Positions 1 to 64,000 of a stretch of DNA of 64,000 bases are shown here, piece after piece. Within the stretch, counting starts at the first letter, position 1, and the number at the start of each line of letters is the position of its first letter. Origin of the DNA: Candidatus Bathyarchaeia archaeon (lineage in GTDB: Archaea > Thermoproteota > Bathyarchaeia > 40CM-2-53-6); assembly GCA_049517415.1 (NCBI GenBank), contig JBEKSC010000001.1, positions 32,001 to 96,000 on the forward strand, in the 5' to 3' direction. A program made the translations under genes and the position numbers. The notes below the pieces were generated by a model. The model saw only the letters and a list, made by a program, of their open reading frames with translations. It did no database searches and was not told the DNA's origin.

Positions 1-1
1 C

Positions 2-154
2 CGAACAGCCTCGTATCGAAACAAGGTCCTAGCTCGTTGCTGCGAGACGTGCAGCTACTACGACTCCAAGTCCGGGTGGGGCAGAGCTTGGTGGTGCAAG
101 AGACCATTCCAGTTCGAAGTTGCGCCCGCAACATGTTTTGAAGCGACGGTGTAG
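2..154 (+). CDS. Possible 3' end of a small Cys-rich protein (partial at window edge)
   Basis: Frame 2 is open from base 2 to TAG at 152-154: RTASYRNKVLARCCETCSYYDSKSGWGRAWWCKRPFQFEVAPATCFEATV, with CxxC plus further Cys. The start is outside the window. Confidence 0.3.
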   Translation, partial: RTASYRNKVLARCCETCSYYDSKSGWGRAWWCKRPFQFEVAPATCFEATV

Positions 155-548
155 CGGATCCCGATTCTGCTTTCCAAAAGTAGTGCTGTTTAGCTGTATT
201 AGTGCTCTAGCTCCATTACGAAACCGAATGCACTGGCTGGCAGAACCTGCGGCCCCCCGACGTCCAAGCACGCCTTTTCAAATTCGATGTTTTCCTAGAG
301 AAATGCGTCAAGCGAAACCAAGCGCTTCCGCATTGGAGAGTTTCTTATGGCCTGCGTGATGTCAACGCATTGCATGTGCTCCCCCCTCGCAGGCTATCTA
401 AGATGTAGAGAAGGTTTGATGTCGGGATTGCGTGAAGTTCAAAACGGACTGGTTTCGGATGTTAAACTGGAAGTTTGAACCGGCCCGACGGGTCTGGATC
501 CTAACACGCTCCAGTATTGGGCATTGGAAATTGGAATAGTTTCGAACG

Positions 549-557
549 CTTAAATAT
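549..557 (+). promoter_or_regulatory. Archaeal TATA box upstream of the aminotransferase
   Basis: CTTAAATAT lies ~25 nt upstream of ATG at 580, typical leaderless archaeal spacing. Confidence 0.5.
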
Positions 558-579
558 TCTGAGGGCACCAACTAAACTC

Positions 580-1947
580 ATGAATGCTCGACGCGAAACG
601 GTCACCGATGAGATTCTGAAGCAATATTATGCTCGATCTAAGAAGTCCCGTGCGTACTACGAACGCGCGTGCAAAGTTATTCCCAGCGGGAGCAATAGAG
701 GCGTAATTTTCTACCGTCCATACCCGGCGTACTCGAAGCGCGCTAAAGGCAGCCACATTTGGGACCAGAACAACGTTGAACGAATAGATTACTGCTTCAA
801 TTATAGCAGTCTTCTCCTGGGGCATTCTAACCCCGCAGTGATAAAGGCAATCAGGCAGGAGCTTGAGAATGGATTGGGAAGGGGGCAACCCACAACGGTT
901 GAGGTTGAACTCGCCGAGCAGGTCTGCAAGATGGTGCCAACGGCTGAAATGGTGAAGTTCACAGTCACGGGGACCGAGGCCGTGATGAACGCAATCAGGT
1001 CTGCTAGAGCGCACACGCGAAGAAACAAGATAATAGCCTTCGAAGGCGCCTATCACGGGTCAGCAGACGCCGTCTCAGTAGAGGGTCTCAATTTCAAGGC
1101 TGAAGGAATTCCAGTCGACGTGCAGAAAAACACCGTGGTTGTTCCGTTCAACGACACGGAGCGTCTGGAATCGACTCTGAAAGAGCACAAGGGAGATGTG
1201 GCGGCAGTCCTTTTGGAGCCGTTCCTGGGCGCAGGTGGTACGGTAGTACCGGACGAAAACTTCTCAAAGGCAGTGCGTGAAATCACAGAATCAATGGATG
1301 TAATGCTCATCCTCGACGAGATCGTAAGTGGTTTCCGAATAGCGAAAGGAGGGTGGCAGGAGAAGTATAGAATCAAGCCTGATCTGACAACTCTTGGAAA
1401 GAATGTTACGGGTGGGATGCCCGGCGGTGCGGTTTGCGGGGCGAAAGAGATAATGGAGGATGTTTATGCCTTCCCACCCTCTGATTCACTCGAAATGAAA
1501 TCTCCGAAAACTCCTCTTTCAGGTACCTTCACTGCCTTTCCGTTGAGCATGGCCGCAGGTCTAGCTACGCTCAAGATGCTGAAATCAGCGATCTATGAAC
1601 ACGTTGATTCTTTGGCTTCCACGCTTTCGAAGGAGTTTGTGAAGATAGGGTCCGACCTTGGTTTCGATGTCAGGGCTCCCACAAGCGGTTCGGTCTTTCA
1701 GTTCTATTTCAGCGGAAAGGACATCACGGACGTATGGGCCGTCAAGTCAGCAAATTCTGAACTCAGAAGGTATCTCGACCTTGGCCTCTTGAACAACGGG
1801 GTCTATCTAGCCCCTGGGCACTTCTGCTGCACTTCCTCCGCAACTTCAAGAGCAGACATTAAGCTGACCATAGCGGCGATGGAGAAAGTGCTTCGGTCGT
1901 TGAAACCCGTCGCGAAGGAAGCTCTAACGGCTACGGTCGCTAGATAG
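580..1947 (+). CDS. Class III PLP aminotransferase, glutamate-1-semialdehyde aminomutase (HemL)-like
   Basis: GTEAVMNAIRSAR, FEGAYHG, LILDEIVSGFR and PDLTTLGK (PLP Lys) motifs. Start moved to ATG 580 based on the TATA box. Confidence 0.85.
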   Translation: MNARRETVTDEILKQYYARSKKSRAYYERACKVIPSGSNRGVIFYRPYPAYSKRAKGSHIWDQNNVERIDYCFNYSSLLLGHSNPAVIKAIRQELENGLGRGQPTTVEVELAEQVCKMVPTAEMVKFTVTGTEAVMNAIRSARAHTRRNKIIAFEGAYHGSADAVSVEGLNFKAEGIPVDVQKNTVVVPFNDTERLESTLKEHKGDVAAVLLEPFLGAGGTVVPDENFSKAVREITESMDVMLILDEIVSGFRIAKGGWQEKYRIKPDLTTLGKNVTGGMPGGAVCGAKEIMEDVYAFPPSDSLEMKSPKTPLSGTFTAFPLSMAAGLATLKMLKSAIYEHVDSLASTLSKEFVKIGSDLGFDVRAPTSGSVFQFYFSGKDITDVWAVKSANSELRRYLDLGLLNNGVYLAPGHFCCTSSATSRADIKLTIAAMEKVLRSLKPVAKEALTATVAR

Positions 1948-2125
1948 CCAAGTCAGGACAAGTCAGGCAGGACACGACGAACGTGGCGACACGTCTAGCT
2001 CTTATTTTAGACTGATGCAGACTGGAGTCCCCATATCCTCTCGAACCATCGACTGACAACCAGACTGAAGTTGCGTTCTTGGTATCATTGAGTTACTACC
2101 CGCTGAAGTTCTCTGATTTGGATTC

Positions 2126-3136
2126 CTATGTACCGAAGGTATTAATCATCTGACTCATGTTTGGTGTTATTGGCAGGATAACTGGGTAGGAGGCACCCGC
2201 CTTGACATACGCCTGCACACCAGTTTTGCAATCCTCCGGAGTTCCCGAAACCGTCAGCATGTCTACAACCTTGTCATCCACGAGCTTCATCGCCGCCTTC
2301 GGCCCGTCTTTCGTCGGAGGCCACCCACCTAATGCCTTACCGACATCCTTGATGAGTTGTTCCTTCACCCCACTTGCAAGCCCGATGTGTGGTTGTTGGC
2401 CGAGATAAAGGGTCACCAAATATCTTGCGGCCTCCTTTGCCTTTTCCGCATCTTCGTCCATTGCGACACCGATGAGCTGTGGCCTATCAATCTCCGACAC
2501 CTTCTTGCCTGCCTTTTTGGCTCCCTTGCCAAGTGCATCCAAAGAAAGCTTCAGGTATGGGACCGAGGTGAAAGCATTGAGAAATACTCCGTCGGCTATT
2601 TCTCCCGTGAGCTCCATCATCTTGAGCCCTGTTGCCCCGATGTAGATAGGGACGTTTACAGGGTTCTTGGGTCTGCCGTATCCCAAGTCCAGTGCGATAT
2701 CTCTGACCTTCATCACCTTACCTTCGTAAGTGAACCTTTCGAGGTTGAACAGCCGTCGCATAATCCCCACGAACTCCCTCATCGCAGTGAGCGGCATCTT
2801 CCGCTCGATTCCTTGTTTCCACGCGAGAGGATCCCAGTAAGCACCTACTCCCAGTATGGCCCTCCCATGAGACAGTTCATCGAGGGTCGCAAATGTCATA
2901 GCCGTCAGAGAGGGGACTCTGGTCCAGATGTTTATGACTCCAGGAGCGAGTTTGACGCGTTTGGTTATTGGGGCGAAGGCACCCAAGACGGATATAGCGT
3001 CCCGAACCAGCCTAGTTTCGCACGCCCAAATCGAGTGAAAACCCTTCTGGTCAGCCAGTTTCGCAAGTTCAAGTTGTTCGTCGGTACCTGGTCTGTCAAG
3101 AAAACAGAGGCCAACCCGTTTGTCATCGGAAGACAT
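2126..3136 (-). CDS. Luciferase-like monooxygenase (LLM) family, probably F420-dependent oxidoreductase (Mer-like)
   Basis: GFHSIWACE, ATLDELSHGRAILGVG and PIYIGATGLKMMELTGEIADG motifs. TATA-like CTTATAT ~25 nt upstream. Confidence 0.85.
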   Translation of the reverse strand: MSSDDKRVGLCFLDRPGTDEQLELAKLADQKGFHSIWACETRLVRDAISVLGAFAPITKRVKLAPGVINIWTRVPSLTAMTFATLDELSHGRAILGVGAYWDPLAWKQGIERKMPLTAMREFVGIMRRLFNLERFTYEGKVMKVRDIALDLGYGRPKNPVNVPIYIGATGLKMMELTGEIADGVFLNAFTSVPYLKLSLDALGKGAKKAGKKVSEIDRPQLIGVAMDEDAEKAKEAARYLVTLYLGQQPHIGLASGVKEQLIKDVGKALGGWPPTKDGPKAAMKLVDDKVVDMLTVSGTPEDCKTGVQAYVKAGASYPVILPITPNMSQMINTFGT

Positions 3137-3292
3137 GTGCTACAGGCGGCCACTCAGAAGATATAAGCGTTTAATTTCAAGCGCGCTTGAATCCTTGGCT
3201 CAAATCAAATCGTCCATCATAACATCGTGAACAAAACCTTAATAGGACTTTTCGGAACTCAGAAGAATTACGAATTTCAAAGGGCGAGAATT

Positions 3293-4270
3293 ATGGATTT
3301 GAAAGGACGAGATTACATCTCTCTGAAGGACTATAACGAAGAAGAGCTCTACATGATTTTTGACACTGCTGCGGATCTAAAGAGAAAACTCAAACGTAAT
3401 GAACCTCACGAGTTGCTCAGAGGAAAAACGATGGCGATGATTTTTGATATGCCCTCCACCCGAACAAGAATCTCGATGGAGACGCTGATGACGCAACTTG
3501 GTGGTCATGCACAAATGATCACTTCGGAGCAGTACTGGACAACAAAGAAAGAATCTTTGGCCGACTCTGCCAAAGTTTTCAGTAGATATGTGAACGGCGT
3601 CTTCATTAGGACATTCGCATACAAGGACATAAAGGAATTCGCCGACTACGCGAGCGTACCTGTCATCAATGCCTATTGTGACATGGAACATCCCTGCCAA
3701 GTCGCGGCTGACATAATGACAACCAGGGAGAAGAAGGGTACTTTGAAGGGCAGAAAGACTACCATAGCTTGGGCTTTCTCCAATTTCAACAAATCGCTTG
3801 GAATCGTGAATTCGACACTCTATACCGCTCCAAAGCTCGGTATGGACCTAACAATAGCCTGTCCTGAAGGATACGAACCAGACGCAGAAGTTGTGGAGTA
3901 TGCGAAATCAGTAGCAAAAGAAACAGGAGCGCAAGTTGAGATAACATCAGACTTGAACGAGGCCGTCCGAGACGCTGATGTGATTCATATCAAAGGCTGG
4001 GCCCCGCACGAGATAATTCGAATGGGCCCGAAAGGAATCGATGCCATGTCTCCGCACAGGCAAAACCCTGGTAAATACAAGCAATGGGTAATCAAGCAAG
4101 AACACCTGGATTTGGCAAAGAAGGGAGTCAACATACAGCATGCTCTACCTGTTGAAAGAGGCGTCGAGGCTTTGGATGAAATCATGGACGGGCCGAATTC
4201 CGTAATCTTCGACGAAGCCGAGAACAGACTGCACTCCGCGAAAGGAGTGGTAGCACTCATTCTCGAATAG
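3293..4270 (+). CDS. Carbamoyltransferase of the ATCase/OTCase superfamily, knotted YgeW/AOTCase-like
   Basis: STRT, HPCQ, HALP and EAENRLH motifs present. The OTCase DxxxSMG motif is absent, replaced by IHIKGWAP, and there is an AWAFSNFNKSL loop as in YgeW/AOTCase-type enzymes. Confidence 0.8.
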   Translation: MDLKGRDYISLKDYNEEELYMIFDTAADLKRKLKRNEPHELLRGKTMAMIFDMPSTRTRISMETLMTQLGGHAQMITSEQYWTTKKESLADSAKVFSRYVNGVFIRTFAYKDIKEFADYASVPVINAYCDMEHPCQVAADIMTTREKKGTLKGRKTTIAWAFSNFNKSLGIVNSTLYTAPKLGMDLTIACPEGYEPDAEVVEYAKSVAKETGAQVEITSDLNEAVRDADVIHIKGWAPHEIIRMGPKGIDAMSPHRQNPGKYKQWVIKQEHLDLAKKGVNIQHALPVERGVEALDEIMDGPNSVIFDEAENRLHSAKGVVALILE

Positions 4271-4766
4271 AACCCGAATCATTGCCGTCCCTGCCCCCGC
4301 GAAAGTAGTTTCCCGGGGTCCCCATTCCACATTGTTCTCTATTCCTAAATTGCCCACCTTATTCGAAGTACCTCTCTTCTTTCGAGCGAGACTAACGCTG
4401 CCGAATCAATGGACAAGACTCTGGCTGTATCGACCAAGACGAAGCGGGCTCAGGCGACAGGACGAGTCCTTAGCTGGCGACGATTCTACAAATTGTGGGT
4501 TAGCCTGAACCTTTTCGTCAGCCTCAGCAGATGCTTCGTTTGACTGGTCGTGGATCGCCTGCGCCGCTATTTGAGACAAGAGCCTCCTTGACGAAACACA
4601 CTTCATCTTACTCATTATTTTCTCATCCTCGACAGAGTATATGGCACCATCGCAGCTGTCAATGTCATTCGTTGAACAGCCCTAACAATAGAAAGTCGCC
4701 ATCATCCATAGAAAATCGCCACGTGAGAGCCCTATTGGAACGGATAGGACACTCCAAATAAGTACT

Positions 4767-4785
4767 CGAAGCGACCGGCGCTTCG
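4767..4785. terminator. Short perfect hairpin downstream of hydA
   Basis: CGAAGCG-accgg-CGCTTCG inverted repeat ~20 nt past the hydA stop. Confidence 0.3.
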
Positions 4786-4806
4786 GCGATACCCTGCTAT
4801 CGCGGT

Positions 4807-6189
4807 TTACAAGTCGGGCCGACCCGAAACAAAGGGGACGCCCTTGACGAATTGTCCCCTACCCTTCTTGCCACTGAACTGGCCGTTTTCAGCGATGACA
4901 TCACCTCGTGAGATCGTCATGACAGGATACCCGGTTACGGTGACGTCCTCGTAAATCGAGTAGTCAATATTACTGTGTAGATTGTCCGCCGAAAGTCTTA
5001 CTTTCTTTTGGGGATCGAATATTATGATGTCAGCGTCGCTGCCCACTGCGATGGTTCCTTTTCTTGGGTAAAGGCCATACATCTTTGCAGCATTAGAGGA
5101 CCCTACCTGTACCAATCGATTGAGAGAAAAGATATTCTTTCCAATGCCCTGAGAATAGAGTATGGGTAGAATCTGCTCTGTACCGGGAACACCATTCGGA
5201 ACCTTGTCGAAGCCATGCTGATTCTTCTGCTCCAAAGTGAATACCGCGTGATCACTGCCGACTGTTTGAATAGAACCATTTGCCAAACCTTGCCATAACT
5301 TTGCGCTGTCCTCTTCACTTCTAAGTGGTGGCGACATGATGTACCGATTCCCATCGGGTCTCCTTAGTGCCTCATCCGTAAAGGTAAGGTAATGCGGACA
5401 GGTTTCTGAGTAGATGGGAACGCCTCTAGTCTGAGCCTCTTTGATTTCGTTTACGGCTAGACCTGTCGATACGTGGACTATGTATAAGGGAGAATGTGCC
5501 ATCTCAGCCAGCCGGATACCTCGCTGAACCGCCTCTGCCTCAGCCAATGATGGCCTCGACTTTGCATGATACTCCGGGTCAATCTTACCTTCACTCAGAT
5601 ATCGAGCCACGAGACAATCAATGACTTCGCCGTTCTCAGCATGTAGACCAACTAAACTTCCGTTCTTTACGGCTTCTTCCATGACTCTGAATATTGATCC
5701 ATCATTCATGGAAAATGCCCCCTTATACGCCATGAAAACCTTCAAACTCACAACCCCCTCCGCTGTTAACGCGCCAACTTGGCTGAGATTAGTGGGATTG
5801 AAGTCTCTGAAAATCATATGAAGACCATAATCAATGGTTACCTTGGGATCAGCTTTCATGCGCCATGTCTTGTACGCATCCAGCAGAGTATCGCCCTTGG
5901 ATGGAGTGGCAAAATCAACGATTGTAGTTACGCCCCCACATGCAGCGGCCACCGTGCCATGATAGAAATCATCAATCGTTTCCGTTCCCATGAATGGCAT
6001 TTCCATATGTGTATGACCATCGATGAATCCCGGAAAGACCAACTTTCCTTGGGCATTTATCACCCTGCTGGCGGACTCCTTGCTCGACTTTGAGACTTCG
6101 ACTACTTTTCCATCTTTTATTCCGATTTCTCCTTCGAACGTATCTGATCCCGTAACAATCTTTCCATTTCTTATTATCAAGTCTAGCAT
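4807..6189 (-). CDS. hydA: Dihydropyrimidinase / D-hydantoinase
   Basis: PGFIDGHTH, GGVTT, SLKVFMAY (carboxylated Lys), HAEN, VHVS, ETCPHYL, MSPPLR and SDH motifs. Confidence 0.9.
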   Translation of the reverse strand: MLDLIIRNGKIVTGSDTFEGEIGIKDGKVVEVSKSSKESASRVINAQGKLVFPGFIDGHTHMEMPFMGTETIDDFYHGTVAAACGGVTTIVDFATPSKGDTLLDAYKTWRMKADPKVTIDYGLHMIFRDFNPTNLSQVGALTAEGVVSLKVFMAYKGAFSMNDGSIFRVMEEAVKNGSLVGLHAENGEVIDCLVARYLSEGKIDPEYHAKSRPSLAEAEAVQRGIRLAEMAHSPLYIVHVSTGLAVNEIKEAQTRGVPIYSETCPHYLTFTDEALRRPDGNRYIMSPPLRSEEDSAKLWQGLANGSIQTVGSDHAVFTLEQKNQHGFDKVPNGVPGTEQILPILYSQGIGKNIFSLNRLVQVGSSNAAKMYGLYPRKGTIAVGSDADIIIFDPQKKVRLSADNLHSNIDYSIYEDVTVTGYPVMTISRGDVIAENGQFSGKKGRGQFVKGVPFVSGRPDL

Positions 6190-6511
6190 TGATGACGCCG
6201 TCTCAACTTAGCAGAGTCCTTAATTATTAATGGTTTCTCGAGCGATTCTCAAGCGGCCCGCACTGTTAGCCAATAGGATGCTGACGATGGTTTTCCAAAA
6301 GCCTTCTCTGCTTACGAGAGGTTCATTTGAAGCCGGTATGGCTCAACTTGGCGAGGGTGCATGACGTTAAAGGCATACCCCAATGACGCGGCGGACATAA
6401 TCTTTGGCGAGGATCCAAAAGATCATGTAGTTGTCCTCTGCAGTACGGCCGACATGATTACTGCCCTGGGCAGCTAGGAGCCCCGGGTTCCTAGGCTAGG
6501 CCGCGTAACCC

Positions 6512-6979
6512 TCAAAATTGCTTTAGGATGTCTTCTCTTTCCATGATGTGACCGCAGAAAGAGCATCCTAATCTAATGGGTTCTCGTTGAGTCACGCCAA
6601 ACTGTGGTTGAACGGGTTCCCTCGAATTTGAGATACAAGAGGGGTTGTCGCATTTCAGAATGCCCCGAATTGTAGACGGGAGTTCAACGTTTTTCTTAGT
6701 CGTGACTTCATAGTTCCGAATTATGTTGATCGTGGCCTTTGAAGCAATTAGGGCGATCTTGTTCACTTCTGCTGGCTTAAGTTCCCTATCCTGAATCTTT
6801 ACGATGTCTTTGTGACCAAGTCCTTTGCTGTCAACATTCATTGCTGCAGTTACAGCCCCTCCTGCCTTTCCGTTGATGCCGAGAATTTTCAATACGTCAA
6901 GAGCGAAACCAGGCGTTATGTGATCGATGACTGTTCCATCCCTGATCTTGCTAACGTAAAGTTCTTGTCGTGTCTCCAA
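6512..6979 (-). CDS. pyrI: Aspartate carbamoyltransferase regulatory subunit
   Basis: GTVIDHI, KDIVK, and Zn ligands C-DNPS-C and CSFC. Confidence 0.95.
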   Translation of the reverse strand: METRQELYVSKIRDGTVIDHITPGFALDVLKILGINGKAGGAVTAAMNVDSKGLGHKDIVKIQDRELKPAEVNKIALIASKATINIIRNYEVTTKKNVELPSTIRGILKCDNPSCISNSREPVQPQFGVTQREPIRLGCSFCGHIMEREDILKQF

Positions 6980-7050
6980 AGCGGCTCAATCAAGCGATGA
7001 CGCCGACAATTATTTAAGCATGAAAATCAACAAGACGCGGGCGTATTGAA

Positions 7051-7971
7051 GTGCAGTTTGCCGGAAGAGATATCGTATCGATCAAAGATTTCTCGCGGGA
7101 AGAGATCGACCACATTCTGAAGATGACAGATGTCGTCGAGCCGATGGCGAAAACAGGTTCGCATGCGCTTGACGGCAAAATTATGGCTACGCTGTTCTTC
7201 GAGCCCAGCACTCGAACTCGTCTCAGCTTCGAATCTGCAATGTATCGTTACGGCGGCAAATGCTTAGGTTTCGCTGAACCTAAAGTTGCATCAGTTGAAA
7301 AAGGAGAGAACTTGGCGGATACCGTCCGTACCGTAGAGAGCTATGCAGATATTCTTGTCATTCGTCACCCTCTGGAAGGCGCGGCACGTCTAGCTGCCGA
7401 GTTTGCCTCCGTCCCAGTCATCAACGCCGGAACGGGAGCTGAAGAACATCCGACTCAGGCTATGCTTGACCTCTACACGATGCGAAAGGAAACGGGAAAG
7501 CTAGATGGGTTGAATGTCGCACTCGCCGGCGATCTCAGGTACGGGCGGACCGTTCACTCACTAGCATATGCGCTTTCGCTATATGACATCAACCTCTACT
7601 TGATTTCACCACCTCTGCTAAGGATGAGAAAGGAGGTGTTGGAAGAGGTCAAAGATCGAATCAAGATCCAGGAGCTTGAGGATCTATCCAAAGTAATCCC
7701 GCAAGTTGATGTTCTCTACATGACACGGATTCAGAAGGAACGTTTTGGTTCCTTGGAGGACTACGAAAAGGTTCGCGGATCCTACAAACTTGCCGCGGGC
7801 GACCTAAGCACAGCAAAGCCCGGAATGATTCTCATGCATCCGTTGCCTCGAGTTGACGAAATCGCATACGACGTCGACGCCACTCCTCACTCCAAATACT
7901 TCAAACAGGTCTTCTATGGACTTCTGGTGAGGATGGCTTTAATCGGGCTTGTTCTCGGCGCCTTGAGTTAA
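7051..7971 (+). CDS. pyrB: Aspartate carbamoyltransferase catalytic subunit
   Basis: FFEPSTRTRLSF, HPTQ, GDLRYGRTVHSL, TRIQKER and HPLPR motifs. Confidence 0.97.
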   Translation: MQFAGRDIVSIKDFSREEIDHILKMTDVVEPMAKTGSHALDGKIMATLFFEPSTRTRLSFESAMYRYGGKCLGFAEPKVASVEKGENLADTVRTVESYADILVIRHPLEGAARLAAEFASVPVINAGTGAEEHPTQAMLDLYTMRKETGKLDGLNVALAGDLRYGRTVHSLAYALSLYDINLYLISPPLLRMRKEVLEEVKDRIKIQELEDLSKVIPQVDVLYMTRIQKERFGSLEDYEKVRGSYKLAAGDLSTAKPGMILMHPLPRVDEIAYDVDATPHSKYFKQVFYGLLVRMALIGLVLGALS

Positions 7972-8142
7972 ACGGAGTCGCAACCGCGGGCACCGATTGT
8001 AATATTCGCGATCAGATTTGCAGTAATCCTTCCTTGAGGACGTAACCAGCATAGGGCTGGCGCAAAACTTGACTGCCATGTTGGAAGATGCAGAAGCCGC
8101 AAGTTATTTCTAGAAGATGCAATAATTGCTTAGGGTTCTGAA

Positions 8143-8604
8143 ATGGAGCATATCGAAGATAGGAAAGCCCATCAAGGTTTCATGAAGGTAGCCATCGAGG
8201 AAGCAAAGCTCGGAATGCATGAGGGGGGCGTTCCAATTGGGTCCGTCCTTGTACGGAACGGAAAGATCATTGGACAGGGACACAACAGACACATACAGGA
8301 GCGAGACCCAACCTCGCACGCAGAAATCGATTGTCTTCGCAAGGCAGGAAGAATAGGTAGCTATAGCGACACAACAATCTACTCCACATTGATGCCTTGC
8401 TACCTCTGTTCAGGAGCAGTCGTCCAATTTGGAATAAGCAAGGTAGTTGTGGGAGAATCGGCGACTTTTCCCGGAGGTGAGGAGTTAATGGTAAGCCATG
8501 GCGTTCAGGTAATCAACCTAAACCTCGATGAATGCAAAGAAATCATGAAGCAGTTCATAGAGAAATATCCGAAGCTATGGGATGAGGATATAGGGAAACT
8601 CTGA
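8143..8604 (+). CDS. Cytosine/creatinine (nucleoside) deaminase, fungal Fcy1-type fold
   Basis: EGGVPIG, HAE, PCYLC Zn motif and C-terminal WDEDIG. Confidence 0.85.
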   Translation: MEHIEDRKAHQGFMKVAIEEAKLGMHEGGVPIGSVLVRNGKIIGQGHNRHIQERDPTSHAEIDCLRKAGRIGSYSDTTIYSTLMPCYLCSGAVVQFGISKVVVGESATFPGGEELMVSHGVQVINLNLDECKEIMKQFIEKYPKLWDEDIGKL

Positions 8605-8641
8605 CGGCTTCGTTGCCTGGTTACTGAATCTGACATGACTT

Positions 8642-9733
8642 TTATCTCAGAGGATCCGCCTTTACTTTTTCTAATCCTTTCTCGAGTCTGAGCAGCTCAT
8701 CTGACGCTATCTTTTCCTGCCAATCCTTCAATTCTCCGATCTCTAGCAGACTTTTCATTAATCGTATACTGTTTTCTAGGTGGCCAGCTATGTCACCTTC
8801 TTCATAACCCAGGCCGTTGAAGAGTCTACTTTGACGCGCGGACCAATCACCGGGTTGATCCGACCCGGGAACAAATTCATGTAGATATTCCACAAATGTG
8901 ACTCTATCGACCAAGGCGCCGAGTTTGCTGATCGAATGATCCCTTCGCCAAAGCCATTCGTCTACCCCGTATAGTGGCATGTCGTAATTGTTGGCGCAGA
9001 GAGCGGTTAGATTGCCGATTGCAAATGCTACTAATGGAATACCGTGGCTTCGCGCAATTTTGTCGAGCAGCTTGAGTCCTTCTAGAGCGATGAATCCATA
9101 GAGAATCCACTTGGAGATATGCGAGCCGACTTCTTCGCAATGATTAATGGCGGCTCTGATGCTGACTTCGGCTGACCTACTGCTTGCCACTGTATCTTGC
9201 ATTATCAAGAAAACCTCGCTGTTTGCGGGAAGTTCCGCAAAATCTTCGTAAACTATGTCAAGTTGTCGGTGAACTATGCCGTCGTGATCTCGATAAGATG
9301 TGTGAGTGTAGCGAGGCCTAATGTTGACGGTTCTATAGTTGCCTGGTATTACTCGACTCGCTGCCTGATGCAGGTTGTACCCGGGAGCGGCTCGGAGTAT
9401 TTGTTCAAATACTATTGCGCCCTCCTTAGCGGTATTGATTTGTGATAGTTCGAGAATTGCAGGAAGACTCTGTTCTGCAGCCTCTAGTGTGAGTTTTTCA
9501 AGTTCATCCCCGACCACATGTGGGTGGCAAGCGATTCTTCGGGTCATAGGAGTGTCGATGATGAAGGCATTCAATGAGGAGCTTTGAACTTCAAAGACTC
9601 TAGTCTGCGGATTAAGATTTGTTTTAGTTAGCTTAGCGGGTCTTGTAGCGTCGACATTGACGCCGTATTCCTGAATTATGGAATCCACTAGGTTTGTTTC
9701 AAGTTCTTCCAATTGCTCCATCTCGGAAAACAA
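8642..9733 (-). CDS. Hypothetical protein, atypical type I phosphoribosyltransferase (UPRT-like)
   Basis: ILRA (cf. UPRT ILRAG) and a hydrophobic strand plus D-loop VFLIMQDTVASSRS resembling the PRPP-binding motif. Confidence 0.55.
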   Translation of the reverse strand: MFSEMEQLEELETNLVDSIIQEYGVNVDATRPAKLTKTNLNPQTRVFEVQSSSLNAFIIDTPMTRRIACHPHVVGDELEKLTLEAAEQSLPAILELSQINTAKEGAIVFEQILRAAPGYNLHQAASRVIPGNYRTVNIRPRYTHTSYRDHDGIVHRQLDIVYEDFAELPANSEVFLIMQDTVASSRSAEVSIRAAINHCEEVGSHISKWILYGFIALEGLKLLDKIARSHGIPLVAFAIGNLTALCANNYDMPLYGVDEWLWRRDHSISKLGALVDRVTFVEYLHEFVPGSDQPGDWSARQSRLFNGLGYEEGDIAGHLENSIRLMKSLLEIGELKDWQEKIASDELLRLEKGLEKVKADPLR

Positions 9734-9869
9734 GGTTCCAAGATAGGCGATGGCTCATTGAAATAATTACCCACCAGCATTCAGGAACAAATCATAACGG
9801 AATTCTCAAGCCGCAGAAACTAACCTTGGCTTAATGTTAAATACTATAAGACGAGCATCATTCGAGACT

Positions 9870-11423
9870 ATGGCTTCCAAGTCGTCACCTGGGAAAGCCC
9901 CAGTCTTCGTTAGGGATGCAACCGGACTCCGGAAGAACGTCAGTCTATTGGATGCTATATCAATCAACGTAAGTGACATGTCTGCGGGCGCTGCACTTGC
10001 GAATATTGGTTTTACCACGATCCTGTTGCCCACCATGGCTGGTGTGAACCTCGTCTTAGGCTCACTCATAGCGTTCGTGCTCATCGTGCCGCAAGTCATC
10101 ATCTACACAATGATGACAAGACGGATGCCACGCACTGGGGGAGACTACGTTTGGGTCTCTAGGTCGATGGGGGGTTTTCTCGGGAATGTCTTGGCCTTGA
10201 GCGGTTACACTATGGGAAACATTCCATTCGCAGCGCTCATCGCGTTATCCGCAGTGTTCGCGATTGGATCAGTTGGCGTTTCATTAGGTTACCAGAATAT
10301 GCTTAGTTTAGCACTTCCAGGAAACATGCAAGGCGCAGCTCCGGCTTCACAGTTCCTCCTGGCCAGCGTGATTTTGATCGTACTCTTCGCGATTAACATC
10401 GTCAGACCGAAAATCGCATACAAGTTGATCTCGATCTTTACGGTGATCGGAATCGTCTCTATGTTGGTGGCCGTTTTCGTTCTCGTGTCAAGTGGGACCA
10501 ATGGCGCTGTCAACTACGTGAATTCTCTTGGCAATTCCACATTGACTTTTCAGGGCATCGCGAGGAGCTATACAGGGCCGTCTTTCGATTGGGCTGCAAC
10601 TCTCATGTTCGTGCCGTACTTTGCTTTCTTCACCTACCCATGGGTTAACGCTGCACCTGCGGTGGCCTCCGAGATCAAAGGAAAAAGCGCGTTGAAATGG
10701 AATGTCGCGGTTTCCGCGGTTGTTGTTATGCTATTGGTTACAGGAGCGTTTGGATCCATGTACTACGCAGGTGGAATGGCGTTCGTTAACGCAGCCTTGG
10801 CCAACCCAACTATGGTGTATAACTACTCGTTCAACTTTTGGACGTTCGCAATGGGTGCTACAACGAATCCGATTCTGTCATGGATAATCGGAATTGGTTG
10901 GATCCTTTGGATCATCAACATTCTCGCGTACCTTGTGGTTGTAGAAGGCAGATATCTCATGGCGCAAGCGTTTGACAGGTTTTTGCCTTCAATGGTTGCG
11001 TACGTTAGCAAGTATGGCTCGCCCGTCGTCGCCCACCTTATCGATCTGGTGATAACGATTGCACTCGTCGCGGGCGCGTCATTTCTCTACGGTACTTTTG
11101 TCTCACTATACGGAACGATAGTTGGCCCCATGATATACTTCGCCTTCGTTGGTGTTGCCGCTGTGATATTTGCGGTTAGGAATGAGAAGGGAGCTCCGAA
11201 AGTAATCCTAGCGATTGTAGGAGTTCTTTCCGCTGGGGTCTTCCTCTGGTTGACTGCGGAGTTCCTTCTCTACTGGACTATCTGGGGAGGCAACTGGCTG
11301 GCCTACGGATTTATTGCTGGAACAGCGATCGTCGGTGCCGTCATCTACGTTACATCAAAGATGTACCACGCGCGCAGAGGGCTTGACATTTCACTGGTGT
11401 ACAAGCAGTTACCGCCCGAGTAG
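9870..11423 (+). CDS. APC-family amino acid/polyamine permease
   Basis: FVRDATGLRK N-terminus, MPRTGGDYVWVSR and ~12-14 hydrophobic segments. TATA-like TTAAATA/TATAA upstream of ATG 9870. Confidence 0.9.
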   Translation: MASKSSPGKAPVFVRDATGLRKNVSLLDAISINVSDMSAGAALANIGFTTILLPTMAGVNLVLGSLIAFVLIVPQVIIYTMMTRRMPRTGGDYVWVSRSMGGFLGNVLALSGYTMGNIPFAALIALSAVFAIGSVGVSLGYQNMLSLALPGNMQGAAPASQFLLASVILIVLFAINIVRPKIAYKLISIFTVIGIVSMLVAVFVLVSSGTNGAVNYVNSLGNSTLTFQGIARSYTGPSFDWAATLMFVPYFAFFTYPWVNAAPAVASEIKGKSALKWNVAVSAVVVMLLVTGAFGSMYYAGGMAFVNAALANPTMVYNYSFNFWTFAMGATTNPILSWIIGIGWILWIINILAYLVVVEGRYLMAQAFDRFLPSMVAYVSKYGSPVVAHLIDLVITIALVAGASFLYGTFVSLYGTIVGPMIYFAFVGVAAVIFAVRNEKGAPKVILAIVGVLSAGVFLWLTAEFLLYWTIWGGNWLAYGFIAGTAIVGAVIYVTSKMYHARRGLDISLVYKQLPPE

Positions 11424-11597
11424 CAGCACCTCTCCTGCTAACCAACGGTCATGTCAGGTGACGGCTTGGACCATCTTGCGCATTCGTTACTCCGACCGAA
11501 GTGCGGCAAGAAAATTCGTTAGATTACACTCTATTCAAGAGAGGAAGAACTTTCTAGCTCTCAATTACGAAGTCATTGACTTTGCGGTCCTTCCAAA

Positions 11598-11754
11598 ATG
11601 CCCAGTGAGAAACTATTACTTTTGGACCTCGGTTGCTTGGGTGGAGACATAGGCTAGTTCTCACCGGGGTGGCTCAGGAGGTGCTGCGGCAAACAAGAAC
11701 CGAAACCCATCTGTGACTTGGATGGAGATCCCAGCTGTGGTAGAAGTATCCTAA
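11598..11754 (+). pseudogene. Remnant of the N-terminus of a probable MBL-fold (AHL-lactonase-like) hydrolase
   Basis: ATG 11598: MPSEKLLLLDLGCLGGDIG*F, then after a frameshift GGSGGAAANKNRNPSVTWMEIPA. Resembles N-termini of archaeal lactonase-family proteins, recognised from memory only. Confidence 0.35.
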
Positions 11755-11901
11755 GGCTCTAAAGACAATAGAATAGCGGCGTGCTGTGCGTGAGGATCTT
11801 CCACACCATCCAACATACATTGAGTTAGTCGTAGTCGTATGAAAGACTCACTTGGGCATGTCGACGGGACGAAACCAATGTCCCAGTTTTATTCATCGGT
11901 G

Positions 11902-12288
11902 TCAATATGGTTTCGGACCCGAAGAAGGAAATATGTTATCCACTTGAGCGTAGTAGAAAATGACGTCCACGTATCCCCCCGGATCATATTCAAAGACATG
12001 CCATTCAAGTTCCGGAGTGTGCAATGTCATACCCTTCCGAAGGGGTAGCCGCGGTCCCAACTTGTCCGGACTTGGCCCATAGCGCACATAGCCGTCCTTA
12101 GCGTCAATAACGTGGACGACTTCTTCGGCATGCTGGTGAGGCTGCATCGGTCCGCTTTCTTCACTGTAACGCGCAAATCCAGCTGTCATCTTCTCGCTTC
12201 GCGAAACACCAGTCTTGCCAACCACATGCTGGACCACTCTGCCAGGGAGCATTTCCTTCTTCAGAGTATCGCGCGGCATCAATTTCAT
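11902..12288 (-). CDS. Cupin-domain protein
   Basis: PHQHAEEV (motif 1) and TPELEWH (motif 2) metal-binding cupin signature. Confidence 0.75.
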   Translation of the reverse strand: MKLMPRDTLKKEMLPGRVVQHVVGKTGVSRSEKMTAGFARYSEESGPMQPHQHAEEVVHVIDAKDGYVRYGPSPDKLGPRLPLRKGMTLHTPELEWHVFEYDPGGYVDVIFYYAQVDNIFPSSGPKPY

Positions 12289-12538
12289 CCTAATGCGCCG
12301 TTTCGGGATGAGTCTACAAGATAAACATAAATCTTAAGCGTGATTCCCTTAAGTCGAAGAGAGCTGTCCCTTTCTACAGTCAGTCAGTGAAGCATACAAA
12401 AGAGTTTGCGAAACACGAAGCGATGCTGAGCTGCCCCCTACTCCGGAAATAGATTCTTTTCTCCAAGTTGCCTACATTTTCCAGAATTGTCAAAACTCAA
12501 ATAATCGAAACGTCCATTGATGGATATCGTGATATGTT

Positions 12539-13915
12539 ATGGGCAGTTTCTTTACAATTAACCCTGCAACAAGTGAGAGAATACGAGAATACAAAACGAT
12601 CGGAGAGGGAGAAGCTCGCGCCTTCGCAAAAGAAGCGAATCTAGCCTTTGAAAGGTGGAGGGAAACCGAGATCTCTCAGAGATCAGAGCTGTTATTGAAT
12701 CTCGCGAAAGTACTGAGAGATAACAAGACTGAGTATGCAAGAGCAATGACGGTGGAGATGGGAAAGCCGATAAAGCAGTCGCTTTCTGAGGTTGAGAAAT
12801 GCGCTTGGAGTGCTGAGGTTATAGCGAAGAATGGAGGGGAGTGGTTACGAGATGAACCCGGTGAGACTGATGCATACAGGAGCATTGTTGCGTTTGAACC
12901 ATTGGGCACGATACTCGGAGTGATGCCTTGGAATTTTCCGTTCTGGCAGGCATTAAGGTTCGCTATGCCAGCTGTCCTAGCTGGGAACACAACCATGTTG
13001 AGGCACTCAAACGTTGTTCCTCAATGCGCTCTGTTGATAGAGGAAGCATTCACGAAAGCGGGTTTTCCAGACAATGTGTTCAAGACTGTGGTAACCGAAC
13101 ATTCTGTCGTTGACTCGCTCATTGGAAGTGAGTACATAAGGGGCGTTTCATTTACGGGCAGCACAGATGCCGGACGGCATATCGCAGTGTTGGCTGCCCA
13201 GAATCTGAAGAAATGCGTCTTAGAACTCGGGGGAAGTGACCCCCTAATAGTCCTAGAAGACGCCAGACTCGATAAGGCAGCAAGCATCGCAGCTGAATCG
13301 AGGTTGGTCAACTCTGGCCAAAGCTGCATTAACGCGAAACGGTTCATAGTTGTCAAAGGAGTATACGACGAATTCAAAGAGATGCTGGTCACAAGTGTGA
13401 AGAAACTTGTCGTGGGAGACCCTCAGGATGAGAAGACAGACGTCGGCCCTCTGGTCAGAGAAGACTCTCTGAAGCTCGTCGAGTCGCAGGTTAAGGATGC
13501 GATAAAAAGAGGCGGGCGGGTTCTAATCGGCGGTAGAAGACTAGCGAGACAGGGATATTTCTACGAGCCAACTATCATCGATAACGTTGGGAGAGACGCA
13601 CGGATTGTGAAGGAAGAAGTATTCGGACCCGTTGCACCGATCATAATGGCACGTACCGAGGAAGAAGCAATCAGATTTGCGAATGAAACGGTATTTGGTT
13701 TGGCTGGAAGCCTGTGGACCGAAGACTTAGAGAGAGCTTCAAGGGCCGCCAAGAAGATCGAATCGGGAGTCGTGTTCGTTAACGGACTAGTGAAATCGGA
13801 TCCACGGATGCCGTTTGGTGGAGTAAAGCAGTCAGGCCTTGGAAGGGAACTTTCAAAATACGGGATAAGAGAATTCGTCAACACTAAAGGCATCAATGTA
13901 TACAGGACGACCTAA
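12539..13915 (+). CDS. gabD: NAD(P)-dependent aldehyde dehydrogenase, succinate-semialdehyde dehydrogenase (GabD/Sad) type
   Basis: MPWNFPFWQ, FTGS, LELGGSDP, NSGQSC, EEVFGP and PFGGVKQSG motifs. Confidence 0.88.
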   Translation: MGSFFTINPATSERIREYKTIGEGEARAFAKEANLAFERWRETEISQRSELLLNLAKVLRDNKTEYARAMTVEMGKPIKQSLSEVEKCAWSAEVIAKNGGEWLRDEPGETDAYRSIVAFEPLGTILGVMPWNFPFWQALRFAMPAVLAGNTTMLRHSNVVPQCALLIEEAFTKAGFPDNVFKTVVTEHSVVDSLIGSEYIRGVSFTGSTDAGRHIAVLAAQNLKKCVLELGGSDPLIVLEDARLDKAASIAAESRLVNSGQSCINAKRFIVVKGVYDEFKEMLVTSVKKLVVGDPQDEKTDVGPLVREDSLKLVESQVKDAIKRGGRVLIGGRRLARQGYFYEPTIIDNVGRDARIVKEEVFGPVAPIIMARTEEEAIRFANETVFGLAGSLWTEDLERASRAAKKIESGVVFVNGLVKSDPRMPFGGVKQSGLGRELSKYGIREFVNTKGINVYRTT

Positions 13916-13971
13916 TTACAGAAAATAGTCAGCTAACGGTGATGAAATAGTACCTTGATTGCTATCGGAAA

Positions 13972-14375
13972 GTTGATCTCCACGAGTTGAGCGGCTTCCC
14001 TGCCTTGTGAGCAAGCTCGCATTGACCTACCTAAGCGAGTTCTTGCAAGCATGAGATATAGCCGACCAAGGCAACTATTCCGACTACAAGAATCAGGCCG
14101 AAGCGGATTCAGCTGATACCCGAGTAAGTTGTAAGCTCCATATTGCAATTCATAAGGCAAACCCACCGTCCTCAGATCACCCGTCCACGCTATCACCTCG
14201 CAATTCTCGAGCAATAGGGCGACCCCCACGTTATGAGAATTGAGTTTCGTGTCGAGAAAACTGCGTCTCTTATGGCTGGGGTAACAAGATATCGTTGAAC
14301 TACCAGCCCGATGAAGTAGAAGAGTGGAATCACGAACACCGCCGAAATGATCGGGATGATTAGGAGAATAGTACA
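13972..14375 (-). pseudogene. livH: Frameshifted fragment of a branched-chain amino acid ABC permease (LivH-like); boundaries approximate
   Basis: Alternating frames give PIISAVFVIPLFYFIGLVVQRYLVTP..SILITWG / ALLLENCEVIAWTGDLRTV / FGLILVVGIVALVG / LYLMLARTRLGRSMRACSQGREAAQLVEIN, matching the LivH TRxGRAMRAxxxDxEAA signature. Confidence 0.7.
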
Positions 14376-14776
14376 TAGTACTGAGAGAAGTTCGAGTAAG
14401 CAGAGCGCTCGTTGATATTCGCGATGACTCAGAAAACGTACGGTTAGTCATTGGCGTGCTGGTCGACCTCAAGCGCTAGTTCCTGTACCTTTCGACTTGA
14501 CGAATGGGAGCGAGTTTTCGAACTTTGAAGAAACGGACAGGCTATTAGGGCCTTATTGGTCTCGAGCGATTAATGGTCTCAGACGCGGAATAACAGGAAA
14601 CTGGGAAGTCACAAGAGAATCATCTCTTGGCGTTCGTTCGTCAGCGTGTTTTCCGGTTTTATCGATATTCCAATGGCGCAAGAAGACCGGAGAACTTTGA
14701 GTCCCAACGCTTTCACGGAAAGAAAACGCGCATACCGTTTAGATAGAGGAAGACGGTTAGCGATCATTGACGAGCA

Positions 14777-15742
14777 TTGGAGACTGTTTCTTCTAAGGTA
14801 CTCCTTCTCAAGATGTACGAGAGCATGGTCATGCAGAGAATGTTTGAGGAAGAAGTGGCGGAACTCTACAAGAAAGGCAGAATTCCTGGGCTTGCACACC
14901 CGTATATTGGCCAAGAGGCCGTAGCAACAGGTGTATGTATGACCTTGGAAAAAAACGACCTTGTAGTTAGCAATCACAGAGGGCATGGCCACAGTCTCGC
15001 CAAAGGCGTTCCTGCTCGTTCCATCTTTAGCGAACTCATGGGCAAGGACTCCGGAATGTGCTTGGGCATCGGCGGTTCGATGCACAGCACAGATGTAGAT
15101 GCTGGATTGGTTTTCTCCACTGCAATTGTCGGTGGTGGGATACCCTTGTCCGTAGGTGTCGCTTTGGCTCTAAAGATGGGTAAGAAAGCAAATTGTGTAG
15201 TCTGTTTCTTCGGAGATGGTGCGAGCAATACAGGAGCTTTTCATGAAGCAGTGAATCTGGCAGCTGCTTGGAAACTCCCCGTGGTCTTTGTTTGTGAGAA
15301 CAACCAATACGCTATTTCAGTTCCGGTTTGCAAGTCAACATCAGCGCGCATCGCCGAAAGGGGCAAGTCGTATGGTATTCCTGGAATTCTTGTGGATGGC
15401 ATGAATGTGTTGGATGTTTACGCTGCAGCATCGGAGGTTGTTAGCGGAGCAAGGATAGGGAAAGGCCCAGCTTTGATGGAATGCGAAACCTACCGATACA
15501 AAGGTCATGGAATGTATGATACTGGATTTGACTATAGGACGAAGGAAGAAGTCGATGAGTGGATGGCACGTGATCCGATTCAAAACCTTGAACGAAAGCT
15601 GATCAGCGACAAGCTCGCTACAAATGAGGAGCTGGAAACGATTGGCCGTAGGATCAAGTCTGAGCTTGAAGAAGCTGTGAGGTTCGCCAATGAGAGACCA
15701 TATCCACCTGTCGACCTGCTGCCAAAATTCGTGTGGGGCTAG
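14777..15742 (+). CDS. acoA: TPP-dependent pyruvate/acetoin dehydrogenase E1 alpha subunit
   Basis: GQEA, HRGHGH, GGSMH, TPP motif FGDGA..x..CENN and TYRYKGH. Confidence 0.85.
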   Translation: METVSSKVLLLKMYESMVMQRMFEEEVAELYKKGRIPGLAHPYIGQEAVATGVCMTLEKNDLVVSNHRGHGHSLAKGVPARSIFSELMGKDSGMCLGIGGSMHSTDVDAGLVFSTAIVGGGIPLSVGVALALKMGKKANCVVCFFGDGASNTGAFHEAVNLAAAWKLPVVFVCENNQYAISVPVCKSTSARIAERGKSYGIPGILVDGMNVLDVYAAASEVVSGARIGKGPALMECETYRYKGHGMYDTGFDYRTKEEVDEWMARDPIQNLERKLISDKLATNEELETIGRRIKSELEEAVRFANERPYPPVDLLPKFVWG

Positions 15743-15759
15743 CTGGTGAGGATTTGAAG

Positions 15760-16725
15760 ATGCTAACATTTGTCGAAGCCGTCCGCGAGGCGTTGACCGA
15801 GGAAATGCGCCGTGATGAAAAAGTGTTCGTCATGGGAGAAGACGTGGGCAAGTTTGGCGGTGTTTTCAAGGTAACCAAAGGCCTGCTAGAAGAATTTGGA
15901 CCAGAACGTGTTAGAGACACACCGCTCTCTGAGAATGCGATAGTTGGCGCGGCGGTTGGGGCCGCGCTTATGGGCTATCGTCCCGTTGCAGAAGTAATGT
16001 ACATGGACTTTCTGAACGAATGCGCGGACCAGCTTGTCAATCATTTGCCGAAGCTCCACTTCATGACGGGAGGAAAACTAACGGCGCCTGTTGTCATCAG
16101 GACGCAGTATAGTCTAGGACGAAACACAGGAGCACAGCATTCTCAGTGCTTTCCAGCTTTCTACATGAATACCCCTGGGTTGATGCTGGCTATGCCCTCG
16201 ACACCCGCTGATGCGAAAGGCCTTCTCAAGACGGCCATTCGAGGAAACAATCCCGTTCTCTTCGTGGAATCTGCCATTCTGTATAGCAGCAAAGGAGAAG
16301 TCCCCGAAGACGAGTTTCTAATTCCGTTCGGGTGTGCAGATATCAAGCGACAAGGAGAAGATGTAACCCTAGTTGCAATATCCAGGTTGGTGGGAGAGGC
16401 CTTGGCGGCTGCCGATGCTCTGGCATCCGAAGGAATTAGTGTCGAAGTCGTTGATCCGCGGACGCTTGTTCCTCTCGACGCTAACACCATCATATCTTCT
16501 GTGAGGAAGACCGGACGCCTAGTTACCGCGGAAGATAGTTGCAGGACATCCGGAGTGGGCGCTGAGATCTTAGCCCGGGTTATGGAAAACGCCATGGATT
16601 ACCTAGAGGGAGTAGGACGTGTAGCATGCCCTGACATACCAGCACCATTCAGTCCACCTCTTCAGAGCGCCTACATGCCGACAAGAAACACGATAATTAG
16701 CACGATAAAGAGCATTATGTCATGA
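15760..16725 (+). CDS. acoB: Pyruvate/acetoin dehydrogenase E1 beta subunit
   Basis: MGEDVG..GGVF, DTPLSE, AQHSQ, DAKGLL and EVVDPRTLVPLD motifs. GGTGAGG SD upstream. Confidence 0.88.
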   Translation: MLTFVEAVREALTEEMRRDEKVFVMGEDVGKFGGVFKVTKGLLEEFGPERVRDTPLSENAIVGAAVGAALMGYRPVAEVMYMDFLNECADQLVNHLPKLHFMTGGKLTAPVVIRTQYSLGRNTGAQHSQCFPAFYMNTPGLMLAMPSTPADAKGLLKTAIRGNNPVLFVESAILYSSKGEVPEDEFLIPFGCADIKRQGEDVTLVAISRLVGEALAAADALASEGISVEVVDPRTLVPLDANTIISSVRKTGRLVTAEDSCRTSGVGAEILARVMENAMDYLEGVGRVACPDIPAPFSPPLQSAYMPTRNTIISTIKSIMS

Positions 16726-16739
16726 ACATACGATCTAAT

Positions 16740-17927
16740 TCATCCAGATTGCTCCATCAGCGATCGCGGATTCTCAAGAAGCCCTCTAACATTATTGAGA
16801 AACTTCGCTGCTGGAACACCGTCTATAATTCTGTGGTCGAATATCAGTGACAGAATAGCGCGAGGTCTAATCTTGATCGATTCACCCAACGCAACTGGTT
16901 TCCTGATAGTCTGTCCTACTGCGAGGATCGCAGCTTGTGGAGGATTGATTATCGGAGCAAAGAGCTCAACGCCCTCACTGCCCAAATTTGTAACAGTGAA
17001 CGTCCCTCCAGTCAGTTCATGGATACTTAACGTGCCAGAGATCGCCATTTCCCGGAGGTCTGAAATTCTTTTCGAGATCGCGGCTAGACTTAACTTTTCC
17101 GGACCGAAAATTACCGGCGCCGTCAGTCCTCTTGGAGTATCTATCGCCACAGCGATGTTAATGTCGTCGTAGACCTTGATACTGTCATCCTCAAGAGAGG
17201 AATTCAATATCGCGTGTTGCCGGAGGGCAAGGGCAACTGCCTTTACCACGAAAGTAGTCACTGAAACAGTCTCTCCAGTCTTGTCGCGAGCCTCCTTGAG
17301 AGCTTCCATATCCGCTTCCATGGTCACCATCACAGGGACGGTTGAACGGAAACTATAGGCCAAGCGTTCTGCCACTGTCTTTCGTATTCCCTCGAGCGGA
17401 ATAGTTTCTTTGACTTTCAAGCCGACTGCAGCCCGCATTTGGGGAACGGTTTTTTTGCGTTCGACGACCTTCAGCACATCTTCAGTCTGAACTCTTCCAT
17501 GTGGACCCGTACCGATTACCTCGGCAAGGTCAATTCCGTGTTGCCGTGCCAACGCCCTTGCTGCTGGCGAGGCTCGAATCTCACGCGATTGTAACTCTGG
17601 TTGTCTCGCCGGTGAGGAAGTCTCCTGCGAAGGACTGGGCTGCAATGGGTGTATCTGCACTCCAATTTGATCGGGTATCTTTTCACCCGCCTCTCCAAGG
17701 ATTCCCACGATCTCGCCAACAGGTATGTCTGAGCCTGACTGGCCGATTATCTTCAACAGTATCCCTGAGCCAGGGGCTTCGATCTCGAAAGTTGTTTTCT
17801 CTCCTTCTACCAGAACGATTGGTTCTCCCTTAACGACAGCGTCGTTCTCCTTTCTTAGCCATTCAAGAATCCTTCCTGATTGCATTGCAGCGTCTATGCG
17901 TGGCATTACTATTTCATTCACAATCAC
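16740..17927 (-). CDS. Dihydrolipoamide acyltransferase E2
   Basis: Lipoyl domain (VEGEKT), E3-binding domain (ASPAARALA..GTGPHGRV) and catalytic DHRIIDG. Confidence 0.92.
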   Translation of the reverse strand: MIVNEIVMPRIDAAMQSGRILEWLRKENDAVVKGEPIVLVEGEKTTFEIEAPGSGILLKIIGQSGSDIPVGEIVGILGEAGEKIPDQIGVQIHPLQPSPSQETSSPARQPELQSREIRASPAARALARQHGIDLAEVIGTGPHGRVQTEDVLKVVERKKTVPQMRAAVGLKVKETIPLEGIRKTVAERLAYSFRSTVPVMVTMEADMEALKEARDKTGETVSVTTFVVKAVALALRQHAILNSSLEDDSIKVYDDINIAVAIDTPRGLTAPVIFGPEKLSLAAISKRISDLREMAISGTLSIHELTGGTFTVTNLGSEGVELFAPIINPPQAAILAVGQTIRKPVALGESIKIRPRAILSLIFDHRIIDGVPAAKFLNNVRGLLENPRSLMEQSG

Positions 17928-17965
17928 TCCCTCCCCATCAATAGTGCGACGGCAATAGTCGGAAT

Positions 17966-18490
17966 TTAATGTATTGTACTATACGCCACATTCGAGAAGA
18001 GCGACGACTGGACAACGGCACCATATCTAAATTTCGACCCATGAAATCTCGCTGAAAACAAAGCCGGCACAAATGAATTGAGGCAGGAAAATGACCAATA
18101 GCCGGTTGTTACTTCAAGCATCTCAGAAGAATGAGTAAGGGATTCGATCGTTGTCTCCGCTAGGTGAGACGTAAAAATCACATTGTATAATTTGGTCAAA
18201 ATGCGGTTCTTGTCTAATGGTCCATCCCAGAAGCAATCAAGGACCGCACCGGAAATTCTCTCTTCTCTAAGGGCTTTGCAAAGAGCATTCTCGTCGATTA
18301 GTCCTGCTTTCGCCGCGTCGATCAGGTAGCTGGTCAGCTTCATTAGGGAGATTAGCTTCTCTCCGATGATGCCTTCTGTTTCCTTGGTCAACCCGGAATG
18401 AATGCAGACGTAAACTGACTCTTGGAAGAGCCCTTCGATGGACGTTGGTTCAGCCTTGATCATTCCGTCTCCAATTATCGCAATCTTCAC
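17966..18490 (-). pseudogene. Internally deleted, degenerate D-2-hydroxyacid (SerA-like) dehydrogenase
   Basis: N-terminal MKIAIIGD is joined directly to C-terminal motifs. These are decayed: LIDAAKAGLIDE (cf. INTARG), GAVLDCF, and FTSHLA (cf. TPHIA). The GxGxxG region is missing. Confidence 0.75.
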
Positions 18491-18589
18491 CAGCTTCTCC
18501 TATTCGAAATAGTAAGGCAACACAAACAGAGATCGATGTGCCTCGGAGTTCGTCAATGTTGATTCCCCTTGTTGGAAGGGTCTGGTCCC

Positions 18590-20590
18590 TTACATGGTCT
18601 GTTTCATTTTTGGAGATTGATTGCTTTGAATTTCTGGCAGTATTTTCTTAAAATACTCTAGCGATTGTGGATTGGCTAATGCGTCTCTGTTTGTTACGGG
18701 TTTGTCGTTTATTATGTTCCTGACAGCACTCTCAACTTTCTTCATGTTGAAGGTGTAAGGGATGCTTGGGGTATCGAGGATTAGTGCAGGGACGTGTCTC
18801 GGTGAAGCGCCTTCGCGAAGCGCTTTTCTAATTTTGTTTTTTAGCTCTTCGGTTAGGCTGAATCCGGGTGTAAGTTGAACGAAGAGGATTACGCGCTGGT
18901 CACCTTTCCAATCCTGTCCCACAACAAGGCTGTCAGCTATTTCTTGGAATTGCTCTACTATGTTGTAGATTTCAGAAGTACCTATGCGCACTCCGGATGG
19001 TTTCAGGACGTTGTCCGAACGGCCTAGGAAGGTTATTCCGCCCGTATCGCGGTGGACAATAATGTAGTCCCCGTGCCGCCACACGTTCTTCCCGAAAGCT
19101 CGGTAGAAGTTGAAGTACGCCTCATTGTACTTGTCACCCTTCGGATCATTCCAAAAGTAAAGCGGCATAGAGGGAGACGGTCTTTCGCAGACGAGTTCTC
19201 CCTCCTGATCAACCACTGAGTTGCCTTTTTCATCGTATGCTTTCACCCTCATTGCCAATGCGGGCGCTTGCAATTCACCAGCATACACAGGCAGGATAGG
19301 GTTTCCGACAGCAAATAGACTATTGATATCAGTCCCTCCCGTAATCGAATTGAAATGGAGATCCTGTTTGATTTCTCGGTAGATCCACTCACATCCTTCA
19401 GCCGAAAGAACTGAGCCGGTCTGTGATATTTCTCGTAATGATGACAGGTCGAAGGACTTGCCTGGTTTGGCTCCGACCGTTCTGAGATAGTTGATATATG
19501 TTGCACTGCAGCCGAAGATGGTTATCATCTCATCCTGAACGAGCTTCCACATCGTCCCCCAGTCTGGATAGTTGGGGTTACCGTCGTAGAGTAGTACGGT
19601 GGCTCCAACAGCCAATGAGCTCATCAGCCAGTTCCACATCATCCAGCTCGCAGTAGTAATGTAAGTAATCTTGTCTTGCCGTTTCAGATCGGTGTGGAGT
19701 AAGAGATCCCTCAGATGGCTTAGGAGTACACCGCCGGCTCCTTGTACCATGCACTTTGGCTTGCCAGTTGTTCCCGAGGAGAACATGATGTAGACGGGAT
19801 GGTCGAAAGGCAGCTGCTGGAAGTGGATGTCGGACACGTCCTCGGATGAGATGATATTGTTGTAGAGCACACAGTTTGGTATGTTGGCGGTATCAGGTTT
19901 CTCGTTTAGATACGGAATAGCGATCACATGTTCTAACGAAGGAATTCCCCGGGCAACCCTTTCGGCGTAAGCTAACCTGTCGAAAACTTTGTTTCCATAA
20001 AAGTATCCGTCGGCCGTAAAGAGGACCTTAGGCTCGACCTGACAGAAACGATCCAAAACAGCTGTCGGCCCAAGTTCAGTCCCACAGGAAGCCCAAACAG
20101 CTCCAATACTTGTAGCGGCAAGCATGGCGACAACCGTTTCGATCATGTTTGGAACGTAGGCACACACCCTATCCCCCGGTGCAACTCCCTGCCGGACCAG
20201 CCACTTTGCCAGCACTGCAACTTGAGCATACAATTCTCCGTAGGTCATCTGGGCTGTCTTCTGCGTCTCGCCTCTGAACAAAAACGCAAAATGATCGTCC
20301 CTATGCCTCAATAGGTTCTGAGCGAAATTCAGTTTTGTACCTGGAAACCATTTTGCACCGGGAAATGTGGTTAGGTCGTCAACCACTTTTTCATAACTGC
20401 GACTAGAGACTATGCCCCCAAATTCCCACATGGCCGCCCAGAAGTCAGGAATTTTCTCAACAGACCACTCCTGCAGCTGCCAATAGTTCTGAATCGTAAG
20501 TCCGTACTTCCTGTTGACGAACTCGACAAAACGGGTAATGTTGGCCTGCCTCACCTGTTCCTTTGAAGGTGTCCAAAGCAATTCTCCCAA
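18590..20590 (-). CDS. Acetoacetate--CoA ligase
   Basis: LWTPS N-terminus, WFPGTKLNFAQNLL, FSSGTTGKPKC, WMMWNWL, GGTD, WRHGD and SPRHVP motifs. Confidence 0.92.
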   Translation of the reverse strand: MGELLWTPSKEQVRQANITRFVEFVNRKYGLTIQNYWQLQEWSVEKIPDFWAAMWEFGGIVSSRSYEKVVDDLTTFPGAKWFPGTKLNFAQNLLRHRDDHFAFLFRGETQKTAQMTYGELYAQVAVLAKWLVRQGVAPGDRVCAYVPNMIETVVAMLAATSIGAVWASCGTELGPTAVLDRFCQVEPKVLFTADGYFYGNKVFDRLAYAERVARGIPSLEHVIAIPYLNEKPDTANIPNCVLYNNIISSEDVSDIHFQQLPFDHPVYIMFSSGTTGKPKCMVQGAGGVLLSHLRDLLLHTDLKRQDKITYITTASWMMWNWLMSSLAVGATVLLYDGNPNYPDWGTMWKLVQDEMITIFGCSATYINYLRTVGAKPGKSFDLSSLREISQTGSVLSAEGCEWIYREIKQDLHFNSITGGTDINSLFAVGNPILPVYAGELQAPALAMRVKAYDEKGNSVVDQEGELVCERPSPSMPLYFWNDPKGDKYNEAYFNFYRAFGKNVWRHGDYIIVHRDTGGITFLGRSDNVLKPSGVRIGTSEIYNIVEQFQEIADSLVVGQDWKGDQRVILFVQLTPGFSLTEELKNKIRKALREGASPRHVPALILDTPSIPYTFNMKKVESAVRNIINDKPVTNRDALANPQSLEYFKKILPEIQSNQSPKMKQTM

Positions 20591-20832
20591 GAACCTGCCC
20601 CCGTTTCAACTATCGGCGACTACGATTCATCTTGCTATTGAAGAGCTCATTACTCTGTCAGTTTCAACTAACGTTTAAATGATAGTGTTGCTTTGCTTAG
20701 TTTCAACGAAGACCGCGTGCGGATACAGTGAAGTTCTGCACAGCGAAACTGGAACGCGGTTTGCCCGTAAACGCGGAAGCTTAGCCGTTCGGTTTTCTAA
20801 AAGCGGTTTACGTAGGAAAGTGTAAACTAGGA

Positions 20833-22020
20833 ATGCAAAGTTTCGAAGAACTCCCGATAAAGGGAGAGATACTCCGCAGCCTCAGGGAACTCGGTTTTGA
20901 AGAGATGTTCCCAATTCAGGCTGCAGCAATTGGCCCTCTGCTTGATGGCAGAGATGTAATAGGCCAAGCGAAAACTGGTACAGGTAAGACTGCCGCTTTC
21001 GGCGTACCTATGATTCAGAGAATTGATGGGTCCGTGGATGCGGTGCAAGCGCTTATTCTTGTCCCGACCCGTGAACTAGCCGTTCAAGTCGCATCAGACC
21101 TGAACAGATATGGGAAATACCTCTCAGTACGAACGCTCGCAGTTTATGGTGGCCAACCAATCTACAGCCAGATGGAAGCACTTCAAAGCACCGTGCACAT
21201 CGTGGTTGGGACACCGGGTAGAATCATCGACCACCTCCGAAGAGGCACTCTACTAATCGACCAAGCAACGTTTGTCGTCCTCGACGAAGCCGACCGCATG
21301 CTCGACATGGGTTTCATCGACGACATAGAGTTCATACTCCGAAGGACAGCCAACGAAAAGCAGACGGCAATGTTCTCCGCTACCATGCCCGACGAAATCC
21401 TCGAATTGGCGTCGAGGCACATGTACAATGCTGAGAAAATACTGGTCAGCAGAGACGAGATAGCGGTTGAAGAAATAGACCAACTCTACCGCGTAGTAGA
21501 CCCAGAACGTAAGTTCCAAGCACTCTGCGACATAATGGACGACAAAACAGTTCAGCGTGCTTTGATTTTCTGCTCCACCAAGATAGGCGCGGATCGGATT
21601 GGATATAGACTGAGCCGAAACCGGCGTGACGTCGCTGTAATACACGGTGATCTGACGCAGGCGCAACGCGAACGAGCGTTGGAGGATTTCCGAAGAGGCC
21701 GTGCGCGATTCCTGGTGGCAACGGATGTTGCCTCACGGGGCTTGGATATTGAAGGCATCACGCATGTCGTGAATTATGACCTACCCAACGACCCTCTGCT
21801 TTACTTCCATAGAATTGGCAGGACCGGCAGGGCTGGAGCCAGCGGAATTGCGGTGACGCTCGTTTCTCGACGGGAAATGACTGATTTGAAACGCATTCAA
21901 GGCATGACAGGTACCCGAATGCACGAGATAGGGGAACGACTGAGACCGCAGAGCGTTAGAACCATCCAACCAAGCTTGCATCAACCTTCATGGTCGGACG
22001 GCTTCAAAAGCCAACGTTGA
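20833..22020 (+). CDS. DEAD-box RNA helicase
   Basis: Q motif, AKTGTGKT, PTRELA, TPGR, DEAD, SAT and HRIGRTGRAG. Confidence 0.96.
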   Translation: MQSFEELPIKGEILRSLRELGFEEMFPIQAAAIGPLLDGRDVIGQAKTGTGKTAAFGVPMIQRIDGSVDAVQALILVPTRELAVQVASDLNRYGKYLSVRTLAVYGGQPIYSQMEALQSTVHIVVGTPGRIIDHLRRGTLLIDQATFVVLDEADRMLDMGFIDDIEFILRRTANEKQTAMFSATMPDEILELASRHMYNAEKILVSRDEIAVEEIDQLYRVVDPERKFQALCDIMDDKTVQRALIFCSTKIGADRIGYRLSRNRRDVAVIHGDLTQAQRERALEDFRRGRARFLVATDVASRGLDIEGITHVVNYDLPNDPLLYFHRIGRTGRAGASGIAVTLVSRREMTDLKRIQGMTGTRMHEIGERLRPQSVRTIQPSLHQPSWSDGFKSQR

Positions 22021-22101
22021 ATAACAACGGGGCAAATTGCAATCACGAGAGTGAAATAGACGGGCCGTCGACAATTCCGTAATAGAAACGTACGCACCGA
22101 G

Positions 22102-22245
22102 ATGAAGACGCTCGAATGTCTTCGATGCCATCGACAAATCAGGCTCGACGAATACAAAACGCACATCACAAAGTGCGGACTGGCAGAACAGCCCATCCCA
22201 GCGGCCGAGGTGGCGACGCAAGCGCCTTCCGCTCAACAACCCTGA
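22102..22245 (+). CDS. Small C2HC zinc-finger protein (47 aa), not in ORF track
   Basis: MKTLECLRCHRQIRLDEYKTHITKCGLAEQPIPAAEVATQAPSAQQP; C-x2-C-x11-H-x3-C. It fills the helicase-kinase gap. Confidence 0.7.
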   Translation: MKTLECLRCHRQIRLDEYKTHITKCGLAEQPIPAAEVATQAPSAQQP

Positions 22246-22309
22246 AAGGCGCCAAACCAAATCCTTTCTTTTCCGTTTTGAAATCTACTACTCAACGATT
22301 CGTTGAACG

Positions 22310-23272
22310 TCAGCGAAGGTACTCAGCCTCACCTTTTTGAGATTCAAGAAAAGTCCGTAACGCATCCATACTCGGTATGTTCTCATAATCGCCTCTGACG
22401 CCTACAACCAACGCTGCCGTCGCCAAAGCTGCCCGCAAACTGTCCTGCAGCATCCAACCTTTCAACTGGGTTGATAGAAATGTTGCCGCGAAAGAATCGC
22501 CCGCACCTGTTGGATCCTCAACGCTCGCATGGATCATGGGTTGAGTCACGGTCTCGCCTTTAGAGCTAGCAAACGCCCCCTTGTCTCCGAGCTTGATTAC
22601 TACAGTCTTGACGCCGCTTTTGTGTAGAGCTTTAGCTATTTCTGCAGGTTCGTCGAGGCCTAGGATTATCCTTGCGTCCGGTAGGCTCGTGAAGAGTATA
22701 TCCGCCATATTGCATACCGGGAGTAGGGTAGTTCTTGCCACTGCCTCGGTCCAAAGTTTAATGCGAATGTTTGTATCCAGTGAGACCATCACCTTGTTTT
22801 CTTTCGCGAGTTTCACAGCCGCTGTTGTTGCCTCTTTGGCGCTGTCGCTAAGTGCAGGAGTTATTCCGGAAACATGAAGGATCTTTGCTGAACCAATGTA
22901 TTTCGTGTCTAGATCTTTGGAACTGAGTTTGCTTCCAGCTGAATTGTGGCGGTAATAGTATGCCTCACTTCTGTCAGGAATCGGAAAACCACGTTGAATG
23001 AAGAAGATTCCAGTCGGAAAATCCTTGTCGACGGAGACATGAGACGTGTCCACGTTTTCTCCCTTAAGCGTCGCCATGAGGAAGAGGCCGAATTCATCAT
23101 CACCAACCCTCGTGATTATCCCGGAAGTGCAGCCGAGCCTTGAGGCCCCGATCGCTACGTTCCCCTCGGCGCCTGCCGCATGTTTTTCGAAGAGACACAC
23201 ACTCCTCAATGGGCCACGGTTAACAGCGTTGAGTTCAACCATAACTTCACCTATACAGACAATGTCGAGCAA
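22310..23272 (-). CDS. kdgK: PfkB-family sugar kinase, 2-keto-3-deoxygluconate kinase-like
   Basis: IGEVMVE, AGAEGNVA, DTNIRIKLW and DPTGAGDSF motifs. TTG start after GGAGG. Confidence 0.85.
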   Translation of the reverse strand: MLDIVCIGEVMVELNAVNRGPLRSVCLFEKHAAGAEGNVAIGASRLGCTSGIITRVGDDEFGLFLMATLKGENVDTSHVSVDKDFPTGIFFIQRGFPIPDRSEAYYYRHNSAGSKLSSKDLDTKYIGSAKILHVSGITPALSDSAKEATTAAVKLAKENKVMVSLDTNIRIKLWTEAVARTTLLPVCNMADILFTSLPDARIILGLDEPAEIAKALHKSGVKTVVIKLGDKGAFASSKGETVTQPMIHASVEDPTGAGDSFAATFLSTQLKGWMLQDSLRAALATAALVVGVRGDYENIPSMDALRTFLESQKGEAEYLR

Positions 23273-23345
23273 CTTCCCCCCTCCATACATCCCATCTCGC
23301 TGAGGCAAATCGAACTATTCAAAATATGCGTAGGATAAGATAGAC

Positions 23346-24356
23346 ATGTGGAAAGCGGTGGCGCGGGGAGAGTTGACTTCACTTAGAGATCTGGGTGAGC
23401 TAGGCATAATTCGTATCATGGAACGTTCACTCGGCACTAATCGGAATACCGTTGTCGGTTTCGGCGATGATGTTTCCGCAGTGAAACTGGCAAACGGAAA
23501 AGTTGCGATTCTGAAAACAGACATGCTCGTCGGCAGCACCGATATCCCGCCGGGTATGACAATGCGCCAGGTAGCTCGCAAAGCGGTTGTGGCAAACGTT
23601 AGCGACCTCGCAGCCAAAGGAGTCCGGCCTCTGGCGGGGCTCGTCGCGCTAGGGTTACCAGCCACTCTAAGAAGAAAAGATGTTCAGGAAATTGCTGCCG
23701 GACTAAGTTTCGCTGCGATGCAGTACCAGTTCCCACTCGTGGGTGGAGACACCAATGAATCAAATGACCTGACAATATCGATAGCCCTATTCGCGATCGC
23801 CCGCAAAGAACAGCTCATTCTTCGTTCCGGTGCACGAGTTGGTGATATCGTTGCGGTTAGCGGCGAATTTGGGTCTGCCTCGGCGGGACTGAAGGCACTG
23901 CTCCAGTACGGGATCCGCCCCGCTAAATTACCGCGCCCGATGTATCAAGCTGTTTACAACCCTCGCGCCGAACTAGACCTCGGGCTTAGGTTAGGCGCCT
24001 CAGGAGCCCTGACTGCGTCTATCGATTCAAGTGATGGGTTGGCTTGGAGCCTTCACGAGTTGTCGAGAGCTAGCGGCGTCGGAATCAGGATTGATGATGT
24101 TCCCGTAAGCAAGGCTGCGGAGCAGTTTGCGGCTCTTCATCGCTACAGGGCGAGAGACCTCGCCCTCTACGGTGGAGAGGAATATTGCCTTGTGGTCACA
24201 GTGAAACCTGAGAGGTTCAGGCCTGCACAAAAGGCTGCGCGCGGAAAATTGAGGGAAATCGGCGTCGTAACAAGGAAATCTGTTGGAGTACGTTTACGGC
24301 TGGCCGGGGGAGATGTGAAAGTAGCGATGAAGGGCTGGGAACATTTCAGGCGTTAA
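23346..24356 (+). CDS. thiL: Thiamine-monophosphate kinase
   Basis: LGELGII, GDD, NVSDLAAKG, GGDT, DSSDGL and GGEEY motifs. Confidence 0.93.
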   Translation: MWKAVARGELTSLRDLGELGIIRIMERSLGTNRNTVVGFGDDVSAVKLANGKVAILKTDMLVGSTDIPPGMTMRQVARKAVVANVSDLAAKGVRPLAGLVALGLPATLRRKDVQEIAAGLSFAAMQYQFPLVGGDTNESNDLTISIALFAIARKEQLILRSGARVGDIVAVSGEFGSASAGLKALLQYGIRPAKLPRPMYQAVYNPRAELDLGLRLGASGALTASIDSSDGLAWSLHELSRASGVGIRIDDVPVSKAAEQFAALHRYRARDLALYGGEEYCLVVTVKPERFRPAQKAARGKLREIGVVTRKSVGVRLRLAGGDVKVAMKGWEHFRR

Positions 24357-24401
24357 AGATATAGTCAATGACTTAGATTCGCATCCTCTAGAGATAGAAA
24401 C

Positions 24402-25037
24402 ATGAAGTTCAACGTGCCTTACTATGCGCAGAGCTCGGATTTCACTTGCGGCCCCGCCTGCGTGTTAATGGTAATGAAACATTTCGAACGGGACCTTGAA
24501 ATCGGCCGCGAACTTGAATTTGAGGTGTGGCGCCAATGCAACATGATTGGCATAAAGGGTGCTGACCCGTTCGGACTCTCTGTGCCGTTAATCGACTCAG
24601 GCTACGACGTGCGGCTGATAACGCAGCGCAGTAGGACAGTTAACTACGATGCATGGAAACGGAGGTTGCTCAGGATTTTCTCGTCCGAAGAGATCGAACT
24701 CAGTATATTCGGTATGAAGGAAAACCGACAGAGAGCCCTCAGGAGGAGATTGCCGGTCACGTACAAACGGCCCGTCGTTGCGGATATCTTGCGAGGAGTT
24801 CGTGGTAATCAAGTTCCTATAGCCCTTGTGCATATGGGGGTCATACACTCGCTCAATATTCCCCATTGGGTCGTTGTAACCGACGCTGATGAAGAGTTCG
24901 TCGTTTTCAACGACCCCTACCCACCAAAGGGGCGAAAAGGACTCAGGCTCTCCCACGTTAAATTCCAGAAAATTCTCGACGACATTGGGACGAGGATAGG
25001 GCTAAGCCCGTCGATTCTGTTCGTTAAGAAACGGTAG
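24402..25037 (+). CDS. Peptidase C39-like protein (DUF3335-like)
   Basis: YYAQSSDFTCGPAC (Q..C), PHWVVV (His) and NDP (Asp) catalytic triad. Confidence 0.8.
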   Translation: MKFNVPYYAQSSDFTCGPACVLMVMKHFERDLEIGRELEFEVWRQCNMIGIKGADPFGLSVPLIDSGYDVRLITQRSRTVNYDAWKRRLLRIFSSEEIELSIFGMKENRQRALRRRLPVTYKRPVVADILRGVRGNQVPIALVHMGVIHSLNIPHWVVVTDADEEFVVFNDPYPPKGRKGLRLSHVKFQKILDDIGTRIGLSPSILFVKKR

Positions 25038-25120
25038 CCTTGGTCGACGGAAATTCAGTCCCGAGAACCAGCAGCGAGCCTAAAACCTCTGCGAGACATG
25101 CTCGCCCACGATGATACAGT

Positions 25121-26824
25121 ATGGACTTGACGATTCGGCTAGCAGGAGAATCAGGCGACGGCGTCATACTTGCGGGCGAAGTCCTAACATACGCTGTCTC
25201 ACGGATGGGACTGAAAATATTCACTTTTCGAACATATCCTTCATCGGTTCGCGGCGGCCCATGCATGTATCAGCTGAGGGTCAGCGACTGGCATGCTTAC
25301 TCTCAAGGTGACATGCTTGATCTTCTCGTGGCATTCGACACCGAAGCCATTTCCACTCATCTAAAAGACATGAAGCCTGCCGGGGAACTCATCTTCGACG
25401 CAGATCGAACCCCGAAGACTTATTCATCATTACCTAAGCATTCGTTCGGTGTTCCCTTCACGTCCCTCGCCAAAAACCAGGTTGCTTTTCCAAAAGCCAA
25501 GAACATGATCGTGGCAGGATACACGGCCAGCCACGTAGGCATCTCGAAAACCATCTTGGAGGAGGTTGTGAAAGGGAAGCTTGGTTCGCGAGGAGAGGAA
25601 CTTCTCCAAAGAAACCTTACAGCAGTGAACTTGGGATTTGGCCTAGCGCCAAAAGGGAGAGTTCAGAGCTTTCCAAGGGCAATTGCTAACAAGATCGTTC
25701 TTTCAGGCAATCAGGCGATAGTGTTAGGCGCGATTGCGGTCGGTTGCCGTTTCTACGCGGGCTACCCCATCACCCCTGCGAGCGACATTCTTGAGGGCAT
25801 GTCGAAATTCCTTCCAGATTTCGGAGGTATAGCATTCCAAGGAGAAGATGAGATGGCTTCCCTCGGGGCAGCAATAGGCGCGTCGTTTGCGGGAACAAAG
25901 TCGATGACTGCAACATCAGGTCCAGGCCTTTCGCTCATGACAGAAATGATCGGCATGGCCTCGATGGCTGAAGTGCCTGTAGTGATTGTCGACGCGCAAA
26001 GAGGTGGCCCATCAACGGGTTTGCCCACCAAGACCGAGCAGTCGGACCTTGACCATGCGTTGTATGCTGGCCATGGCGACGTGCCCAGAATAGTTATAGC
26101 TCCCGGAAATGTCGAAGACTGCTTCTATCAAACCGTAAGAGCATTCAACCTAGCTGAGCGATACCAGCTCCCAGTTCTTCTCCTTACAGATCAATCACTA
26201 GCTCAACTCACCGAGGGCATGCCTATGCCCGACCTGAAGGCGATAAAAACAATTGACCGAGAAAGAGCGGAAATCGTTGGCAACCGTTTCCGAAGATACG
26301 CGGTCACACACGATGGAATATCACCTATGTCGATACCGGGACAGGCCAACGGGGAATATATTGCTGAAAGTGTTGAGCATGATGAAGATAGTCGACCGAG
26401 CTACCGGCCGCAGGTGCATTCTGAAATGACAGCAAAACGTTTTCGAAAACTTGAAACCGCAGCTATTGAACTTGCGAACGACCCACTAAACGTGAAGGAA
26501 TTACCAGACTCCAAAGCTAAGATTGGTGTAATTGGTTGGGGTTCGACCCAAGGTGCAATCCATGACGCCGTCTTGCGCGCCAGAAGGAACATGATACAGG
26601 TGCGCTGGTTGCAATGCAAGCTCCTAAACCCACTACCCAAAGAACAAATCTCCACCTTCCTCAAAGGCCTCAAGAAAGTCTTGGTTCCGGAACTGAATTA
26701 CTCCGCGCAATTTGCGAAATTGCTCCGACTTAACTTTGCCATCGAGCTAGTTTCCATCAACAAATCCGAAGGGCTACCGTTCACACCAAACGAGATTCTG
26801 CGCAAAATCGAGGAGGTGGCATAA
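25121..26824 (+). CDS. 2-oxoacid:ferredoxin oxidoreductase alpha subunit (gamma-alpha fusion)
   Basis: GESGDG..RGG gamma domain; YPITP, EDE, TSGPG and QRGGPSTGLPT motifs. Confidence 0.93.
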   Translation: MDLTIRLAGESGDGVILAGEVLTYAVSRMGLKIFTFRTYPSSVRGGPCMYQLRVSDWHAYSQGDMLDLLVAFDTEAISTHLKDMKPAGELIFDADRTPKTYSSLPKHSFGVPFTSLAKNQVAFPKAKNMIVAGYTASHVGISKTILEEVVKGKLGSRGEELLQRNLTAVNLGFGLAPKGRVQSFPRAIANKIVLSGNQAIVLGAIAVGCRFYAGYPITPASDILEGMSKFLPDFGGIAFQGEDEMASLGAAIGASFAGTKSMTATSGPGLSLMTEMIGMASMAEVPVVIVDAQRGGPSTGLPTKTEQSDLDHALYAGHGDVPRIVIAPGNVEDCFYQTVRAFNLAERYQLPVLLLTDQSLAQLTEGMPMPDLKAIKTIDRERAEIVGNRFRRYAVTHDGISPMSIPGQANGEYIAESVEHDEDSRPSYRPQVHSEMTAKRFRKLETAAIELANDPLNVKELPDSKAKIGVIGWGSTQGAIHDAVLRARRNMIQVRWLQCKLLNPLPKEQISTFLKGLKKVLVPELNYSAQFAKLLRLNFAIELVSINKSEGLPFTPNEILRKIEEVA

Positions 26825-26825
26825 G

Positions 26826-27656
26826 TTGGCCGCCATGGTTAGCGATTATCGAAGCAGTTACACTTCATCGTGGTGCCCAGGTTGCGGAGACTATGGTGTC
26901 CTGAAGTCTGTTGACATGGCTTTTCACGAGCTTGGTTTGAAAAACGAGGATATCATCATAGTCTCAGGAATTGGATGTAATGGCCGCTTCCCGCATAACT
27001 TCAGAACCTATGGCTTCCACACACTTCACGGCCGAGTATTACCAATCGCACAAGGCATCAACATGACCAGGCCCAGCCTTTGTGTCGTTGGGATTGCTGG
27101 CGACGGCGACGCCTTTGCTATCGGAGGAGGCCATGTTCCGCATGCGGCCAGAAGAAACCCCGACATAGCATACATCGTCCTCGACAATGGCATATATGGG
27201 CAAACCAAAGGCCAACCTTCGCCCACAACACCGCTTGGATACAAGACTAAGGTGACACCTGAAGGAAATCAAGAGGACCCAATTGACATAAGTCAATTGG
27301 CCTTGGCATATGGCGTTTCATTCTTGGCGCGAGGATTCCCAGGAAAGCCCACCCACCTCGCACACCTGATAGCCCAAGGTATAACACACAAGGGTTTCGC
27401 GTTGATACATGTGCTTAACCCCTGCCCTACCTTCCACGACACATGGCAAGAGCTGGCACCTAAAGTCATCGAGACGGGCTCGGAGCATGACTCGGCTGAC
27501 TTGGATGCGGCTTGGAAACTTGTCAGAAGACGTGACAAGATTCCAGTAGGTGTAATATTCAAACAGAATCGCTCCACTCTAGCGGAGCGCGTCAAAGCCT
27601 CGGCCCGGACTCCTGCGGAACTGGAATTGAAGGAATTGCTCAAATCCTTTAGGTAG
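26826..27656 (+). CDS. 2-oxoacid:ferredoxin oxidoreductase beta subunit
   Basis: WCPGCG, SGIGC, HGR, GDGD..NGIYGQTKGQ and PCPT motifs. Confidence 0.93.
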   Translation: MAAMVSDYRSSYTSSWCPGCGDYGVLKSVDMAFHELGLKNEDIIIVSGIGCNGRFPHNFRTYGFHTLHGRVLPIAQGINMTRPSLCVVGIAGDGDAFAIGGGHVPHAARRNPDIAYIVLDNGIYGQTKGQPSPTTPLGYKTKVTPEGNQEDPIDISQLALAYGVSFLARGFPGKPTHLAHLIAQGITHKGFALIHVLNPCPTFHDTWQELAPKVIETGSEHDSADLDAAWKLVRRRDKIPVGVIFKQNRSTLAERVKASARTPAELELKELLKSFR

Positions 27657-27770
27657 GTCCAACTCGGAGAAGATGCAAGTATCCTCCCGATCCCGAGAAA
27701 TGTCTAACGCATCATGAACAGGACACTGCATATTGACCTTCATCTCATCAGACATCGTTACCGAGAAGGA

Positions 27771-27911
27771 TCAACCACCCATCGTCGGGCTAGGTGGGCA
27801 ATGCGTACATACCTCAAGGGGACCAGACCCGCAGATCGTACATACCTCGCACTCATCATCACCGTACGTGCTTTTGCATTCCGCGCATCTCCCAATCGTG
27901 TTTTCCGCCAA
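27771..27911 (-). CDS. Small 7-Cys protein B (46 aa), not in ORF track
   Basis: TTG start after GGGGGTGG SD-like sequence: MAENTIGRCAECKSTYGDDECEVCTICGSGPLEVCTHCPPSPTMGG. Confidence 0.75.
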   Translation of the reverse strand: MAENTIGRCAECKSTYGDDECEVCTICGSGPLEVCTHCPPSPTMGG

Positions 27912-27941
27912 ACTATTCCACCCCCACTCTCCTTTTGATCA

Positions 27942-28169
27942 TTAATTCGGTCGTCCGTGCGAACGTCTCAGGCCAAGATCGCAGTGCAGGCATGGCGTGA
28001 ACTTGGTTGTTCCGCAACGCGAGCATTGATCACACTTTTGATTCCAATATTCGTAGCAGTTTTCACAACGACTTAGGACTGATGGGGCGCGCACAGGTCC
28101 AATCCGATCATCAGCGCCCGGTTCACGGGTTTCGAATTGGAGAGCCCCTTCAGTGCGCCTAGAGTCTAT
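27942..28169 (-). CDS. Small 7-Cys protein A (75 aa from ATA, or 50 aa from GTG 28094), not in ORF track
   Basis: GGAGGTGA SD (28176-28183) sits 6 nt before ATA. Product ...VLSRCENCYEYWNQKCDQCSRCGTTKFTPCLHCDLGLRRSHGRPN has the same Cys pattern as the neighbouring ORF. Confidence 0.75.
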   Translation of the reverse strand: MDSRRTEGALQFETREPGADDRIGPVRAPSVLSRCENCYEYWNQKCDQCSRCGTTKFTPCLHCDLGLRRSHGRPN

Positions 28170-28184
28170 GCTCGTTCACCTCCT

Positions 28185-28748
28185 TCATCTATCAGCTATT
28201 AGCTCCAAAACTTCCGCTGTGTCTGATGCGAGTTCGACGCCCCTCTGGAAGGCTCTGCAGTTCAGGTCGGCTGCCTTGGCGTACCTGGCCAGAATTGCTG
28301 CTTGCAGGGACTCAATGCTCACGACATGGGTTCTCGCTGCCAGAAAGCCTAGAATAACTATGTTCGCGACGACACGCTTTCCCAGTTCTTCAGCGATGCT
28401 GAGTGCGGGGACTGAAAATAATTTACGCTCTTGCACTGGACAGGTGTCAATCATTCCCTTTTCAACGATTATCGTGGCATCTGGTTGTGTGCTCTTCCAG
28501 TTGTCGTTAAATCCGTCTTGCGACATAGCCACTAGGATGTTCGGGCGTATGACGAGTGGGTAGTCGATGGGTTCGTCTGATATGATGAGGTCTGCTCTGG
28601 ACCATCCGCCGGTTATGTATGGGCTGTAATCCTCAGTCATCACGACTTCTTTTCGTTCGCGAATAGATGCAGCTTCCCCAATGAGGCGGCCAGCGGAGAT
28701 TATGCCTTGACCTCCCAGCCCGTGCAGCCGGACCTCACATCTCGTCAT
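28185..28748 (-). CDS. korC: 2-oxoglutarate-type ferredoxin oxidoreductase gamma subunit
   Basis: GLGGQG, YSPYITGGWSRAD and ANIVILG motifs; overlaps the beta subunit stop. Confidence 0.9.
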   Translation of the reverse strand: MTRCEVRLHGLGGQGIISAGRLIGEAASIRERKEVVMTEDYSPYITGGWSRADLIISDEPIDYPLVIRPNILVAMSQDGFNDNWKSTQPDATIIVEKGMIDTCPVQERKLFSVPALSIAEELGKRVVANIVILGFLAARTHVVSIESLQAAILARYAKAADLNCRAFQRGVELASDTAEVLELIADR

Positions 28749-29617
28749 TTCGACCGGCTCACCGCCTTTTCGATCGCTTCACGTTCAACTTCGTGATACG
28801 TAGGTTTCTTGATATCGACGAAGTTACCTACGACAATTGGGTCGGGGGGCTTCATTGTAAGGGCGATCTTGCTGAGGTCTGCCTTATCGTCCACTCGTGA
28901 GCAGGTCCTGAAGTATTGCATCATGGCTAGGGCATCCTCGAAGTTGTTCAAGTCTCCAAAGGTGGGAGGGCACGGAGAGACAATTTCCACGAATGCTAAA
29001 CCCTGAACTTGAAATGCCCTCAACATAGCTTTCAGTAATTGCCTTACGTGTAGCGCAGTCCATCTGGCCACGAATGGCGCTCCAGCTGCGGCAACCATGT
29101 ACGGTATGTTGAAGGAAGCTTCGAAATTGCCGTAGGGAGTTGTAGCTGTCTTCGCCCCCGTCGGCGTAGTCGCGCCGAACTGCCCGCCTGTCATCCCGTA
29201 ATTGAAATTGTTCACACAGAAGATATTCAGGTCGACGTTTCGTCGAATGGCATGTATTAGGTGATTGCCACCTATGTTAAACAGGTCCCCGTCTCCCGAG
29301 ATGACTGTTACCTCAAGTTCGGGATTCGCAACCTTCATGCCCGTGGCAACCGCAATAGCTCTTCCATGGGTCGTGTGATAGGTGTCCAAGTTCAAGTAGC
29401 CGGGAATCCTAGATGTACAGCCAATTCCTGAAACGACCACATGTCTGTCCTGCGGAATTCCCGAACTTCTAATAGCCTCAACTAGACAGCCAGTTACAAT
29501 TCCCAGGCCGCATCCTGGGCACCAGATGTGTGGTAACCTGTCAGCTCGCAACATTTCGTCTCTAGGGTTGGTGAGTTTCACCGTTTCGAATTCGCTGTTG
29601 GCCTCAAGTTGAGCCAT
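28745..29617 (-). CDS. korB: 2-oxoglutarate-type ferredoxin oxidoreductase beta subunit
   Basis: PHIWCPGCG, HTTHGRA and GDGD..GGNH..NNFNYGMTGGQ motifs. Confidence 0.92.
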   Translation of the reverse strand: MAQLEANSEFETVKLTNPRDEMLRADRLPHIWCPGCGLGIVTGCLVEAIRSSGIPQDRHVVVSGIGCTSRIPGYLNLDTYHTTHGRAIAVATGMKVANPELEVTVISGDGDLFNIGGNHLIHAIRRNVDLNIFCVNNFNYGMTGGQFGATTPTGAKTATTPYGNFEASFNIPYMVAAAGAPFVARWTALHVRQLLKAMLRAFQVQGLAFVEIVSPCPPTFGDLNNFEDALAMMQYFRTCSRVDDKADLSKIALTMKPPDPIVVGNFVDIKKPTYHEVEREAIEKAVSRSK

Positions 29618-29621
29618 TCCT

Positions 29622-30761
29622 CTATACCTCCAAAGCCGCGTAGATTTTCTCGGGAGGAATTAAAGCCCCAACAGGATAGTGGACGCCTACCACGGGACAT
29701 TCCGCGAATTCTCTAACCAGATGTTCCATCTGGCCGTAGTTGACCTCGGGGACAATCATTCTCTTAGATTTCGCGCTGAGTTTTTCAATTTCCCTATGTG
29801 GAAAAGGCCATGGCGTAATCAACCTAAGAAGTCCAACCTTCTTGCCCCGCTGTCTAGCCTCATTGACGGCGCGGAGCGCCGACCTAGACGTTGAACCATA
29901 GGCTACAATGACTACTTCCGCATCATCGGTCAGGTAATGTTCGACTTCTACTATGTCGTCTAGGTGATTCAGGATTTTCCCGATTAAATGATTCAGCATT
30001 CTTTCAGAAACAGCGTTGTCCAAGGATGGATATCCGCGTTCATCATGTGTGAGACTATCAACATTGACGTGAAAGCCCTCACCAGCCACAGCCATGGGTG
30101 GGTAATCTTGGGCGAAATCGAAGGGTATGAAATTCGGCTCAGACTTGGATAGTTTCTTCCGATTGACCACCTCTATGTCTTCTGGGGGAGGTATCACAAG
30201 CTTGCTTGTCATGTGGCCTACCACTTGGTCGGCCATCAGGAAAGTCGGGGTCCTATATTTTTCGGCCATGTTGAAGGTTTTGATCGTAAGGTCAAACATC
30301 TCTTGGACGCTGTTTGGTGAATAAGCAATAATCTCGTAGTCTCCGTGAGATCCCCATCGAGCTTGCATCATGTCTCCTTGTCCAATGAGAGTTGGAATTC
30401 CCGTGCTTGGGCCCGCTCTTTGAACATTAACGATGACGCATGGGGTTTCGGTGATTACGCCTAATCCTATGTTCTCCATCATCAGGGAGAATCCCGGCCC
30501 TGATGTTGCCGTCATGCTCTTGACGCCTGCATTCGACGCCCCGATGACTGCAGCTATGCTGCCGATTTCGTCTTCCATCTGAAGGTAGTGCCCTCCGACC
30601 TGCGGCAAACGTTTGCTCATGTATTCTGCTATCTCTGAAGACGGAGTGATCGGATACCCTCCGAAGAATCGACAGCCCGCGGCGATAGCCCCCTCTGCGC
30701 AGGCCAGGTTTCCGGACATGAAGAATTCGCGACTTTGCCCTCGCATAGTCACAGGTCTCAC
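29622..30761 (-). CDS. korA: 2-oxoglutarate-type ferredoxin oxidoreductase alpha subunit (start uncertain, 30746-30845)
   Basis: GYPITPS, QMEDE, TSGPGFSLM and QARWGSHGD motifs. Confidence 0.92.
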   Translation of the reverse strand: MRPVTMRGQSREFFMSGNLACAEGAIAAGCRFFGGYPITPSSEIAEYMSKRLPQVGGHYLQMEDEIGSIAAVIGASNAGVKSMTATSGPGFSLMMENIGLGVITETPCVIVNVQRAGPSTGIPTLIGQGDMMQARWGSHGDYEIIAYSPNSVQEMFDLTIKTFNMAEKYRTPTFLMADQVVGHMTSKLVIPPPEDIEVVNRKKLSKSEPNFIPFDFAQDYPPMAVAGEGFHVNVDSLTHDERGYPSLDNAVSERMLNHLIGKILNHLDDIVEVEHYLTDDAEVVIVAYGSTSRSALRAVNEARQRGKKVGLLRLITPWPFPHREIEKLSAKSKRMIVPEVNYGQMEHLVREFAECPVVGVHYPVGALIPPEKIYAALEV

Positions 30762-30899
30762 CTTGCCTCCAGATGACAAATGGTGTTTTACAGACGAACC
30801 GGATTTCTGTAAATACGTACCTTCGTTTGTGCGTTTAATATGCATAGTATTTACTCAAAGAACTATCTCTATATTTAGAATAAAACGGAGAACGTCGAA

Positions 30900-31304
30900 G
30901 TGAGGCTTCCCCCATTGAGCAACATCGCTCAGCAGGTAGACCGCACACTTGAGCGGGTTACAGCGGGGACTGTTACGACGGGATTTGTGAGGGAATGGAG
31001 CCCTCCTAGACCATCTAGGATACCTCTCTCACCCCAACAGAAGTTGAAGCTCCGAGACGTCGACGTTATCCTAATCGACGACAGATGCAAGGGATGCACT
31101 TACTGCATAGAGTTTTGCCCACGAAAGGTGTTCGAGCAAGGCAAGAAGCTCAACCAGATTGGAATCCATCCGCCCCGGATCAAGGACAGCTCATTGTGTG
31201 TCGGATGTGGCGTCTGCGAAGAGATCTGCCCTGATTTCGCCATTTTCTTAGTGGATAAGGGAAGCTCACTGAAAAATAGGAAGATTATATCAGAGGAAAA
31301 ATGA
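30900..31304 (+). CDS. korD: 2x[4Fe-4S] ferredoxin, KorD-like delta subunit (true start may be downstream)
   Basis: CKGCTYCIEFCP and CVGCGVCEEICPDFAI. Confidence 0.85.
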   Translation: MRLPPLSNIAQQVDRTLERVTAGTVTTGFVREWSPPRPSRIPLSPQQKLKLRDVDVILIDDRCKGCTYCIEFCPRKVFEQGKKLNQIGIHPPRIKDSSLCVGCGVCEEICPDFAIFLVDKGSSLKNRKIISEEK

Positions 31305-32003
31305 ATGGACGCTGAAAAACCGAACTCGAATTTAGCAGTCTACGTCTTTGGTAAGCAGTACCGCGTTCCAGAAAACCTGACTATCCTAACCGCCATGGAA
31401 TCTCTGGGTTACCGGTTACTAAGGGGGTGCGGTTGTCGCAGTGGCTTCTGCGGCGCTTGCGCAACCGTGTATAGAATTCAAGGAGATTACAGGCTGCGAA
31501 CAGGACTCGCATGCCAAACGCCCGTCAAAGACGGAATGGTCTTTTCGATGCTTCCATTCCATCCCGCAACTAAAGCCAAATACAATTTGAAGGAACTACC
31601 GGCAGACCTGTCCTCAATTGTCCGTTTCTATCCTGAGGTGATGAGATGCTTACAGTGCAACACTTGTAGCCGCGCCTGCCCACAGGAACTGCCTGTCATA
31701 GATGTTATCGGGGCCGCGATGCGCGGCGACATCAGCACTGCGGCCGACCTTTCATTCGACTGCATAATGTGCGGCCTCTGCGCCACAAGATGCCCGGCGG
31801 AAATAGTTCAGTACTACGTTGCCATTCTCGCAAGAAGACTGTACGCAGCGCACTTAGCTCCCAAGTCGAAGCACCTTCAAGAACGGCTTCAGCAGATCAG
31901 GAGCGGATTTTTCGACGAGGACCTCGAGCACCTCACCCACCTAAGCACAGCAGAGTTAGCGAAGATGTACAACGCTAGGGAAATCGAAAAGGAGGCAGCA
32001 TAG
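31305..32003 (+). CDS. Fumarate reductase/succinate dehydrogenase-like Fe-S subunit ([2Fe-2S] plus 2x[4Fe-4S])
   Basis: GCRSGFCGAC..LACQ, CLQCNTCSRACP and CIMCGLCATRCP. Confidence 0.85.
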   Translation: MDAEKPNSNLAVYVFGKQYRVPENLTILTAMESLGYRLLRGCGCRSGFCGACATVYRIQGDYRLRTGLACQTPVKDGMVFSMLPFHPATKAKYNLKELPADLSSIVRFYPEVMRCLQCNTCSRACPQELPVIDVIGAAMRGDISTAADLSFDCIMCGLCATRCPAEIVQYYVAILARRLYAAHLAPKSKHLQERLQQIRSGFFDEDLEHLTHLSTAELAKMYNAREIEKEAA

Positions 32004-33680
32004 GTGTCAGTGCAATCTCAGCAATGGCGAACGGTAATCACTTACAGCGAAGAGATGCGACGTTCGATAGACAAAGTTGCCGCCACCCGTAAAGAACGAA
32101 TGAAACAAACATTTCCAAAACTCAAGCCTGAGGAGAAGAAAGCGCTACTCGAAAAGTTCCACCCCGACTACAAGCCTGGCACGACACGGAAACTTCTCGT
32201 CGGAGCGAACAAAGGCGAACCGATCGTCAACGAACTGGGTGAGGTTGTTGAAGCTTACAGCCGCGTGAATCCCGCGAAGATGGACATCTCGAAGGTAGGC
32301 ATTCAAACTGACGTACTAGTCATAGGCGGTGGTGGCGCAGGAGCCGCTTCAGCCTTAGCCGTCCACCAGGAGGGCGCCCAGGTGCTATTGTGCACCAAGC
32401 TAAGGTTCGGCGATTCTAATACGATGATGGCGCAGGGCGGAATTCAAGCGGCTGACAAGGCGAACGATTCACCGGGCACGCACTACCTTGACGTAATGGG
32501 AGGCGGAGGCTACACCAACATACCCAGCCTCGTTCGAACGCTTGTCTCAGACGCCCCCTCGATCATCGAATGGCTTGAAGGCCTAGGCACGATGTTCGAC
32601 AAAGAAGCTGACGGTACTTTCGTCACAATGCACGGAGGCGGAACAAGCAGAAGGCGCATGCACGCGGCCCGAGACTACACGGGCGCAGAAATAATGCGCA
32701 CCCTGCGAGATGAAGTAACCAACCTCGGCATTCAAGTCATCGAATTCTCCCCCGCAATAGAATTGTTAACCGATGAAGAGGGAAACTGCGTCGGCGCCAT
32801 TCTTCTCAACATGGAGACCGATGAGTACACGGTCGTTCGTTCAAAGACGACGATCATAGCAACCGGCGGGTCAGGAAGGCTACACGTCCAAGGCTTCCCA
32901 ACAACTAACCACTACGGCGCGACAGGGGATGGACTTGCACTTGCCTACAGGGCCGGTTGCAAGCTAGCATTCGTAGACACAATCCAATACCACCCCACCG
33001 GCGTAGCATTCCCAGAACTAATCTCCGGGCAGCTCATAACAGAGAAAATGCGGAGCCTAGGCTCCCAACTTGTCAACATAGATGGAGGCCGGTTCGTCAA
33101 CGAACTTGAAACAAGGGATGCTGTTTCTTCAGCCATCATAAGGGAATGTAAGGAAAAGAACAAAGGCGTTCTAACCCCGGGCGGCCTCGTAGGTGTGTGG
33201 CTCGACACGCCGCTCATTGACGAATTGAAAGGGCCCGGCCGAACACAACGCCTCGCCCCTGCTATGGTCCGCCAATTCAAAAGGTTCGGGATCGACATAC
33301 TGAAGGACCCAGTCCTCGTCTACCCAACCCAGCACTACCAGAACGGGGGCGTCCTCATTGACGTAGACGGCCGCACGAACGTCCCGAACTTGTACGTTGC
33401 CGGTGAGGCCTCTGGCGGCGTACATGGAAGAAACCGTTTGATGGGAAACTCGCTGCTTGACATATTGGTCTTCGGCCGACGCGCCGGTATAGACGCCGCC
33501 AAGAAATCAAAAACTTCAGCGGGCGGAAAACCAACTCTCAACCATGTTATTCGTTTTCACAAGGAACTAGTAAAGGCGGGCTACAAGCCGGACCGACACA
33601 GTCCCATCATTCTACCCGACTACCGTAGCAAGGAAGCGAAAATTGAGCTAGAGGCTTTCGCGGTAAAAGGCTGGGAATAA
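32004..33680 (+). CDS. Fumarate reductase/succinate dehydrogenase-family flavoprotein (TfrA-like)
   Basis: GGGGAG FAD motif, AQGG, QYHPTG, ITEKMR, ETRD, HYQNGG and HGRNRLMGNSL. Confidence 0.88.
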   Translation: MSVQSQQWRTVITYSEEMRRSIDKVAATRKERMKQTFPKLKPEEKKALLEKFHPDYKPGTTRKLLVGANKGEPIVNELGEVVEAYSRVNPAKMDISKVGIQTDVLVIGGGGAGAASALAVHQEGAQVLLCTKLRFGDSNTMMAQGGIQAADKANDSPGTHYLDVMGGGGYTNIPSLVRTLVSDAPSIIEWLEGLGTMFDKEADGTFVTMHGGGTSRRRMHAARDYTGAEIMRTLRDEVTNLGIQVIEFSPAIELLTDEEGNCVGAILLNMETDEYTVVRSKTTIIATGGSGRLHVQGFPTTNHYGATGDGLALAYRAGCKLAFVDTIQYHPTGVAFPELISGQLITEKMRSLGSQLVNIDGGRFVNELETRDAVSSAIIRECKEKNKGVLTPGGLVGVWLDTPLIDELKGPGRTQRLAPAMVRQFKRFGIDILKDPVLVYPTQHYQNGGVLIDVDGRTNVPNLYVAGEASGGVHGRNRLMGNSLLDILVFGRRAGIDAAKKSKTSAGGKPTLNHVIRFHKELVKAGYKPDRHSPIILPDYRSKEAKIELEAFAVKGWE

Positions 33681-33681
33681 A

Positions 33682-34077
33682 GTGACGAGCATCCTATCGG
33701 CCGAGTCAATCGGAGGCCCACTGCTCCGCAAGGTGGAGACGATAAGCGGCCAAAACATTTCACTCTGTTACCAGTGCGGAAAATGCTCAGCCACATGCCC
33801 GTTATCCTCACGTATGGATTTGCTTCCCCACCAGATCGTTCGGTACCTGCAGCTTGGCTTTCAGCAAGTTCTTGACGCCAACTCACCCTGGCTCTGCGCG
33901 ACCTGTTTCTCCTGTGAAACTCAGTGCCCCCGAGGCCTAGACGTGAGCAAGATCTGCGAAGCACTCCGCACAATCAAGCTGCGACAAGAACCCTACGAGC
34001 TCAAAATTGAACAGACCTACTCTGAGATACCCCAACAAGGCTTGGTAAGCGCCTACAGGAAACTCAGCTCTTATTGA
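33682..34077 (+). CDS. hdrC: Heterodisulfide reductase subunit C
   Basis: CYQCGKCSATCP and WLCATCFSCETQCPRG. Confidence 0.9.
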   Translation: MTSILSAESIGGPLLRKVETISGQNISLCYQCGKCSATCPLSSRMDLLPHQIVRYLQLGFQQVLDANSPWLCATCFSCETQCPRGLDVSKICEALRTIKLRQEPYELKIEQTYSEIPQQGLVSAYRKLSSY

Positions 34078-34087
34078 GGTAAAAACG

Positions 34088-34975
34088 ATGCAGTCTTACC
34101 TCTACTTCCCAGGATGTTCACTCCGGACTGTGGCAAGGGATTTCGACCGTTCCGCTAAAGCCTGTGCACACGCCCTCGGCTTCGAATTGAAGGAAATGCA
34201 GGGCCAGCTTTGTTGCGGCGCGGTTTTGTCGAACGTGGATGACAACCTCATGACAAAGGCCGGACCGAACCGGATTCTTGCACGAGCGACACAGGAAGAC
34301 AACACCCTCGTGACGCTATGCGCAGGTTGCTACAATGTTCTCAAGAGAACAGACCTACATGCCAAGCTTGCCTCCTCTTCTCAACAAACGATTAACAAAT
34401 TCAACGAAGAAACTTTCAACGGCGGAGTGGACGTCATACATTTTCTGGAAATTCTAAGGGACCGTATTGGTTTCGACGCTGTTGAGAGAGCAGTTAAGGT
34501 TCCTTTCAAAGGACTACAAGTAGGAGCCTACTACGGCTGTCTGCTCCTCCGTCCATCTGGAGAGATGAAGTTTGATGACCCTAACAGGCCTTCAATTCTG
34601 GAGAACCTCCTAACCAGATTGGGTTGCACGCCGATCGACTACCCTGCCAGAACTGATTGTTGCGGTTCGTACCTGAGCGTCAGCTCGCCGGGAAATGTTC
34701 AACCCATCTCGGGGGCCATCATCGGATCCGCCCGTTCGTGCGGAGCTAGGCTGCTAACTGTCAGCTGCCCACTCTGTAAGTACAACCTAGAATCCAGCCA
34801 ACTTCAAGACAGCAGTGGTTCTACTCCCGACGACTTTCTTCCAATCGTCTACTTCACACAACTTCTGGGACTGGCCTTGGGCCTTCAGCCTGAGGAACTG
34901 GAACTTGACCAACGCCAGATGCAGGCAATACGCGAGGCACCAACACCGATGTTGATAGGAGAAGGTAAGAAGTGA
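34088..34975 (+). CDS. hdrB: Heterodisulfide reductase subunit B
   Basis: Two CCG domains: YFPGCS..CCG..CAGC and YYGCLL..CCGS..CPLC. Confidence 0.9.
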   Translation: MQSYLYFPGCSLRTVARDFDRSAKACAHALGFELKEMQGQLCCGAVLSNVDDNLMTKAGPNRILARATQEDNTLVTLCAGCYNVLKRTDLHAKLASSSQQTINKFNEETFNGGVDVIHFLEILRDRIGFDAVERAVKVPFKGLQVGAYYGCLLLRPSGEMKFDDPNRPSILENLLTRLGCTPIDYPARTDCCGSYLSVSSPGNVQPISGAIIGSARSCGARLLTVSCPLCKYNLESSQLQDSSGSTPDDFLPIVYFTQLLGLALGLQPEELELDQRQMQAIREAPTPMLIGEGKK

Positions 34976-36927
34976 AACGAGTTGGTGTGTTCGTTTGCCA
35001 CTGCGGCTTGAACATCGCAGGGAATGTCAACATTAAGGAAGTTGTTGACAAAGCCGGCAAGCAGCAAGACGTAGTGTTCGCTATTGACCACAAGTACCTC
35101 TGCTCTGAACCCGGCCAGACATTGATCAAGGACAGCATAAGGCAACACAATCTGGACGCCATTGTCGTCGCCGCCTGTTCGCCAGCGATGCATGAGGCCA
35201 CCTTCAAGACCATAGCGCAGCTGTCAGGCCTGAACCGATACAACTGCGAAATCGCGAACATTCGAGAACAGAGCAGCTGGGTTACCGACGATCTTGGAAA
35301 GGCCACGGCGAAAGCCCACATCACGGTGCACCAGGGCATACAGAAGGTTAGGCTCAACGAACCACTGCAACCTATCACCGTTCCAGTAACTCGGAAAGTT
35401 CTCGTCATCGGAGGAGGGATTGCAGGCATTCGTGCAGCGCTTGACGTGGCGAATGGCGGTTACCAAGTCTACTTGGTCGAAAAGTCAGGAACGATAGGGG
35501 GAAGAATGGCACAACTCTCCGAAACTTTCCCCACACTTGACTGTTCAACATGTATCCTCGGGCCTTTGATGGTGGAGGTGTTCAGGCACCCGAACATCAA
35601 ACTCCTTAGGCTTTCTAAAGTCGAGGAAGTGAAAGGCTACATTGGCAACTTCAAGGTCAGAGTGCGACAGGAACCAGCGTACGTTGATGAAGCCAAGTGT
35701 AACGCCTGCGGTGAATGCGCGAAAGCCTGCCCCGCTCAAGTTCCTAACGAATTCGACTTCGGTTTGACCTGGAGAAAGGCAATTTATACTCCATTCGCTC
35801 AAGCGGTACCGCCGGCCTACGTTCTCGATGCGAAAAACTGCTTAGGCCTGTTGCCCCAAGCCTGTGGCGAATGCAAGAAAGCGTGCGATAAATTCGGCAC
35901 AAGCTGCATGGACCTTGATGCGTGGCCAAGAATCCATGAGCTTGAAGTAGGAGCAATCATCGTTTCCACGGGATACGAGTTATACGATGCCGCAAAACTG
36001 ACCGAGTACGGCTACGGCATTTTCCCCGACGTTATGACCAGCATGGAATTTGAGCGCATGCTCTCAGCGTCAGGACCGACAACAGGCGAAATCAAACGCC
36101 CATCCGATGGACAGACGCCGAAAGAAATTGTCTTCATCCAATGCGCGGGACAACGCGAACCTGAGACGGCGCTTCCCTACTGTTCGAAAATATGTTGCAT
36201 GTATACGGCTCGACATGCGATGATGTTCAGGCATAAAGTGCCCGATGGCCAGGCGTATGTCTTCTACATGGACATCCGAGCTGGCGGGAAGGGATATGAG
36301 GAATTCGTAAAACGTTGCCAAGAGGAGAAAGGCCTCCTTTACCTCCGCGGGCGAGTTGCCAAAGTCTATGAAGAGAATGGAAAGCTCACCGTTAAGGGCG
36401 TTGATACGCTCAGCGGAAAAACCGTCCAAATTAACGCCGATTTAGTAGTACTTGCGGTCGGGATGGTCCCGAGCTCAGAATCCCACGAGTTGGCGAGCAA
36501 GCTCAAGGCTTCGCTGGACGCGAACGGTTTCTTCTCGGAGGCACACCCCAAGCTTCGACCACTGGAAAGCCCGACGGCGGGGATCTTCCTAGCCGGGGCG
36601 GGACAATCACCCAAAGATATTCCGGAAACTGTAGCACAGGCGAGCGGCGCCGCTGGCAAGGCACTGGACCTCCTTTCAAGCCCAACGCTCGAACGCGAAC
36701 CAACAGTTGCCCGTGTTGTCGGCGAATTGTGCAGCGGATGCAGCATCTGCGTACCCCTATGTCCGTATGATGCGCTTAGCCTGAACGCTGAGAAAATTGC
36801 GGAAGTGTCGGAGGCTCTCTGCGAAGGATGTGGGACCTGCATAGCCTCCTGCCCGTCAGGTGCGCTAACGCTCCGAAATCTCACAGACGAACAGATGGTC
36901 GCAATGATTGAGGCCATAGTCGAATAA
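34972..36927 (+). CDS. hdrA: Heterodisulfide reductase subunit A
   Basis: RVGVFVCHCGLNI, GGGIAG, TFPTLDC, YCSKICC, PKDIP and C-terminal ferredoxin motifs. Confidence 0.96.
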   Translation: MKRVGVFVCHCGLNIAGNVNIKEVVDKAGKQQDVVFAIDHKYLCSEPGQTLIKDSIRQHNLDAIVVAACSPAMHEATFKTIAQLSGLNRYNCEIANIREQSSWVTDDLGKATAKAHITVHQGIQKVRLNEPLQPITVPVTRKVLVIGGGIAGIRAALDVANGGYQVYLVEKSGTIGGRMAQLSETFPTLDCSTCILGPLMVEVFRHPNIKLLRLSKVEEVKGYIGNFKVRVRQEPAYVDEAKCNACGECAKACPAQVPNEFDFGLTWRKAIYTPFAQAVPPAYVLDAKNCLGLLPQACGECKKACDKFGTSCMDLDAWPRIHELEVGAIIVSTGYELYDAAKLTEYGYGIFPDVMTSMEFERMLSASGPTTGEIKRPSDGQTPKEIVFIQCAGQREPETALPYCSKICCMYTARHAMMFRHKVPDGQAYVFYMDIRAGGKGYEEFVKRCQEEKGLLYLRGRVAKVYEENGKLTVKGVDTLSGKTVQINADLVVLAVGMVPSSESHELASKLKASLDANGFFSEAHPKLRPLESPTAGIFLAGAGQSPKDIPETVAQASGAAGKALDLLSSPTLEREPTVARVVGELCSGCSICVPLCPYDALSLNAEKIAEVSEALCEGCGTCIASCPSGALTLRNLTDEQMVAMIEAIVE

Positions 36928-36932
36928 TAGAG

Positions 36933-37373
36933 ATGAACGAATTGGAAGAGCGATTTGAACCGAAAATTGTTGGGTTCTTATGTAGATGGTGCTCGTACGC
37001 CGGAGCCGACTTGGCTGGAACGAGCAGAATCAAGTACCCACCAAACATCAACCCAATACGAGTGAACTGTTCAGGTCGCGTCGACCCCACCCTTGTCATA
37101 AAGGCTCTCGCATCAGGAGCAGACGGAGTACTCATCGCTGGCTGCCACCCAGGCGATTGTCACTACACAAACGGGAACATCAAGACTCTTCGAAGGTTCA
37201 AGCTCCTGCAGAGGCTGCTGGACCAGTTCGGAATAGAACGAGAACGTGTCAGGTTAGAGTGGATCTCCGCTTCGGAGGGCGAAAGGTACGCACGGGTCGT
37301 TAGAGGAATGACGGAGGATATACGATCACTGGGGCCTTTGAATTGGAAGAAGAGAGTGGAGGTATTGGCATGA
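36933..37373 (+). CDS. mvhD: F420-non-reducing hydrogenase subunit D
   Basis: FLCRWCSYAGAD, CSGRVD, GCHPGDCHY and WISASEG. Confidence 0.95.
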   Translation: MNELEERFEPKIVGFLCRWCSYAGADLAGTSRIKYPPNINPIRVNCSGRVDPTLVIKALASGADGVLIAGCHPGDCHYTNGNIKTLRRFKLLQRLLDQFGIERERVRLEWISASEGERYARVVRGMTEDIRSLGPLNWKKRVEVLA

Positions 37374-38326
37374 CGAACCCTAAGATAGCATTCAACTGGG
37401 CAAGCAGTTGCGGCGGATGCGAGATAGCCATACTTGAACTTGGAACTAAACTAGTTGATCTAGCCAACAAGGTTGACATAGTCTTCTGGCCCGCCGCCAT
37501 GGATTATAAGTACTCAGACCTTGAGGCGATGCCAGACGGCAGCATAGATGTCGCATTCATGAATGGCGCAATACAAAACTCCGAAAACGAACACATAGCT
37601 AAACTACTGAGAGCCAAATCCAAACTCCTTGTAGCCTTCGGAACTTGCGCCTACTTAGGCGGCATACCAAGCCTTGCGAACACAACCGACCGCGACGGGA
37701 TCTTCGCAAGCTCCTACAAGGAAACGCCTACGACAGATAACCCTGAAAAAACCTTCCCGCAAACCAAGTGGCAAGCAAGGGAAGGAGAACTAACCATACC
37801 CGAACTCTACAACACCGTCAAAACACTCGACCAAGTCGTGGACGTTGATTACTACGTACCCGGATGCCCACCAGTCGGGGAACAAGTTTCTAAAGTGATC
37901 AGCCTATTCGTCGATGGCCCACTACCGCCGAAGGGAGCAGTTCTAGGAGCCTCCGACAAGTCACTATGCCATGAATGCAAGCGCACCAGGACGGAAAAGA
38001 AGATCAGTAAGATTGTTAGAACTTACGAAACGATCCCTGACTCACAGAAATGCCTGCTTGAACAAGGCATAATCTGCATGGGACCAGCCACCCGGGGAGG
38101 TTGTGGGAGCATATGCCTAGACGCAAACGCGCCCTGCCGCGGCTGCTACGGGCCACTGCCCAAAGCCATTGACCAGGGCGGAAAGATGCTTTCGGCCTTA
38201 TCATCAATCTTCGATGCGCAGAGCGAAGAAGACATTCAGAAGCTCGCGGACTCTGTGCCCGACCCGCTCGGCACATTCTACAGGTTTAGCCTCGCTCGCT
38301 CTCTGCTAAGGAGGACCAAACCATGA
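37370..38326 (+). CDS. mvhG: F420-non-reducing [NiFe] hydrogenase small subunit
   Basis: SCGGC, GTCA, PGCPP, CHEC, CLLEQGIICMGP and CRGCYG. Confidence 0.93.
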   Translation: MTNPKIAFNWASSCGGCEIAILELGTKLVDLANKVDIVFWPAAMDYKYSDLEAMPDGSIDVAFMNGAIQNSENEHIAKLLRAKSKLLVAFGTCAYLGGIPSLANTTDRDGIFASSYKETPTTDNPEKTFPQTKWQAREGELTIPELYNTVKTLDQVVDVDYYVPGCPPVGEQVSKVISLFVDGPLPPKGAVLGASDKSLCHECKRTRTEKKISKIVRTYETIPDSQKCLLEQGIICMGPATRGGCGSICLDANAPCRGCYGPLPKAIDQGGKMLSALSSIFDAQSEEDIQKLADSVPDPLGTFYRFSLARSLLRRTKP

Positions 38327-39783
38327 AAACCGTCACAATCAACCCTGTTACAAGGCTTGAGGGACACGGGAAGATCTCAATCTTCCTTAACGATGAGGGA
38401 AATGTCGAGAACGCCTACTTCCAAGTCCCCGAACTCAGGGGTTTCGAGAAGTTCTGCGAGGGTAGGCCTGTCGAAGAAATGCCCGACATAACCAGCAGAA
38501 TTTGCGGCGTCTGCCCAGAAGCACACCACATAGCCTCCACCAAAGCCCTAGACCAAGTGTTCCATGTAGAACCACCACCAGCCGCGAAGAAACTCAGAGA
38601 ACTCCTATACAGCGCCTTCTTCATAGCCGATCACATAACCCACTTCTACATACTCGCCGGCCCCGACTTCGTGATGGGACCAAGTGCGCCGAAAGCAGAG
38701 CGAAATATTCTCGGCGTAATACGGAAAGTCGGGTTAGAAGTCGGTAGCTCAGTCATCAAACACCGCTCGGACGCACTCGACGTCATTGCGATGATAGGTG
38801 GAAAGAGGATCCACCCAAGCTGCGGCGTCCCCGGTGGGGTCAGCAAACCCATTACGGAAGACGAGAGAGCCAGAATCGAATCGATCGCAAAATCCGAAGT
38901 TGAATTCGCAAAGTTCACAATGAAACTGTTCGACGACATAGTTCTGAAGAACAAAGATTACGTTGACCTCATTACAAGCGACAATTACGCAACAGAAACA
39001 TATTGCATGGGTACGGTCGACGAACAGAACCACGTAAACTTCTACGATGGAAAGATCAGGGTTGTGGATCCGGAAGGCCACGAGTTTGCAAAGTTTCCAG
39101 CAGCCGACTACCAGCAGTACATCTCGGAGCATGTGGAACCGTGGACCTACCTCAAATTCCCCTACCTCAAGAAGATCGGATGGAAAGGGCTGGTAGGAGG
39201 CAAGGATAGTGGCGTTTACAAAGCGACCCCACTCGCCCGCCTCAACGTATCGGAAGGGATGGCTACTCCAACAGCACAAGCAGAATACAAGAGGTTGTAC
39301 GAGACATTAGGCCAGAAGCCAGTTCACTCAACTTTGGCTACGCATTGGGCTCGCCTGGTCGAACTTGTATACGCTTCGGAGCGCCTGGTACAACTTAGCC
39401 AAGACCCCGACATCACAAACCCGAACGTTCGAAACATCCCGACCCAAACACCAGATGAAGGTGTGGGAGCGGTCGAAGCGCCCCGCGGAACACTCTTCCA
39501 CCACTACAAGACGGATGCGAAAGGCATGGTGAAGAACGTGAACCTCATAGTGGCAACGACCAACAACCATGCGGCAATCAGCATGTCGATTAAGCAAGCC
39601 GCTGAGGGATTCATCAAGAAAGGGGAAGTATCCGACGGGATTCTGAACATGGTCGAGATGGCCTTCAGGGCTTACGACCCATGCTACGCCTGCGCAACCC
39701 ACACCCTACCAGGCCAGATGCCCCTCGACATTAACATCTACAACAAAAACAGGGCAATCCTTCACAACATACGAAGGCCGTAG
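38323..39783 (+). CDS. mvhA: [NiFe] hydrogenase large subunit (group 3c, Mvh)
   Basis: TRLEGH, L1 RICGVC, EAPRG, and L2 DPCYACATH followed by a C-terminal extension. Confidence 0.95.
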   Translation: MKTVTINPVTRLEGHGKISIFLNDEGNVENAYFQVPELRGFEKFCEGRPVEEMPDITSRICGVCPEAHHIASTKALDQVFHVEPPPAAKKLRELLYSAFFIADHITHFYILAGPDFVMGPSAPKAERNILGVIRKVGLEVGSSVIKHRSDALDVIAMIGGKRIHPSCGVPGGVSKPITEDERARIESIAKSEVEFAKFTMKLFDDIVLKNKDYVDLITSDNYATETYCMGTVDEQNHVNFYDGKIRVVDPEGHEFAKFPAADYQQYISEHVEPWTYLKFPYLKKIGWKGLVGGKDSGVYKATPLARLNVSEGMATPTAQAEYKRLYETLGQKPVHSTLATHWARLVELVYASERLVQLSQDPDITNPNVRNIPTQTPDEGVGAVEAPRGTLFHHYKTDAKGMVKNVNLIVATTNNHAAISMSIKQAAEGFIKKGEVSDGILNMVEMAFRAYDPCYACATHTLPGQMPLDINIYNKNRAILHNIRRP

Positions 39784-39791
39784 AATCGTTC

Positions 39792-40280
39792 ATGAGACCG
39801 GGGCTGAGCCATACGACCATTTTGCTTGTAGGCCTCGGTAACCCCATAATGGGTGACGATGCAGTAGGAATTCATGTAGTGAGAATACTAAAGGATAGGA
39901 ATCGCGGACGAGAAGATTTGGAGTTCAAGGAATTGAGCCTCGGCGGCCTTGGACTGGTTGAAGAGATATTGGGCTATGAACGCGTTTTCATTATAGACTC
40001 AGTTGCTTCAACCGGGACGGTTGGCAAGATCTGTGAATTCTCGCCAGAGCATTTCAAAGGCACAGAATACGCATCGTCCCCGCATTCCACGAATTTTGCC
40101 ACAGCCCTAGAACTTTTCAAGAGATTCGAAAACAGTGCGGTTCCCCATACGATTAGAATCTTCACAATCGACATCAACCCTGAATTTACTTTCCGCGAGG
40201 CCCTTAGCCCGCCTGTACAGAGAGCAGCCTTTGAATTAGCTGAGTTAGTTGGAAACGAAATAGACCAGATTCGAAATTGA
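39792..40280 (+). CDS. Hydrogenase maturation protease
   Basis: GLGNPIMGDDAVG, IIDS and SPH motifs; directly follows mvhA. Confidence 0.92.
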   Translation: MRPGLSHTTILLVGLGNPIMGDDAVGIHVVRILKDRNRGREDLEFKELSLGGLGLVEEILGYERVFIIDSVASTGTVGKICEFSPEHFKGTEYASSPHSTNFATALELFKRFENSAVPHTIRIFTIDINPEFTFREALSPPVQRAAFELAELVGNEIDQIRN

Positions 40281-40376
40281 ATAGGTCCATCTGCCACCTC
40301 AAACACAAATACTAGTTCTTAGGCATGAAGAAAACCGCCCCTTCAACCATGACGCTCGCGGGGCAGGTAATAGTGA

Positions 40377-41297
40377 ATGCGAAGACTTACGAAATATGAA
40401 CAGAATCCCATCATCGCCCCTAGAAGCAACGTGGGATGGGAGACGACTGGAACTTTCAACCCTGGGGCAATTCTCGAAGATGGCTCTATTCACCTTCTCT
40501 ACCGAGCCGTGGATGCTCATGGGGTTTCCCGGTTAGGATATGCGCGGACGCTTGACGGGAGAACAATGGAATCGCGCTCCTCGGAACCGGTACTGACTTC
40601 TTCCGGTGACTGGGAGGAGTTCGGATGCGAGGACCCACGCATAACACGTTTCGACGGGACCTTCTACGTCACCTACACTGCCTTCTCCCAAAAAGGCCCA
40701 CGCATAGCGCTTGCTTCGACGAAAGATTTCTTGCATTTCGAAAGGTACGGTTTGGTTGGGCCCGACCGCAATGACAAGGACTGCGTGATTTTTCCGGAGC
40801 GGATTGACGGAAAAGTTGCTATTCTGCACCGGCTTGAGTCAAAGGTTCAGATTGCCTACTTTGACAGCGTCGAATCACTTGCGAAGTCGCGGAGCTTCTG
40901 GACCAAGTACTTGCCGCACTTTGGAGACTATGAGATTCTGAGAGCGAAGTTTCCATGGGAGAAAAGAAAAGTCGGAGTTGGCACGCCGCCTATCAAAACT
41001 GAGCGAGGATGGTTGGTGATTTACCACGGCGTCAGCCTCGACCGTGTCTACCGTGCCGGGGCCCTGTTGCTTGATTTAGATGACCCGAAGAAAGTGATTG
41101 CCCGTACTAGGTCACCAATCCTTGAACCTGAAACGGATTTTGAGAAGAGCGGTTTTGTTTCGAACGTTGTGTTTCCAGATGGGGCTGTGGTTCTTGATGG
41201 AGAATTGCTGACCTATTATGGCGGAGCCGACAGAGTCTGTTGTGTTGCGAGTTGTCCGCTAGATGAATTCCTTGACGAACTGGAAAAGGAGAAATGA
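40377..41297 (+). CDS. GH130-family glycosidase/glycoside phosphorylase
   Basis: FNPGA, LLYRA, GCEDPRIT, NDKD, HR, WLVIYHG, NVVFP and YYGGAD motifs. Confidence 0.88.
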   Translation: MRRLTKYEQNPIIAPRSNVGWETTGTFNPGAILEDGSIHLLYRAVDAHGVSRLGYARTLDGRTMESRSSEPVLTSSGDWEEFGCEDPRITRFDGTFYVTYTAFSQKGPRIALASTKDFLHFERYGLVGPDRNDKDCVIFPERIDGKVAILHRLESKVQIAYFDSVESLAKSRSFWTKYLPHFGDYEILRAKFPWEKRKVGVGTPPIKTERGWLVIYHGVSLDRVYRAGALLLDLDDPKKVIARTRSPILEPETDFEKSGFVSNVVFPDGAVVLDGELLTYYGGADRVCCVASCPLDEFLDELEKEK

Positions 41298-41312
41298 ACC
41301 TCAGCCGAGAGC

Positions 41313-42353
41313 CTATCCCTTTGTGACGCATTCCAGGAAGGTTGCGGTGGCAAGCAAAAGGGAAATTGTGGACTCGGATCCCTGATTCTCATTCAAACCA
41401 ACCTCCGTTATACCGTCATGACTAGCTCCTGTCGCCTCATCGTAGACGTTGACAGATTTGGTGTTGAGACCAAAGAACCATCCCAGCGCTTCACGCAAAG
41501 CCCTCTCGTAAACTTCGGAGCCAGTGATCTTGTAGCCTATTGCTGCAGCCTCGACCATAGTTCCTGCCTCAAGGGGTTGCTGATCGTAGAGAGCTCTCTC
41601 CTTACCCCTAGCGTACCAGCCCATACTTCCGATGGGCACGAATTTTCCTTCAATTGTGGTTTGTTCTTGCAGGAATCGAAATGTTTCCTGGGCAACTTTG
41701 AGGTATTCATCTGCGCCTAATGAGTGATAGGCCGAGAGCAAAGCCTGGGGCAGTCGCGCGTTATCATAGGATATGATGTTCTCGAACCATTTCCAGTCTG
41801 GCCCATGGTTGGCGTTGTACAAGTCGACTAGGCTGTCGGCCAACGACGCAATGTTGACTCTTAGATTGGGGTCCTTAGCGTCGACTTGGAATCGCTCGCA
41901 AAGGCCTAGGCAAGCATAGGCCATCGTTCGTGGTGAAGACGACTCCCTTGCCCAGGGAAGTGCTCGATCAAATATGACTCGAGCGGGAGCCTTCAATCCA
42001 TTAGGCAGATCCGAATTAATGACTGAACCAGCTGCCCAGATGGCCCGGCCCAGATGGTCTCCGACCGTCGGATTGTCGATGATTCTTAGGGAGTAATCCA
42101 TGAGGTTGTGGAACTTGCCGTCTTCGGCTTGCATGAGAAGTAGAAAGCTGATCAGTTTGCGTTGTAGCTTTGAAAGGGGTTGAGTGGGCCAGTAAGCTTT
42201 TGCCTTAACTGCGAATACTAGGGCGCGGGCGTTGTCATCGACTGTATACCCCTCTTTTCTTGCGGGAACGGAGAACTTTGCGTGTTGCAGAACCGCATTG
42301 TGGTCCGTTATCGCGAAGAGGTGGTCAAGCTTCACTGATTGCCGCAGTTTCAT
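41313..42353 (-). CDS. (alpha/alpha)6 glycosidase-like protein usually fused or linked to GT4 (start uncertain, 42335-42398)
   Basis: LQHA, GYTVDDNARAL, WFE..SYDNA, DQQPLEA and NENQGSES motifs. Confidence 0.75.
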   Translation of the reverse strand: MKLRQSVKLDHLFAITDHNAVLQHAKFSVPARKEGYTVDDNARALVFAVKAKAYWPTQPLSKLQRKLISFLLLMQAEDGKFHNLMDYSLRIIDNPTVGDHLGRAIWAAGSVINSDLPNGLKAPARVIFDRALPWARESSSPRTMAYACLGLCERFQVDAKDPNLRVNIASLADSLVDLYNANHGPDWKWFENIISYDNARLPQALLSAYHSLGADEYLKVAQETFRFLQEQTTIEGKFVPIGSMGWYARGKERALYDQQPLEAGTMVEAAAIGYKITGSEVYERALREALGWFFGLNTKSVNVYDEATGASHDGITEVGLNENQGSESTISLLLATATFLECVTKG

Positions 42354-43512
42354 CGATAGTTCTTGGAATTCCGATTGCAGATCTGAGTATGTCACCATAT
42401 TGATCAGCTACCTTTGTCCAGCCCATTTCTTGACCGTAGTTGAATGCGTTCGTTTCTAGTTGCCGCCTTAGTTTAACGTCGCTTAATATTCGTTCGACGC
42501 ATTCGGCGATTGAACGTCCGTCGGCGAACTTGCAGAAGAGCCCTCTATTGTTTGATAGCTCCTCTTTTGCGAATAGGGATGGTGTTGCAACAATTGCCCT
42601 GCCATGTCCAAGCGCAAGCGTAATCGTCCCACTGGAAACCTGATCCTTGCCAAGGTATGGTGCCACGAAAATGTCCATTGCTTGAAGGTAAAGGGACAGC
42701 TCGTCGTCGCGTAAGTATTGGTCTACGAAGTGAACATTGTTTTCGAGGTGTAGCCGTTTCGTAAGTGATGTTAGTTTCTCGCGGTAAGCTTCGCCTTCAT
42801 GCCTTCGCACCTCAGGGTGCGTTTCGCCTATCACCATGTACAGCAGCTCAGGCCTTTCCTTAACTAGGTAAGAGAGTGATTTGATTGCATACTCTAGGCC
42901 TTTCCCAGAGCTGATTAAACCGAACGTCGCGAGCACCGTGCGTTTCTCCAGCCCAAGAAATCGTTTTGCGTATTCGTTGTGCCCGCGCTCTGGGAGGGCA
43001 GCCCCGTGACGTACCACGCTAATTCTTTCAGCGTTGACCCCAAACCGCTTCTCGAGAAGCTTCGCAGCCGAGTCAATTGTTACGATAACGGTTTCGCTCA
43101 GTCCTGCGATTTCAGACATGATTCTGCGAGCTTTGTCAGGCGGGTTTCGAAGGACCGTATGAAAGGTCGTTATAATGGGTTTCTGGAGAGTCTTGTAGAG
43201 ATCGAGGACATATTCCCCCCAGTCTCCTCCGTAGATGCCGTATTCGTGCTGGACATTCACCACGTCAACTTCGCTCCGATTCAGGAAATCTGCGGCGGCG
43301 AAGTAGTCTTCGTTCGCATGCTGGTCAATAGTGAACCTAACATTCGGATCCGAATACCGGTTCCCACCCTCCTCATTAATTGCAACAATGAGATAGCGGG
43401 CAATTCGGCCACGCATTAGTAGAGCCCTCGCGAGGTCTCGAGTATATGTTGCTATGCCGCACGCCCGGGGAGGGTATGTGCTAACGTACCCGACTTGCGG
43501 TTGAAGATCCAA
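42325..43512 (-). CDS. Glycosyltransferase family 4
   Basis: STYPPRACGIATYT, QHEYGIYGG, FGLISSGKGLE, GETHP and SSGT motifs. Confidence 0.9.
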   Translation of the reverse strand: MDLQPQVGYVSTYPPRACGIATYTRDLARALLMRGRIARYLIVAINEEGGNRYSDPNVRFTIDQHANEDYFAAADFLNRSEVDVVNVQHEYGIYGGDWGEYVLDLYKTLQKPIITTFHTVLRNPPDKARRIMSEIAGLSETVIVTIDSAAKLLEKRFGVNAERISVVRHGAALPERGHNEYAKRFLGLEKRTVLATFGLISSGKGLEYAIKSLSYLVKERPELLYMVIGETHPEVRRHEGEAYREKLTSLTKRLHLENNVHFVDQYLRDDELSLYLQAMDIFVAPYLGKDQVSSGTITLALGHGRAIVATPSLFAKEELSNNRGLFCKFADGRSIAECVERILSDVKLRRQLETNAFNYGQEMGWTKVADQYGDILRSAIGIPRTIDETAAISEA

Positions 43513-43901
43513 GAGGCTCCATCCTGTTCCAATTTCAGTCCACGACTTCCACCGAACGCTTAGCCCGTTGACCAGCTAGTCGGGCCGAGTACAACGAAAG
43601 GCGTAACCGTCAAGTAATACTCGCCCTAGCGCTAAAAACGCTACGCTTTCAACGAGCACCTCCTTCGTTTAAGAGCTAGAGCAAATGCCTCTGGTTTACG
43701 CCTGCATAGAAGCAGTAGAAGCAGATGACTATGCTCGCGGGAGCTATTGATAGGTTTGGTATGAAAGCCGACGTGATCTCTTACGATGTTGCTACGTACT
43801 TCGGTATGATATGCGCGAGCTTCCGATGAGTTTAGTGGAACGCTGAATTGTTACCCGAGTCCAGTAAATGATGTGACGAGTGGCACTTCCATTCGCTAGG
43901 C

Positions 43902-45188
43902 TCAAACCTTAGGGCGTAGGTCGATTACGCGGCGGGCCTTGCCGACTTCTGACCGTGGGAGCGTCCCTAACTCAACGAGTTCCACGTCAGCGCGAATCGC
44001 CAGGACCGCGAAGAGATCTTCCTGAATCCTCTTTGGCAAGTTCGGATCCTTCAGCATGTCCGTAGGTGCTTCAACCTTAACGGTCAACCGGTCCAGTTCC
44101 TTATGCGTGACAATTATCTGATATTGATCTCCAAGGCCGGGAATGTTCATTAAAACATGCTCGATTTGGCTTGGAAAAACGTTCACGCCGCCCACGATGA
44201 GCATGTCGTCACTCCGCCCTTTTATTCGCGCGATGCGACTGTGGTATCTGCCGCATGCGCACTCCTCTTCGTACACGGTTGAGAGGTCCCTTGAACGGTA
44301 GCGGAGGAATGGCATCGCCTCCCGGGAAAGCATTGTGAAGACGAGTTCGCCTTCTTTGCCCGGTTCCAAAACCTCACCGGTGTCAGGGTTGATAGTTTCT
44401 ACGAGAAATTCATCGCCCCAGATGTGGAGGCCGTTTCTTTGCTCGCACTCGATTCCAACCCCCGGACCATAAAGCTCGGACATACCGTAGATATCATGCG
44501 CCCGGAGACCGAAGCCATCCTCAATCCGCTTCCGAGTCTCTTCACTCCAAGGTTCAGCCCCGAAGACCCCCACTCTCAGAGCGAAATCGGTTCTCGGCTC
44601 ATAACCCTCAGCCCGACTTGCTTCAACCAAGTATACCATGTAAGAGGGTGTACTCGTGACCACGGTGCTTCGTAGGTCCTTCATGAGCATCAGTTGACGC
44701 TTTGTGTTTCCGACGCTCGTTGGTAGGATTGTGGCCCCTATGGCCCTAGCGCCGTAATGGATACCCAGCCCACCGGTGAAAAGGCCGTATCCGTACATGT
44801 TTTGAACGATGTCGCCCTTCCTAACTCCGGCAGTATCAAGAGTCCTGCCCATTAACGTCCCCCAACGTTCCAAATCATGTCGAGTGTAGGCTACGACTAT
44901 CGGTTTTCCGGTTGTACCAGATGAGGCGTGGAGACAGTAAACGCGATTTTGAGGAACGGCAAGAATACCGAGTGGATAATTATCTCGCAAATCTGTCTTA
45001 ACCGTGAAAGGTACCTTCGGTAGATCGTTGAGGCTTTTGATGGATTCGGGTTTCACTCCGGCTTCGTCGAAGCGTTTGCGGTATAACGGTACATTCCTGT
45101 AGGCGTAGCGAACGATTTTGCGCAGTTGGGTTTCCTGTAAGCGTCTTAGTTGTTTTGACTTGAGCGTTTGGCCGAGCCGATCAAACAG
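43902..45188 (-). CDS. paaK: Phenylacetate--CoA ligase
   Basis: HASSGTTGKP, YGLFTGGLG, GAEPWS, DIYGMSE and GRSDDM motifs. PaaK-like sequence continues upstream of the GTG at 45056 to about CTG 45188. Confidence 0.92.
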   Translation of the reverse strand: MFDRLGQTLKSKQLRRLQETQLRKIVRYAYRNVPLYRKRFDEAGVKPESIKSLNDLPKVPFTVKTDLRDNYPLGILAVPQNRVYCLHASSGTTGKPIVVAYTRHDLERWGTLMGRTLDTAGVRKGDIVQNMYGYGLFTGGLGIHYGARAIGATILPTSVGNTKRQLMLMKDLRSTVVTSTPSYMVYLVEASRAEGYEPRTDFALRVGVFGAEPWSEETRKRIEDGFGLRAHDIYGMSELYGPGVGIECEQRNGLHIWGDEFLVETINPDTGEVLEPGKEGELVFTMLSREAMPFLRYRSRDLSTVYEEECACGRYHSRIARIKGRSDDMLIVGGVNVFPSQIEHVLMNIPGLGDQYQIIVTHKELDRLTVKVEAPTDMLKDPNLPKRIQEDLFAVLAIRADVELVELGTLPRSEVGKARRVIDLRPKV

Positions 45189-45317
45189 AAGAATTACGCT
45201 CCCGAGCTTTCAATTTTGTTCAGTGATAATTGGCTTGGGCCCTCTGTATGCCAATCATGATAAACAACCACAAGCCATTTCCTCAATCCCGCGGGTTGGC
45301 CCGCGGCGAAAAACATC

Positions 45318-46373
45318 ATGATGGCGAAACCACAGCTGTTCGGTAACCTAGTAACGCAAGTAGTTCGACCTAATTTATGCTCTTTCTGCGGGGCCTGCAT
45401 GGCCTCATGCCCAGTGGGAGTACTTTGGCCAGTTGGGGAACAACCAACACTCATCGGCCAGTGTGCCCTGTGCGAAGTCTGCTACTACCAGTGCCCTACC
45501 GTCGAGTTTCCGAAGGCTGACGTCGAAGTCTTCCTCCACGGCCGAACAAGACGCGCCGATGAACCCCTCGGAATAAGTCGAGGAACATTCGTTGGCCGCG
45601 CAGTAAGCAAAGATGCTCAAGTGGTTGCGCAGGACGGCGGGGTGGTTACAGCCCTCCTTAGTTACGCGCTGGACAAGAAGTTGATTGATGCAGCCGTGGT
45701 TGCGGGAAGAGATACGAATTGGAGAGCGAAGCCTGTGGTCGCGACGAAGAGCGAGGATATCGTGAAGAACGCTGGGACGAAGTACACGCCCAGCCCGACG
45801 CTTCTTGGCGTCCGATCAGCGGTTGAAGAGTACGCTAAGACTAAGGTTGGCCTGGTCGGAACACCGTGCCAGATGAGAGCGGTGAGGAGGATTCAGACAT
45901 CACCCTTGGGCAACCGACGTTTGGCCCAGGCCATGGAGCTGAGTATAGGCTTGTTCTGTATGGAGGCTTACGGTTACGATAAGCTGGTGGAAACGTACAT
46001 GGCCAGCAAAGGCATCGACCCTTCCACCATCACACGCACGGAGATCAAGAAGGGATCCTTCATCGCCAAATCGGGGGACAAGGAACTCTTGCATGTACCG
46101 CTTCGTGACGTTGATGCGTTCGTGCGGCAGAGTTGCAAGCAATGCGAAGATTTCACCGCCGAATACGCAGACATCTCAGTGGGCGGTATAGGATGCCCAA
46201 CAGGTTATTCCACAGTGATTGCGCGGACAGAGAAGGGTCTCGACATTCTAAGGCAAGCTGAGAAGGCGGGTTACGTGGAGCTGCGTGAACTGAAACCGGA
46301 AGAGAAAGGGTACCAGAAAGTAGTGAACATGGCGCAGGCGAAACACGCCAGAAAAGCCACACAAAACAACTAA
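45318..46373 (+). CDS. Coenzyme F420 hydrogenase/dehydrogenase beta subunit (FrhB-like) with N-terminal ferredoxin
   Basis: CSFCGACMASCP, CALCEVCYYQCP, QDGGVVT, GTKY, GTPCQ, GLFC and DISVG. Confidence 0.9.
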   Translation: MMAKPQLFGNLVTQVVRPNLCSFCGACMASCPVGVLWPVGEQPTLIGQCALCEVCYYQCPTVEFPKADVEVFLHGRTRRADEPLGISRGTFVGRAVSKDAQVVAQDGGVVTALLSYALDKKLIDAAVVAGRDTNWRAKPVVATKSEDIVKNAGTKYTPSPTLLGVRSAVEEYAKTKVGLVGTPCQMRAVRRIQTSPLGNRRLAQAMELSIGLFCMEAYGYDKLVETYMASKGIDPSTITRTEIKKGSFIAKSGDKELLHVPLRDVDAFVRQSCKQCEDFTAEYADISVGGIGCPTGYSTVIARTEKGLDILRQAEKAGYVELRELKPEEKGYQKVVNMAQAKHARKATQNN

Positions 46374-46444
46374 GCGCCGCTTCCTTCAACACCCAATGTT
46401 AGAGTGCGCCACACCCTAGTTTACTCGCGCGCACGCTTGGAGGG

Positions 46445-46460
46445 ACCCCCCTAGGGGGGT
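46445..46460. repeat. Perfect 16-bp palindrome
   Basis: ACCCCCCTAGGGGGGT between convergent genes. Confidence 0.6.
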
Positions 46461-46886
46461 GGGTCATTTTTAGGGGTCCAGACGGGCTGATTTTGGGTTC
46501 TTTTCTGCCTGAAGTGGAGTGCCGGATGGTTACACCCACCCATCGAGTGGATACATCTCCGAATATCTTGGCGTCAGAATCCCCTCCCACGCTCCATGTT
46601 GAAACTCCTAGAACTATTCCTCCAGCAATCGCAGCAAAGATTGTGGAACATCATGACCAAGATAGCGAGCAAAGCGATAGTCTGTCGGTGAAATGAACGT
46701 CGAAACAGGATTGCTGAGATGATGCTTGCCGTGACGAACCGCACTGTAAGGAACAAGGATGATAAACGGCCTATCACAACCCAGGTCAGGATCACGAATC
46801 CCGGACTCAAGTAGATCATTCGCTCCCCGTTCCATCAGAACTATCTCAGGACCAGTTACGGATTATTCTGTTCAAAGTGGTCCTGC

Positions 46887-48125
46887 TCACTCATACTTTA
46901 GAGCGACAACTGCATTCATTCTTGAGGCTCGTCGCGCTGGGTACAATCCTGCTAACACCGAAATCGCGATTGGGAAAAGTAACGAGAATAGGATCAGGTC
47001 GGTTGTGAAGACAGGCTCCGTAGTTGTGCCGCTGCTCATCGGGCCACCCCCCATCGGCATCATGCCTCCCATTAGGAAAGATAGGAGGTAGCCGAGAACC
47101 GTGCCCAGAACTCCACCTATTGCTCCTGTAACGACCGATTCAGACAGAAAGATGCTCAGTATCTGGCCGCTCTGATACCCGAGAGCTTTGAGCACACCGA
47201 TTTCGCGTGTTCGCTCCATCACGGAGACGAACATTGTGTTCGTGATACCAACGGCCGCAACGAATAACGAGACACCTCCGATAGCTCCGAGGAAAACAGT
47301 CATCTGTGATGACACTGATTCAATACTCGATACCATTGAGCCCGCGTTCATCACGCGCACGTTGCTTCCGTACTGACTTTCGATTGCTGCCTGAACAGTA
47401 GAGACTTCACTCGCCGAGGAGGTTATTACGAAAAACCCCGAGTAATATGGAGTCTTCAAGAATAGCTGTGCTGCTTGCATACTGATGAATATGGTATCGT
47501 CAATGTTCGAGAAGAGCACACGGCCATAGGGGATTAGGATTCCCTTAACTAAGAACGCTAGGCTGCTGCTGGTAGTGCTGCCGCCTCCGGATAGCGCCAC
47601 TGAAACCATCTGATTGACCCCTATCTGAATACTAGAACCCGTCGGAGAAGCTATGTCACTACCAATAGCTGCCGCAGTCGGATCATTCTGGCTAGGATAT
47701 GCGCCTTCGGAGAGTGCAATCCCCTTGTACAGGTCGGAGAGTTTGTTTAGATCAATGCCTTCTATTTCTCCCTCAATTGTGGTTCCACCGACCGAAATTG
47801 TCGCCATCTTGTTGTAGTACGGAATGACCTCTGACACGCCAGCGATCGCTGCCAATGTACTGACGTCGGATTGGGATAGCTGGTATTGTGTCCCGCTCCC
47901 GCTGCTCACGAAGCTCATTGCAGAATTCACAACCAACGTGTTAGCTCCGATCTTGCCCATTGACGCAGATACTCCTGCGCTAAGCCCGTTTGAACTTGCG
48001 ATGAGCGCTACGATGATTGCGGTACCGACCATGATTCCTACGATTGTCAATGCGCTTCTGATCTTTCTATCCCAGAGAGCTTTGACAGCGAGCCCAAAAA
48101 CGTCAGAGAGAAACATTCCAATCAC
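46887..48125 (-). CDS. ABC transporter permease, MacB/FtsX family
   Basis: RSALTIVGIMVG, GITNTMFVSVMERTREIGVLKALG and GLYPARRAS..ALKYE. Confidence 0.93.
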   Translation of the reverse strand: MIGMFLSDVFGLAVKALWDRKIRSALTIVGIMVGTAIIVALIASSNGLSAGVSASMGKIGANTLVVNSAMSFVSSGSGTQYQLSQSDVSTLAAIAGVSEVIPYYNKMATISVGGTTIEGEIEGIDLNKLSDLYKGIALSEGAYPSQNDPTAAAIGSDIASPTGSSIQIGVNQMVSVALSGGGSTTSSSLAFLVKGILIPYGRVLFSNIDDTIFISMQAAQLFLKTPYYSGFFVITSSASEVSTVQAAIESQYGSNVRVMNAGSMVSSIESVSSQMTVFLGAIGGVSLFVAAVGITNTMFVSVMERTREIGVLKALGYQSGQILSIFLSESVVTGAIGGVLGTVLGYLLSFLMGGMMPMGGGPMSSGTTTEPVFTTDLILFSLLFPIAISVLAGLYPARRASRMNAVVALKYE

Positions 48126-48868
48126 TTCGCGTATAAATCAATTCTCTGAAGGCGTTGGTCCTTCTCGATCATACCATCTCTGATGGTGATCACGCGGCGA
48201 GTGACGTCTGATACCTGAGAATTGTGGGTAACTATGACGAAGGTGGTATGCATTGTCTCATTGACTTGGATAATGTAGTTGAGCAGCTCCTGCGTAGTCC
48301 TTGAATCGAGGTTCCCCGTCGGCTCGTCCGCTATCACGATTGCGGGATGGGTTACCAGCGCTCTAGCCACCGCCACACGTTGTTGCTCTCCTCCGCTCAG
48401 TTCGGTTGGATGCTTGTTTGCTTCTCGGGCTAACCCAATTGCGCCAAGTAGCCTTATCGCCCTATCCCGTCTAAGTTTCTTTGGCATTTTTCTGGCGATC
48501 AGGGGCATTTCTACATTCTCGACGGCGGTTAGTCGATTTATTAGATTGAAGGATTGGTAAATGAAGCCAATTTTCCTATTGCGAATCTTAGCCAGTTGAT
48601 CGTCGGACAATTTCCGGGTGTCTAAGCCGTCAATCCTGACCCGGCCTGAAGTTGCTCGGTCAAGTGCCCCAATGATGTTGAGCAAGGTTGACTTTCCGCT
48701 TCCGGACGGTCCAACGATCGAGGTCAACTCTCCTCGCTCTATCCTTAGACTCACTCCTCTGAGTGCAGGGTAATCAACCCGGCCAACCCTGTAGATTTTG
48801 GTGACCTGAGACGTTTCAACCGACGGAACTTCCGACTGTGCTACTAGGCCGCTGACTGTCTCAGGCAT
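48122..48868 (-). CDS. ABC transporter ATP-binding protein, LolD/MacB type
   Basis: GPSGSGKS, LSGGEQQRVA, ADEPTGNLD and VTH. Confidence 0.95.
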   Translation of the reverse strand: MPETVSGLVAQSEVPSVETSQVTKIYRVGRVDYPALRGVSLRIERGELTSIVGPSGSGKSTLLNIIGALDRATSGRVRIDGLDTRKLSDDQLAKIRNRKIGFIYQSFNLINRLTAVENVEMPLIARKMPKKLRRDRAIRLLGAIGLAREANKHPTELSGGEQQRVAVARALVTHPAIVIADEPTGNLDSRTTQELLNYIIQVNETMHTTFVIVTHNSQVSDVTRRVITIRDGMIEKDQRLQRIDLYAK

Positions 48869-49132
48869 TTCATGTGCACCCCGCATCATTGTGCAATGAC
48901 CTATCTGTGGCTGCGATTGCGTCACCGATTCGGGGGCGGCGGCAGATTTGCTGGAAGATTACCCGGCCCGACTCAAATTCCTCGCAAAGCCACTTCGATT
49001 CCTCCAGTAGGTGATGGACGTATTCAGCTTCCCAAATTTCCTGGACTGAGACGAGATCCTGCTCGTGCGACTCCGTCGGAACTCTCGAGAAACCCAATTA
49101 GCCATCGCCGCGTCGCCCATCCGATTGCGGAA

Positions 49133-49178
49133 TATTACTGGGTTTTTCAGAATTGATTACAAGTCTTTACCTAATTCA
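49133..49178 (-). promoter_or_regulatory. Repeated promoter/operator element, copy 1
   Basis: 39/46 nt identical to 49531-49576. On the minus strand it reads ...AATTCTGAAAAA-N5-TAATA (BRE+TATA-like). Confidence 0.7.
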
Positions 49179-49300
49179 GCAGAGGCAAAGAGTACGAGCG
49201 ATTTGAGCGGCCAACCTCCTAAAATTGCAACTATTGTGATTTGTTGCATGGAGCGTGCACGAAGCGGAAAAAGGAGAAAAAAGCAGTAAGTGGCCTGTTT

Positions 49301-49489
49301 CTAGGTTTTATCCTTCAAGGCATCAAGGAATCTTCCCAGTTTCATTAGGACGTACAAGATTCCCACGCTCACCAGCAGGACGGACACGGCAGTGATAGCT
49401 CCGAATATGAACGATCCTCCCATGCCTGCGGTTTGCTGGGGACCCTGCATTCCTGGAGCAGCTTGCAGCACGTAACTGAGAAAGCCCAA
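49301..49489 (-). CDS. Small single-pass membrane protein (62 aa)
   Basis: GAGGTGA SD before TTG; one long hydrophobic helix followed by a basic tail. Confidence 0.7.
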   Translation of the reverse strand: MGFLSYVLQAAPGMQGPQQTAGMGGSFIFGAITAVSVLLVSVGILYVLMKLGRFLDALKDKT

Positions 49490-49530
49490 TTCTATTTCTC
49501 ACCTCTTAATCGGACGTTTGATTCTGGACG

Positions 49531-49576
49531 TATTAGTGGATTTTTCAGAATTGGATACAAATCTTTGACTAATTCA
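49531..49576 (-). promoter_or_regulatory. Repeated promoter/operator element, copy 2
   Basis: Direct repeat of 49133-49178. TAATA lies ~25 nt upstream of the SD of the small membrane gene. Confidence 0.7.
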
Positions 49577-49619
49577 TCCCTATCGATTCTCATTCCATCT
49601 CCGAATCTGACTTGTGTTG

Positions 49620-49641
49620 AATTCTGAAAAACGAGCTAATA
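49620..49641 (+). promoter_or_regulatory. Core motif copy 3 (inverted)
   Basis: AATTCTGAAAAACGAGCTAATA. Confidence 0.55.
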
Positions 49642-49942
49642 GTTCACGATTGATGATAGCCTGTCTGTGAAACGCGATTACAGGGTGTGGCCTGAAGGAG
49701 CTGAGATAGCTTGAATTTCCATGGATATCCAGATAATGGCTTTCGGACTACTTGCATTAAGTATTCGTTGAATTGGACGTGCGACCACATCAAATCTGGA
49801 AATAGCTTCAGTAATGGAAGGGCCGCTGCAGGCGTGAGGGAGCATTGCCTCAAGCCGACTGACATACCCCCACCCTAATCTCATCATCCATTTGTGTCAA
49901 GACTCAACTCAGGTGGATTGTAGTAGGCATGGATTCTTGATG

Positions 49943-49963
49943 AATTCTGAAAAAAATCTAATA
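49943..49963 (+). promoter_or_regulatory. Core motif copy 4, upstream of the wHTH regulator
   Basis: AATTCTGAAAAAAATCTAATA. Confidence 0.55.
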
Positions 49964-50098
49964 GCAACACCGCGCACGTGCCACGGAGGACTGGCAACTT
50001 GTTCAACTGCAAACTCTCGAGTCGCGACATGAAAAGAATCGAACGGTATACTGAAGTAATGGAGTTCGGAGACGCTAGGTCAAACTGGGACGGTATGG

Positions 50099-50419
50099 AT
50101 GTACGCTCGCCCGCAGTCGTTGAAGTACATTCTGGGATGGCTTATCGCAGGGATGAGAGGCGGAACCACCCGTGCCAAAATCATACGTGCTTTGAAAGAG
50201 AGCCCACAAAACGCAAACCAGTTGGCCAACATCGTTGGGAAAGATTATAGAACAATTCGGCATCATCTCGGCGTGCTGGAAAAAAACAGAATTATCATGT
50301 CTGCAGGCGACAAGTATGCGTCAACCTATTTTCTGTCCCCAGAGATGGAAGAAAACTACGCATTGTTTGAGGAGATCTTGAAGAAAGTTCTGGAACGTGA
50401 GGCTAACAAGAATGAATGA
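50099..50419 (+). CDS. ArsR-like winged-helix transcriptional regulator
   Basis: WLIAGMRGGTTRAKII, NANQLA and DYRTIRHHLGVL; typical archaeal ArsR-type HTH. Confidence 0.85.
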   Translation: MYARPQSLKYILGWLIAGMRGGTTRAKIIRALKESPQNANQLANIVGKDYRTIRHHLGVLEKNRIIMSAGDKYASTYFLSPEMEENYALFEEILKKVLEREANKNE

Positions 50420-50861
50420 TAGCCCGAACATGAAAGTCAGAATTGGGTTAGCCGTAGCAGCAGCGATTGCAGTGGCGCTGCTTGCCTGGTTCTGGGCATC
50501 AACACACCTGCCTTTTCCTCCACCATCTCCGATGCAGCCGCCCAGGCCACCTCCGGAGGGCATTCCCGGAGACATCGGGTTGTACTACATCCTTGACACT
50601 GTGTTCTCAACGGTGAATGCAACATTATTGGTTTTCTTGCTCGCTCTCTACGCGGAGATTTATCTGAAGCGGAAGGTCGAGTTTACTCTTTGGTTGGTCA
50701 TATTCTGCATTGTGCTGCTCCTCGACGCTCTCACCTCGAACCCCATCCTTCAATGGGCATTCGGATTCAGACCCTCCGGTCTTGGCCCGTTTGCCATGCT
50801 GCCAGACGTATTCACGTCCGTGGCCCTAGCAATCCTGCTGTATCTAACCCTAAAGTACTGA
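50412..50861 (+). CDS. Membrane protein (4 TM, Pro-rich loop) overlapping the regulator stop
   Basis: Four hydrophobic segments, PPPSPMQPPRPPP linker and an 8-nt overlap with the regulator. Confidence 0.75.
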   Translation: MNDSPNMKVRIGLAVAAAIAVALLAWFWASTHLPFPPPSPMQPPRPPPEGIPGDIGLYYILDTVFSTVNATLLVFLLALYAEIYLKRKVEFTLWLVIFCIVLLLDALTSNPILQWAFGFRPSGLGPFAMLPDVFTSVALAILLYLTLKY

Positions 50862-51003
50862 GAATCGGCGACAGGTAGCGGGCAGCGGAATTCGAACTCT
50901 CCAATTCTCATGGGATGCTTGTGCAGGCGAACCGGATTGAACTCAATGTTGTATGCGTATCCGCACCGCGTTAGTTTAGTGAAAGACATGCAGAACAACG
51001 ATT

Positions 51004-51311
51004 TCATCCCCCCGCATCCGATTTACACTTAATGCCTAGTACCGCGGCGATTTCAGCCTCGGTCATTCCTGTGATTTCGATGACTTTCACGTTCGAATGG
51101 AAACCAGCGACTAGCTGCACATTCGAGGATGATGTTCGGAGCCTTTTGGACAGCCATCGCACGATCTCTCGATTGGCTTTACCTCTCACCGGGGTGCAAC
51201 GACATGGATTGTAAGTGTGCCATCCGGCTCGCAGAGCAGTTTGGTCTCGTTTCTCAGCGGCTTCACGTGCACCGTTAATCTGACACCATTCGACACTGGG
51301 CGCGTATGCAT
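51004..51311 (-). pseudogene. DUF167/YggU (UPF0235) family gene with a single frameshift
   Basis: ATG 51311 gives MHTRPVSNGVRLTVHVKP..DGTLTIHVVAP, then the frame changes at a C4 run (G 51191-51194 on +) to PVRGKANREIVRWLSK. Confidence 0.8.
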
Positions 51312-51482
51312 ACCACCGCCTCACTCGTCACCCGTCTATATGTACCGGTAAATTGGGGTCAGAATCTCCTCCCCCGCACCAACTACTCGACAACCAATGT
51401 TCCCAAACACCGACCATGGCCTAAAACCCCTTTTGATTTAATTCCTGGGAAACCCAATCCACCATGCAGAGGATTCATCGAG

Positions 51483-52355
51483 ATGCCCATGCCGGAATTC
51501 AAACTCAATCCGGAAATGACGCTCGGACCTATTTCCTTGAAGGTAAAGAATCTAGGTTCTATGCTGTCCTTCTACGAAAAGGATCTTGGCCTCGTAGCCC
51601 GCCAGCGGGACAAAGAGATTGTTGAGCTTAGTCCCAGCAAATCCGCGGAGCCCATTTTAGTTTTGAGGCATCTTCCAAACGCCGAAAGACCGCCCGATGA
51701 CGCTGCTGGACTCTACCATTATGCGTTATTGCTTCCAAATCGGAGAAGCCTAGCAGCCGCCTACCTTGCTATCGGTAATGCAGGGATAATTTTTGACGGT
51801 TTCGCGGATCACCTCGTCAATGAAGCATTGTACCTGACGGACCCTGAAGGAAATGGAATAGAAATCTACGCTGACAGGACTAGGGATTATTGGAAATTTG
51901 ATGAAGACGGCTACGTGGATATGACAACACAGCCGCTAGACATTGATTCCTTGCTAAAGGAAGTGCCCGACGCACGTCCGGATGGTTTGAAAGCGATAGC
52001 TGACGGAACCAAGATGGGCCACATTCACTTGAAGGTTACCGACCTGCAGAGGTCAATCTCCTTCTACCGTAGCGTGATGGGCTTGGATTTGATGACGTAC
52101 TACGGAAGCGCTGCGTTCCTCTCCGTTGGGCGATACCACCACCACATCGGAATGAACACGTGGGAAAGCCTCGGAGGAAAACCAGTCGAGAAGAACTGGG
52201 CGGGTCTGGAACACGTAATCATTACAGTTCCACGCGAAAATTTCAATGAGCTATCAACCATGTTGGCCGACAGCCCCATCGCACATAATGACGGAAACGG
52301 GCAACTCTTCATCTCGGACCCCGATGAGATTGCGTTGATAGTCAAGTGTTCGTGA
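51483..52355 (+). CDS. VOC/glyoxalase family protein, catechol 2,3-dioxygenase CatE-like
   Basis: GLYHYALL, DHLVNEALYLTDPEGNGIEIYAD, GHIHL and YHHHIGMNTW. Confidence 0.88.
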   Translation: MPMPEFKLNPEMTLGPISLKVKNLGSMLSFYEKDLGLVARQRDKEIVELSPSKSAEPILVLRHLPNAERPPDDAAGLYHYALLLPNRRSLAAAYLAIGNAGIIFDGFADHLVNEALYLTDPEGNGIEIYADRTRDYWKFDEDGYVDMTTQPLDIDSLLKEVPDARPDGLKAIADGTKMGHIHLKVTDLQRSISFYRSVMGLDLMTYYGSAAFLSVGRYHHHIGMNTWESLGGKPVEKNWAGLEHVIITVPRENFNELSTMLADSPIAHNDGNGQLFISDPDEIALIVKCS

Positions 52356-52367
52356 AGCCTTCCGAGA

Positions 52368-52745
52368 TCAGCCAGTTGATTTGACTACGTAGCATGATTC
52401 CCTGCAGCCGAAGATCCTGTAACGCCGCTGAGCCACCCAATCATACAATCGTTGAGCGAAAGGTGTTCCGAACAGACTGCAAAGGAAGCTGAATGGTGTC
52501 AGGAGCTTGCACACTTCCACTAATGCAAAAGGGCCACTTGCAAGTGACCCGTCTCTTCGGATGAGGCACATGCGACCCTGAAGAGCCTCATCCGTCAAAC
52601 CGTATGCCCGCCGCACCTCTGACCTAAGGTTCTGGAACGGCGTATACTGAACAAGCTTTTCACCCCGCAGCGCGTGAAGAAAACGAACAGCGCCCGTACA
52701 TAGGTTGCAGACCCCGTCGTAGACCAAGCGTGGTTTTTGGTTCAC
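52368..52745 (-). CDS. DCC1-like thiol-disulfide oxidoreductase (DUF393)
   Basis: LVYDGVCNLC (DxxCxxC) and LYDWVAQRRYRIFG. Confidence 0.85.
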   Translation of the reverse strand: MNQKPRLVYDGVCNLCTGAVRFLHALRGEKLVQYTPFQNLRSEVRRAYGLTDEALQGRMCLIRRDGSLASGPFALVEVCKLLTPFSFLCSLFGTPFAQRLYDWVAQRRYRIFGCRESCYVVKSTG

Positions 52746-52780
52746 GGAAAGCAACCCGAGTCTCCTCGCAGAAGGCAATG

Positions 52781-52945
52781 CTAGTTTTTCTTGCCCACGC
52801 TTGCGTACAGGAAATCGGCGGTACTCATAGCCGGAGGGGTGTATAGGTGCGTGAATTTGCATTCGTTACAGTACTTCATTCCACATTCTTCACAAAATCC
52901 GGTAGGCCTCTTCCCGCTGCCGCAAGCACAAACCTCCGTGCTCAT
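52781..52945 (-). CDS. Small B-box-like zinc-finger protein (54 aa), not in ORF track
   Basis: GGGGT SD-like then ATG: MSTEVCACGSGKRPTGFCEECGMKYCNECKFTHLYTPPAMSTADFLYASVGKKN. Confidence 0.75.
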   Translation of the reverse strand: MSTEVCACGSGKRPTGFCEECGMKYCNECKFTHLYTPPAMSTADFLYASVGKKN

Positions 52946-53069
52946 TTGGACCCCACGCTCACAGCCAACAATCCTCCCAAAGGAGCGTCAGCAATTATCC
53001 TTTCCGTTTGAGGTAGTGTTTTGCAAGTCGGGTCGTAACCGAGAAGTTTTCGCTGAAAAGGATCTACCG

Positions 53070-53714
53070 TTACTGGCCGCTCTTCGCGTGCCAGAGATAC
53101 AATGAGGCTATAGAGCAATACGGATGCCAATTGCTCGCAATCTCCTCAATCTTCTTCGCGGTAGGAAGTTTGCGCAAGGAGTACACCTTCTTGACCGCCA
53201 GTTGAATCCCAAGGTCATCGACCGGAAGAACATCCGGCCGTCCCAGCGTGAAGAGCAGATACATGTGCGCCGTCCACGGACCTATGCCCTTGACTTCATC
53301 AAGTACTCGAACTACTTCAGCGTCATCCATCTCCTTGAGACGCTCAAGGTCCAACTTACCATTGGCCACCCGCGAACTCAAGTCTTTGAGGTAGCGAACC
53401 TTCTGCGGAGAAACCCCCGCTTTCCTCAATCTTGATACGTGGATCCTGTTGAGGGTCTTCGCCTCGATTACTTCGGATCCAATCAGAGCCTTCAGTCTAC
53501 CAAAAATTGCCCGAGCGGATCGGCCGCTTAATTGCTGAGAAATAATCGCTTCGACCAGCGATTCAAATGGATCTCCTCCAGCCTCGAAATCGATCTGACC
53601 AAGCTCTTCGACGAGTTGCCGAAGCTTTGGATCAACCTTAGAGACGTGCTTGGCACCCAACTGAAACGTTCGGCGTTCGTTAATGTTAGGGAAAGGCATG
53701 AGCATCTGCCGCAA
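53070..53714 (-). CDS. alkA: DNA-3-methyladenine glycosylase II (HhH-GPD)
   Basis: AIISQQLS, KGIGPWTA, DVLPVDDLG and WHPYCS. Confidence 0.9.
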   Translation of the reverse strand: MRQMLMPFPNINERRTFQLGAKHVSKVDPKLRQLVEELGQIDFEAGGDPFESLVEAIISQQLSGRSARAIFGRLKALIGSEVIEAKTLNRIHVSRLRKAGVSPQKVRYLKDLSSRVANGKLDLERLKEMDDAEVVRVLDEVKGIGPWTAHMYLLFTLGRPDVLPVDDLGIQLAVKKVYSLRKLPTAKKIEEIASNWHPYCSIASLYLWHAKSGQ

Positions 53715-53737
53715 CTTCGATGCCGAAGATAAAAGAG

Positions 53738-54829
53738 TTAGAGGCCTGCGAATTGCGCGACTTCACGAAGAGTTGGAAGTTTAGCATTCTTGTTGGTTAG
53801 GTAGAGATGGGCGCAGGCGTTTGCGAAACGGAGCCTATCCTCGGCTTTGAATCCGAGAAGGTGCCCGATTATGTCTCCCGCATCCCAAACGTCGCCTGCC
53901 CCAGTTACATAGCCGCTGATTTTTCCAAACGAATCTACCCACACGTCTCCCTGGTTGGTTGAAGTGGCGCTCCCGATTGGAGTATGAATGTCTACCCCGA
54001 CGTGAAGGGAGCCGTGAAGCAGCTTTGACACTCTAATTACGTCACGACGATCATATGAACGCCGCAGTCCCCCGACTGAAAGCGTGCGTGCTATAATTCT
54101 AGCCTCGTTCTCGTTTAAGCTCATTACGTCAACTAACCCTTGATCAAGAATGTTTCTCGCGAGAGCTCTGACCCTACTCTCTGCGCCGGTCACATCTGCA
54201 AGGTCAATGAAATTCAACCTGCCTTCCCGGCCGTTTAGACCAAAGACCCTGCGCGCAAGCTCGTTTCCTTTCGTATTAGAGGACCAGTTCACGAGAGCGA
54301 CGCAATCAGCTTTCCTCAGGGTCATGGCGTCGTGTCGAGTGAGTTCTTTACCATCGAAATGCGAAATGTCACCGACATCGCTGAACATGACGTTGACTGG
54401 TTTCCGTTTGAAGCGGAATTCTAAGGCCATCGTATAACCTGGCCGGCCCTCAATGACCCTGACCTTGCAGCCTGCAGGTGGGGTTGAAAGTACGGCTCGT
54501 GTTAGCGAATTTCCCACACAGTAAAGGTTTGTTCTTGCTGACAGCGATGATAAGGCGTACGCAAGGTTTGTCGCGTTTCCCCCTTTGACCTCTGTCTGAA
54601 AGAGGCCTCGCAGGTTGCCGCCCCCTGACGCCGCCTTCAACTCAACCTGCCTAATCAGGTTAGGGAAGGCGGGAACCCGAACTATCCTGTCAAAATAGAA
54701 ATCAGGAAGAACCGACACCGTGAGGTCAGAAATTCTCTTCCGGAGACCCAATGTTTCCGCCTGATCAATTACCTTGTTAACCAAACCCAAACCTTGTACT
54801 AAAGAAGTGGTAGTCGGACTGCCTCCCAA
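53738..54829 (-). CDS. PfkB-family carbohydrate kinase (archaeal subtype)
   Basis: PDFYFDR, GGNATN, SLNENEA and TGAGDVWDAG. Confidence 0.8.
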   Translation of the reverse strand: MGGSPTTTSLVQGLGLVNKVIDQAETLGLRKRISDLTVSVLPDFYFDRIVRVPAFPNLIRQVELKAASGGGNLRGLFQTEVKGGNATNLAYALSSLSARTNLYCVGNSLTRAVLSTPPAGCKVRVIEGRPGYTMALEFRFKRKPVNVMFSDVGDISHFDGKELTRHDAMTLRKADCVALVNWSSNTKGNELARRVFGLNGREGRLNFIDLADVTGAESRVRALARNILDQGLVDVMSLNENEARIIARTLSVGGLRRSYDRRDVIRVSKLLHGSLHVGVDIHTPIGSATSTNQGDVWVDSFGKISGYVTGAGDVWDAGDIIGHLLGFKAEDRLRFANACAHLYLTNKNAKLPTLREVAQFAGL

Positions 54830-54879
54830 GTCTTTTATTGTCAGTTATCTAACTTGATCCTTCTAGTTGAGCGGGATCT

Positions 54880-55332
54880 ATGAGATTCATCCTGACGGCT
54901 TCGCTTTTTCTTGCGCTGGTCTTGATTGGAAGTAGGTTGGTGTTCGCCCAATCGACGCAGCAGTACTACGGTGGGCCAGGTGGAGAGATAACGGGCAGGG
55001 TAATCGGAGTTAACGGCCAGCCCTTTGACTGGGCGACCATCTATGCCAGCAACAGCCAACAAACGTTCGAAGCATTTTCTGGTATGAGTGGAGTCTACCT
55101 GATGCGAGTTCCCGCCGGAACATACAAGGTTACAGTGAGCGTTCAAGGATACACGGCTAACAGTGCTACTGTCAATGTCACTGACAATACATCAAACACT
55201 GTAAACTTCTATCTTCAGCTAGCCGTCCCTGAATTCCCGCCAGCAATAGCACCCTTGCTCATAGCGTTCACGGTTGCATTGGTCTTTTTGATTTTCAAGA
55301 AAACATATTCGAAGTCTATGCCCACAATTTAA
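54880..55332 (+). CDS. Secreted/surface protein with carboxypeptidase-regulatory-like domain and PEF-CTERM sorting signal
   Basis: N-terminal signal peptide, GEITGRV..PAGTYKVTVS..GY, and C-terminal VPEFP plus TM helix plus basic residues. Confidence 0.8.
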   Translation: MRFILTASLFLALVLIGSRLVFAQSTQQYYGGPGGEITGRVIGVNGQPFDWATIYASNSQQTFEAFSGMSGVYLMRVPAGTYKVTVSVQGYTANSATVNVTDNTSNTVNFYLQLAVPEFPPAIAPLLIAFTVALVFLIFKKTYSKSMPTI

Positions 55333-55359
55333 TACTGCGGTTGGGCTGCGTTCTTTTCC

Positions 55360-56841
55360 ATGTCAAGTAATCCGGCTATAATGGAAATTGTTGAGAAAAA
55401 TAAACCCATCTGGGCGCTAGATCATACTTCGGCGCTGCTTGAATGGGACATGGAAACTTACATGCCCCTCGGATCATCGAAGTCTAGGGGCTTCGCGATG
55501 GCTCAGACGTCGCTTATGAAGCAACAACGCACGATTGAATTAGCCGACCTTGTGTTGAAGGCGGAAAAACTTGGGGGCATGAACGATTATGAACGGGGAG
55601 TTCTGAGGGTAGTTAAACGCGAGCTTGACTACTATATGAAAATCCCGCCGAAGCTCTTGGAAGAGCTAAGGAGAACTGCAATAGAGGCCACAGTCGTCTG
55701 GAGGGAGGCGAGACGAAAATCTGACTTCCAGATGTTCAAAGGTTATTTAGAGAAGATTGTTGACCTGAAGAAACAGGAAGCAGAGAAACTCGGTTACAAA
55801 GGACACCCCTACAATGCCCTCATGAACGAATTCGAAGAGGAGCTCACAACAACTGACGTCGACCGAGTCTTCTCACACCTCGTCCCTAACCTCAAGAGGA
55901 TTCTCAGCAAGGTTGTTTCCGAAGGCAAATTTCCGAGCACGCACCCCTTGGAGTCAGTTACCTATGATGAAGCCGCTATGAGGCGTGTGAACGTTGAAGT
56001 CCTGAAGCTGCTTGCAATGCCCGAGAAGACTTTCAGGATGGATGTTTCTACTCACCCCTTCACCACGAGCATGTCAGTTGATGATGTGCGGATTACAACA
56101 AGGTACGAAGGAAAAGACTTCAAGGAATCCCTGTTCTCCACTATCCATGAATCAGGCCACGCGATCTACGATTTGCAAGTAAATCCCTCTCTAGAATACA
56201 CTCCACTCTCTAGAGGCAACTCACTCGGCGTTCATGAATCCCAATCGAGGTTCTGGGAGAACTTCATAGGAAGAAGCAAAGAATTCACAAAACTAGTTTA
56301 CCCAACATTAAAGGCAAACTTACCCTTCGTCTCGGGCTACAACGAAGACGAGATATACAGGTACTTCTGCGCGGTCAAACCAAGCCCAATCCGCGTCGAC
56401 GCAGATGAGCTGACATACAATTTCCACATTGTATTGAGGTACGAATTGGAAAAGAAACTAATCGGCGGAGAAATCACGGTCTCCGAAGCCCCGTCACTCT
56501 GGAACGACCTGATGGAGAAATACGTCGGCGTCAGACCCAAGGACGATGCGCAAGGTGTTCTCCAAGACGTGCACTGGAGCGGGGGAGGTTTTGGATATTT
56601 CCCAACATATTCGCTGGGGAATGTCATAGCCGGAATGTTCTTCCAACGAATTAAGAAAGACATGGATACGAAGGAACTGGTGAGAAAAGGTGAACTGGGA
56701 AGAATCAAGACTTGGCTGAAGGAAAAAATACACAACTACGGCGCGACCTACTCTCCCAAAGAACTCCAGAAGCGGCTGTTCGGCGAAGAATACAACCCCG
56801 AATGGCTGGTCAAATACCTGGAAGAGAAGTATACGGCCTGA
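55360..56841 (+). CDS. Carboxypeptidase Taq (M32)
   Basis: HPF, DVRITTRY, HESGH, HESQS, IRVDADE, QDVHW and GYFPTY. Confidence 0.96.
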   Translation: MSSNPAIMEIVEKNKPIWALDHTSALLEWDMETYMPLGSSKSRGFAMAQTSLMKQQRTIELADLVLKAEKLGGMNDYERGVLRVVKRELDYYMKIPPKLLEELRRTAIEATVVWREARRKSDFQMFKGYLEKIVDLKKQEAEKLGYKGHPYNALMNEFEEELTTTDVDRVFSHLVPNLKRILSKVVSEGKFPSTHPLESVTYDEAAMRRVNVEVLKLLAMPEKTFRMDVSTHPFTTSMSVDDVRITTRYEGKDFKESLFSTIHESGHAIYDLQVNPSLEYTPLSRGNSLGVHESQSRFWENFIGRSKEFTKLVYPTLKANLPFVSGYNEDEIYRYFCAVKPSPIRVDADELTYNFHIVLRYELEKKLIGGEITVSEAPSLWNDLMEKYVGVRPKDDAQGVLQDVHWSGGGFGYFPTYSLGNVIAGMFFQRIKKDMDTKELVRKGELGRIKTWLKEKIHNYGATYSPKELQKRLFGEEYNPEWLVKYLEEKYTA

Positions 56842-56921
56842 GCTAACCTAAATGCTTCCGCGCAAGGCCGTGCACAAGTAATATAGAGTTACGACGAGAG
56901 CTAATGATGCTGTGAGAAGCC

Positions 56922-57194
56922 ATGCCCCGCAAGCCCAAACGTGACCCGCCAGTCGCGGCAGTACTTTCCCTTCTAGTTCCAGGGTTAGGGCAGATGTACG
57001 CTGGCAGATCAGAACGTGGCGCATCAATCCTCGTCGCTGGAATAATAGTCGGGACTTTAGCGCTGATATGGCAGACCCTCTTCATCTCCTTCAGGTCGGC
57101 TGGAGGTTTCTTCCCATACAGATTCGCTCTCACCACTTACGCGCTAGTCTTCTGGGTTTGGCAGGTAATCGACGCATACAACCTGGCAAAGTAA
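56922..57194 (+). CDS. Small TM2-like membrane protein
   Basis: AAVLSLLVPGLGQMYAG and WQVIDAY motifs. Confidence 0.75.
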   Translation: MPRKPKRDPPVAAVLSLLVPGLGQMYAGRSERGASILVAGIIVGTLALIWQTLFISFRSAGGFFPYRFALTTYALVFWVWQVIDAYNLAK

Positions 57195-57473
57195 ACTCCC
57201 CGCCTTCGATGGGAAGGGCCAATCATAGCTCACGTGCACCTTGGCGCCGCTTCAACTAAGAGGAGCAACTTATCAGCAACCGTCAACATAGGATCCAACA
57301 GGGTATCCTCATCAGGCCTCAAACTCAAACCACACAAAAATTTCACACGTCCAATACAACCATAAAACCATGCTGACGAAAAAGAAAATGCAAGGGAAAC
57401 AGAGATTCGTCTAAGGACGAGAAAAGGTCAAAAATTCCAAATGATATATCAGGGATAGGAAGACATCTTCACC

Positions 57474-57914
57474 ATGCACTACGACGGCTCGTTCGAGGTG
57501 TCGTCATCCAAGGATGTGGTCTACGCCTTCGCGGTAGACCCGGCCAGGATTGCAGCGATACTCCCTGACGTTCAGGACGTTAAGGTAATTGATGCCGACA
57601 ATTTTTCTCTGAAGGCAAAGCTTGGAATTTCTTTCGTTAAGGGCTTAATGGATGTGAAATGCACTATTACCGAGAAAACGGCATCCACTTTCCTGAAACT
57701 GAATGCTACGGCAACCGGGCTTAGTAGCGTCGTCGAACTTGAAAGCCGCTTCACTATGGAGGATACGCAGGGCGGGGGTACCCTAGTGAAGTGGGCTGCC
57801 GATGCGAAGATCGTGGGTTTAATGGCGAGGGTTGGCTCTAGGCTGATTGACTCCGCCACGGAGAAGTACGTGACGCAGATGATCAATTCTCTGAAGCAAA
57901 AGCTCTCTGAATAG
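57474..57914 (+). CDS. coxG: CoxG/SRPBCC family protein
   Basis: DPARIAAILP and GLMARVGSRLID; adjacent to coxMSL-like genes. Confidence 0.85.
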   Translation: MHYDGSFEVSSSKDVVYAFAVDPARIAAILPDVQDVKVIDADNFSLKAKLGISFVKGLMDVKCTITEKTASTFLKLNATATGLSSVVELESRFTMEDTQGGGTLVKWAADAKIVGLMARVGSRLIDSATEKYVTQMINSLKQKLSE

Positions 57915-57937
57915 AACGGAGTCTTCTGCGACGGGAG

Positions 57938-60250
57938 TCAGGCTGATGGTTGCGCTGGGGCGCGGTTGGCTCTCAAGGCGGAGAATATTTCGTCTGGCGT
58001 AGCAGGGGCCATGTTCACTTCTATTCCCGTTCCGATCTGAGCGAGCGCGTCGTTTAGAGCGTTTATGATAGCTGGATAGGAGGCAATCGTGCCGCTCTCT
58101 CCTACGCCTTTCGCGTTGTTGAGAGTTATTGTTGATGGAGTCTCTTGATGGAACATTTCGATGTTCGGGACTTGCTGAGCTGAAGGGATTTTGTAATCCA
58201 TGAAGGTAGAAGATAATGGATTGCCGTCCTTGTCGTAGACAAGGCGCTCCGATAACGCGCCACCTAGGCCGTGCACCACACCTCCGTGCACTTGCCCCTC
58301 AACTATGGTCTTGTTTATCATCCTGCCGCAATCTTCAACCACCAAATACTTTGAGACATTGACTTTACAGGTTTCGGTGTCTAGGGTTAGGGCGCAGAGG
58401 TGCACGGCGCTTGAATAGGTCATTGAGTTCAACTTGAATTTCGAATTAGCTGAAATTTCCCCGCGCGGCATCTTCTTCACGACTTCGTTCAACGCCAAGA
58501 GCGGAGCATCAGGGCATGTGAGATCTACAACCGCGCCGTTCCTCAGATCGAGGGATTTTTCGTCAACTTTGAGAATCTTTGATGCCCTCGCGATAAGCTT
58601 CGATTTCAGTTTTCGTGACGCGTCTACGACTGAACTTCCGCCTGTTACGGCGGACCTGCTCGCGAAGGTTCCAATTCCATCGTGAATCTTGGCAGTGTCT
58701 CCCCATACAACTGTTACTCTGTCACGTGGGACACCTAGTTCCTCTGCCGCGAGCTGGGCGAGGGTTGTCTCAAGCCCCTGTCCATGTGGCATTGAGCCTG
58801 TGTAGACTGTTATTCTACCAGCTGCGTCCAGAACCACTCTCGCAGTCTCGGTCAGCATTGCCCCGGTGCCTTGTAGCTTCAGCGCGATCCCGAGGCCTGC
58901 TAATACGGGGGTGCTTCCTCCGAACTTTGAGTGTGTGTCGCTTTTCCATTGCAGCAATTCTTTGTAGGATGATGATTCGACAAGAGTGCCCAGAAGTAGC
59001 GGATAGTTCGCGCCGTCGTACACGGAGCCGATGCCGTTGTCGTACGGGAACTCCTTTGGCTGGATAATGTTCCTACGCCTGAATTCGATCGGGTCTAATC
59101 CAATCTTTCTGGCCATTATGTCCACTGCACGTTCGATGAAGTAGCATGCTTCTGGTGCCCCTGCTCCTCGGACGGGCCCCAACGGCGCCTTGTTCGTGAC
59201 ATAAGCGCCCACCTTTAGGTCCAAGTTTGGTATCTTGTACGGACCAGGCATCATCCAGATCGTCAGTGATGACATGTGGTTATGCGTACCAGAAACGCCA
59301 GCATCACATTCTACTCTTGCTTTGAGGGCAACGATTTTTCCGTCTTTATCGCATGCAAACGTGATATCGCAGTACTCGTCCCTACCGGATGCGGCCTCCA
59401 GCAGCTCCTCTGTCCTCGTCGCTGTCCATTTCACCGGAAGCCCAGTCTTTCTGGCAAACAAGCAGGCAAGCAGAGGTTCAGGGTAAGACTGCGATCCCTT
59501 GCTCCCGAATCCTCCTCCGACGTCCATGGCTCTGACGTGGAACTTCTCTTTGGGCGCTTGCAGCTCTGAGGCCAAGAGCTCTTGGAGTCCATGTACAGAC
59601 TGCACAGTCGCCCAGACTTCGTAGGCATCGTCTTCCTTGTCATATGCGGCCAAGACTGCACGTGTCTCGATGGGTGCGCTTGCTTGCCTAGCTATCCCTT
59701 CTCGTGCATTGATCACATACGCGGCGGATGAGATTGCTTTCTCTGCGTCGCCCTTCTTCGCTTCGTCGGTTAGCGATATGTTATCTTTCCATTCTTCGTA
59801 GAGTATCGCCTTACTCTGCTTCGACTCCTCAATCGACGTCACGACTGGAAGCGCTTCGTACTCTACTTCGACTTCTTCGATCAGATCTTCCAACGAATTC
59901 TTGTTCCTGCTCAGGATCGCCGCAACGGGTTCTCCTGCGAATCTCACTTTGTCGACGGCTAAGTGGTAGCGCTTTGCGCGTCTCTGCGGGGGCCATTCGT
60001 CCTGCGTAATTGGAAGTACACCTTCCTTGAGTAAGTCCTCTCCCGTAAGTGAAGAGATGAAGTCGGGAGATTTGCGCGCTTTCGAAAAGTCAATGTGTCT
60101 TATTTTGGCGTGAGCGAACGGACTTCGAACAATTCCCAGGTATGCTTGGTTTTCTAGTTTGAGGTCATCGACGTAACGTCCTCTGCCTGTGATGAGCCTC
60201 AGGTCTTCCACTCTGCCCTGTATTTCGTCATCACCAGAATTTGCAGTCAT
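57938..60250 (-). CDS. Xanthine oxidase-family molybdopterin large subunit (CoxL/CutL-like)
   Basis: RVEDLRLITGRGRYVDD, DVGGGFGSKG, VRGAG, HGQG, GTFASRS and KGVGE. Confidence 0.92.
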   Translation of the reverse strand: MTANSGDDEIQGRVEDLRLITGRGRYVDDLKLENQAYLGIVRSPFAHAKIRHIDFSKARKSPDFISSLTGEDLLKEGVLPITQDEWPPQRRAKRYHLAVDKVRFAGEPVAAILSRNKNSLEDLIEEVEVEYEALPVVTSIEESKQSKAILYEEWKDNISLTDEAKKGDAEKAISSAAYVINAREGIARQASAPIETRAVLAAYDKEDDAYEVWATVQSVHGLQELLASELQAPKEKFHVRAMDVGGGFGSKGSQSYPEPLLACLFARKTGLPVKWTATRTEELLEAASGRDEYCDITFACDKDGKIVALKARVECDAGVSGTHNHMSSLTIWMMPGPYKIPNLDLKVGAYVTNKAPLGPVRGAGAPEACYFIERAVDIMARKIGLDPIEFRRRNIIQPKEFPYDNGIGSVYDGANYPLLLGTLVESSSYKELLQWKSDTHSKFGGSTPVLAGLGIALKLQGTGAMLTETARVVLDAAGRITVYTGSMPHGQGLETTLAQLAAEELGVPRDRVTVVWGDTAKIHDGIGTFASRSAVTGGSSVVDASRKLKSKLIARASKILKVDEKSLDLRNGAVVDLTCPDAPLLALNEVVKKMPRGEISANSKFKLNSMTYSSAVHLCALTLDTETCKVNVSKYLVVEDCGRMINKTIVEGQVHGGVVHGLGGALSERLVYDKDGNPLSSTFMDYKIPSAQQVPNIEMFHQETPSTITLNNAKGVGESGTIASYPAIINALNDALAQIGTGIEVNMAPATPDEIFSALRANRAPAQPSA

Positions 60251-60252
60251 GA

Positions 60253-60771
60253 TCAGGCACCCTTCTCTACGCTTTCCTGCATGCTTTTCGCGGCGGCCTT
60301 GATCGACTTCAGGACGTTGATATACCCCGTGCACCGACAGAGGTTGCCTTCGATTCCCCTGCGAATTTCGTCCTCAGTCGGGTTGGGAATCCTCTGTAGC
60401 AAAAAGAGACTGGACATCAAGAGGCCTGGGGTGCAGTATCCGCACTGCAAACCGTGGTTCTTCCGGAAAGCATTCTGAATCGGATGAAGCTTGTCCCCCT
60501 CCGCTAGACCCTCGATAGTGAGTATGTCTGCTCCCTGAGCTTGAACCGCTAAGACCATGCAGGACTTGACCGTCCTGCCGTTCATCATGATTGTGCAGGC
60601 GCCGCAGTGACCCGTATCACAGCCTATGTGAGTTCCAGTCAGATTTAGGTCGTCTCTGATGAAATTGACAAGGAGAGTTCTTGGTTCAGTCATCCCGCTG
60701 TACTCCCTGCCGTTTATCTTCATAATGACCTTCACGGTCTCGGATTTCGTCGGTTGCAAGATTGCTTTCAC
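60253..60771 (-). CDS. 2x[2Fe-2S] small subunit (CoxS/CutS-like)
   Basis: [18 protein letters not shown] and NLCRCTGY. Confidence 0.95.
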
Positions 60772-60772
60772 C

Positions 60773-61636
60773 TCATTTGACTCTGCTCAAAGCGAGCCTG
60801 AGTGATCTCCTGGTGAGTACTTTGATCATTTCTAACCTGTATTCGCTGCTACCATGCACGTCTGATGGTGGGTCAGCACCCTCAGTTGCCTTCTCAGCTG
60901 CCTCTACAATCATCTTGTCGTCGAAGGTCTTGCCCTTGAGATGTTGCTCTGCAGACGTGGCTCTCAAAGGAGTTGGCCCTGCTGCGCCGAGACCAATCCT
61001 CACGTCTTTGCAGGCATTTCTGTCACCCACGGTCAATACGGTTCCGACGTTCACAATCGCGGAATCGTGCTCTCTTAGACTGTGCTTGATGTAAGCGGAA
61101 CCAGACTTAGGCGGAAGGTAAGGTAGTCGTATCTCCGTCAGAACCTCGTCGTGGCCAACAGCAGTCGCGAAGATATCTACAAAGAAATCCTGAGCAGGAA
61201 CCACTCTTTCACCGTTCCTTCCTTTTATCACAAATTCTGCGTCCAAAACACGCAGCGCTGTAGGTAGGTCGGCAGCCGGGTCAGCGTGACACGCGCTTCC
61301 GCCGACGGTGCCTAGGTTCCTGGTTTGCTGATCTCCAATCTTGCTGGCGGCTTCGTTCAGAATCGTAAACTTTTCTTTGATTGTTAGACTGTGCTCTATG
61401 GTGTCGTGGGTCGTAAGGGCCCCAATCGCCAAGCGATCCCCATCTTCTCGTACATAGGAAAGATCTGAGAGCTTGGAGATGTCAACGAGAGCCGTAGGTG
61501 CGGCTAACCTCAGCTTCATTAGGCCTAGGAGGCTTTGCCCCCCAGCAAGCACCTTAGCCTCCTCGTTTTCACTCAAGAGTCGGATTGCTTCCTTGAGAGA
61601 TGTGGGCGCGTAATAGTCAAACTTTTTGGGAATCAC
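60773..61636 (-). CDS. FAD-binding medium subunit (CoxM/CutM-like)
   Basis: [16 protein letters not shown] and ADPAAD. Confidence 0.95.
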
Positions 61637-61645
61637 GCGAAAGCC

Positions 61646-61814
61646 TCATTCGAGCTTGAAGAGCTTCATGGCAGTTTCACCCAAGATCATCTTCTTCTCT
61701 TCCTCAGGGATGCCGAGTCCTTTGATATTCTCGATGATTCTCATTAGGCAAGGATTTGGAAAGCGCCTCTATGTATTCCTTTGGATAGAAATGGTTGAAA
61801 ACATCAATGATCAA
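61646..61814 (-). pseudogene. Amidohydrolase_2-family gene with almost the whole interior deleted
   Basis: GGAG SD and TTG give MIIDVFNHFYPKEYIEAL, joined out of frame to the C-terminus IIENIKGLGIPEEEKKMILGETAMKLFKLE*. Confidence 0.75.
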
Positions 61815-62003
61815 TGGTCGGTCTCCTGGACTCGCAACAGTGAATGGACCGCCCCCGTCTTGACTAATAAGGAGTTATGAAGGTAATTTCAAGACGGCTT
61901 AGTGTGATGAATCTCTTTTCTGTGGCCTCGCCTAATTACGAGCAAACGTTTTTCTTGCCAAGCTCAGGATTCAGGGCAACTTTCAGAAACTTGTGAGCGA
62001 ATA

Positions 62004-62627
62004 ATGTCACGAACCGAAACAGTTAGTGCAATGGTCGACGCCGAAAAAGAAGCAGCGAAATTCGTTTTCGGACTTGCCATCGCAATTGGTACTCTTTCCC
62101 TGATCACGCGTATCCCTTCCAGGCCGTTCGGAATGATTATCGATGTTGCAGAGTTCGGGTTCAGTTTTCTGATCTTGATTTCTGTATGGCTGGGGTATTG
62201 GAACATAATGTCGGCTCTCCCGCTGGAGGATAATACCATAGTCATCCTCAATGTTGCATTGTTATTTCTAGTAGGGATTGAACCTTACCTTTTCTACCTG
62301 AACATAACCTTCGACCTCTTATCCCATGAACTACTCTTGAACTATGCTTCAATTCTATATGCGCTCGACATGGCTGGGCTTGTGACTATTATCGCATTAT
62401 TCACCGATCAGCTTGCCCGGGAGGAGAAAGGCTTAGTGCCGAAAGAATCACTCGCCAAATACCAGCGCGTTAGAAACACGCTCTTCATATCAGCAGCCCT
62501 CTTCTTAATAACGGTCCTTCCAATCTTCTGGAACTTCAGACTATGGGACCTGCCAGTGCGATTCTATTTTTGGTTCGTTCCATTGATCCTTTCATCGATT
62601 AGGCACGTACCGGCACGCGGATTCTAG
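62004..62627 (+). CDS. Membrane protein, TMEM175/DUF1211-like
   Basis: Six hydrophobic segments with VFGLAIAIG, FSFLILISVW and LNVALLFLVGIEPY. The canonical RxxxFSD motif is absent. Confidence 0.6.
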   Translation: MSRTETVSAMVDAEKEAAKFVFGLAIAIGTLSLITRIPSRPFGMIIDVAEFGFSFLILISVWLGYWNIMSALPLEDNTIVILNVALLFLVGIEPYLFYLNITFDLLSHELLLNYASILYALDMAGLVTIIALFTDQLAREEKGLVPKESLAKYQRVRNTLFISAALFLITVLPIFWNFRLWDLPVRFYFWFVPLILSSIRHVPARGF

Positions 62628-62773
62628 GCTTAGTAATTACGAATTAGAAAGAGGCTCGGCGACAGGCAAAGTTCCCTGATTTAGCTGCCAATTCATGCAA
62701 GTGCTTCGAGAGGTTGCTTGTATTCCATGAATGTAACCGAAGAATAACGAAAACGATTTCAATAACACGATTT

Positions 62774-62896
62774 TGGCGGGCCCGCGGGGATTCGAACCCC
62801 GGACCCCAGGCGTCCCCCGCTTTTTGCAAAGCGTTTAGAGGGCCTGTGCTTTAGACGCTCAACCTGCAAGCACTATCCAGACTGAGCTACGGGCCC
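62774..62896 (-). tRNA. tRNA-Arg(TCT) with two introns (22/23 and 37/38), encoded CCA
   Basis: Acceptor GGGCCCG/CGGGCCC, T-arm CGGGG-TTCGAAT-CCCCG, anticodon stem CAGGC/GCCTG. Removing 62851-62872 and 62813-62835 gives a 78-nt cloverleaf. TTTAA promoter ~27 nt upstream. Confidence 0.88.
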
Positions 62897-62941
62897 GAAC
62901 TCGGACTACAGGCTCTTCAAGCTTAAAGTTTACAGTGCTAA

Positions 62942-64000
62942 CTACTCGACGAAGATTGCAGGCCTATATGGTTCAGCAAATTTCGCGCGCCCCTTCGGAT
63001 CATACATCCCTTCCTCGCTTTCGCCATGGACTTGAACCTCAACTTTCAATTCCCTAGCGAAGAAGCCCCGCGCTTCATCAAACGCTTTCTTTTCGTCAAT
63101 CTCTCCTATCTTCAATCTTCGTCCGCGCAATTCGACTGGCATTGTTCTCGCCTGCTGGATTATTTTAGAGGCGAATTTCGGTAGGTCTTTCGCTGAAGAG
63201 GCTTTTGCAGCCAGCATGTCTCTGATTAGACCGTTCAGCGTTTCAGGTTGCGAGTTAGCTCTACTCAAGGCTTCGGTGTAGACTCGCCACTTCCACTTGG
63301 CGGCGGTGTAGTAGTACACTTTCTTTGGCGTGATCTTTGTTGTGGCTATAATTTCTTGAGTGTCATCGAGCGTCTGCCTCACGAGCATTTCCAATTCATT
63401 AGATTTCTCATCGACGATCTGTTCCTTGAATTCGGGCCATTCTGAAGTTGACACGAAGCCGCGTTGGCCAACTCTTCGCCAGGTTTCCTCGGCTAGATGT
63501 GGTGAGAAAGGTCCCATCAATCGAATCCAAATTGAGATGAAAAGTTTGACCGTAGCAGAATCAGGTCTAGCGGCGCGTCGCTCGTACCACCGAAGGTCGT
63601 TCCACACGTCATAGAGGGCGGCGGCTAATGCCGTTCGAGTTTTCATTTTCTCGATAGCTTCGGAAACCGCCTTTACCTTAGAGTTGATTCGGCTCATCAG
63701 CCAGTTTTCCAGGTGGCCATTTGAAGTCTGCTGGTCAGGCCTCGCGGCGATGTCTTCAACTAGGCTCAGAAAGGCTTCCAGCCTACCCTTGACATCACGA
63801 ACGTTCTCGGAGCGCCAATCTGGGTCGTCCATTCCTTCAGCTGCCAATAAGGCGGTGCAACGTACTGCATCCGCTCCATATTCGTCGCAGGCCTTCCAAA
63901 TCGGAATGAAGTTACCTTGAGCCTTATGCATAGGGCGACCTTCCGCAAGCATGAAACCGTTGACACCAATCGCGCGAGGCCAAAACCGCGGTTCGAAGAG
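62942..64000 (-). CDS. leuS: Leucyl-tRNA synthetase, archaeal type (3' part; 5' end outside window)
   Basis: WPRAIGVNG, KMSKS-equivalent PMHKAQGN, YGADAVR, PFSPHLAEE and C-terminal AEPYRPAIFVE. Confidence 0.92.
   Translation of the reverse strand, partial: LFEPRFWPRAIGVNGFMLAEGRPMHKAQGNFIPIWKACDEYGADAVRCTALLAAEGMDDPDWRSENVRDVKGRLEAFLSLVEDIAARPDQQTSNGHLENWLMSRINSKVKAVSEAIEKMKTRTALAAALYDVWNDLRWYERRAARPDSATVKLFISIWIRLMGPFSPHLAEETWRRVGQRGFVSTSEWPEFKEQIVDEKSNELEMLVRQTLDDTQEIIATTKITPKKVYYYTAAKWKWRVYTEALSRANSQPETLNGLIRDMLAAKASSAKDLPKFASKIIQQARTMPVELRGRRLKIGEIDEKKAFDEARGFFARELKVEVQVHGESEEGMYDPKGRAKFAEPYRPAIFVE

Follow-up and report, generated by a model that had tools for sequence, protein, structure and literature searches.

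Only the right half of an island of ~27 kb for nucleobase catabolism falls within the window, a 64,000-nucleotide stretch of contig C1 of a Candidatus Bathyarchaeia genome (G000). We place at about 0.6 the probability that this island runs a variant reductive pyrimidine pathway on uracil and thymine, with an F420-LLM and a carbamoyltransferase exchanged for the usual enzymes. Substrate would be imported by a BMP-type ABC system and cytosine fed in by a cytosine deaminase. Uracil or thymine would be reduced with F420H2 by an upstream LLM of family TIGR03842 and the ring opened by the dihydropyrimidinase HydA of the window. The carbamoyltransferase CT_up would then split beta-ureidopropionate with phosphate to carbamoyl phosphate, which the upstream carbamate kinase would use to form ATP, while beta-alanine would pass through a PRK06062-type aminotransferase and a CoA-acylating MMSDH to acetyl-CoA (in the thymine branch, propionyl-CoA). 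What is observed are the genes present and absent, their family scores, their neighbourhoods and the trees; all activities, the cofactor, the direction of the route and co-expression are predictions from these. An original prediction from the window had proposed the same overall design with two enzyme swaps, and that design is supported; most of its gene assignments are not, because comparative context points instead to the upstream TIGR03842 LLM, CT_up, the PRK06062-type aminotransferase and MMSDH.

Layout and gene content of the island

Every gene named by the original prediction was recovered in ORF and profile checks (Table 1). PreAT, PydC and carbamate kinase, reported there as missing, are indeed unseen among the window ORFs, but the genome encodes a carbamate kinase 6.4 kb ahead of the window; its absence from the window is an edge effect, since the window edge cuts the island. 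The island genes are clustered beyond chance. The only TIGR02033-level HydA, cytosine deaminase, intact pyrB, carbamate kinase and TIGR03842 LLM of the 2.65-Mb assembly fall within 22 kb, and a back-of-envelope chance of this, (44/2647)^4, is about 1e-7 for genes picked after the fact. They occupy both strands over these 22 kb, with the TIGR03842 LLM 17 kb away from HydA. Positions 6420-20000 of locus L008 are spanned in one piece by contigs of runs X14 and X8, which extend past its end; these runs are possibly the source of the same DNA.

Table 1. Features of the island. Positions on contig C1 (G000:C1) lie outside the window; all others are window positions. Paired numbers are score/cut-off.
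Feature	Position	Strand	Evidence
LLM, TIGR03842	G000:C1:18614-19672	-	
Lrp, CxxCxxCC and rubrerythrin-like genes	G000:C1, listed between TIGR03842 LLM and MMSDH		
MMSDH, CoA-acylating	G000:C1:21299-22789	-	555.8/448.5
Aminotransferase, PRK06062-type	G000:C1:22987-24330	-	
Carbamate kinase	G000:C1:24597-25622	-	
BMP-type ABC importer	G000:C1:25753-30769		
CT_up, second carbamoyltransferase	G000:C1:30913-31917	+	ends 83 bases before window base 1
Intergenic gap joining window to upstream island half	1..579		
AT3, class III aminotransferase, HemL/GSA-like	580..1947	+	NF000818 370/398, TIGR00713 361/527 (below cut-offs)
LLM_w, Mer-like LLM	2126..3136	-	TIGR03842 72.5/295.45, below cut-off
CT_w, non-OTC carbamoyltransferase	3227..4270 (likely start 3293)	+	STRT, HPCQ, HALP kept; SMG absent; HIKGW present
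Dihydropyrimidinase HydA/PydB	4807..6189	-	TIGR02033 529.8/393.25, above cut-off
pyrI, second copy, in the island	6512..6979	-	TIGR00240
pyrB, only intact aspartate carbamoyltransferase gene of the assembly	7051..7971	+	TIGR00670 389.5/236.95
Cytosine deaminase, yeast Fcy1-like	8143..8604	+	best PDB match yeast-type cytosine deaminase, 132.8 bits
363-aa protein, unnamed archaeal family	8642..9733	-	absent from the original prediction
APC-family permease	9834..11423	+	54% paralogue in purine island
Small cupin-like protein	11902..12288	-	weak, Cupin_2 E 0.071
SSADH-like aldehyde dehydrogenase	12539..13915	+	NF006915 513.8/730

HydA, the predicted ring-opening enzyme, groups (SH-aLRT 91) with its counterparts from pyd clusters of the PreTA and TIGR03842 types, away from E. 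coli HyuA; its sister is a protein of G002 (53%) located in a purine cluster. The deaminase is predicted to convert cytosine to uracil. AT3 is probably not the beta-alanine aminotransferase; its best PDB matches are GSA aminomutases, with beta-transaminases ranking lower. The upstream aminotransferase scores below cut-off with PRK06062 (432.8/472), is 63% identical to the enzyme of the G457/G458 pyd cluster and has a taurine:2-oxoglutarate aminotransferase as its best PDB match. The SSADH-like aldehyde dehydrogenase is probably not the malonate-semialdehyde step, as the CoA-acylating MMSDH sits upstream, above its family cut-off and 47% identical to the enzyme of the same pyd cluster. The 363-aa protein gave no match in Pfam or NCBIfam; an Atlas UPRTase cluster at 0.79 hints weakly at a uracil phosphoribosyltransferase-like fold.

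Candidates for the reductase and ureidopropionase steps

The idea of an F420-type LLM replacing PreAT is supported, but context favours the upstream LLM over LLM_w, the gene first proposed. The upstream LLM scores above the TIGR03842 cut-off (347.7/295.45) and is a member of this family (F420_CPS_4043), whereas LLM_w is not. At six of eight related, TIGR03842-like loci (Leisingera, two Streptomyces, archaea G456-458) HydA and a PydC-type hydrolase lie close by, the surroundings of the remaining two (Paracoccus, Rhodococcus) are free of pyd genes, and no PreA or PreT was seen at the eight loci examined. In Leisingera and Paracoccus, cofGHDCE-npdG directly precedes the TIGR03842 gene. No demonstrated function for the family was found in the literature searched. 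With at most five candidates scored per genome, TIGR03842 was found in 1 of 401 phylum genomes, and it was seen together with CT_up only in G000. The one full DHO_dh domain of G000 (C4) was taken as PyrD, and tblastn of the genome with the PreA of family f27 and the PreA-like protein of G047 gave no match at 1e-8. Its F420 genes comprise two copies of CofE above cut-off, a CofD-like (44%) and an NpdG-like (36%) protein, and a CofC recognised by eye only, beside cofD. A search of G000 for the FO synthase CofG/CofH found neither, so F420 would require scavenged FO or a missing contig.

A phosphorolytic carbamoyltransferase in place of PydC is likewise supported, but context shifts the role from CT_w to CT_up. 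In the tree the sister group of CT_up (100/100) is a clade of 11 rows that comprises f27, one archaeal family, and G230. Twelve of the 13 f27 loci are ordered PreT-PreA-HydA-CT, with PreA above cut-off (543/335), and a carbamate kinase lies at most 4 kb away in 8 of 13; being kin, these loci amount to about one event. The f27 family runs on a single CT, and the G230 gene order is HydA-CT-X-CK. None of the 13 f27 loci has a nitrilase, M20 or SsnA gene, and whole-genome searches of five f27 genomes found M20 hydantase in 0/5 and SsnA in 0/5. Two of the five (92-93% complete) lack nitrilase-family genes altogether; in the other three and in G000, nitrilases elsewhere are 27-33% identical to the cluster nitrilase and may still hold a PydC role. 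CT_up was found above 35% identity in 0 of 3 nitrilase-bearing TIGR03842 archaea. The original prediction had allowed for a canonical PydA/PydC set elsewhere in the genome, and G000 holds no PreA, no M20 hydantase/PydC (best TIGR01879 score 28 bits) and nothing orthologous to the nitrilase of the pyd clusters (best 33%), with three CN-hydrolases lying elsewhere that could have PydC activity.

CT_up falls within the YgeW superclade (96/100), and its wider family holds YgeW-slot purine enzymes at 50% identity. It is 334 aa long versus 396 aa for YgeW, and its motifs, WANGPGAWKPLSVPQ, a long 120s loop and YPKGW, were matched by eye to those of YgeW. The proline-rich loop, extended 120s loop, 240s-loop Lys and kinase neighbour that mark YgeW and knotted transcarbamylases (PMC4581275) are all found in CT_up. 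In structure comparison, AOTC structures take 10 of ranks 2-12. YgeW proper, marked also by extra helices, does not fit CT_up, which scores 202.6/453 with NF005538, is shorter, lies in another subclade and is without the purine-cluster context.

The window paralogues and alternative readings

CT_w is predicted to be catabolic. It scores above the TIGR00658 cut-off (293.3/280.85, versus 427.1 for the OTC on C42), and its model is closest to unknotted OTC (1a1s TM 0.91). OTC was ruled out, as HIKGWAPHE replaces DVWVSMG in the 240s loop and CT_w lies in a separate 21-row clade (99/92) that is rare (3 of 371 class genomes at E<=1e-78). AOTC, marked by a proline-rich loop, a long 120s loop, a conserved Glu and arginine-cluster context (PMC4581275), was also ruled out: the NF003384 score is 204.7/288, the loop is without prolines, the 120s loop is short, and a Tyr takes the place of the Glu. 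CT_w thus did not prove to be the arginine-biosynthetic enzyme; that OTC is on C42 (427 bits). Conserved co-localisation of LLM_w, CT_w and HydA, expected earlier, was not borne out, the trio being found in no other genome examined. Both LLM_w and CT_w are rare paralogues with purine-type neighbours. Their likeliest role, at slightly under even odds, is that of a second pair, reductase and ureido-phosphorolysing enzyme, which would act on a purine-type or substituted ring and use the same HydA and kinase.

That LLM_w, HydA, CT_w, AT3 and the aldehyde dehydrogenase of the window carry the uracil/thymine route themselves, or that CT_w serves a thymine branch beside CT_up, is unlikely. LLM_w and CT_w are divergent neighbours directly by HydA, CT_w is not an OTC, and beta-transaminases do appear among the lower AT3 matches. 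However, LLM_w falls below the TIGR03842 cut-off and groups with the LLM of the genus-wide purine island (52% identical), the one genome-placed member of the CT_w clade (G047) adjoins UacX-like and SsnA-like genes, a single CT suffices in f27, and neither AT3 nor the aldehyde dehydrogenase has a full-length match of at least 38% among the comparison loci examined.

We also doubt that the island is mainly accessory to reductive, 2,8-dioxopurine-type purine breakdown, with the LLMs reducing yanthine-like rings, HydA acting as HyuA and the CTs stripping diureidopropionate. An F420 luciferase-family yanthine reductase has already been proposed for Chloroflexota purine clusters by Li et al. 2025 (PMC12507026), LLM_w homologues adjoin Xdh, SsnA-like and HydA genes in G002 and G036, and CT_up belongs to the YgeW superclade. 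Yet the island has no SsnA or Xdh; the SsnA-like gene of G000 is on C30, its Xdh-like genes are at C1:190-198 kb and C1:90-92 kb, YgeX gave no match in the genome, and YgeY matches reach only 26-29%, outside the island. The cytosine deaminase, MMSDH, beta-alanine-type aminotransferase, TIGR03842 LLM and pyrBI all indicate pyrimidines, HydA groups apart from HyuA, the CT_up sister clade sits in SsnA-free PreTA operons, and a separate purine island in G000 already holds CT_A, CT_B and LLM_C1b.

The carbamate kinase of the island is 62-64% identical to those of f27 and G230, and 49% to the kinase of the genus. Relative to G014 the native kinase and pyrB are deleted, the native pyrB on C49 being a 42-codon remnant with a stop, and this loss suggests that the island copies, the only intact pyrB and carbamate kinase in G000, are working. 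The island PyrI is 78% identical to the native-locus PyrI on C49 and 75-81% to those of 10 congeners. Reuse of carbamoyl phosphate by PyrBI, as originally suggested, is plausible without CarB, which is absent from G000, but would be a futile loop for uracil itself, and the kinase route to ATP is more direct. Because CarB is absent, carbamoyl phosphate from non-uracil substrates or a reversed kinase could feed the island PyrBI. That the genes were acquired separately and share no pathway, with pyrBI adjacent by accident and CT_w a divergent OTC/AOTC, is improbable: mixed strands, the TIGR00658 score and OTC-like fold of CT_w, and pyrBI next to catabolic genes in 0 of 12 congeners would fit it, but the full stepwise set is present with both missing slots filled, the native kinase and pyrB are lost, a true OTC is on C42, and CT_w has no SMG loop and scores below the AOTC cut-off. 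The creatinine line once offered (N-methylhydantoin made by the deaminase, then N-carbamoylsarcosine by HydA, which CT_w would split into sarcosine and carbamoyl phosphate) is very improbable: hydantoinases and cytosine deaminases can be promiscuous and two congeners (G018, G021) have a creatininase-LLM-carbamoyltransferase cluster, but that cluster has a different CT clade and is separate from the island, the deaminase is yeast Fcy1-type, the reductase would be superfluous, no sarcosine-utilisation gene was recognised within the island, and our literature search found no paper joining these elements.

Comparison with known pathways

Neither F420-linked uracil reduction nor beta-ureidopropionate phosphorolysis was found in the literature searched, and the neighbourhood swaps give specific clonable genes for both predicted activities. 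If true, the uracil/thymine route would give the TIGR03842 family of Actinobacteria, Rhodobacterales and archaea a function, place nucleobase fermentation among the ways in which uncultured archaea gain energy, suggest how a lineage mostly without CarB may get its carbamoyl phosphate, and call for renaming of proteins now labelled 'ornithine carbamoyltransferase'. Tentatively, and with less confidence, two orphan enzymes of one archaeon, a uracil/thymine reductase dependent on F420H2 and a carbamoyltransferase for beta-ureidopropionate, could together make up an ATP-yielding pyrimidine fermentation; the acquired island would have replaced the host carbamate kinase and pyrB, phosphorolysis and kinase would supply all UMP carbamoyl phosphate without CarB, and LLM_w/CT_w would be a third, undescribed module, of reductase and phosphorolysis, that handles another nucleobase-like ring.

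Textbook pyrimidine breakdown is hydrolytic, relies on flavin/Fe-S reductases and yields no substrate-level ATP. The Pyd pathway, as given in the available part of PMC7332683 (PydA/PreTA/PydAc, PydB, PydC, PydD, MSDH), shares with the island the dihydropyrimidinase, a predicted beta-alanine-type aminotransferase, malonate-semialdehyde dehydrogenase, nucleobase importer and order of chemistry. The island differs in lacking the flavin/Fe-S dehydrogenase and the ureidopropionase; with the TIGR03842 LLM and the carbamoyltransferase plus carbamate kinase in those slots, the route would draw on F420H2 and produce ATP. According to the accessible portion of bioRxiv 10.1101/2025.04.24.650524, YgeW and YqeA obtain ATP from 2,3-diureidopropionate in reductive urate/2,8-dioxopurine breakdown; on the target ureido group, the portions available of that source and of PMC12507026 disagree. 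The island has the same logic of reduction, ring opening, ureido phosphorolysis and ATP formation by carbamate kinase, and CT_up retains YgeW-type loops and the 240s-loop lysine, whereas the island context is pyrimidine, without SsnA, Xdh, YgeY or YgeX. In the Rubrobacter xylanophilus ureidoglycine carbamoyltransferase, described in the accessible part of PMC4016543 as a pseudo-ATCase acting on allantoate, a carbamoyltransferase and carbamate kinase likewise replace an amidohydrolase after a cyclic amidohydrolase; by that description the two systems differ in lineage, CT_up and CT_w lying on the OTC/YgeW side.

The island across the window edge and its gene inventory

The eleven genes at 580-13915 are real, and the dihydropyrimidinase (HydA), pyrB and pyrI score over curated cut-offs. 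The predicted cytosine/creatinine deaminase is closest to the yeast-type cytosine deaminase (132.8 bits vs 81.5 for the next family). The class III aminotransferase (AT3) and the aldehyde dehydrogenase are present, but are HemL/GSA-like and SSADH-like, each below cut-off; we rejected AT3 as PydD and the dehydrogenase as MSDH. The cupin call is weak, and at 21% alike, orthology to the cupin of the archaeal family f27 is ruled out. The reported lack of a carbamate kinase was an edge artefact, as the kinase gene sits just upstream with the other left-half genes of the island.

Features of the island and of related loci, with location and score over cut-off
Feature	Location	Score/cut-off
TIGR03842 LLM	C1:18614-19672 (-), in C1:18.6-31.9 kb	347.7/295.45
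Lrp regulator	C1:18.6-31.9 kb
CoA-acylating malonate-semialdehyde dehydrogenase (MMSDH)	C1:18.6-31.9 kb	555.8/448.5
PRK06062-type aminotransferase	C1:18.6-31.9 kb	432.8/472
Carbamate kinase	C1:18.6-31.9 kb	NF009007 277.6/266; TIGR00746 349.9/358.25
BMP-type ABC importer	C1:18.6-31.9 kb
CT_up, second carbamoyltransferase	C1:18.6-31.9 kb, ending 83 bases before window start
AT3	window 580-1947 (+)
HydA	window 4807-6189 (-)
Unnamed archaeal family	window 8642-9733
2-Oxoacid dehydrogenase E1/E1/E2 genes, acetoacetate-CoA ligase	window 14777-20590
CoxLSM-type molybdenum hydroxylase	window 57938-61636
Genus-wide purine-type island: Xdh, LLM_C1b, adenine deaminase, BMP ABC importer, SsnA-like, CysK-like, ThrC-like, CT_B, carbamate kinase, CT_A	C1:161-198 kb (L009, L010; also L156-L165)
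Site of missing native kinase	C1 ~162.28 kb
SsnA-like, HydA/allantoinase-like and small nucleotidyltransferase-like genes together	C30:7012-11090
Native pyrB remnant	C49:6784-6969
Creatininase cluster (G018, G021)	L022:8261-19886; L023
Cys-rich 103-aa ORF	L133:10649-10960; also G230
652-aa carbamoyltransferase protein (G382)	L140:5149-7107

The window is C1:32001-96000 of an assembly of 2.65 Mb, 100% complete and 6.86% contaminated; its closest named protein matches belong to Candidatus Bathyarchaeia, from which the class is deduced. Single contigs from two runs span L008, the fetched stretch of the upstream half, from position 6420 to its end and beyond, whereas close to the left edge of L008 the contigs of all four runs stop; the DNA may itself derive from these runs. 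Continuity over the left edge of the window rests on the assembly, on the contigs passing the L008 end, and on equally long contigs for the clusters of CT_up and CT_w, the window carbamoyltransferase. Island genes lie on mixed strands across 22 kb; no tRNA was found near the island, and its GC and GC3 showed nothing distinctive. The unnamed-family gene is convergent with the cytosine deaminase gene and gives a weak UPRTase-like lead, possibly salvage.

The original prediction had allowed for a canonical PydA/PydC set elsewhere in the genome, where our search found neither PreA nor an M20 hydantase, and nothing orthologous to the nitrilase of the pyd clusters (best match 33%); three nitrilases are nonetheless encoded elsewhere in the genome and may act on ureidopropionate. 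CarB and CofG/CofH were likewise not found. CofE, CofD-like and NpdG-like genes and many LLM paralogues are present, so that FO scavenging is possible. The OTCace family has six members in the genome: besides PyrB and the true OTC of contig C42 (427 bits) there are CT_up, CT_w, and the divergent pair CT_A and CT_B.

The predicted reductase and ureido-cleaving enzyme

We favor, at a probability of about 0.6, a whole reductive and ATP-yielding uracil/thymine route built on the TIGR03842 LLM and CT_up, with every activity predicted. The deaminase would convert cytosine to uracil, the TIGR03842 LLM would use F420H2 to reduce uracil or thymine to the dihydropyrimidine, and HydA would open the ring. 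CT_up would convert β-ureidopropionate and phosphate to β-alanine and carbamoyl phosphate, from which the kinase would form ATP with ADP, and β-alanine would pass via malonate semialdehyde to acetyl-CoA. Against this route weigh the missing CofG/CofH, the mixed strands, the kinship of the f27 loci, the nitrilases encoded elsewhere, and the joint occurrence of the two swaps in this genome alone among those examined. On this reading the original prediction had the design right, but its choice of genes was mostly wrong.

Eight TIGR03842-related loci were examined, comprising 5 of 15 plasmid records (ten of the fifteen are similar Leisingera plasmids, represented by one) and all three archaeal loci. 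HydA and a PydC-type hydrolase lie nearby in six, the hydrolase being M20 in Leisingera and a nitrilase in two Streptomyces and three archaea, and PreA or PreT was seen at none. The Paracoccus and Rhodococcus TIGR03842-like loci hold no pyd genes within the fetched stretch. In Leisingera and Paracoccus the genes cofG-cofH-cofD-cofC-cofE-npdG directly precede the LLM gene, an adjacency that gives good circumstantial support for F420 as the cofactor. In the archaea G457 and G458 the TIGR03842 gene is adjoined by an aminotransferase (63% to that of the island) and MMSDH (47%). The gene is rare: of 401 phylum genomes, with up to five candidates scored in each, one has it, as do 3 of 61 genomes around G457. 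The labels CofC, UacX-like, RutR-like and Fcy1-like are presumptive, taken from recognition and not from family calls.

Orthologues of CT_up (64-70%) occur in 13 of 32 f27 genomes and in G230; among named proteins, those closest to CT_up come from Methanomethylicales and Verstraetearchaeota. The gene order is PreT-PreA-HydA-CT at 12 of the 13 f27 loci, which count as about one event, and the thirteenth contig begins at CT; the two PreA copies that were scored both exceed the cut-off (543 and 532 vs 335). A carbamate kinase lies within 4 kb of CT at eight loci, and four of the remaining five contigs end soon after. Nitrilase, M20 and SsnA are absent at all 13. Whole-genome searches of five f27 genomes returned neither M20 hydantase nor SsnA in any; nitrilase-family genes are lacking altogether in two of them, and the other three carry nitrilases elsewhere in the genome, with 29-33% to the cluster enzyme in five of six loci. 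CT_up was not found in G456-458, the genomes having the nitrilase. Among the genomes examined, the TIGR03842 and CT_up swaps occur together only here.

In a 74-row tree built without AOTC and PTC rows and with long PyrB and YgeW branches, CT_up and the f27/G230 clade are sisters (100/100), within a YgeW superclade (96/100) that also takes in CT_A, CT_B and a C. novyi YgeW-slot enzyme. CT_up shows a proline-rich loop, a long 120s loop and a 240s-loop lysine, described as knotted-enzyme features by Shi et al. (PMC4581275). Its model (pLDDT 92.9) matches P. furiosus OTC best and then mostly AOTC structures; for CT_up and CT_w alike, fold searches resolve the family fold, not the substrate. The island kinase probably arrived together with CT_up, judging from its 62-64% to the f27/G230 kinases vs 49% to the genus kinase. 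Two further arrangements were seen. The Cys-rich ORF, without a Pfam match, comes directly after the orthologue of CT_up in both f27 and G230 and was not seen after CT_up in our genome; in the G382 protein, encoded near a carbamate kinase, the carbamoyltransferase lies in the C-terminal half.

HydA, pyrBI and the possible fate of carbamoyl phosphate

A quick tree places HydA together with the enzymes of f27, G230 and G456/457 (SH-aLRT 91) and separates it from E. coli HyuA; its sister is the G002 enzyme, located in a purine cluster, and a close HydA occurs in only 1 of 22 congeners.

In all 12 congeners examined, pyrI-pyrB occupies a housekeeping locus matching contig C49 of our genome. There pyrI is kept (95% to congener G014) and most of pyrB is lost, ~0.9 kb being missing vs G014 (93% DNA identity), and the remnant has a stop. 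Between CT_B and CT_A a further ~0.9 kb is missing vs G014, and with it the carbamate kinase native to that site. Because the window PyrI is just 75-81% identical to those of ten congeners, pyrBI is, by sequence comparison, island cargo. The only intact pyrB and carbamate kinase now sit in the island, which suggests that the island is functional. The absence of CarB characterizes the genus and is not a product of the island, since of 22 congeners 7 have CarB and 20 have the kinase; CarB is missing from several 98-100% complete congeners. PyrB could be fed with carbamoyl phosphate from thymine, purines or a reversed kinase. The proposed purpose of recycling uracil-derived carbamoyl phosphate to UMP was rejected, as for uracil this would be a futile loop.

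Purine-type genes and known systems

The window LLM (LLM_w), originally put forward as the ring reductase, has 28% identity to the TIGR03842 LLM and 52% to LLM_C1b, homologues of which are present in 20 of 22 congeners and adjoin xanthine-dehydrogenase-like, adenine deaminase and SsnA-like genes at the fetched loci. Two extra LLM copies lie among Xdh, SsnA-like and HydA-like genes in G002 and G036. CT_w, which we rejected as an arginine OTC/AOTC, forms a separate 21-row clade (99/92) outside the OTC and YgeW groups of the 74-row tree. It lacks the SMG loop, prolines and long loop, keeps the 240s-loop lysine, and its model (95.1 pLDDT) matches OTCs. It is a rare gene, present in 3 of 371 class genomes with this one included, and G047, the sole placed clade member, has UacX-like (203/335 on PreA) and SsnA-like neighbors. 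The closest homologues (57-84%) were not found on scanning genome contigs, and the 80 loci that a metagenome scan with a generic-motif alignment drew from 1 of 64 parts were for the most part OTCs. In a phylum search with CT_w, 26 other genomes scored 320-363 bits, and CT_up itself scores at this level (341). Tentatively, and at a little under even odds, LLM_w, CT_w and AT3 would form a second module, acting on a ring of purine type or a substituted one.

G039 was rejected as holding a CT_w orthologue (43-46% match, in another clade). Its enzyme groups with that of a Pusillibacter plasmid (L169, NZ_AP023421.1), on which preA, amidohydrolase, carbamoyltransferase, larA-like, permease, nitrilase and arcC genes lie together. 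In a purine cluster with xdh, dpaL, hydA and ygeY (L168, NZ_CP029459.1), the position of YgeW is taken by a short carbamoyltransferase annotated as OTC. The two carbamoyltransferases of the purine-type island may strip both ureido groups, and the C30 genes may supply its ring-opening steps. The creatininase cluster, in which a creatininase scoring over the TIGR04448 cut-off is joined by an LLM, a carbamoyltransferase and three APC permeases, is possibly a separate creatinine-linked route.

The predicted route names two testable orphan activities, TIGR03842 reduction and CT_up phosphorolysis. We found no description of an F420-dependent uracil reductase, of TIGR03842 in pyrimidine breakdown or of a β-ureidopropionate carbamoyltransferase in full-text literature covering a minority of the subscription journals; pathway variants of this kind may appear in the supplements of PMC12507026 and PMC4016543. 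Passages of PMC7332683 mention neither F420 nor carbamoyltransferase. Barba et al. (PMC4016543) lay out the swap logic, with carbamoyl-β-alanine among the substrates compared, and Li et al. 2025 (PMC12507026) propose a yanthine reductase of the F420 luciferase family for purine clusters and assign YgeW to the 2-ureido group. The Liu preprint (bioRxiv 10.1101/2025.04.24.650524) shows YgeW and YqeA to make ATP and places the YgeW target in 2,3-diureidopropionate at the 3-ureido group, the bond of which is equivalent to that of β-ureidopropionate, making YgeW-YqeA the precedent.

Follow-up and report, generated by a model that had tools for sequence, protein, structure and literature searches.

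An unnamed family of seven-cysteine mini-proteins often encoded beside 2-oxoacid:ferredoxin oxidoreductase genes in one genus of Bathyarchaeia

Two mini-genes behind korC

The window, the whole stretch analyzed here, comprises 64,000 nucleotides of contig JBEKSC010000001.1 (forward-strand positions 32,001 to 96,000) from a Candidatus Bathyarchaeia archaeon, assembly GCA_049517415.1. The genes for three subunits of a 2-oxoacid:ferredoxin oxidoreductase (OFOR), korABC, are followed in it by two short open reading frames, ORF A and ORF B (Table 1). An earlier note, made from the letters alone, had placed two seven-cysteine ORFs at this spot, where they lie on the minus strand, and the motif cores and cysteine counts that it gave agree with ours. 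The core is RCENC-x7-CDQCSRCG-x6-CLHC in ORF A and RCAEC-x8-CEVCTICG-x6-CTHC in ORF B, both proteins have seven cysteines, and they share the pattern CxxC-x7/8-CxxCxxCG-x6-CxHC. In a profile-profile comparison, they match with a probability of 96.6 (E value, 6e-10).

Table 1. Positions in the window of the two mini-genes, their translation signals, and the neighboring oxidoreductase genes
Feature	Position	Strand	Details
ORF A, A-type 7-Cys+His mini-protein	27942..28169	minus	75 aa from ATA 28169; 50 aa from GTG 28094
ORF B, B-type 7-Cys+His mini-protein	27771..27911	minus	46 aa; TTG start; acidic; C terminus CPPSPTMGG
Shine-Dalgarno-like GGAGGTGA of ORF A, perfect	28176..28183	minus	6 nt 5' of ATA
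Shine-Dalgarno-like GGGGGTGG of ORF B	27918..27925	minus	6 nt 5' of TTG
korC, OFOR gamma subunit	28185..28748	minus	PF01558, NF006323
korB, OFOR beta subunit	28745..29617	minus	PF02775, NF007207
korA, OFOR alpha subunit	29622..30845	minus	PF01855; NF006412 above cut-off
Second OFOR at the locus, two subunits	25121..27656	plus	alpha 25121-26824, beta 26826-27656; TIGR03710 and TIGR02177 above cut-off
KorD-like 2[4Fe-4S] ferredoxin	30900..31304	plus	PF00037; NF042987 E 4e-17, below cut-off

The two-subunit OFOR converges on ORF B, ends 114 nt from its stop codon, and is a recurring neighbor in the genus, as judged by synteny. Between it and a thiL-like gene lies, in many genomes of the genus, a DUF3335 peptidase C39-like gene (24402-25037, plus strand). 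The KorD-like, delta-like ferredoxin gene is divergent from korABC and points away from it, a layout that is repeated at L093, L095, and L140. It opens a plus-strand cluster (30900-40280) whose first products are, by Pfam and NCBIfam, the ferredoxin, an Fe-S protein, and a fumarate-reductase-like flavoprotein; the later ORFs resemble HdrC/B/A and Mvh subunits by eye only. A 58-aa ORF located 3' of ORF B (27755-27579) was considered as a further gene and rejected, as it is disrupted in every ortholog checked. An Rfam scan gave no match.

Shine-Dalgarno (SD)-like sites precede both ORFs, as the earlier note had it, and that of ORF A begins 1 nt beyond the korC stop codon (28187-28185); a TGA inside it is in frame with ORF A and sets its upstream bound. 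Within the family described below, exact GGAGGTGA stands 5' of 13 of the 19 A genes and 17 of the 29 B genes (30/48 together) and of 1/9 C genes. Perfect SD sites are rare in the genome (G000): in a control limited to canonical starts, only 4 of 1752 long ORFs had the exact site and 43 had it with one mismatch. Six nucleotides past the exact SD, the 13 A genes that have it read ATA (2), GTA (5), CTG (1), or GTG (5). In ORF A it is ATA, and no canonical start lies beside the SD; the sole in-frame canonical start, a GTG nine codons before Cys1, is not kept in orthologs, and the A gene at L019 lacks any canonical start in frame. Leaders of 28, 31, 34, and 35 codons are all in frame in A genes, and differences between the ORF A leader and those of two orthologs fall mostly on third codon positions (8/5/18 and 8/4/17), an excess that is not seen against a distant ortholog. 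We infer from these patterns that ORF A is probably initiated at ATA. A perfect SD combined with a weak start (ATA, GTA, CTG, or TTG) would give low or regulated output, and that output would come from the tail of a well-expressed operon.

Two peculiarities of ORF B that the earlier note had pointed out are present here but do not characterize its relatives. The EVCT repeat, with the 12-mer GAGGTATGTACG at 27804 and again at 27837, is incidental in our reading, since the 12-mer occurs once in the closest ortholog and is absent from four others. The C-terminal GG is found in only 17 of the 29 B-type proteins, whereas 27/29 end in Gly.

That these ORFs might be chance readings or shadows of other genes is suggested by their small size, their unusual start codons, and the single called cluster that matches them. 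The strict seven-Cys motif, however, occurs in three ORFs of the genome (the looser one in four) and in none in each of five whole-genome shuffles (mononucleotide, within 1-kb blocks), in line with the earlier claim that so specific a shared motif is unlikely to arise by chance; 59 family sequences have been collected as well. Synonymous differences exceed nonsynonymous ones in both subtypes, with a mean pS of 0.78 versus a pN of 0.21 for B genes (210 pairs, 21 sequences) and 0.82 versus 0.25 for A genes (105 pairs, 15 sequences). Among close, unsaturated pairs, dN/dS is 0.00-0.23 for A (8/105 pairs unsaturated) and 0.06-0.40 for B (10/210), and 15 of 16 Cys/His columns use both Cys codons. 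The A and B genes are under purifying selection; dN/dS ratios this far under 1 already refute the reading as chance ORFs, which we consider virtually excluded. ORF A and ORF B are real, conserved genes.

Of the 8 RNA-library runs, 6 have contigs over the mini-genes, and 5 of the 6 studies are represented among them. The contigs are 90-96% alike and thus stem from relatives. In three runs a contig bridges the junction between korC and ORF A (X2, 27440-28634; X4, 27507-28344; X5, 27663-28325). Such contigs carry neither strand nor level and may include DNA, so they fit co-transcription without proving it; together with an SD placed 1 nt past the korC stop, they make co-transcription of ORF A with korC likely, as the earlier note had proposed. 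Runs X1 and X7 leave the mini-genes without cover, and in every run contigs are sparse over the convergent OFOR and the genes that precede it; gaps in contigs are no evidence either way.

A family confined to one genus, with OFORs as frequent neighbors

The family has three subtypes, A, B, and C, and five copies in this genome. A pattern search yielded 57 distinct intact genes (19 A, 29 B, 9 C), and a hidden Markov model collected 59 members; 58 of these have the terminal CxHC, and the remaining one is frameshifted. The seven cysteines and the histidine are invariant in a 29-row alignment of A and B proteins. Cys2 is missing from one B copy and Cys6 from one C copy. The C subtype has lost one N-terminal Cys and gained one C-terminal Cys, so that seven Cys and the His are kept. 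Non-Cys residues are also kept, and they differ between subtypes: B has GRCAEC...CPPS, and A has YWN...PCxHCD. On a tree of 54 peptides, A (support, 100/100) and C (98/96) are set apart from B; the tree is built on few columns and leaves most forks within B unsettled.

A profile built from both the A and B types gave matches in 22 of 23 genomes of a single Bathyarchaeia genus; the remaining 378 genomes of the class sample, 36 of them from the same taxonomic family, gave none, and a broader profile did not change this range in substance. Beyond the GTDB genomes, the range rests on a search of 1.84 billion representative proteins, which returned 26 matches. Among the 19 of these that were inspected, 13 have the full motif, 1 is degenerate, and 5 are unrelated repeat proteins, and the sole taxon-labeled one is a hypothetical protein of Bathyarchaeia. 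A locus search with ORF A found three related loci. A 401-genome sample of the phylum gave 25 weak partial matches outside this genome, at E values between 7e-5 and 1e-3. Most of them fall in ORFs of 1100-1280 aa, whose size suggests reverse gyrase; three matches from this sample were inspected and are not members. The sister genera gave two matches at an E value of 0.002, both within longer ORFs. The family has no name and is restricted to one genus among the genomes searched. No paper describing it was found in a literature search whose coverage left out most subscription journals; according to the available text of PMC2253796, the supplements to that paper list small zinc-finger candidates, not for these genomes, and may bear on novelty. 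The genome also encodes a second unnamed family of small Cys-rich proteins, with three near-identical copies (C4:134334-134573, C12:75353-75562, C34:19611-19868) of the form CEHLMANK...CGECG...CxxCxVMFCKNC...H.

We mapped 40 loci and scanned 66 of the 166 neighbor clusters. An OFOR gene adjoins 24 of 29 B loci, and three kinds of 2-oxoacid:ferredoxin oxidoreductase are involved: B follows porB at 12/29 loci and korC at 5/29, and at 7/29 it faces a convergent OFOR beta gene, in four of these cases after idh-aclBA. The remaining 5/29 lie away from OFOR slots. Fewer A loci occupy such slots (8/19: four after korC, three after etfAB, one other), and at one of the eight, the OFOR itself is missing; the other 11 are beside ubiA-, lysE-, or other genes. 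Off the OFOR slots, the neighbors at A and B loci include ubiA-, lysE-, and pflX-like genes. Genes of the C subtype stand at the head of operons, directly 5' of acetyl-CoA synthetase in 6/12 cases and 5' of an M3 peptidase or rtcB in 4/12. Two OFOR operons of this genome (C23 and C29) have no family gene alongside. Judging from the tree, perhaps two or three ancestral placements lie behind the link to OFORs, so the neighbor counts are not independent.

These neighborhoods bear on two proposals of the earlier note. A role specific to the Kor/Hdr system is not supported, given the preference of B for porB over korC, and the spread of A, B, and C neighbors links the family with OFORs and acyl-CoA metabolism at large rather than with Kor by itself. 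The heterodimer that the note had suggested is unlikely to be an obligate one because only 6 of the 19 A genes stand in tandem with a B gene; in addition, two genomes (G022, 95% complete, and G015, 92%) have B and no intact A that we could find.

Several other observations were made at these loci. In G014, the two-subunit OFOR is internally deleted, with alpha residues 1-69 joined to beta residues 248-276 (L004:1753-2055), and A and B are intact. In G001, a single case, the OFOR is absent from its slot and the B gene there lacks Cys2 (L134; L037:1676-1810). ATP-citrate lyase genes lie beside a different OFOR in four genomes (L123, L127, L128, L013), in three of them as idh-aclBA; this OFOR has a beta subunit of 435-440 aa and aconitase nearby, which hints at a possible reverse-TCA-type cluster in Bathyarchaeia. 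Rieske-like and cytochrome-b-like genes, recognized by eye, stand 5' of porCDAB in this genome (L001:1401-3718), a hint of respiratory capacity. An actin-family protein (PF00022; E value, 1.5e-14) is encoded near A-type and JAB-domain genes in G019 and G016 (L142:4670-5938). At L002:12947-14571, a NucC-like ORF converges with a nucleotidyltransferase-like ORF, presumably resembling a CBASS-type pair.

Predicted metal sites and known small zinc proteins

The earlier note had read the ligands as seven cysteines, which each protein does have, and had overlooked the histidine of CxHC, near invariant at 58/59 members. With eight conserved ligands, two tetrahedral sites are the simplest arrangement. 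Site 1 would be formed by Cys1, Cys2, Cys4, and Cys5 as the knuckle pair of a zinc ribbon (CxxC-x10-CxxCG), and site 2 would be formed by Cys3, Cys6, the His, and Cys7. We favor the ribbon pairing for site 1 because the weak outside matches mostly use those cysteines; profile positions 2-28 are the part matched in 20/25 non-genus matches. Other weak matches favor different pairings: the CxxCxxC-x7-C region of alcohol dehydrogenase (ADH), which is a structural zinc site, RBX2, and the C-terminal finger of GRXCR (CxxC-x7-CxxC). The metal is probably zinc, given that the proteins fit neither a ferredoxin motif nor a ferredoxin profile and that delta ferredoxins have genes of their own.

None of the outside sequence matches is significant (E values of 0.008 or worse). 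In Pfam and NCBIfam, ORF A and ORF B gave only weak matches (E values of 0.04-0.34); across 31 members, the best Pfam E value was 0.0083, for the double zinc ribbon PF12773, matched by 4/31 members, ORF A and ORF B not among them. A PDB sequence search gave a best E value of 0.09, to rubredoxins. The first ESM Atlas matches scored 0.90 (an unnamed cluster of 47-aa proteins, 138/256 features) and 0.79. No family in Pfam, NCBIfam, PDB, or the Atlas fits ORF A or ORF B. Two AlphaFold2 models were both of low confidence (pLDDT, 57.5) and have short helices over Cys1-Cys2 and no ribbon; Foldseek found no structural match.

The broadest class into which the proteins fall is that of the archaeal CPxCG-related small zinc fingers, defined in PMC2253796 as proteins of fewer than 100 residues in which a CPxCG-like pattern, CxxCG included, pairs with a Cys/His pattern at a distance of 7-40 residues, and which escape the Prosite Fe-S filters PS00198 and PS00202; the class is put there at ∼8% of small archaeal proteins. 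ORF A (75 aa) and ORF B (46 aa) are below the length limit and have the required pairing (CxxC, 10-11 residues, CxxCG), and a minority of family members fail the corresponding regular expression. The two proteins therefore formally fit this broad class as putative zinc proteins; in Haloferax, 9 of 14 C(P)XCG proteins bind zinc and 5 are zinc free, according to PMC11241148. Brz, HVO_0758, and HVO_2753 (PMC2253796, PMC10716476, and PMC11241148) are likewise shorter than 100 aa, with CxxCG and a second CxxC, and proteins of this class have also been overlooked by annotation and adjoin genes that they possibly affect. Unlike them, our family has seven Cys and a His, a central CxxCxxC, a CxHC end, and a range of one genus. 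None of 31 members matches HVO_2753_ZBP in Pfam, and an Atlas score of 0.78 is a lead only. The earlier note had named a match to a well-characterized family, such as an ordinary zinc ribbon, as evidence against its reading; the CPxCG definition covers the two ORFs, but the class is loose and no characterized family matches. Its description of them as novel metal-binding mini-proteins stands in so far as they are conserved and without a family match, with metal binding predicted.

Narrower classes share single traits with the family. The RanBP2-type finger of PDB 2k1p aligns without gaps (E value, 0.12) and has identical C-x2-C-x10-C-x2-C spacing of Cys1, Cys2, Cys4, and Cys5, but it lacks Cys3 and the CxHC tail. 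RanBP2 fingers have a conserved Trp two residues before Cys1 and an Asn four residues after Cys2, and both are absent from the family alignments. The same goes for spacing and tail in three small proteins that we take to be RpoE''/Spt4-like (L069, L073, L076), which have CxxC-x10-CxxC, lack Cys3 and the CxHC tail, and are weak partial matches. Double zinc ribbons have two predicted metal sites, as does our family, but are built from four separate CxxC knuckles, whereas the family has seven Cys and a His; membership in PF12773 was rejected for want of a clear profile match. Membership in the rubredoxins, which have two CxxCG knuckles ∼30 residues apart in ∼52 aa, was rejected as well, since only one knuckle aligns.

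Candidate roles

In the reading that we prefer, at a probability of roughly 45%, A and B are genus-restricted genes whose products fold around two zincs and act as small noncatalytic helpers or regulators of 2-oxoacid oxidoreductases and other acyl-CoA enzymes. B would act by binding another protein, for which the oxidoreductase is the likeliest candidate, and would tune or protect it; through the zinc-thiolate core, this interaction could respond to redox or metal state. B is acidic, and B proteins keep a hydrophobic tail, conserved and ending in Gly in all but two of 29, features that fit a protein partner better than a nucleic acid. Purely functional analogies can be found in small extra proteins of other energy-metabolism complexes: five-subunit pyruvate:ferredoxin oxidoreductases (PFORs) of Aquifex and Hydrogenobacter have an epsilon subunit of unknown role (PMC13768988, available text), and MtrR of Methanosarcina is a precedent for a small archaeal protein that tunes an energy complex (PMC13370731, available text).

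The earlier note leaned toward an Fe-S or redox function. In such a scheme, the proteins would be Fe-S or rubredoxin-type electron carriers, or cluster-assembly factors, for the oxidoreductases, with the central CxxCxxC holding a cluster together with a distal Cys or His. The CxxCxxC run beside OFOR genes is a real likeness to bacterial-type [4Fe-4S] ferredoxins and OFOR delta subunits, the neighbors are ferredoxin-linked enzymes, B has a Pro after its last Cys, the best PDB sequence matches are rubredoxins, albeit over one knuckle, and five-subunit PFORs with an epsilon subunit exist. However, the classic CxxCxxCxxxCP is missing, as the note itself had observed, 0/31 members have a Fer4-type Pfam match, 0/59 fit a PS00198-like pattern, and Gly follows the third Cys rather than the second. 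A core of ∼35 residues is also small for two Fe-S clusters. Por operons have their own delta ferredoxin and Kor has the adjacent delta-like gene, both encoded separately from the mini-genes. The electron carrier is not supported, and the scheme as a whole appears unlikely. A nucleic-acid-binding regulator, acting on transcription or mRNA fate of its own operon, strikes us as similarly doubtful. RanBP2-type fingers, whose spacing the family shares, bind RNA, the core of A keeps aromatic and basic residues, the C subtype is found at operon heads, and Brz offers a precedent as a small zinc finger that regulates its neighbor gene (PMC2253796, available text). Against this, ORF B has 2 Lys and Arg versus 7 Asp and Glu, the Trp and Asn of RanBP2 fingers are lacking, and the upstream operons vary among genomes.

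Seven cysteines in ∼35 residues, multiple copies per genome, and varied neighbors would also suit a metallothionein-like metal or thiol redox buffer with no specific partner, whose place at the end of strong operons would serve mainly co-expression with oxygen-sensitive metalloenzymes; the fixed spacing and the non-Cys residues conserved by subtype suggest specific surfaces and make a buffer improbable. More improbable still is a radical-SAM thioether RiPP precursor or a SAMP/ThiS-like carrier activated at its C-terminal Gly. The variable leader before the Cys-rich core of A, the terminal Gly of most B proteins, and an orphan TIGR04084 radical SAM/SPASM protein in this genome (L194:745-1869, on C8; above cut-off, no precursor seen) speak for it. 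No maturase, though, adjoins any of the mapped loci in the clusters scanned, where the only adjacent radical SAM protein, at two B loci, is PflX-like and without SPASM; the usual RiPP pattern is the reverse of the conserved core and variable leader seen here. As for a Gly carrier, GG is present in barely more than half of the B proteins, and 46 aa are too short for a beta-grasp fold, to which no Pfam match points.

A bolder version of the preferred helper or regulator reading would make B an unrecognized small subunit or switch of archaeal OFORs with a new binuclear seven-Cys-plus-His fold, in which one metal or Fe-S site is labile and senses redox state or oxygen; in this genus, B would act as a gate or a shield for Por, Kor, and the related acyl-CoA enzymes, and its output would be set by the perfect SD and the ATA, GTA, or CTG starts. 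Taken jointly, these elements are improbable. A 2026 review, in its available text, calls the subunit composition of OFORs incompletely understood (PMC13768988).

What is new is a mini-protein family without a name, whose ligand pattern is absent from every library searched and whose metabolic neighborhood is clear; against its weight stand the ∼100 small ORFs with paired CxxC motifs in this genome and the restriction to one genus. The A and B proteins are small enough for synthesis, which makes metal and fold cheap to test, and the perfect SD sites before ATA, GTA, and CTG are a testable case of noncanonical initiation in archaea. If B binds oxidoreductases, it would be a new point of control over central carbon flux, in a group of uncultured archaea that is abundant.
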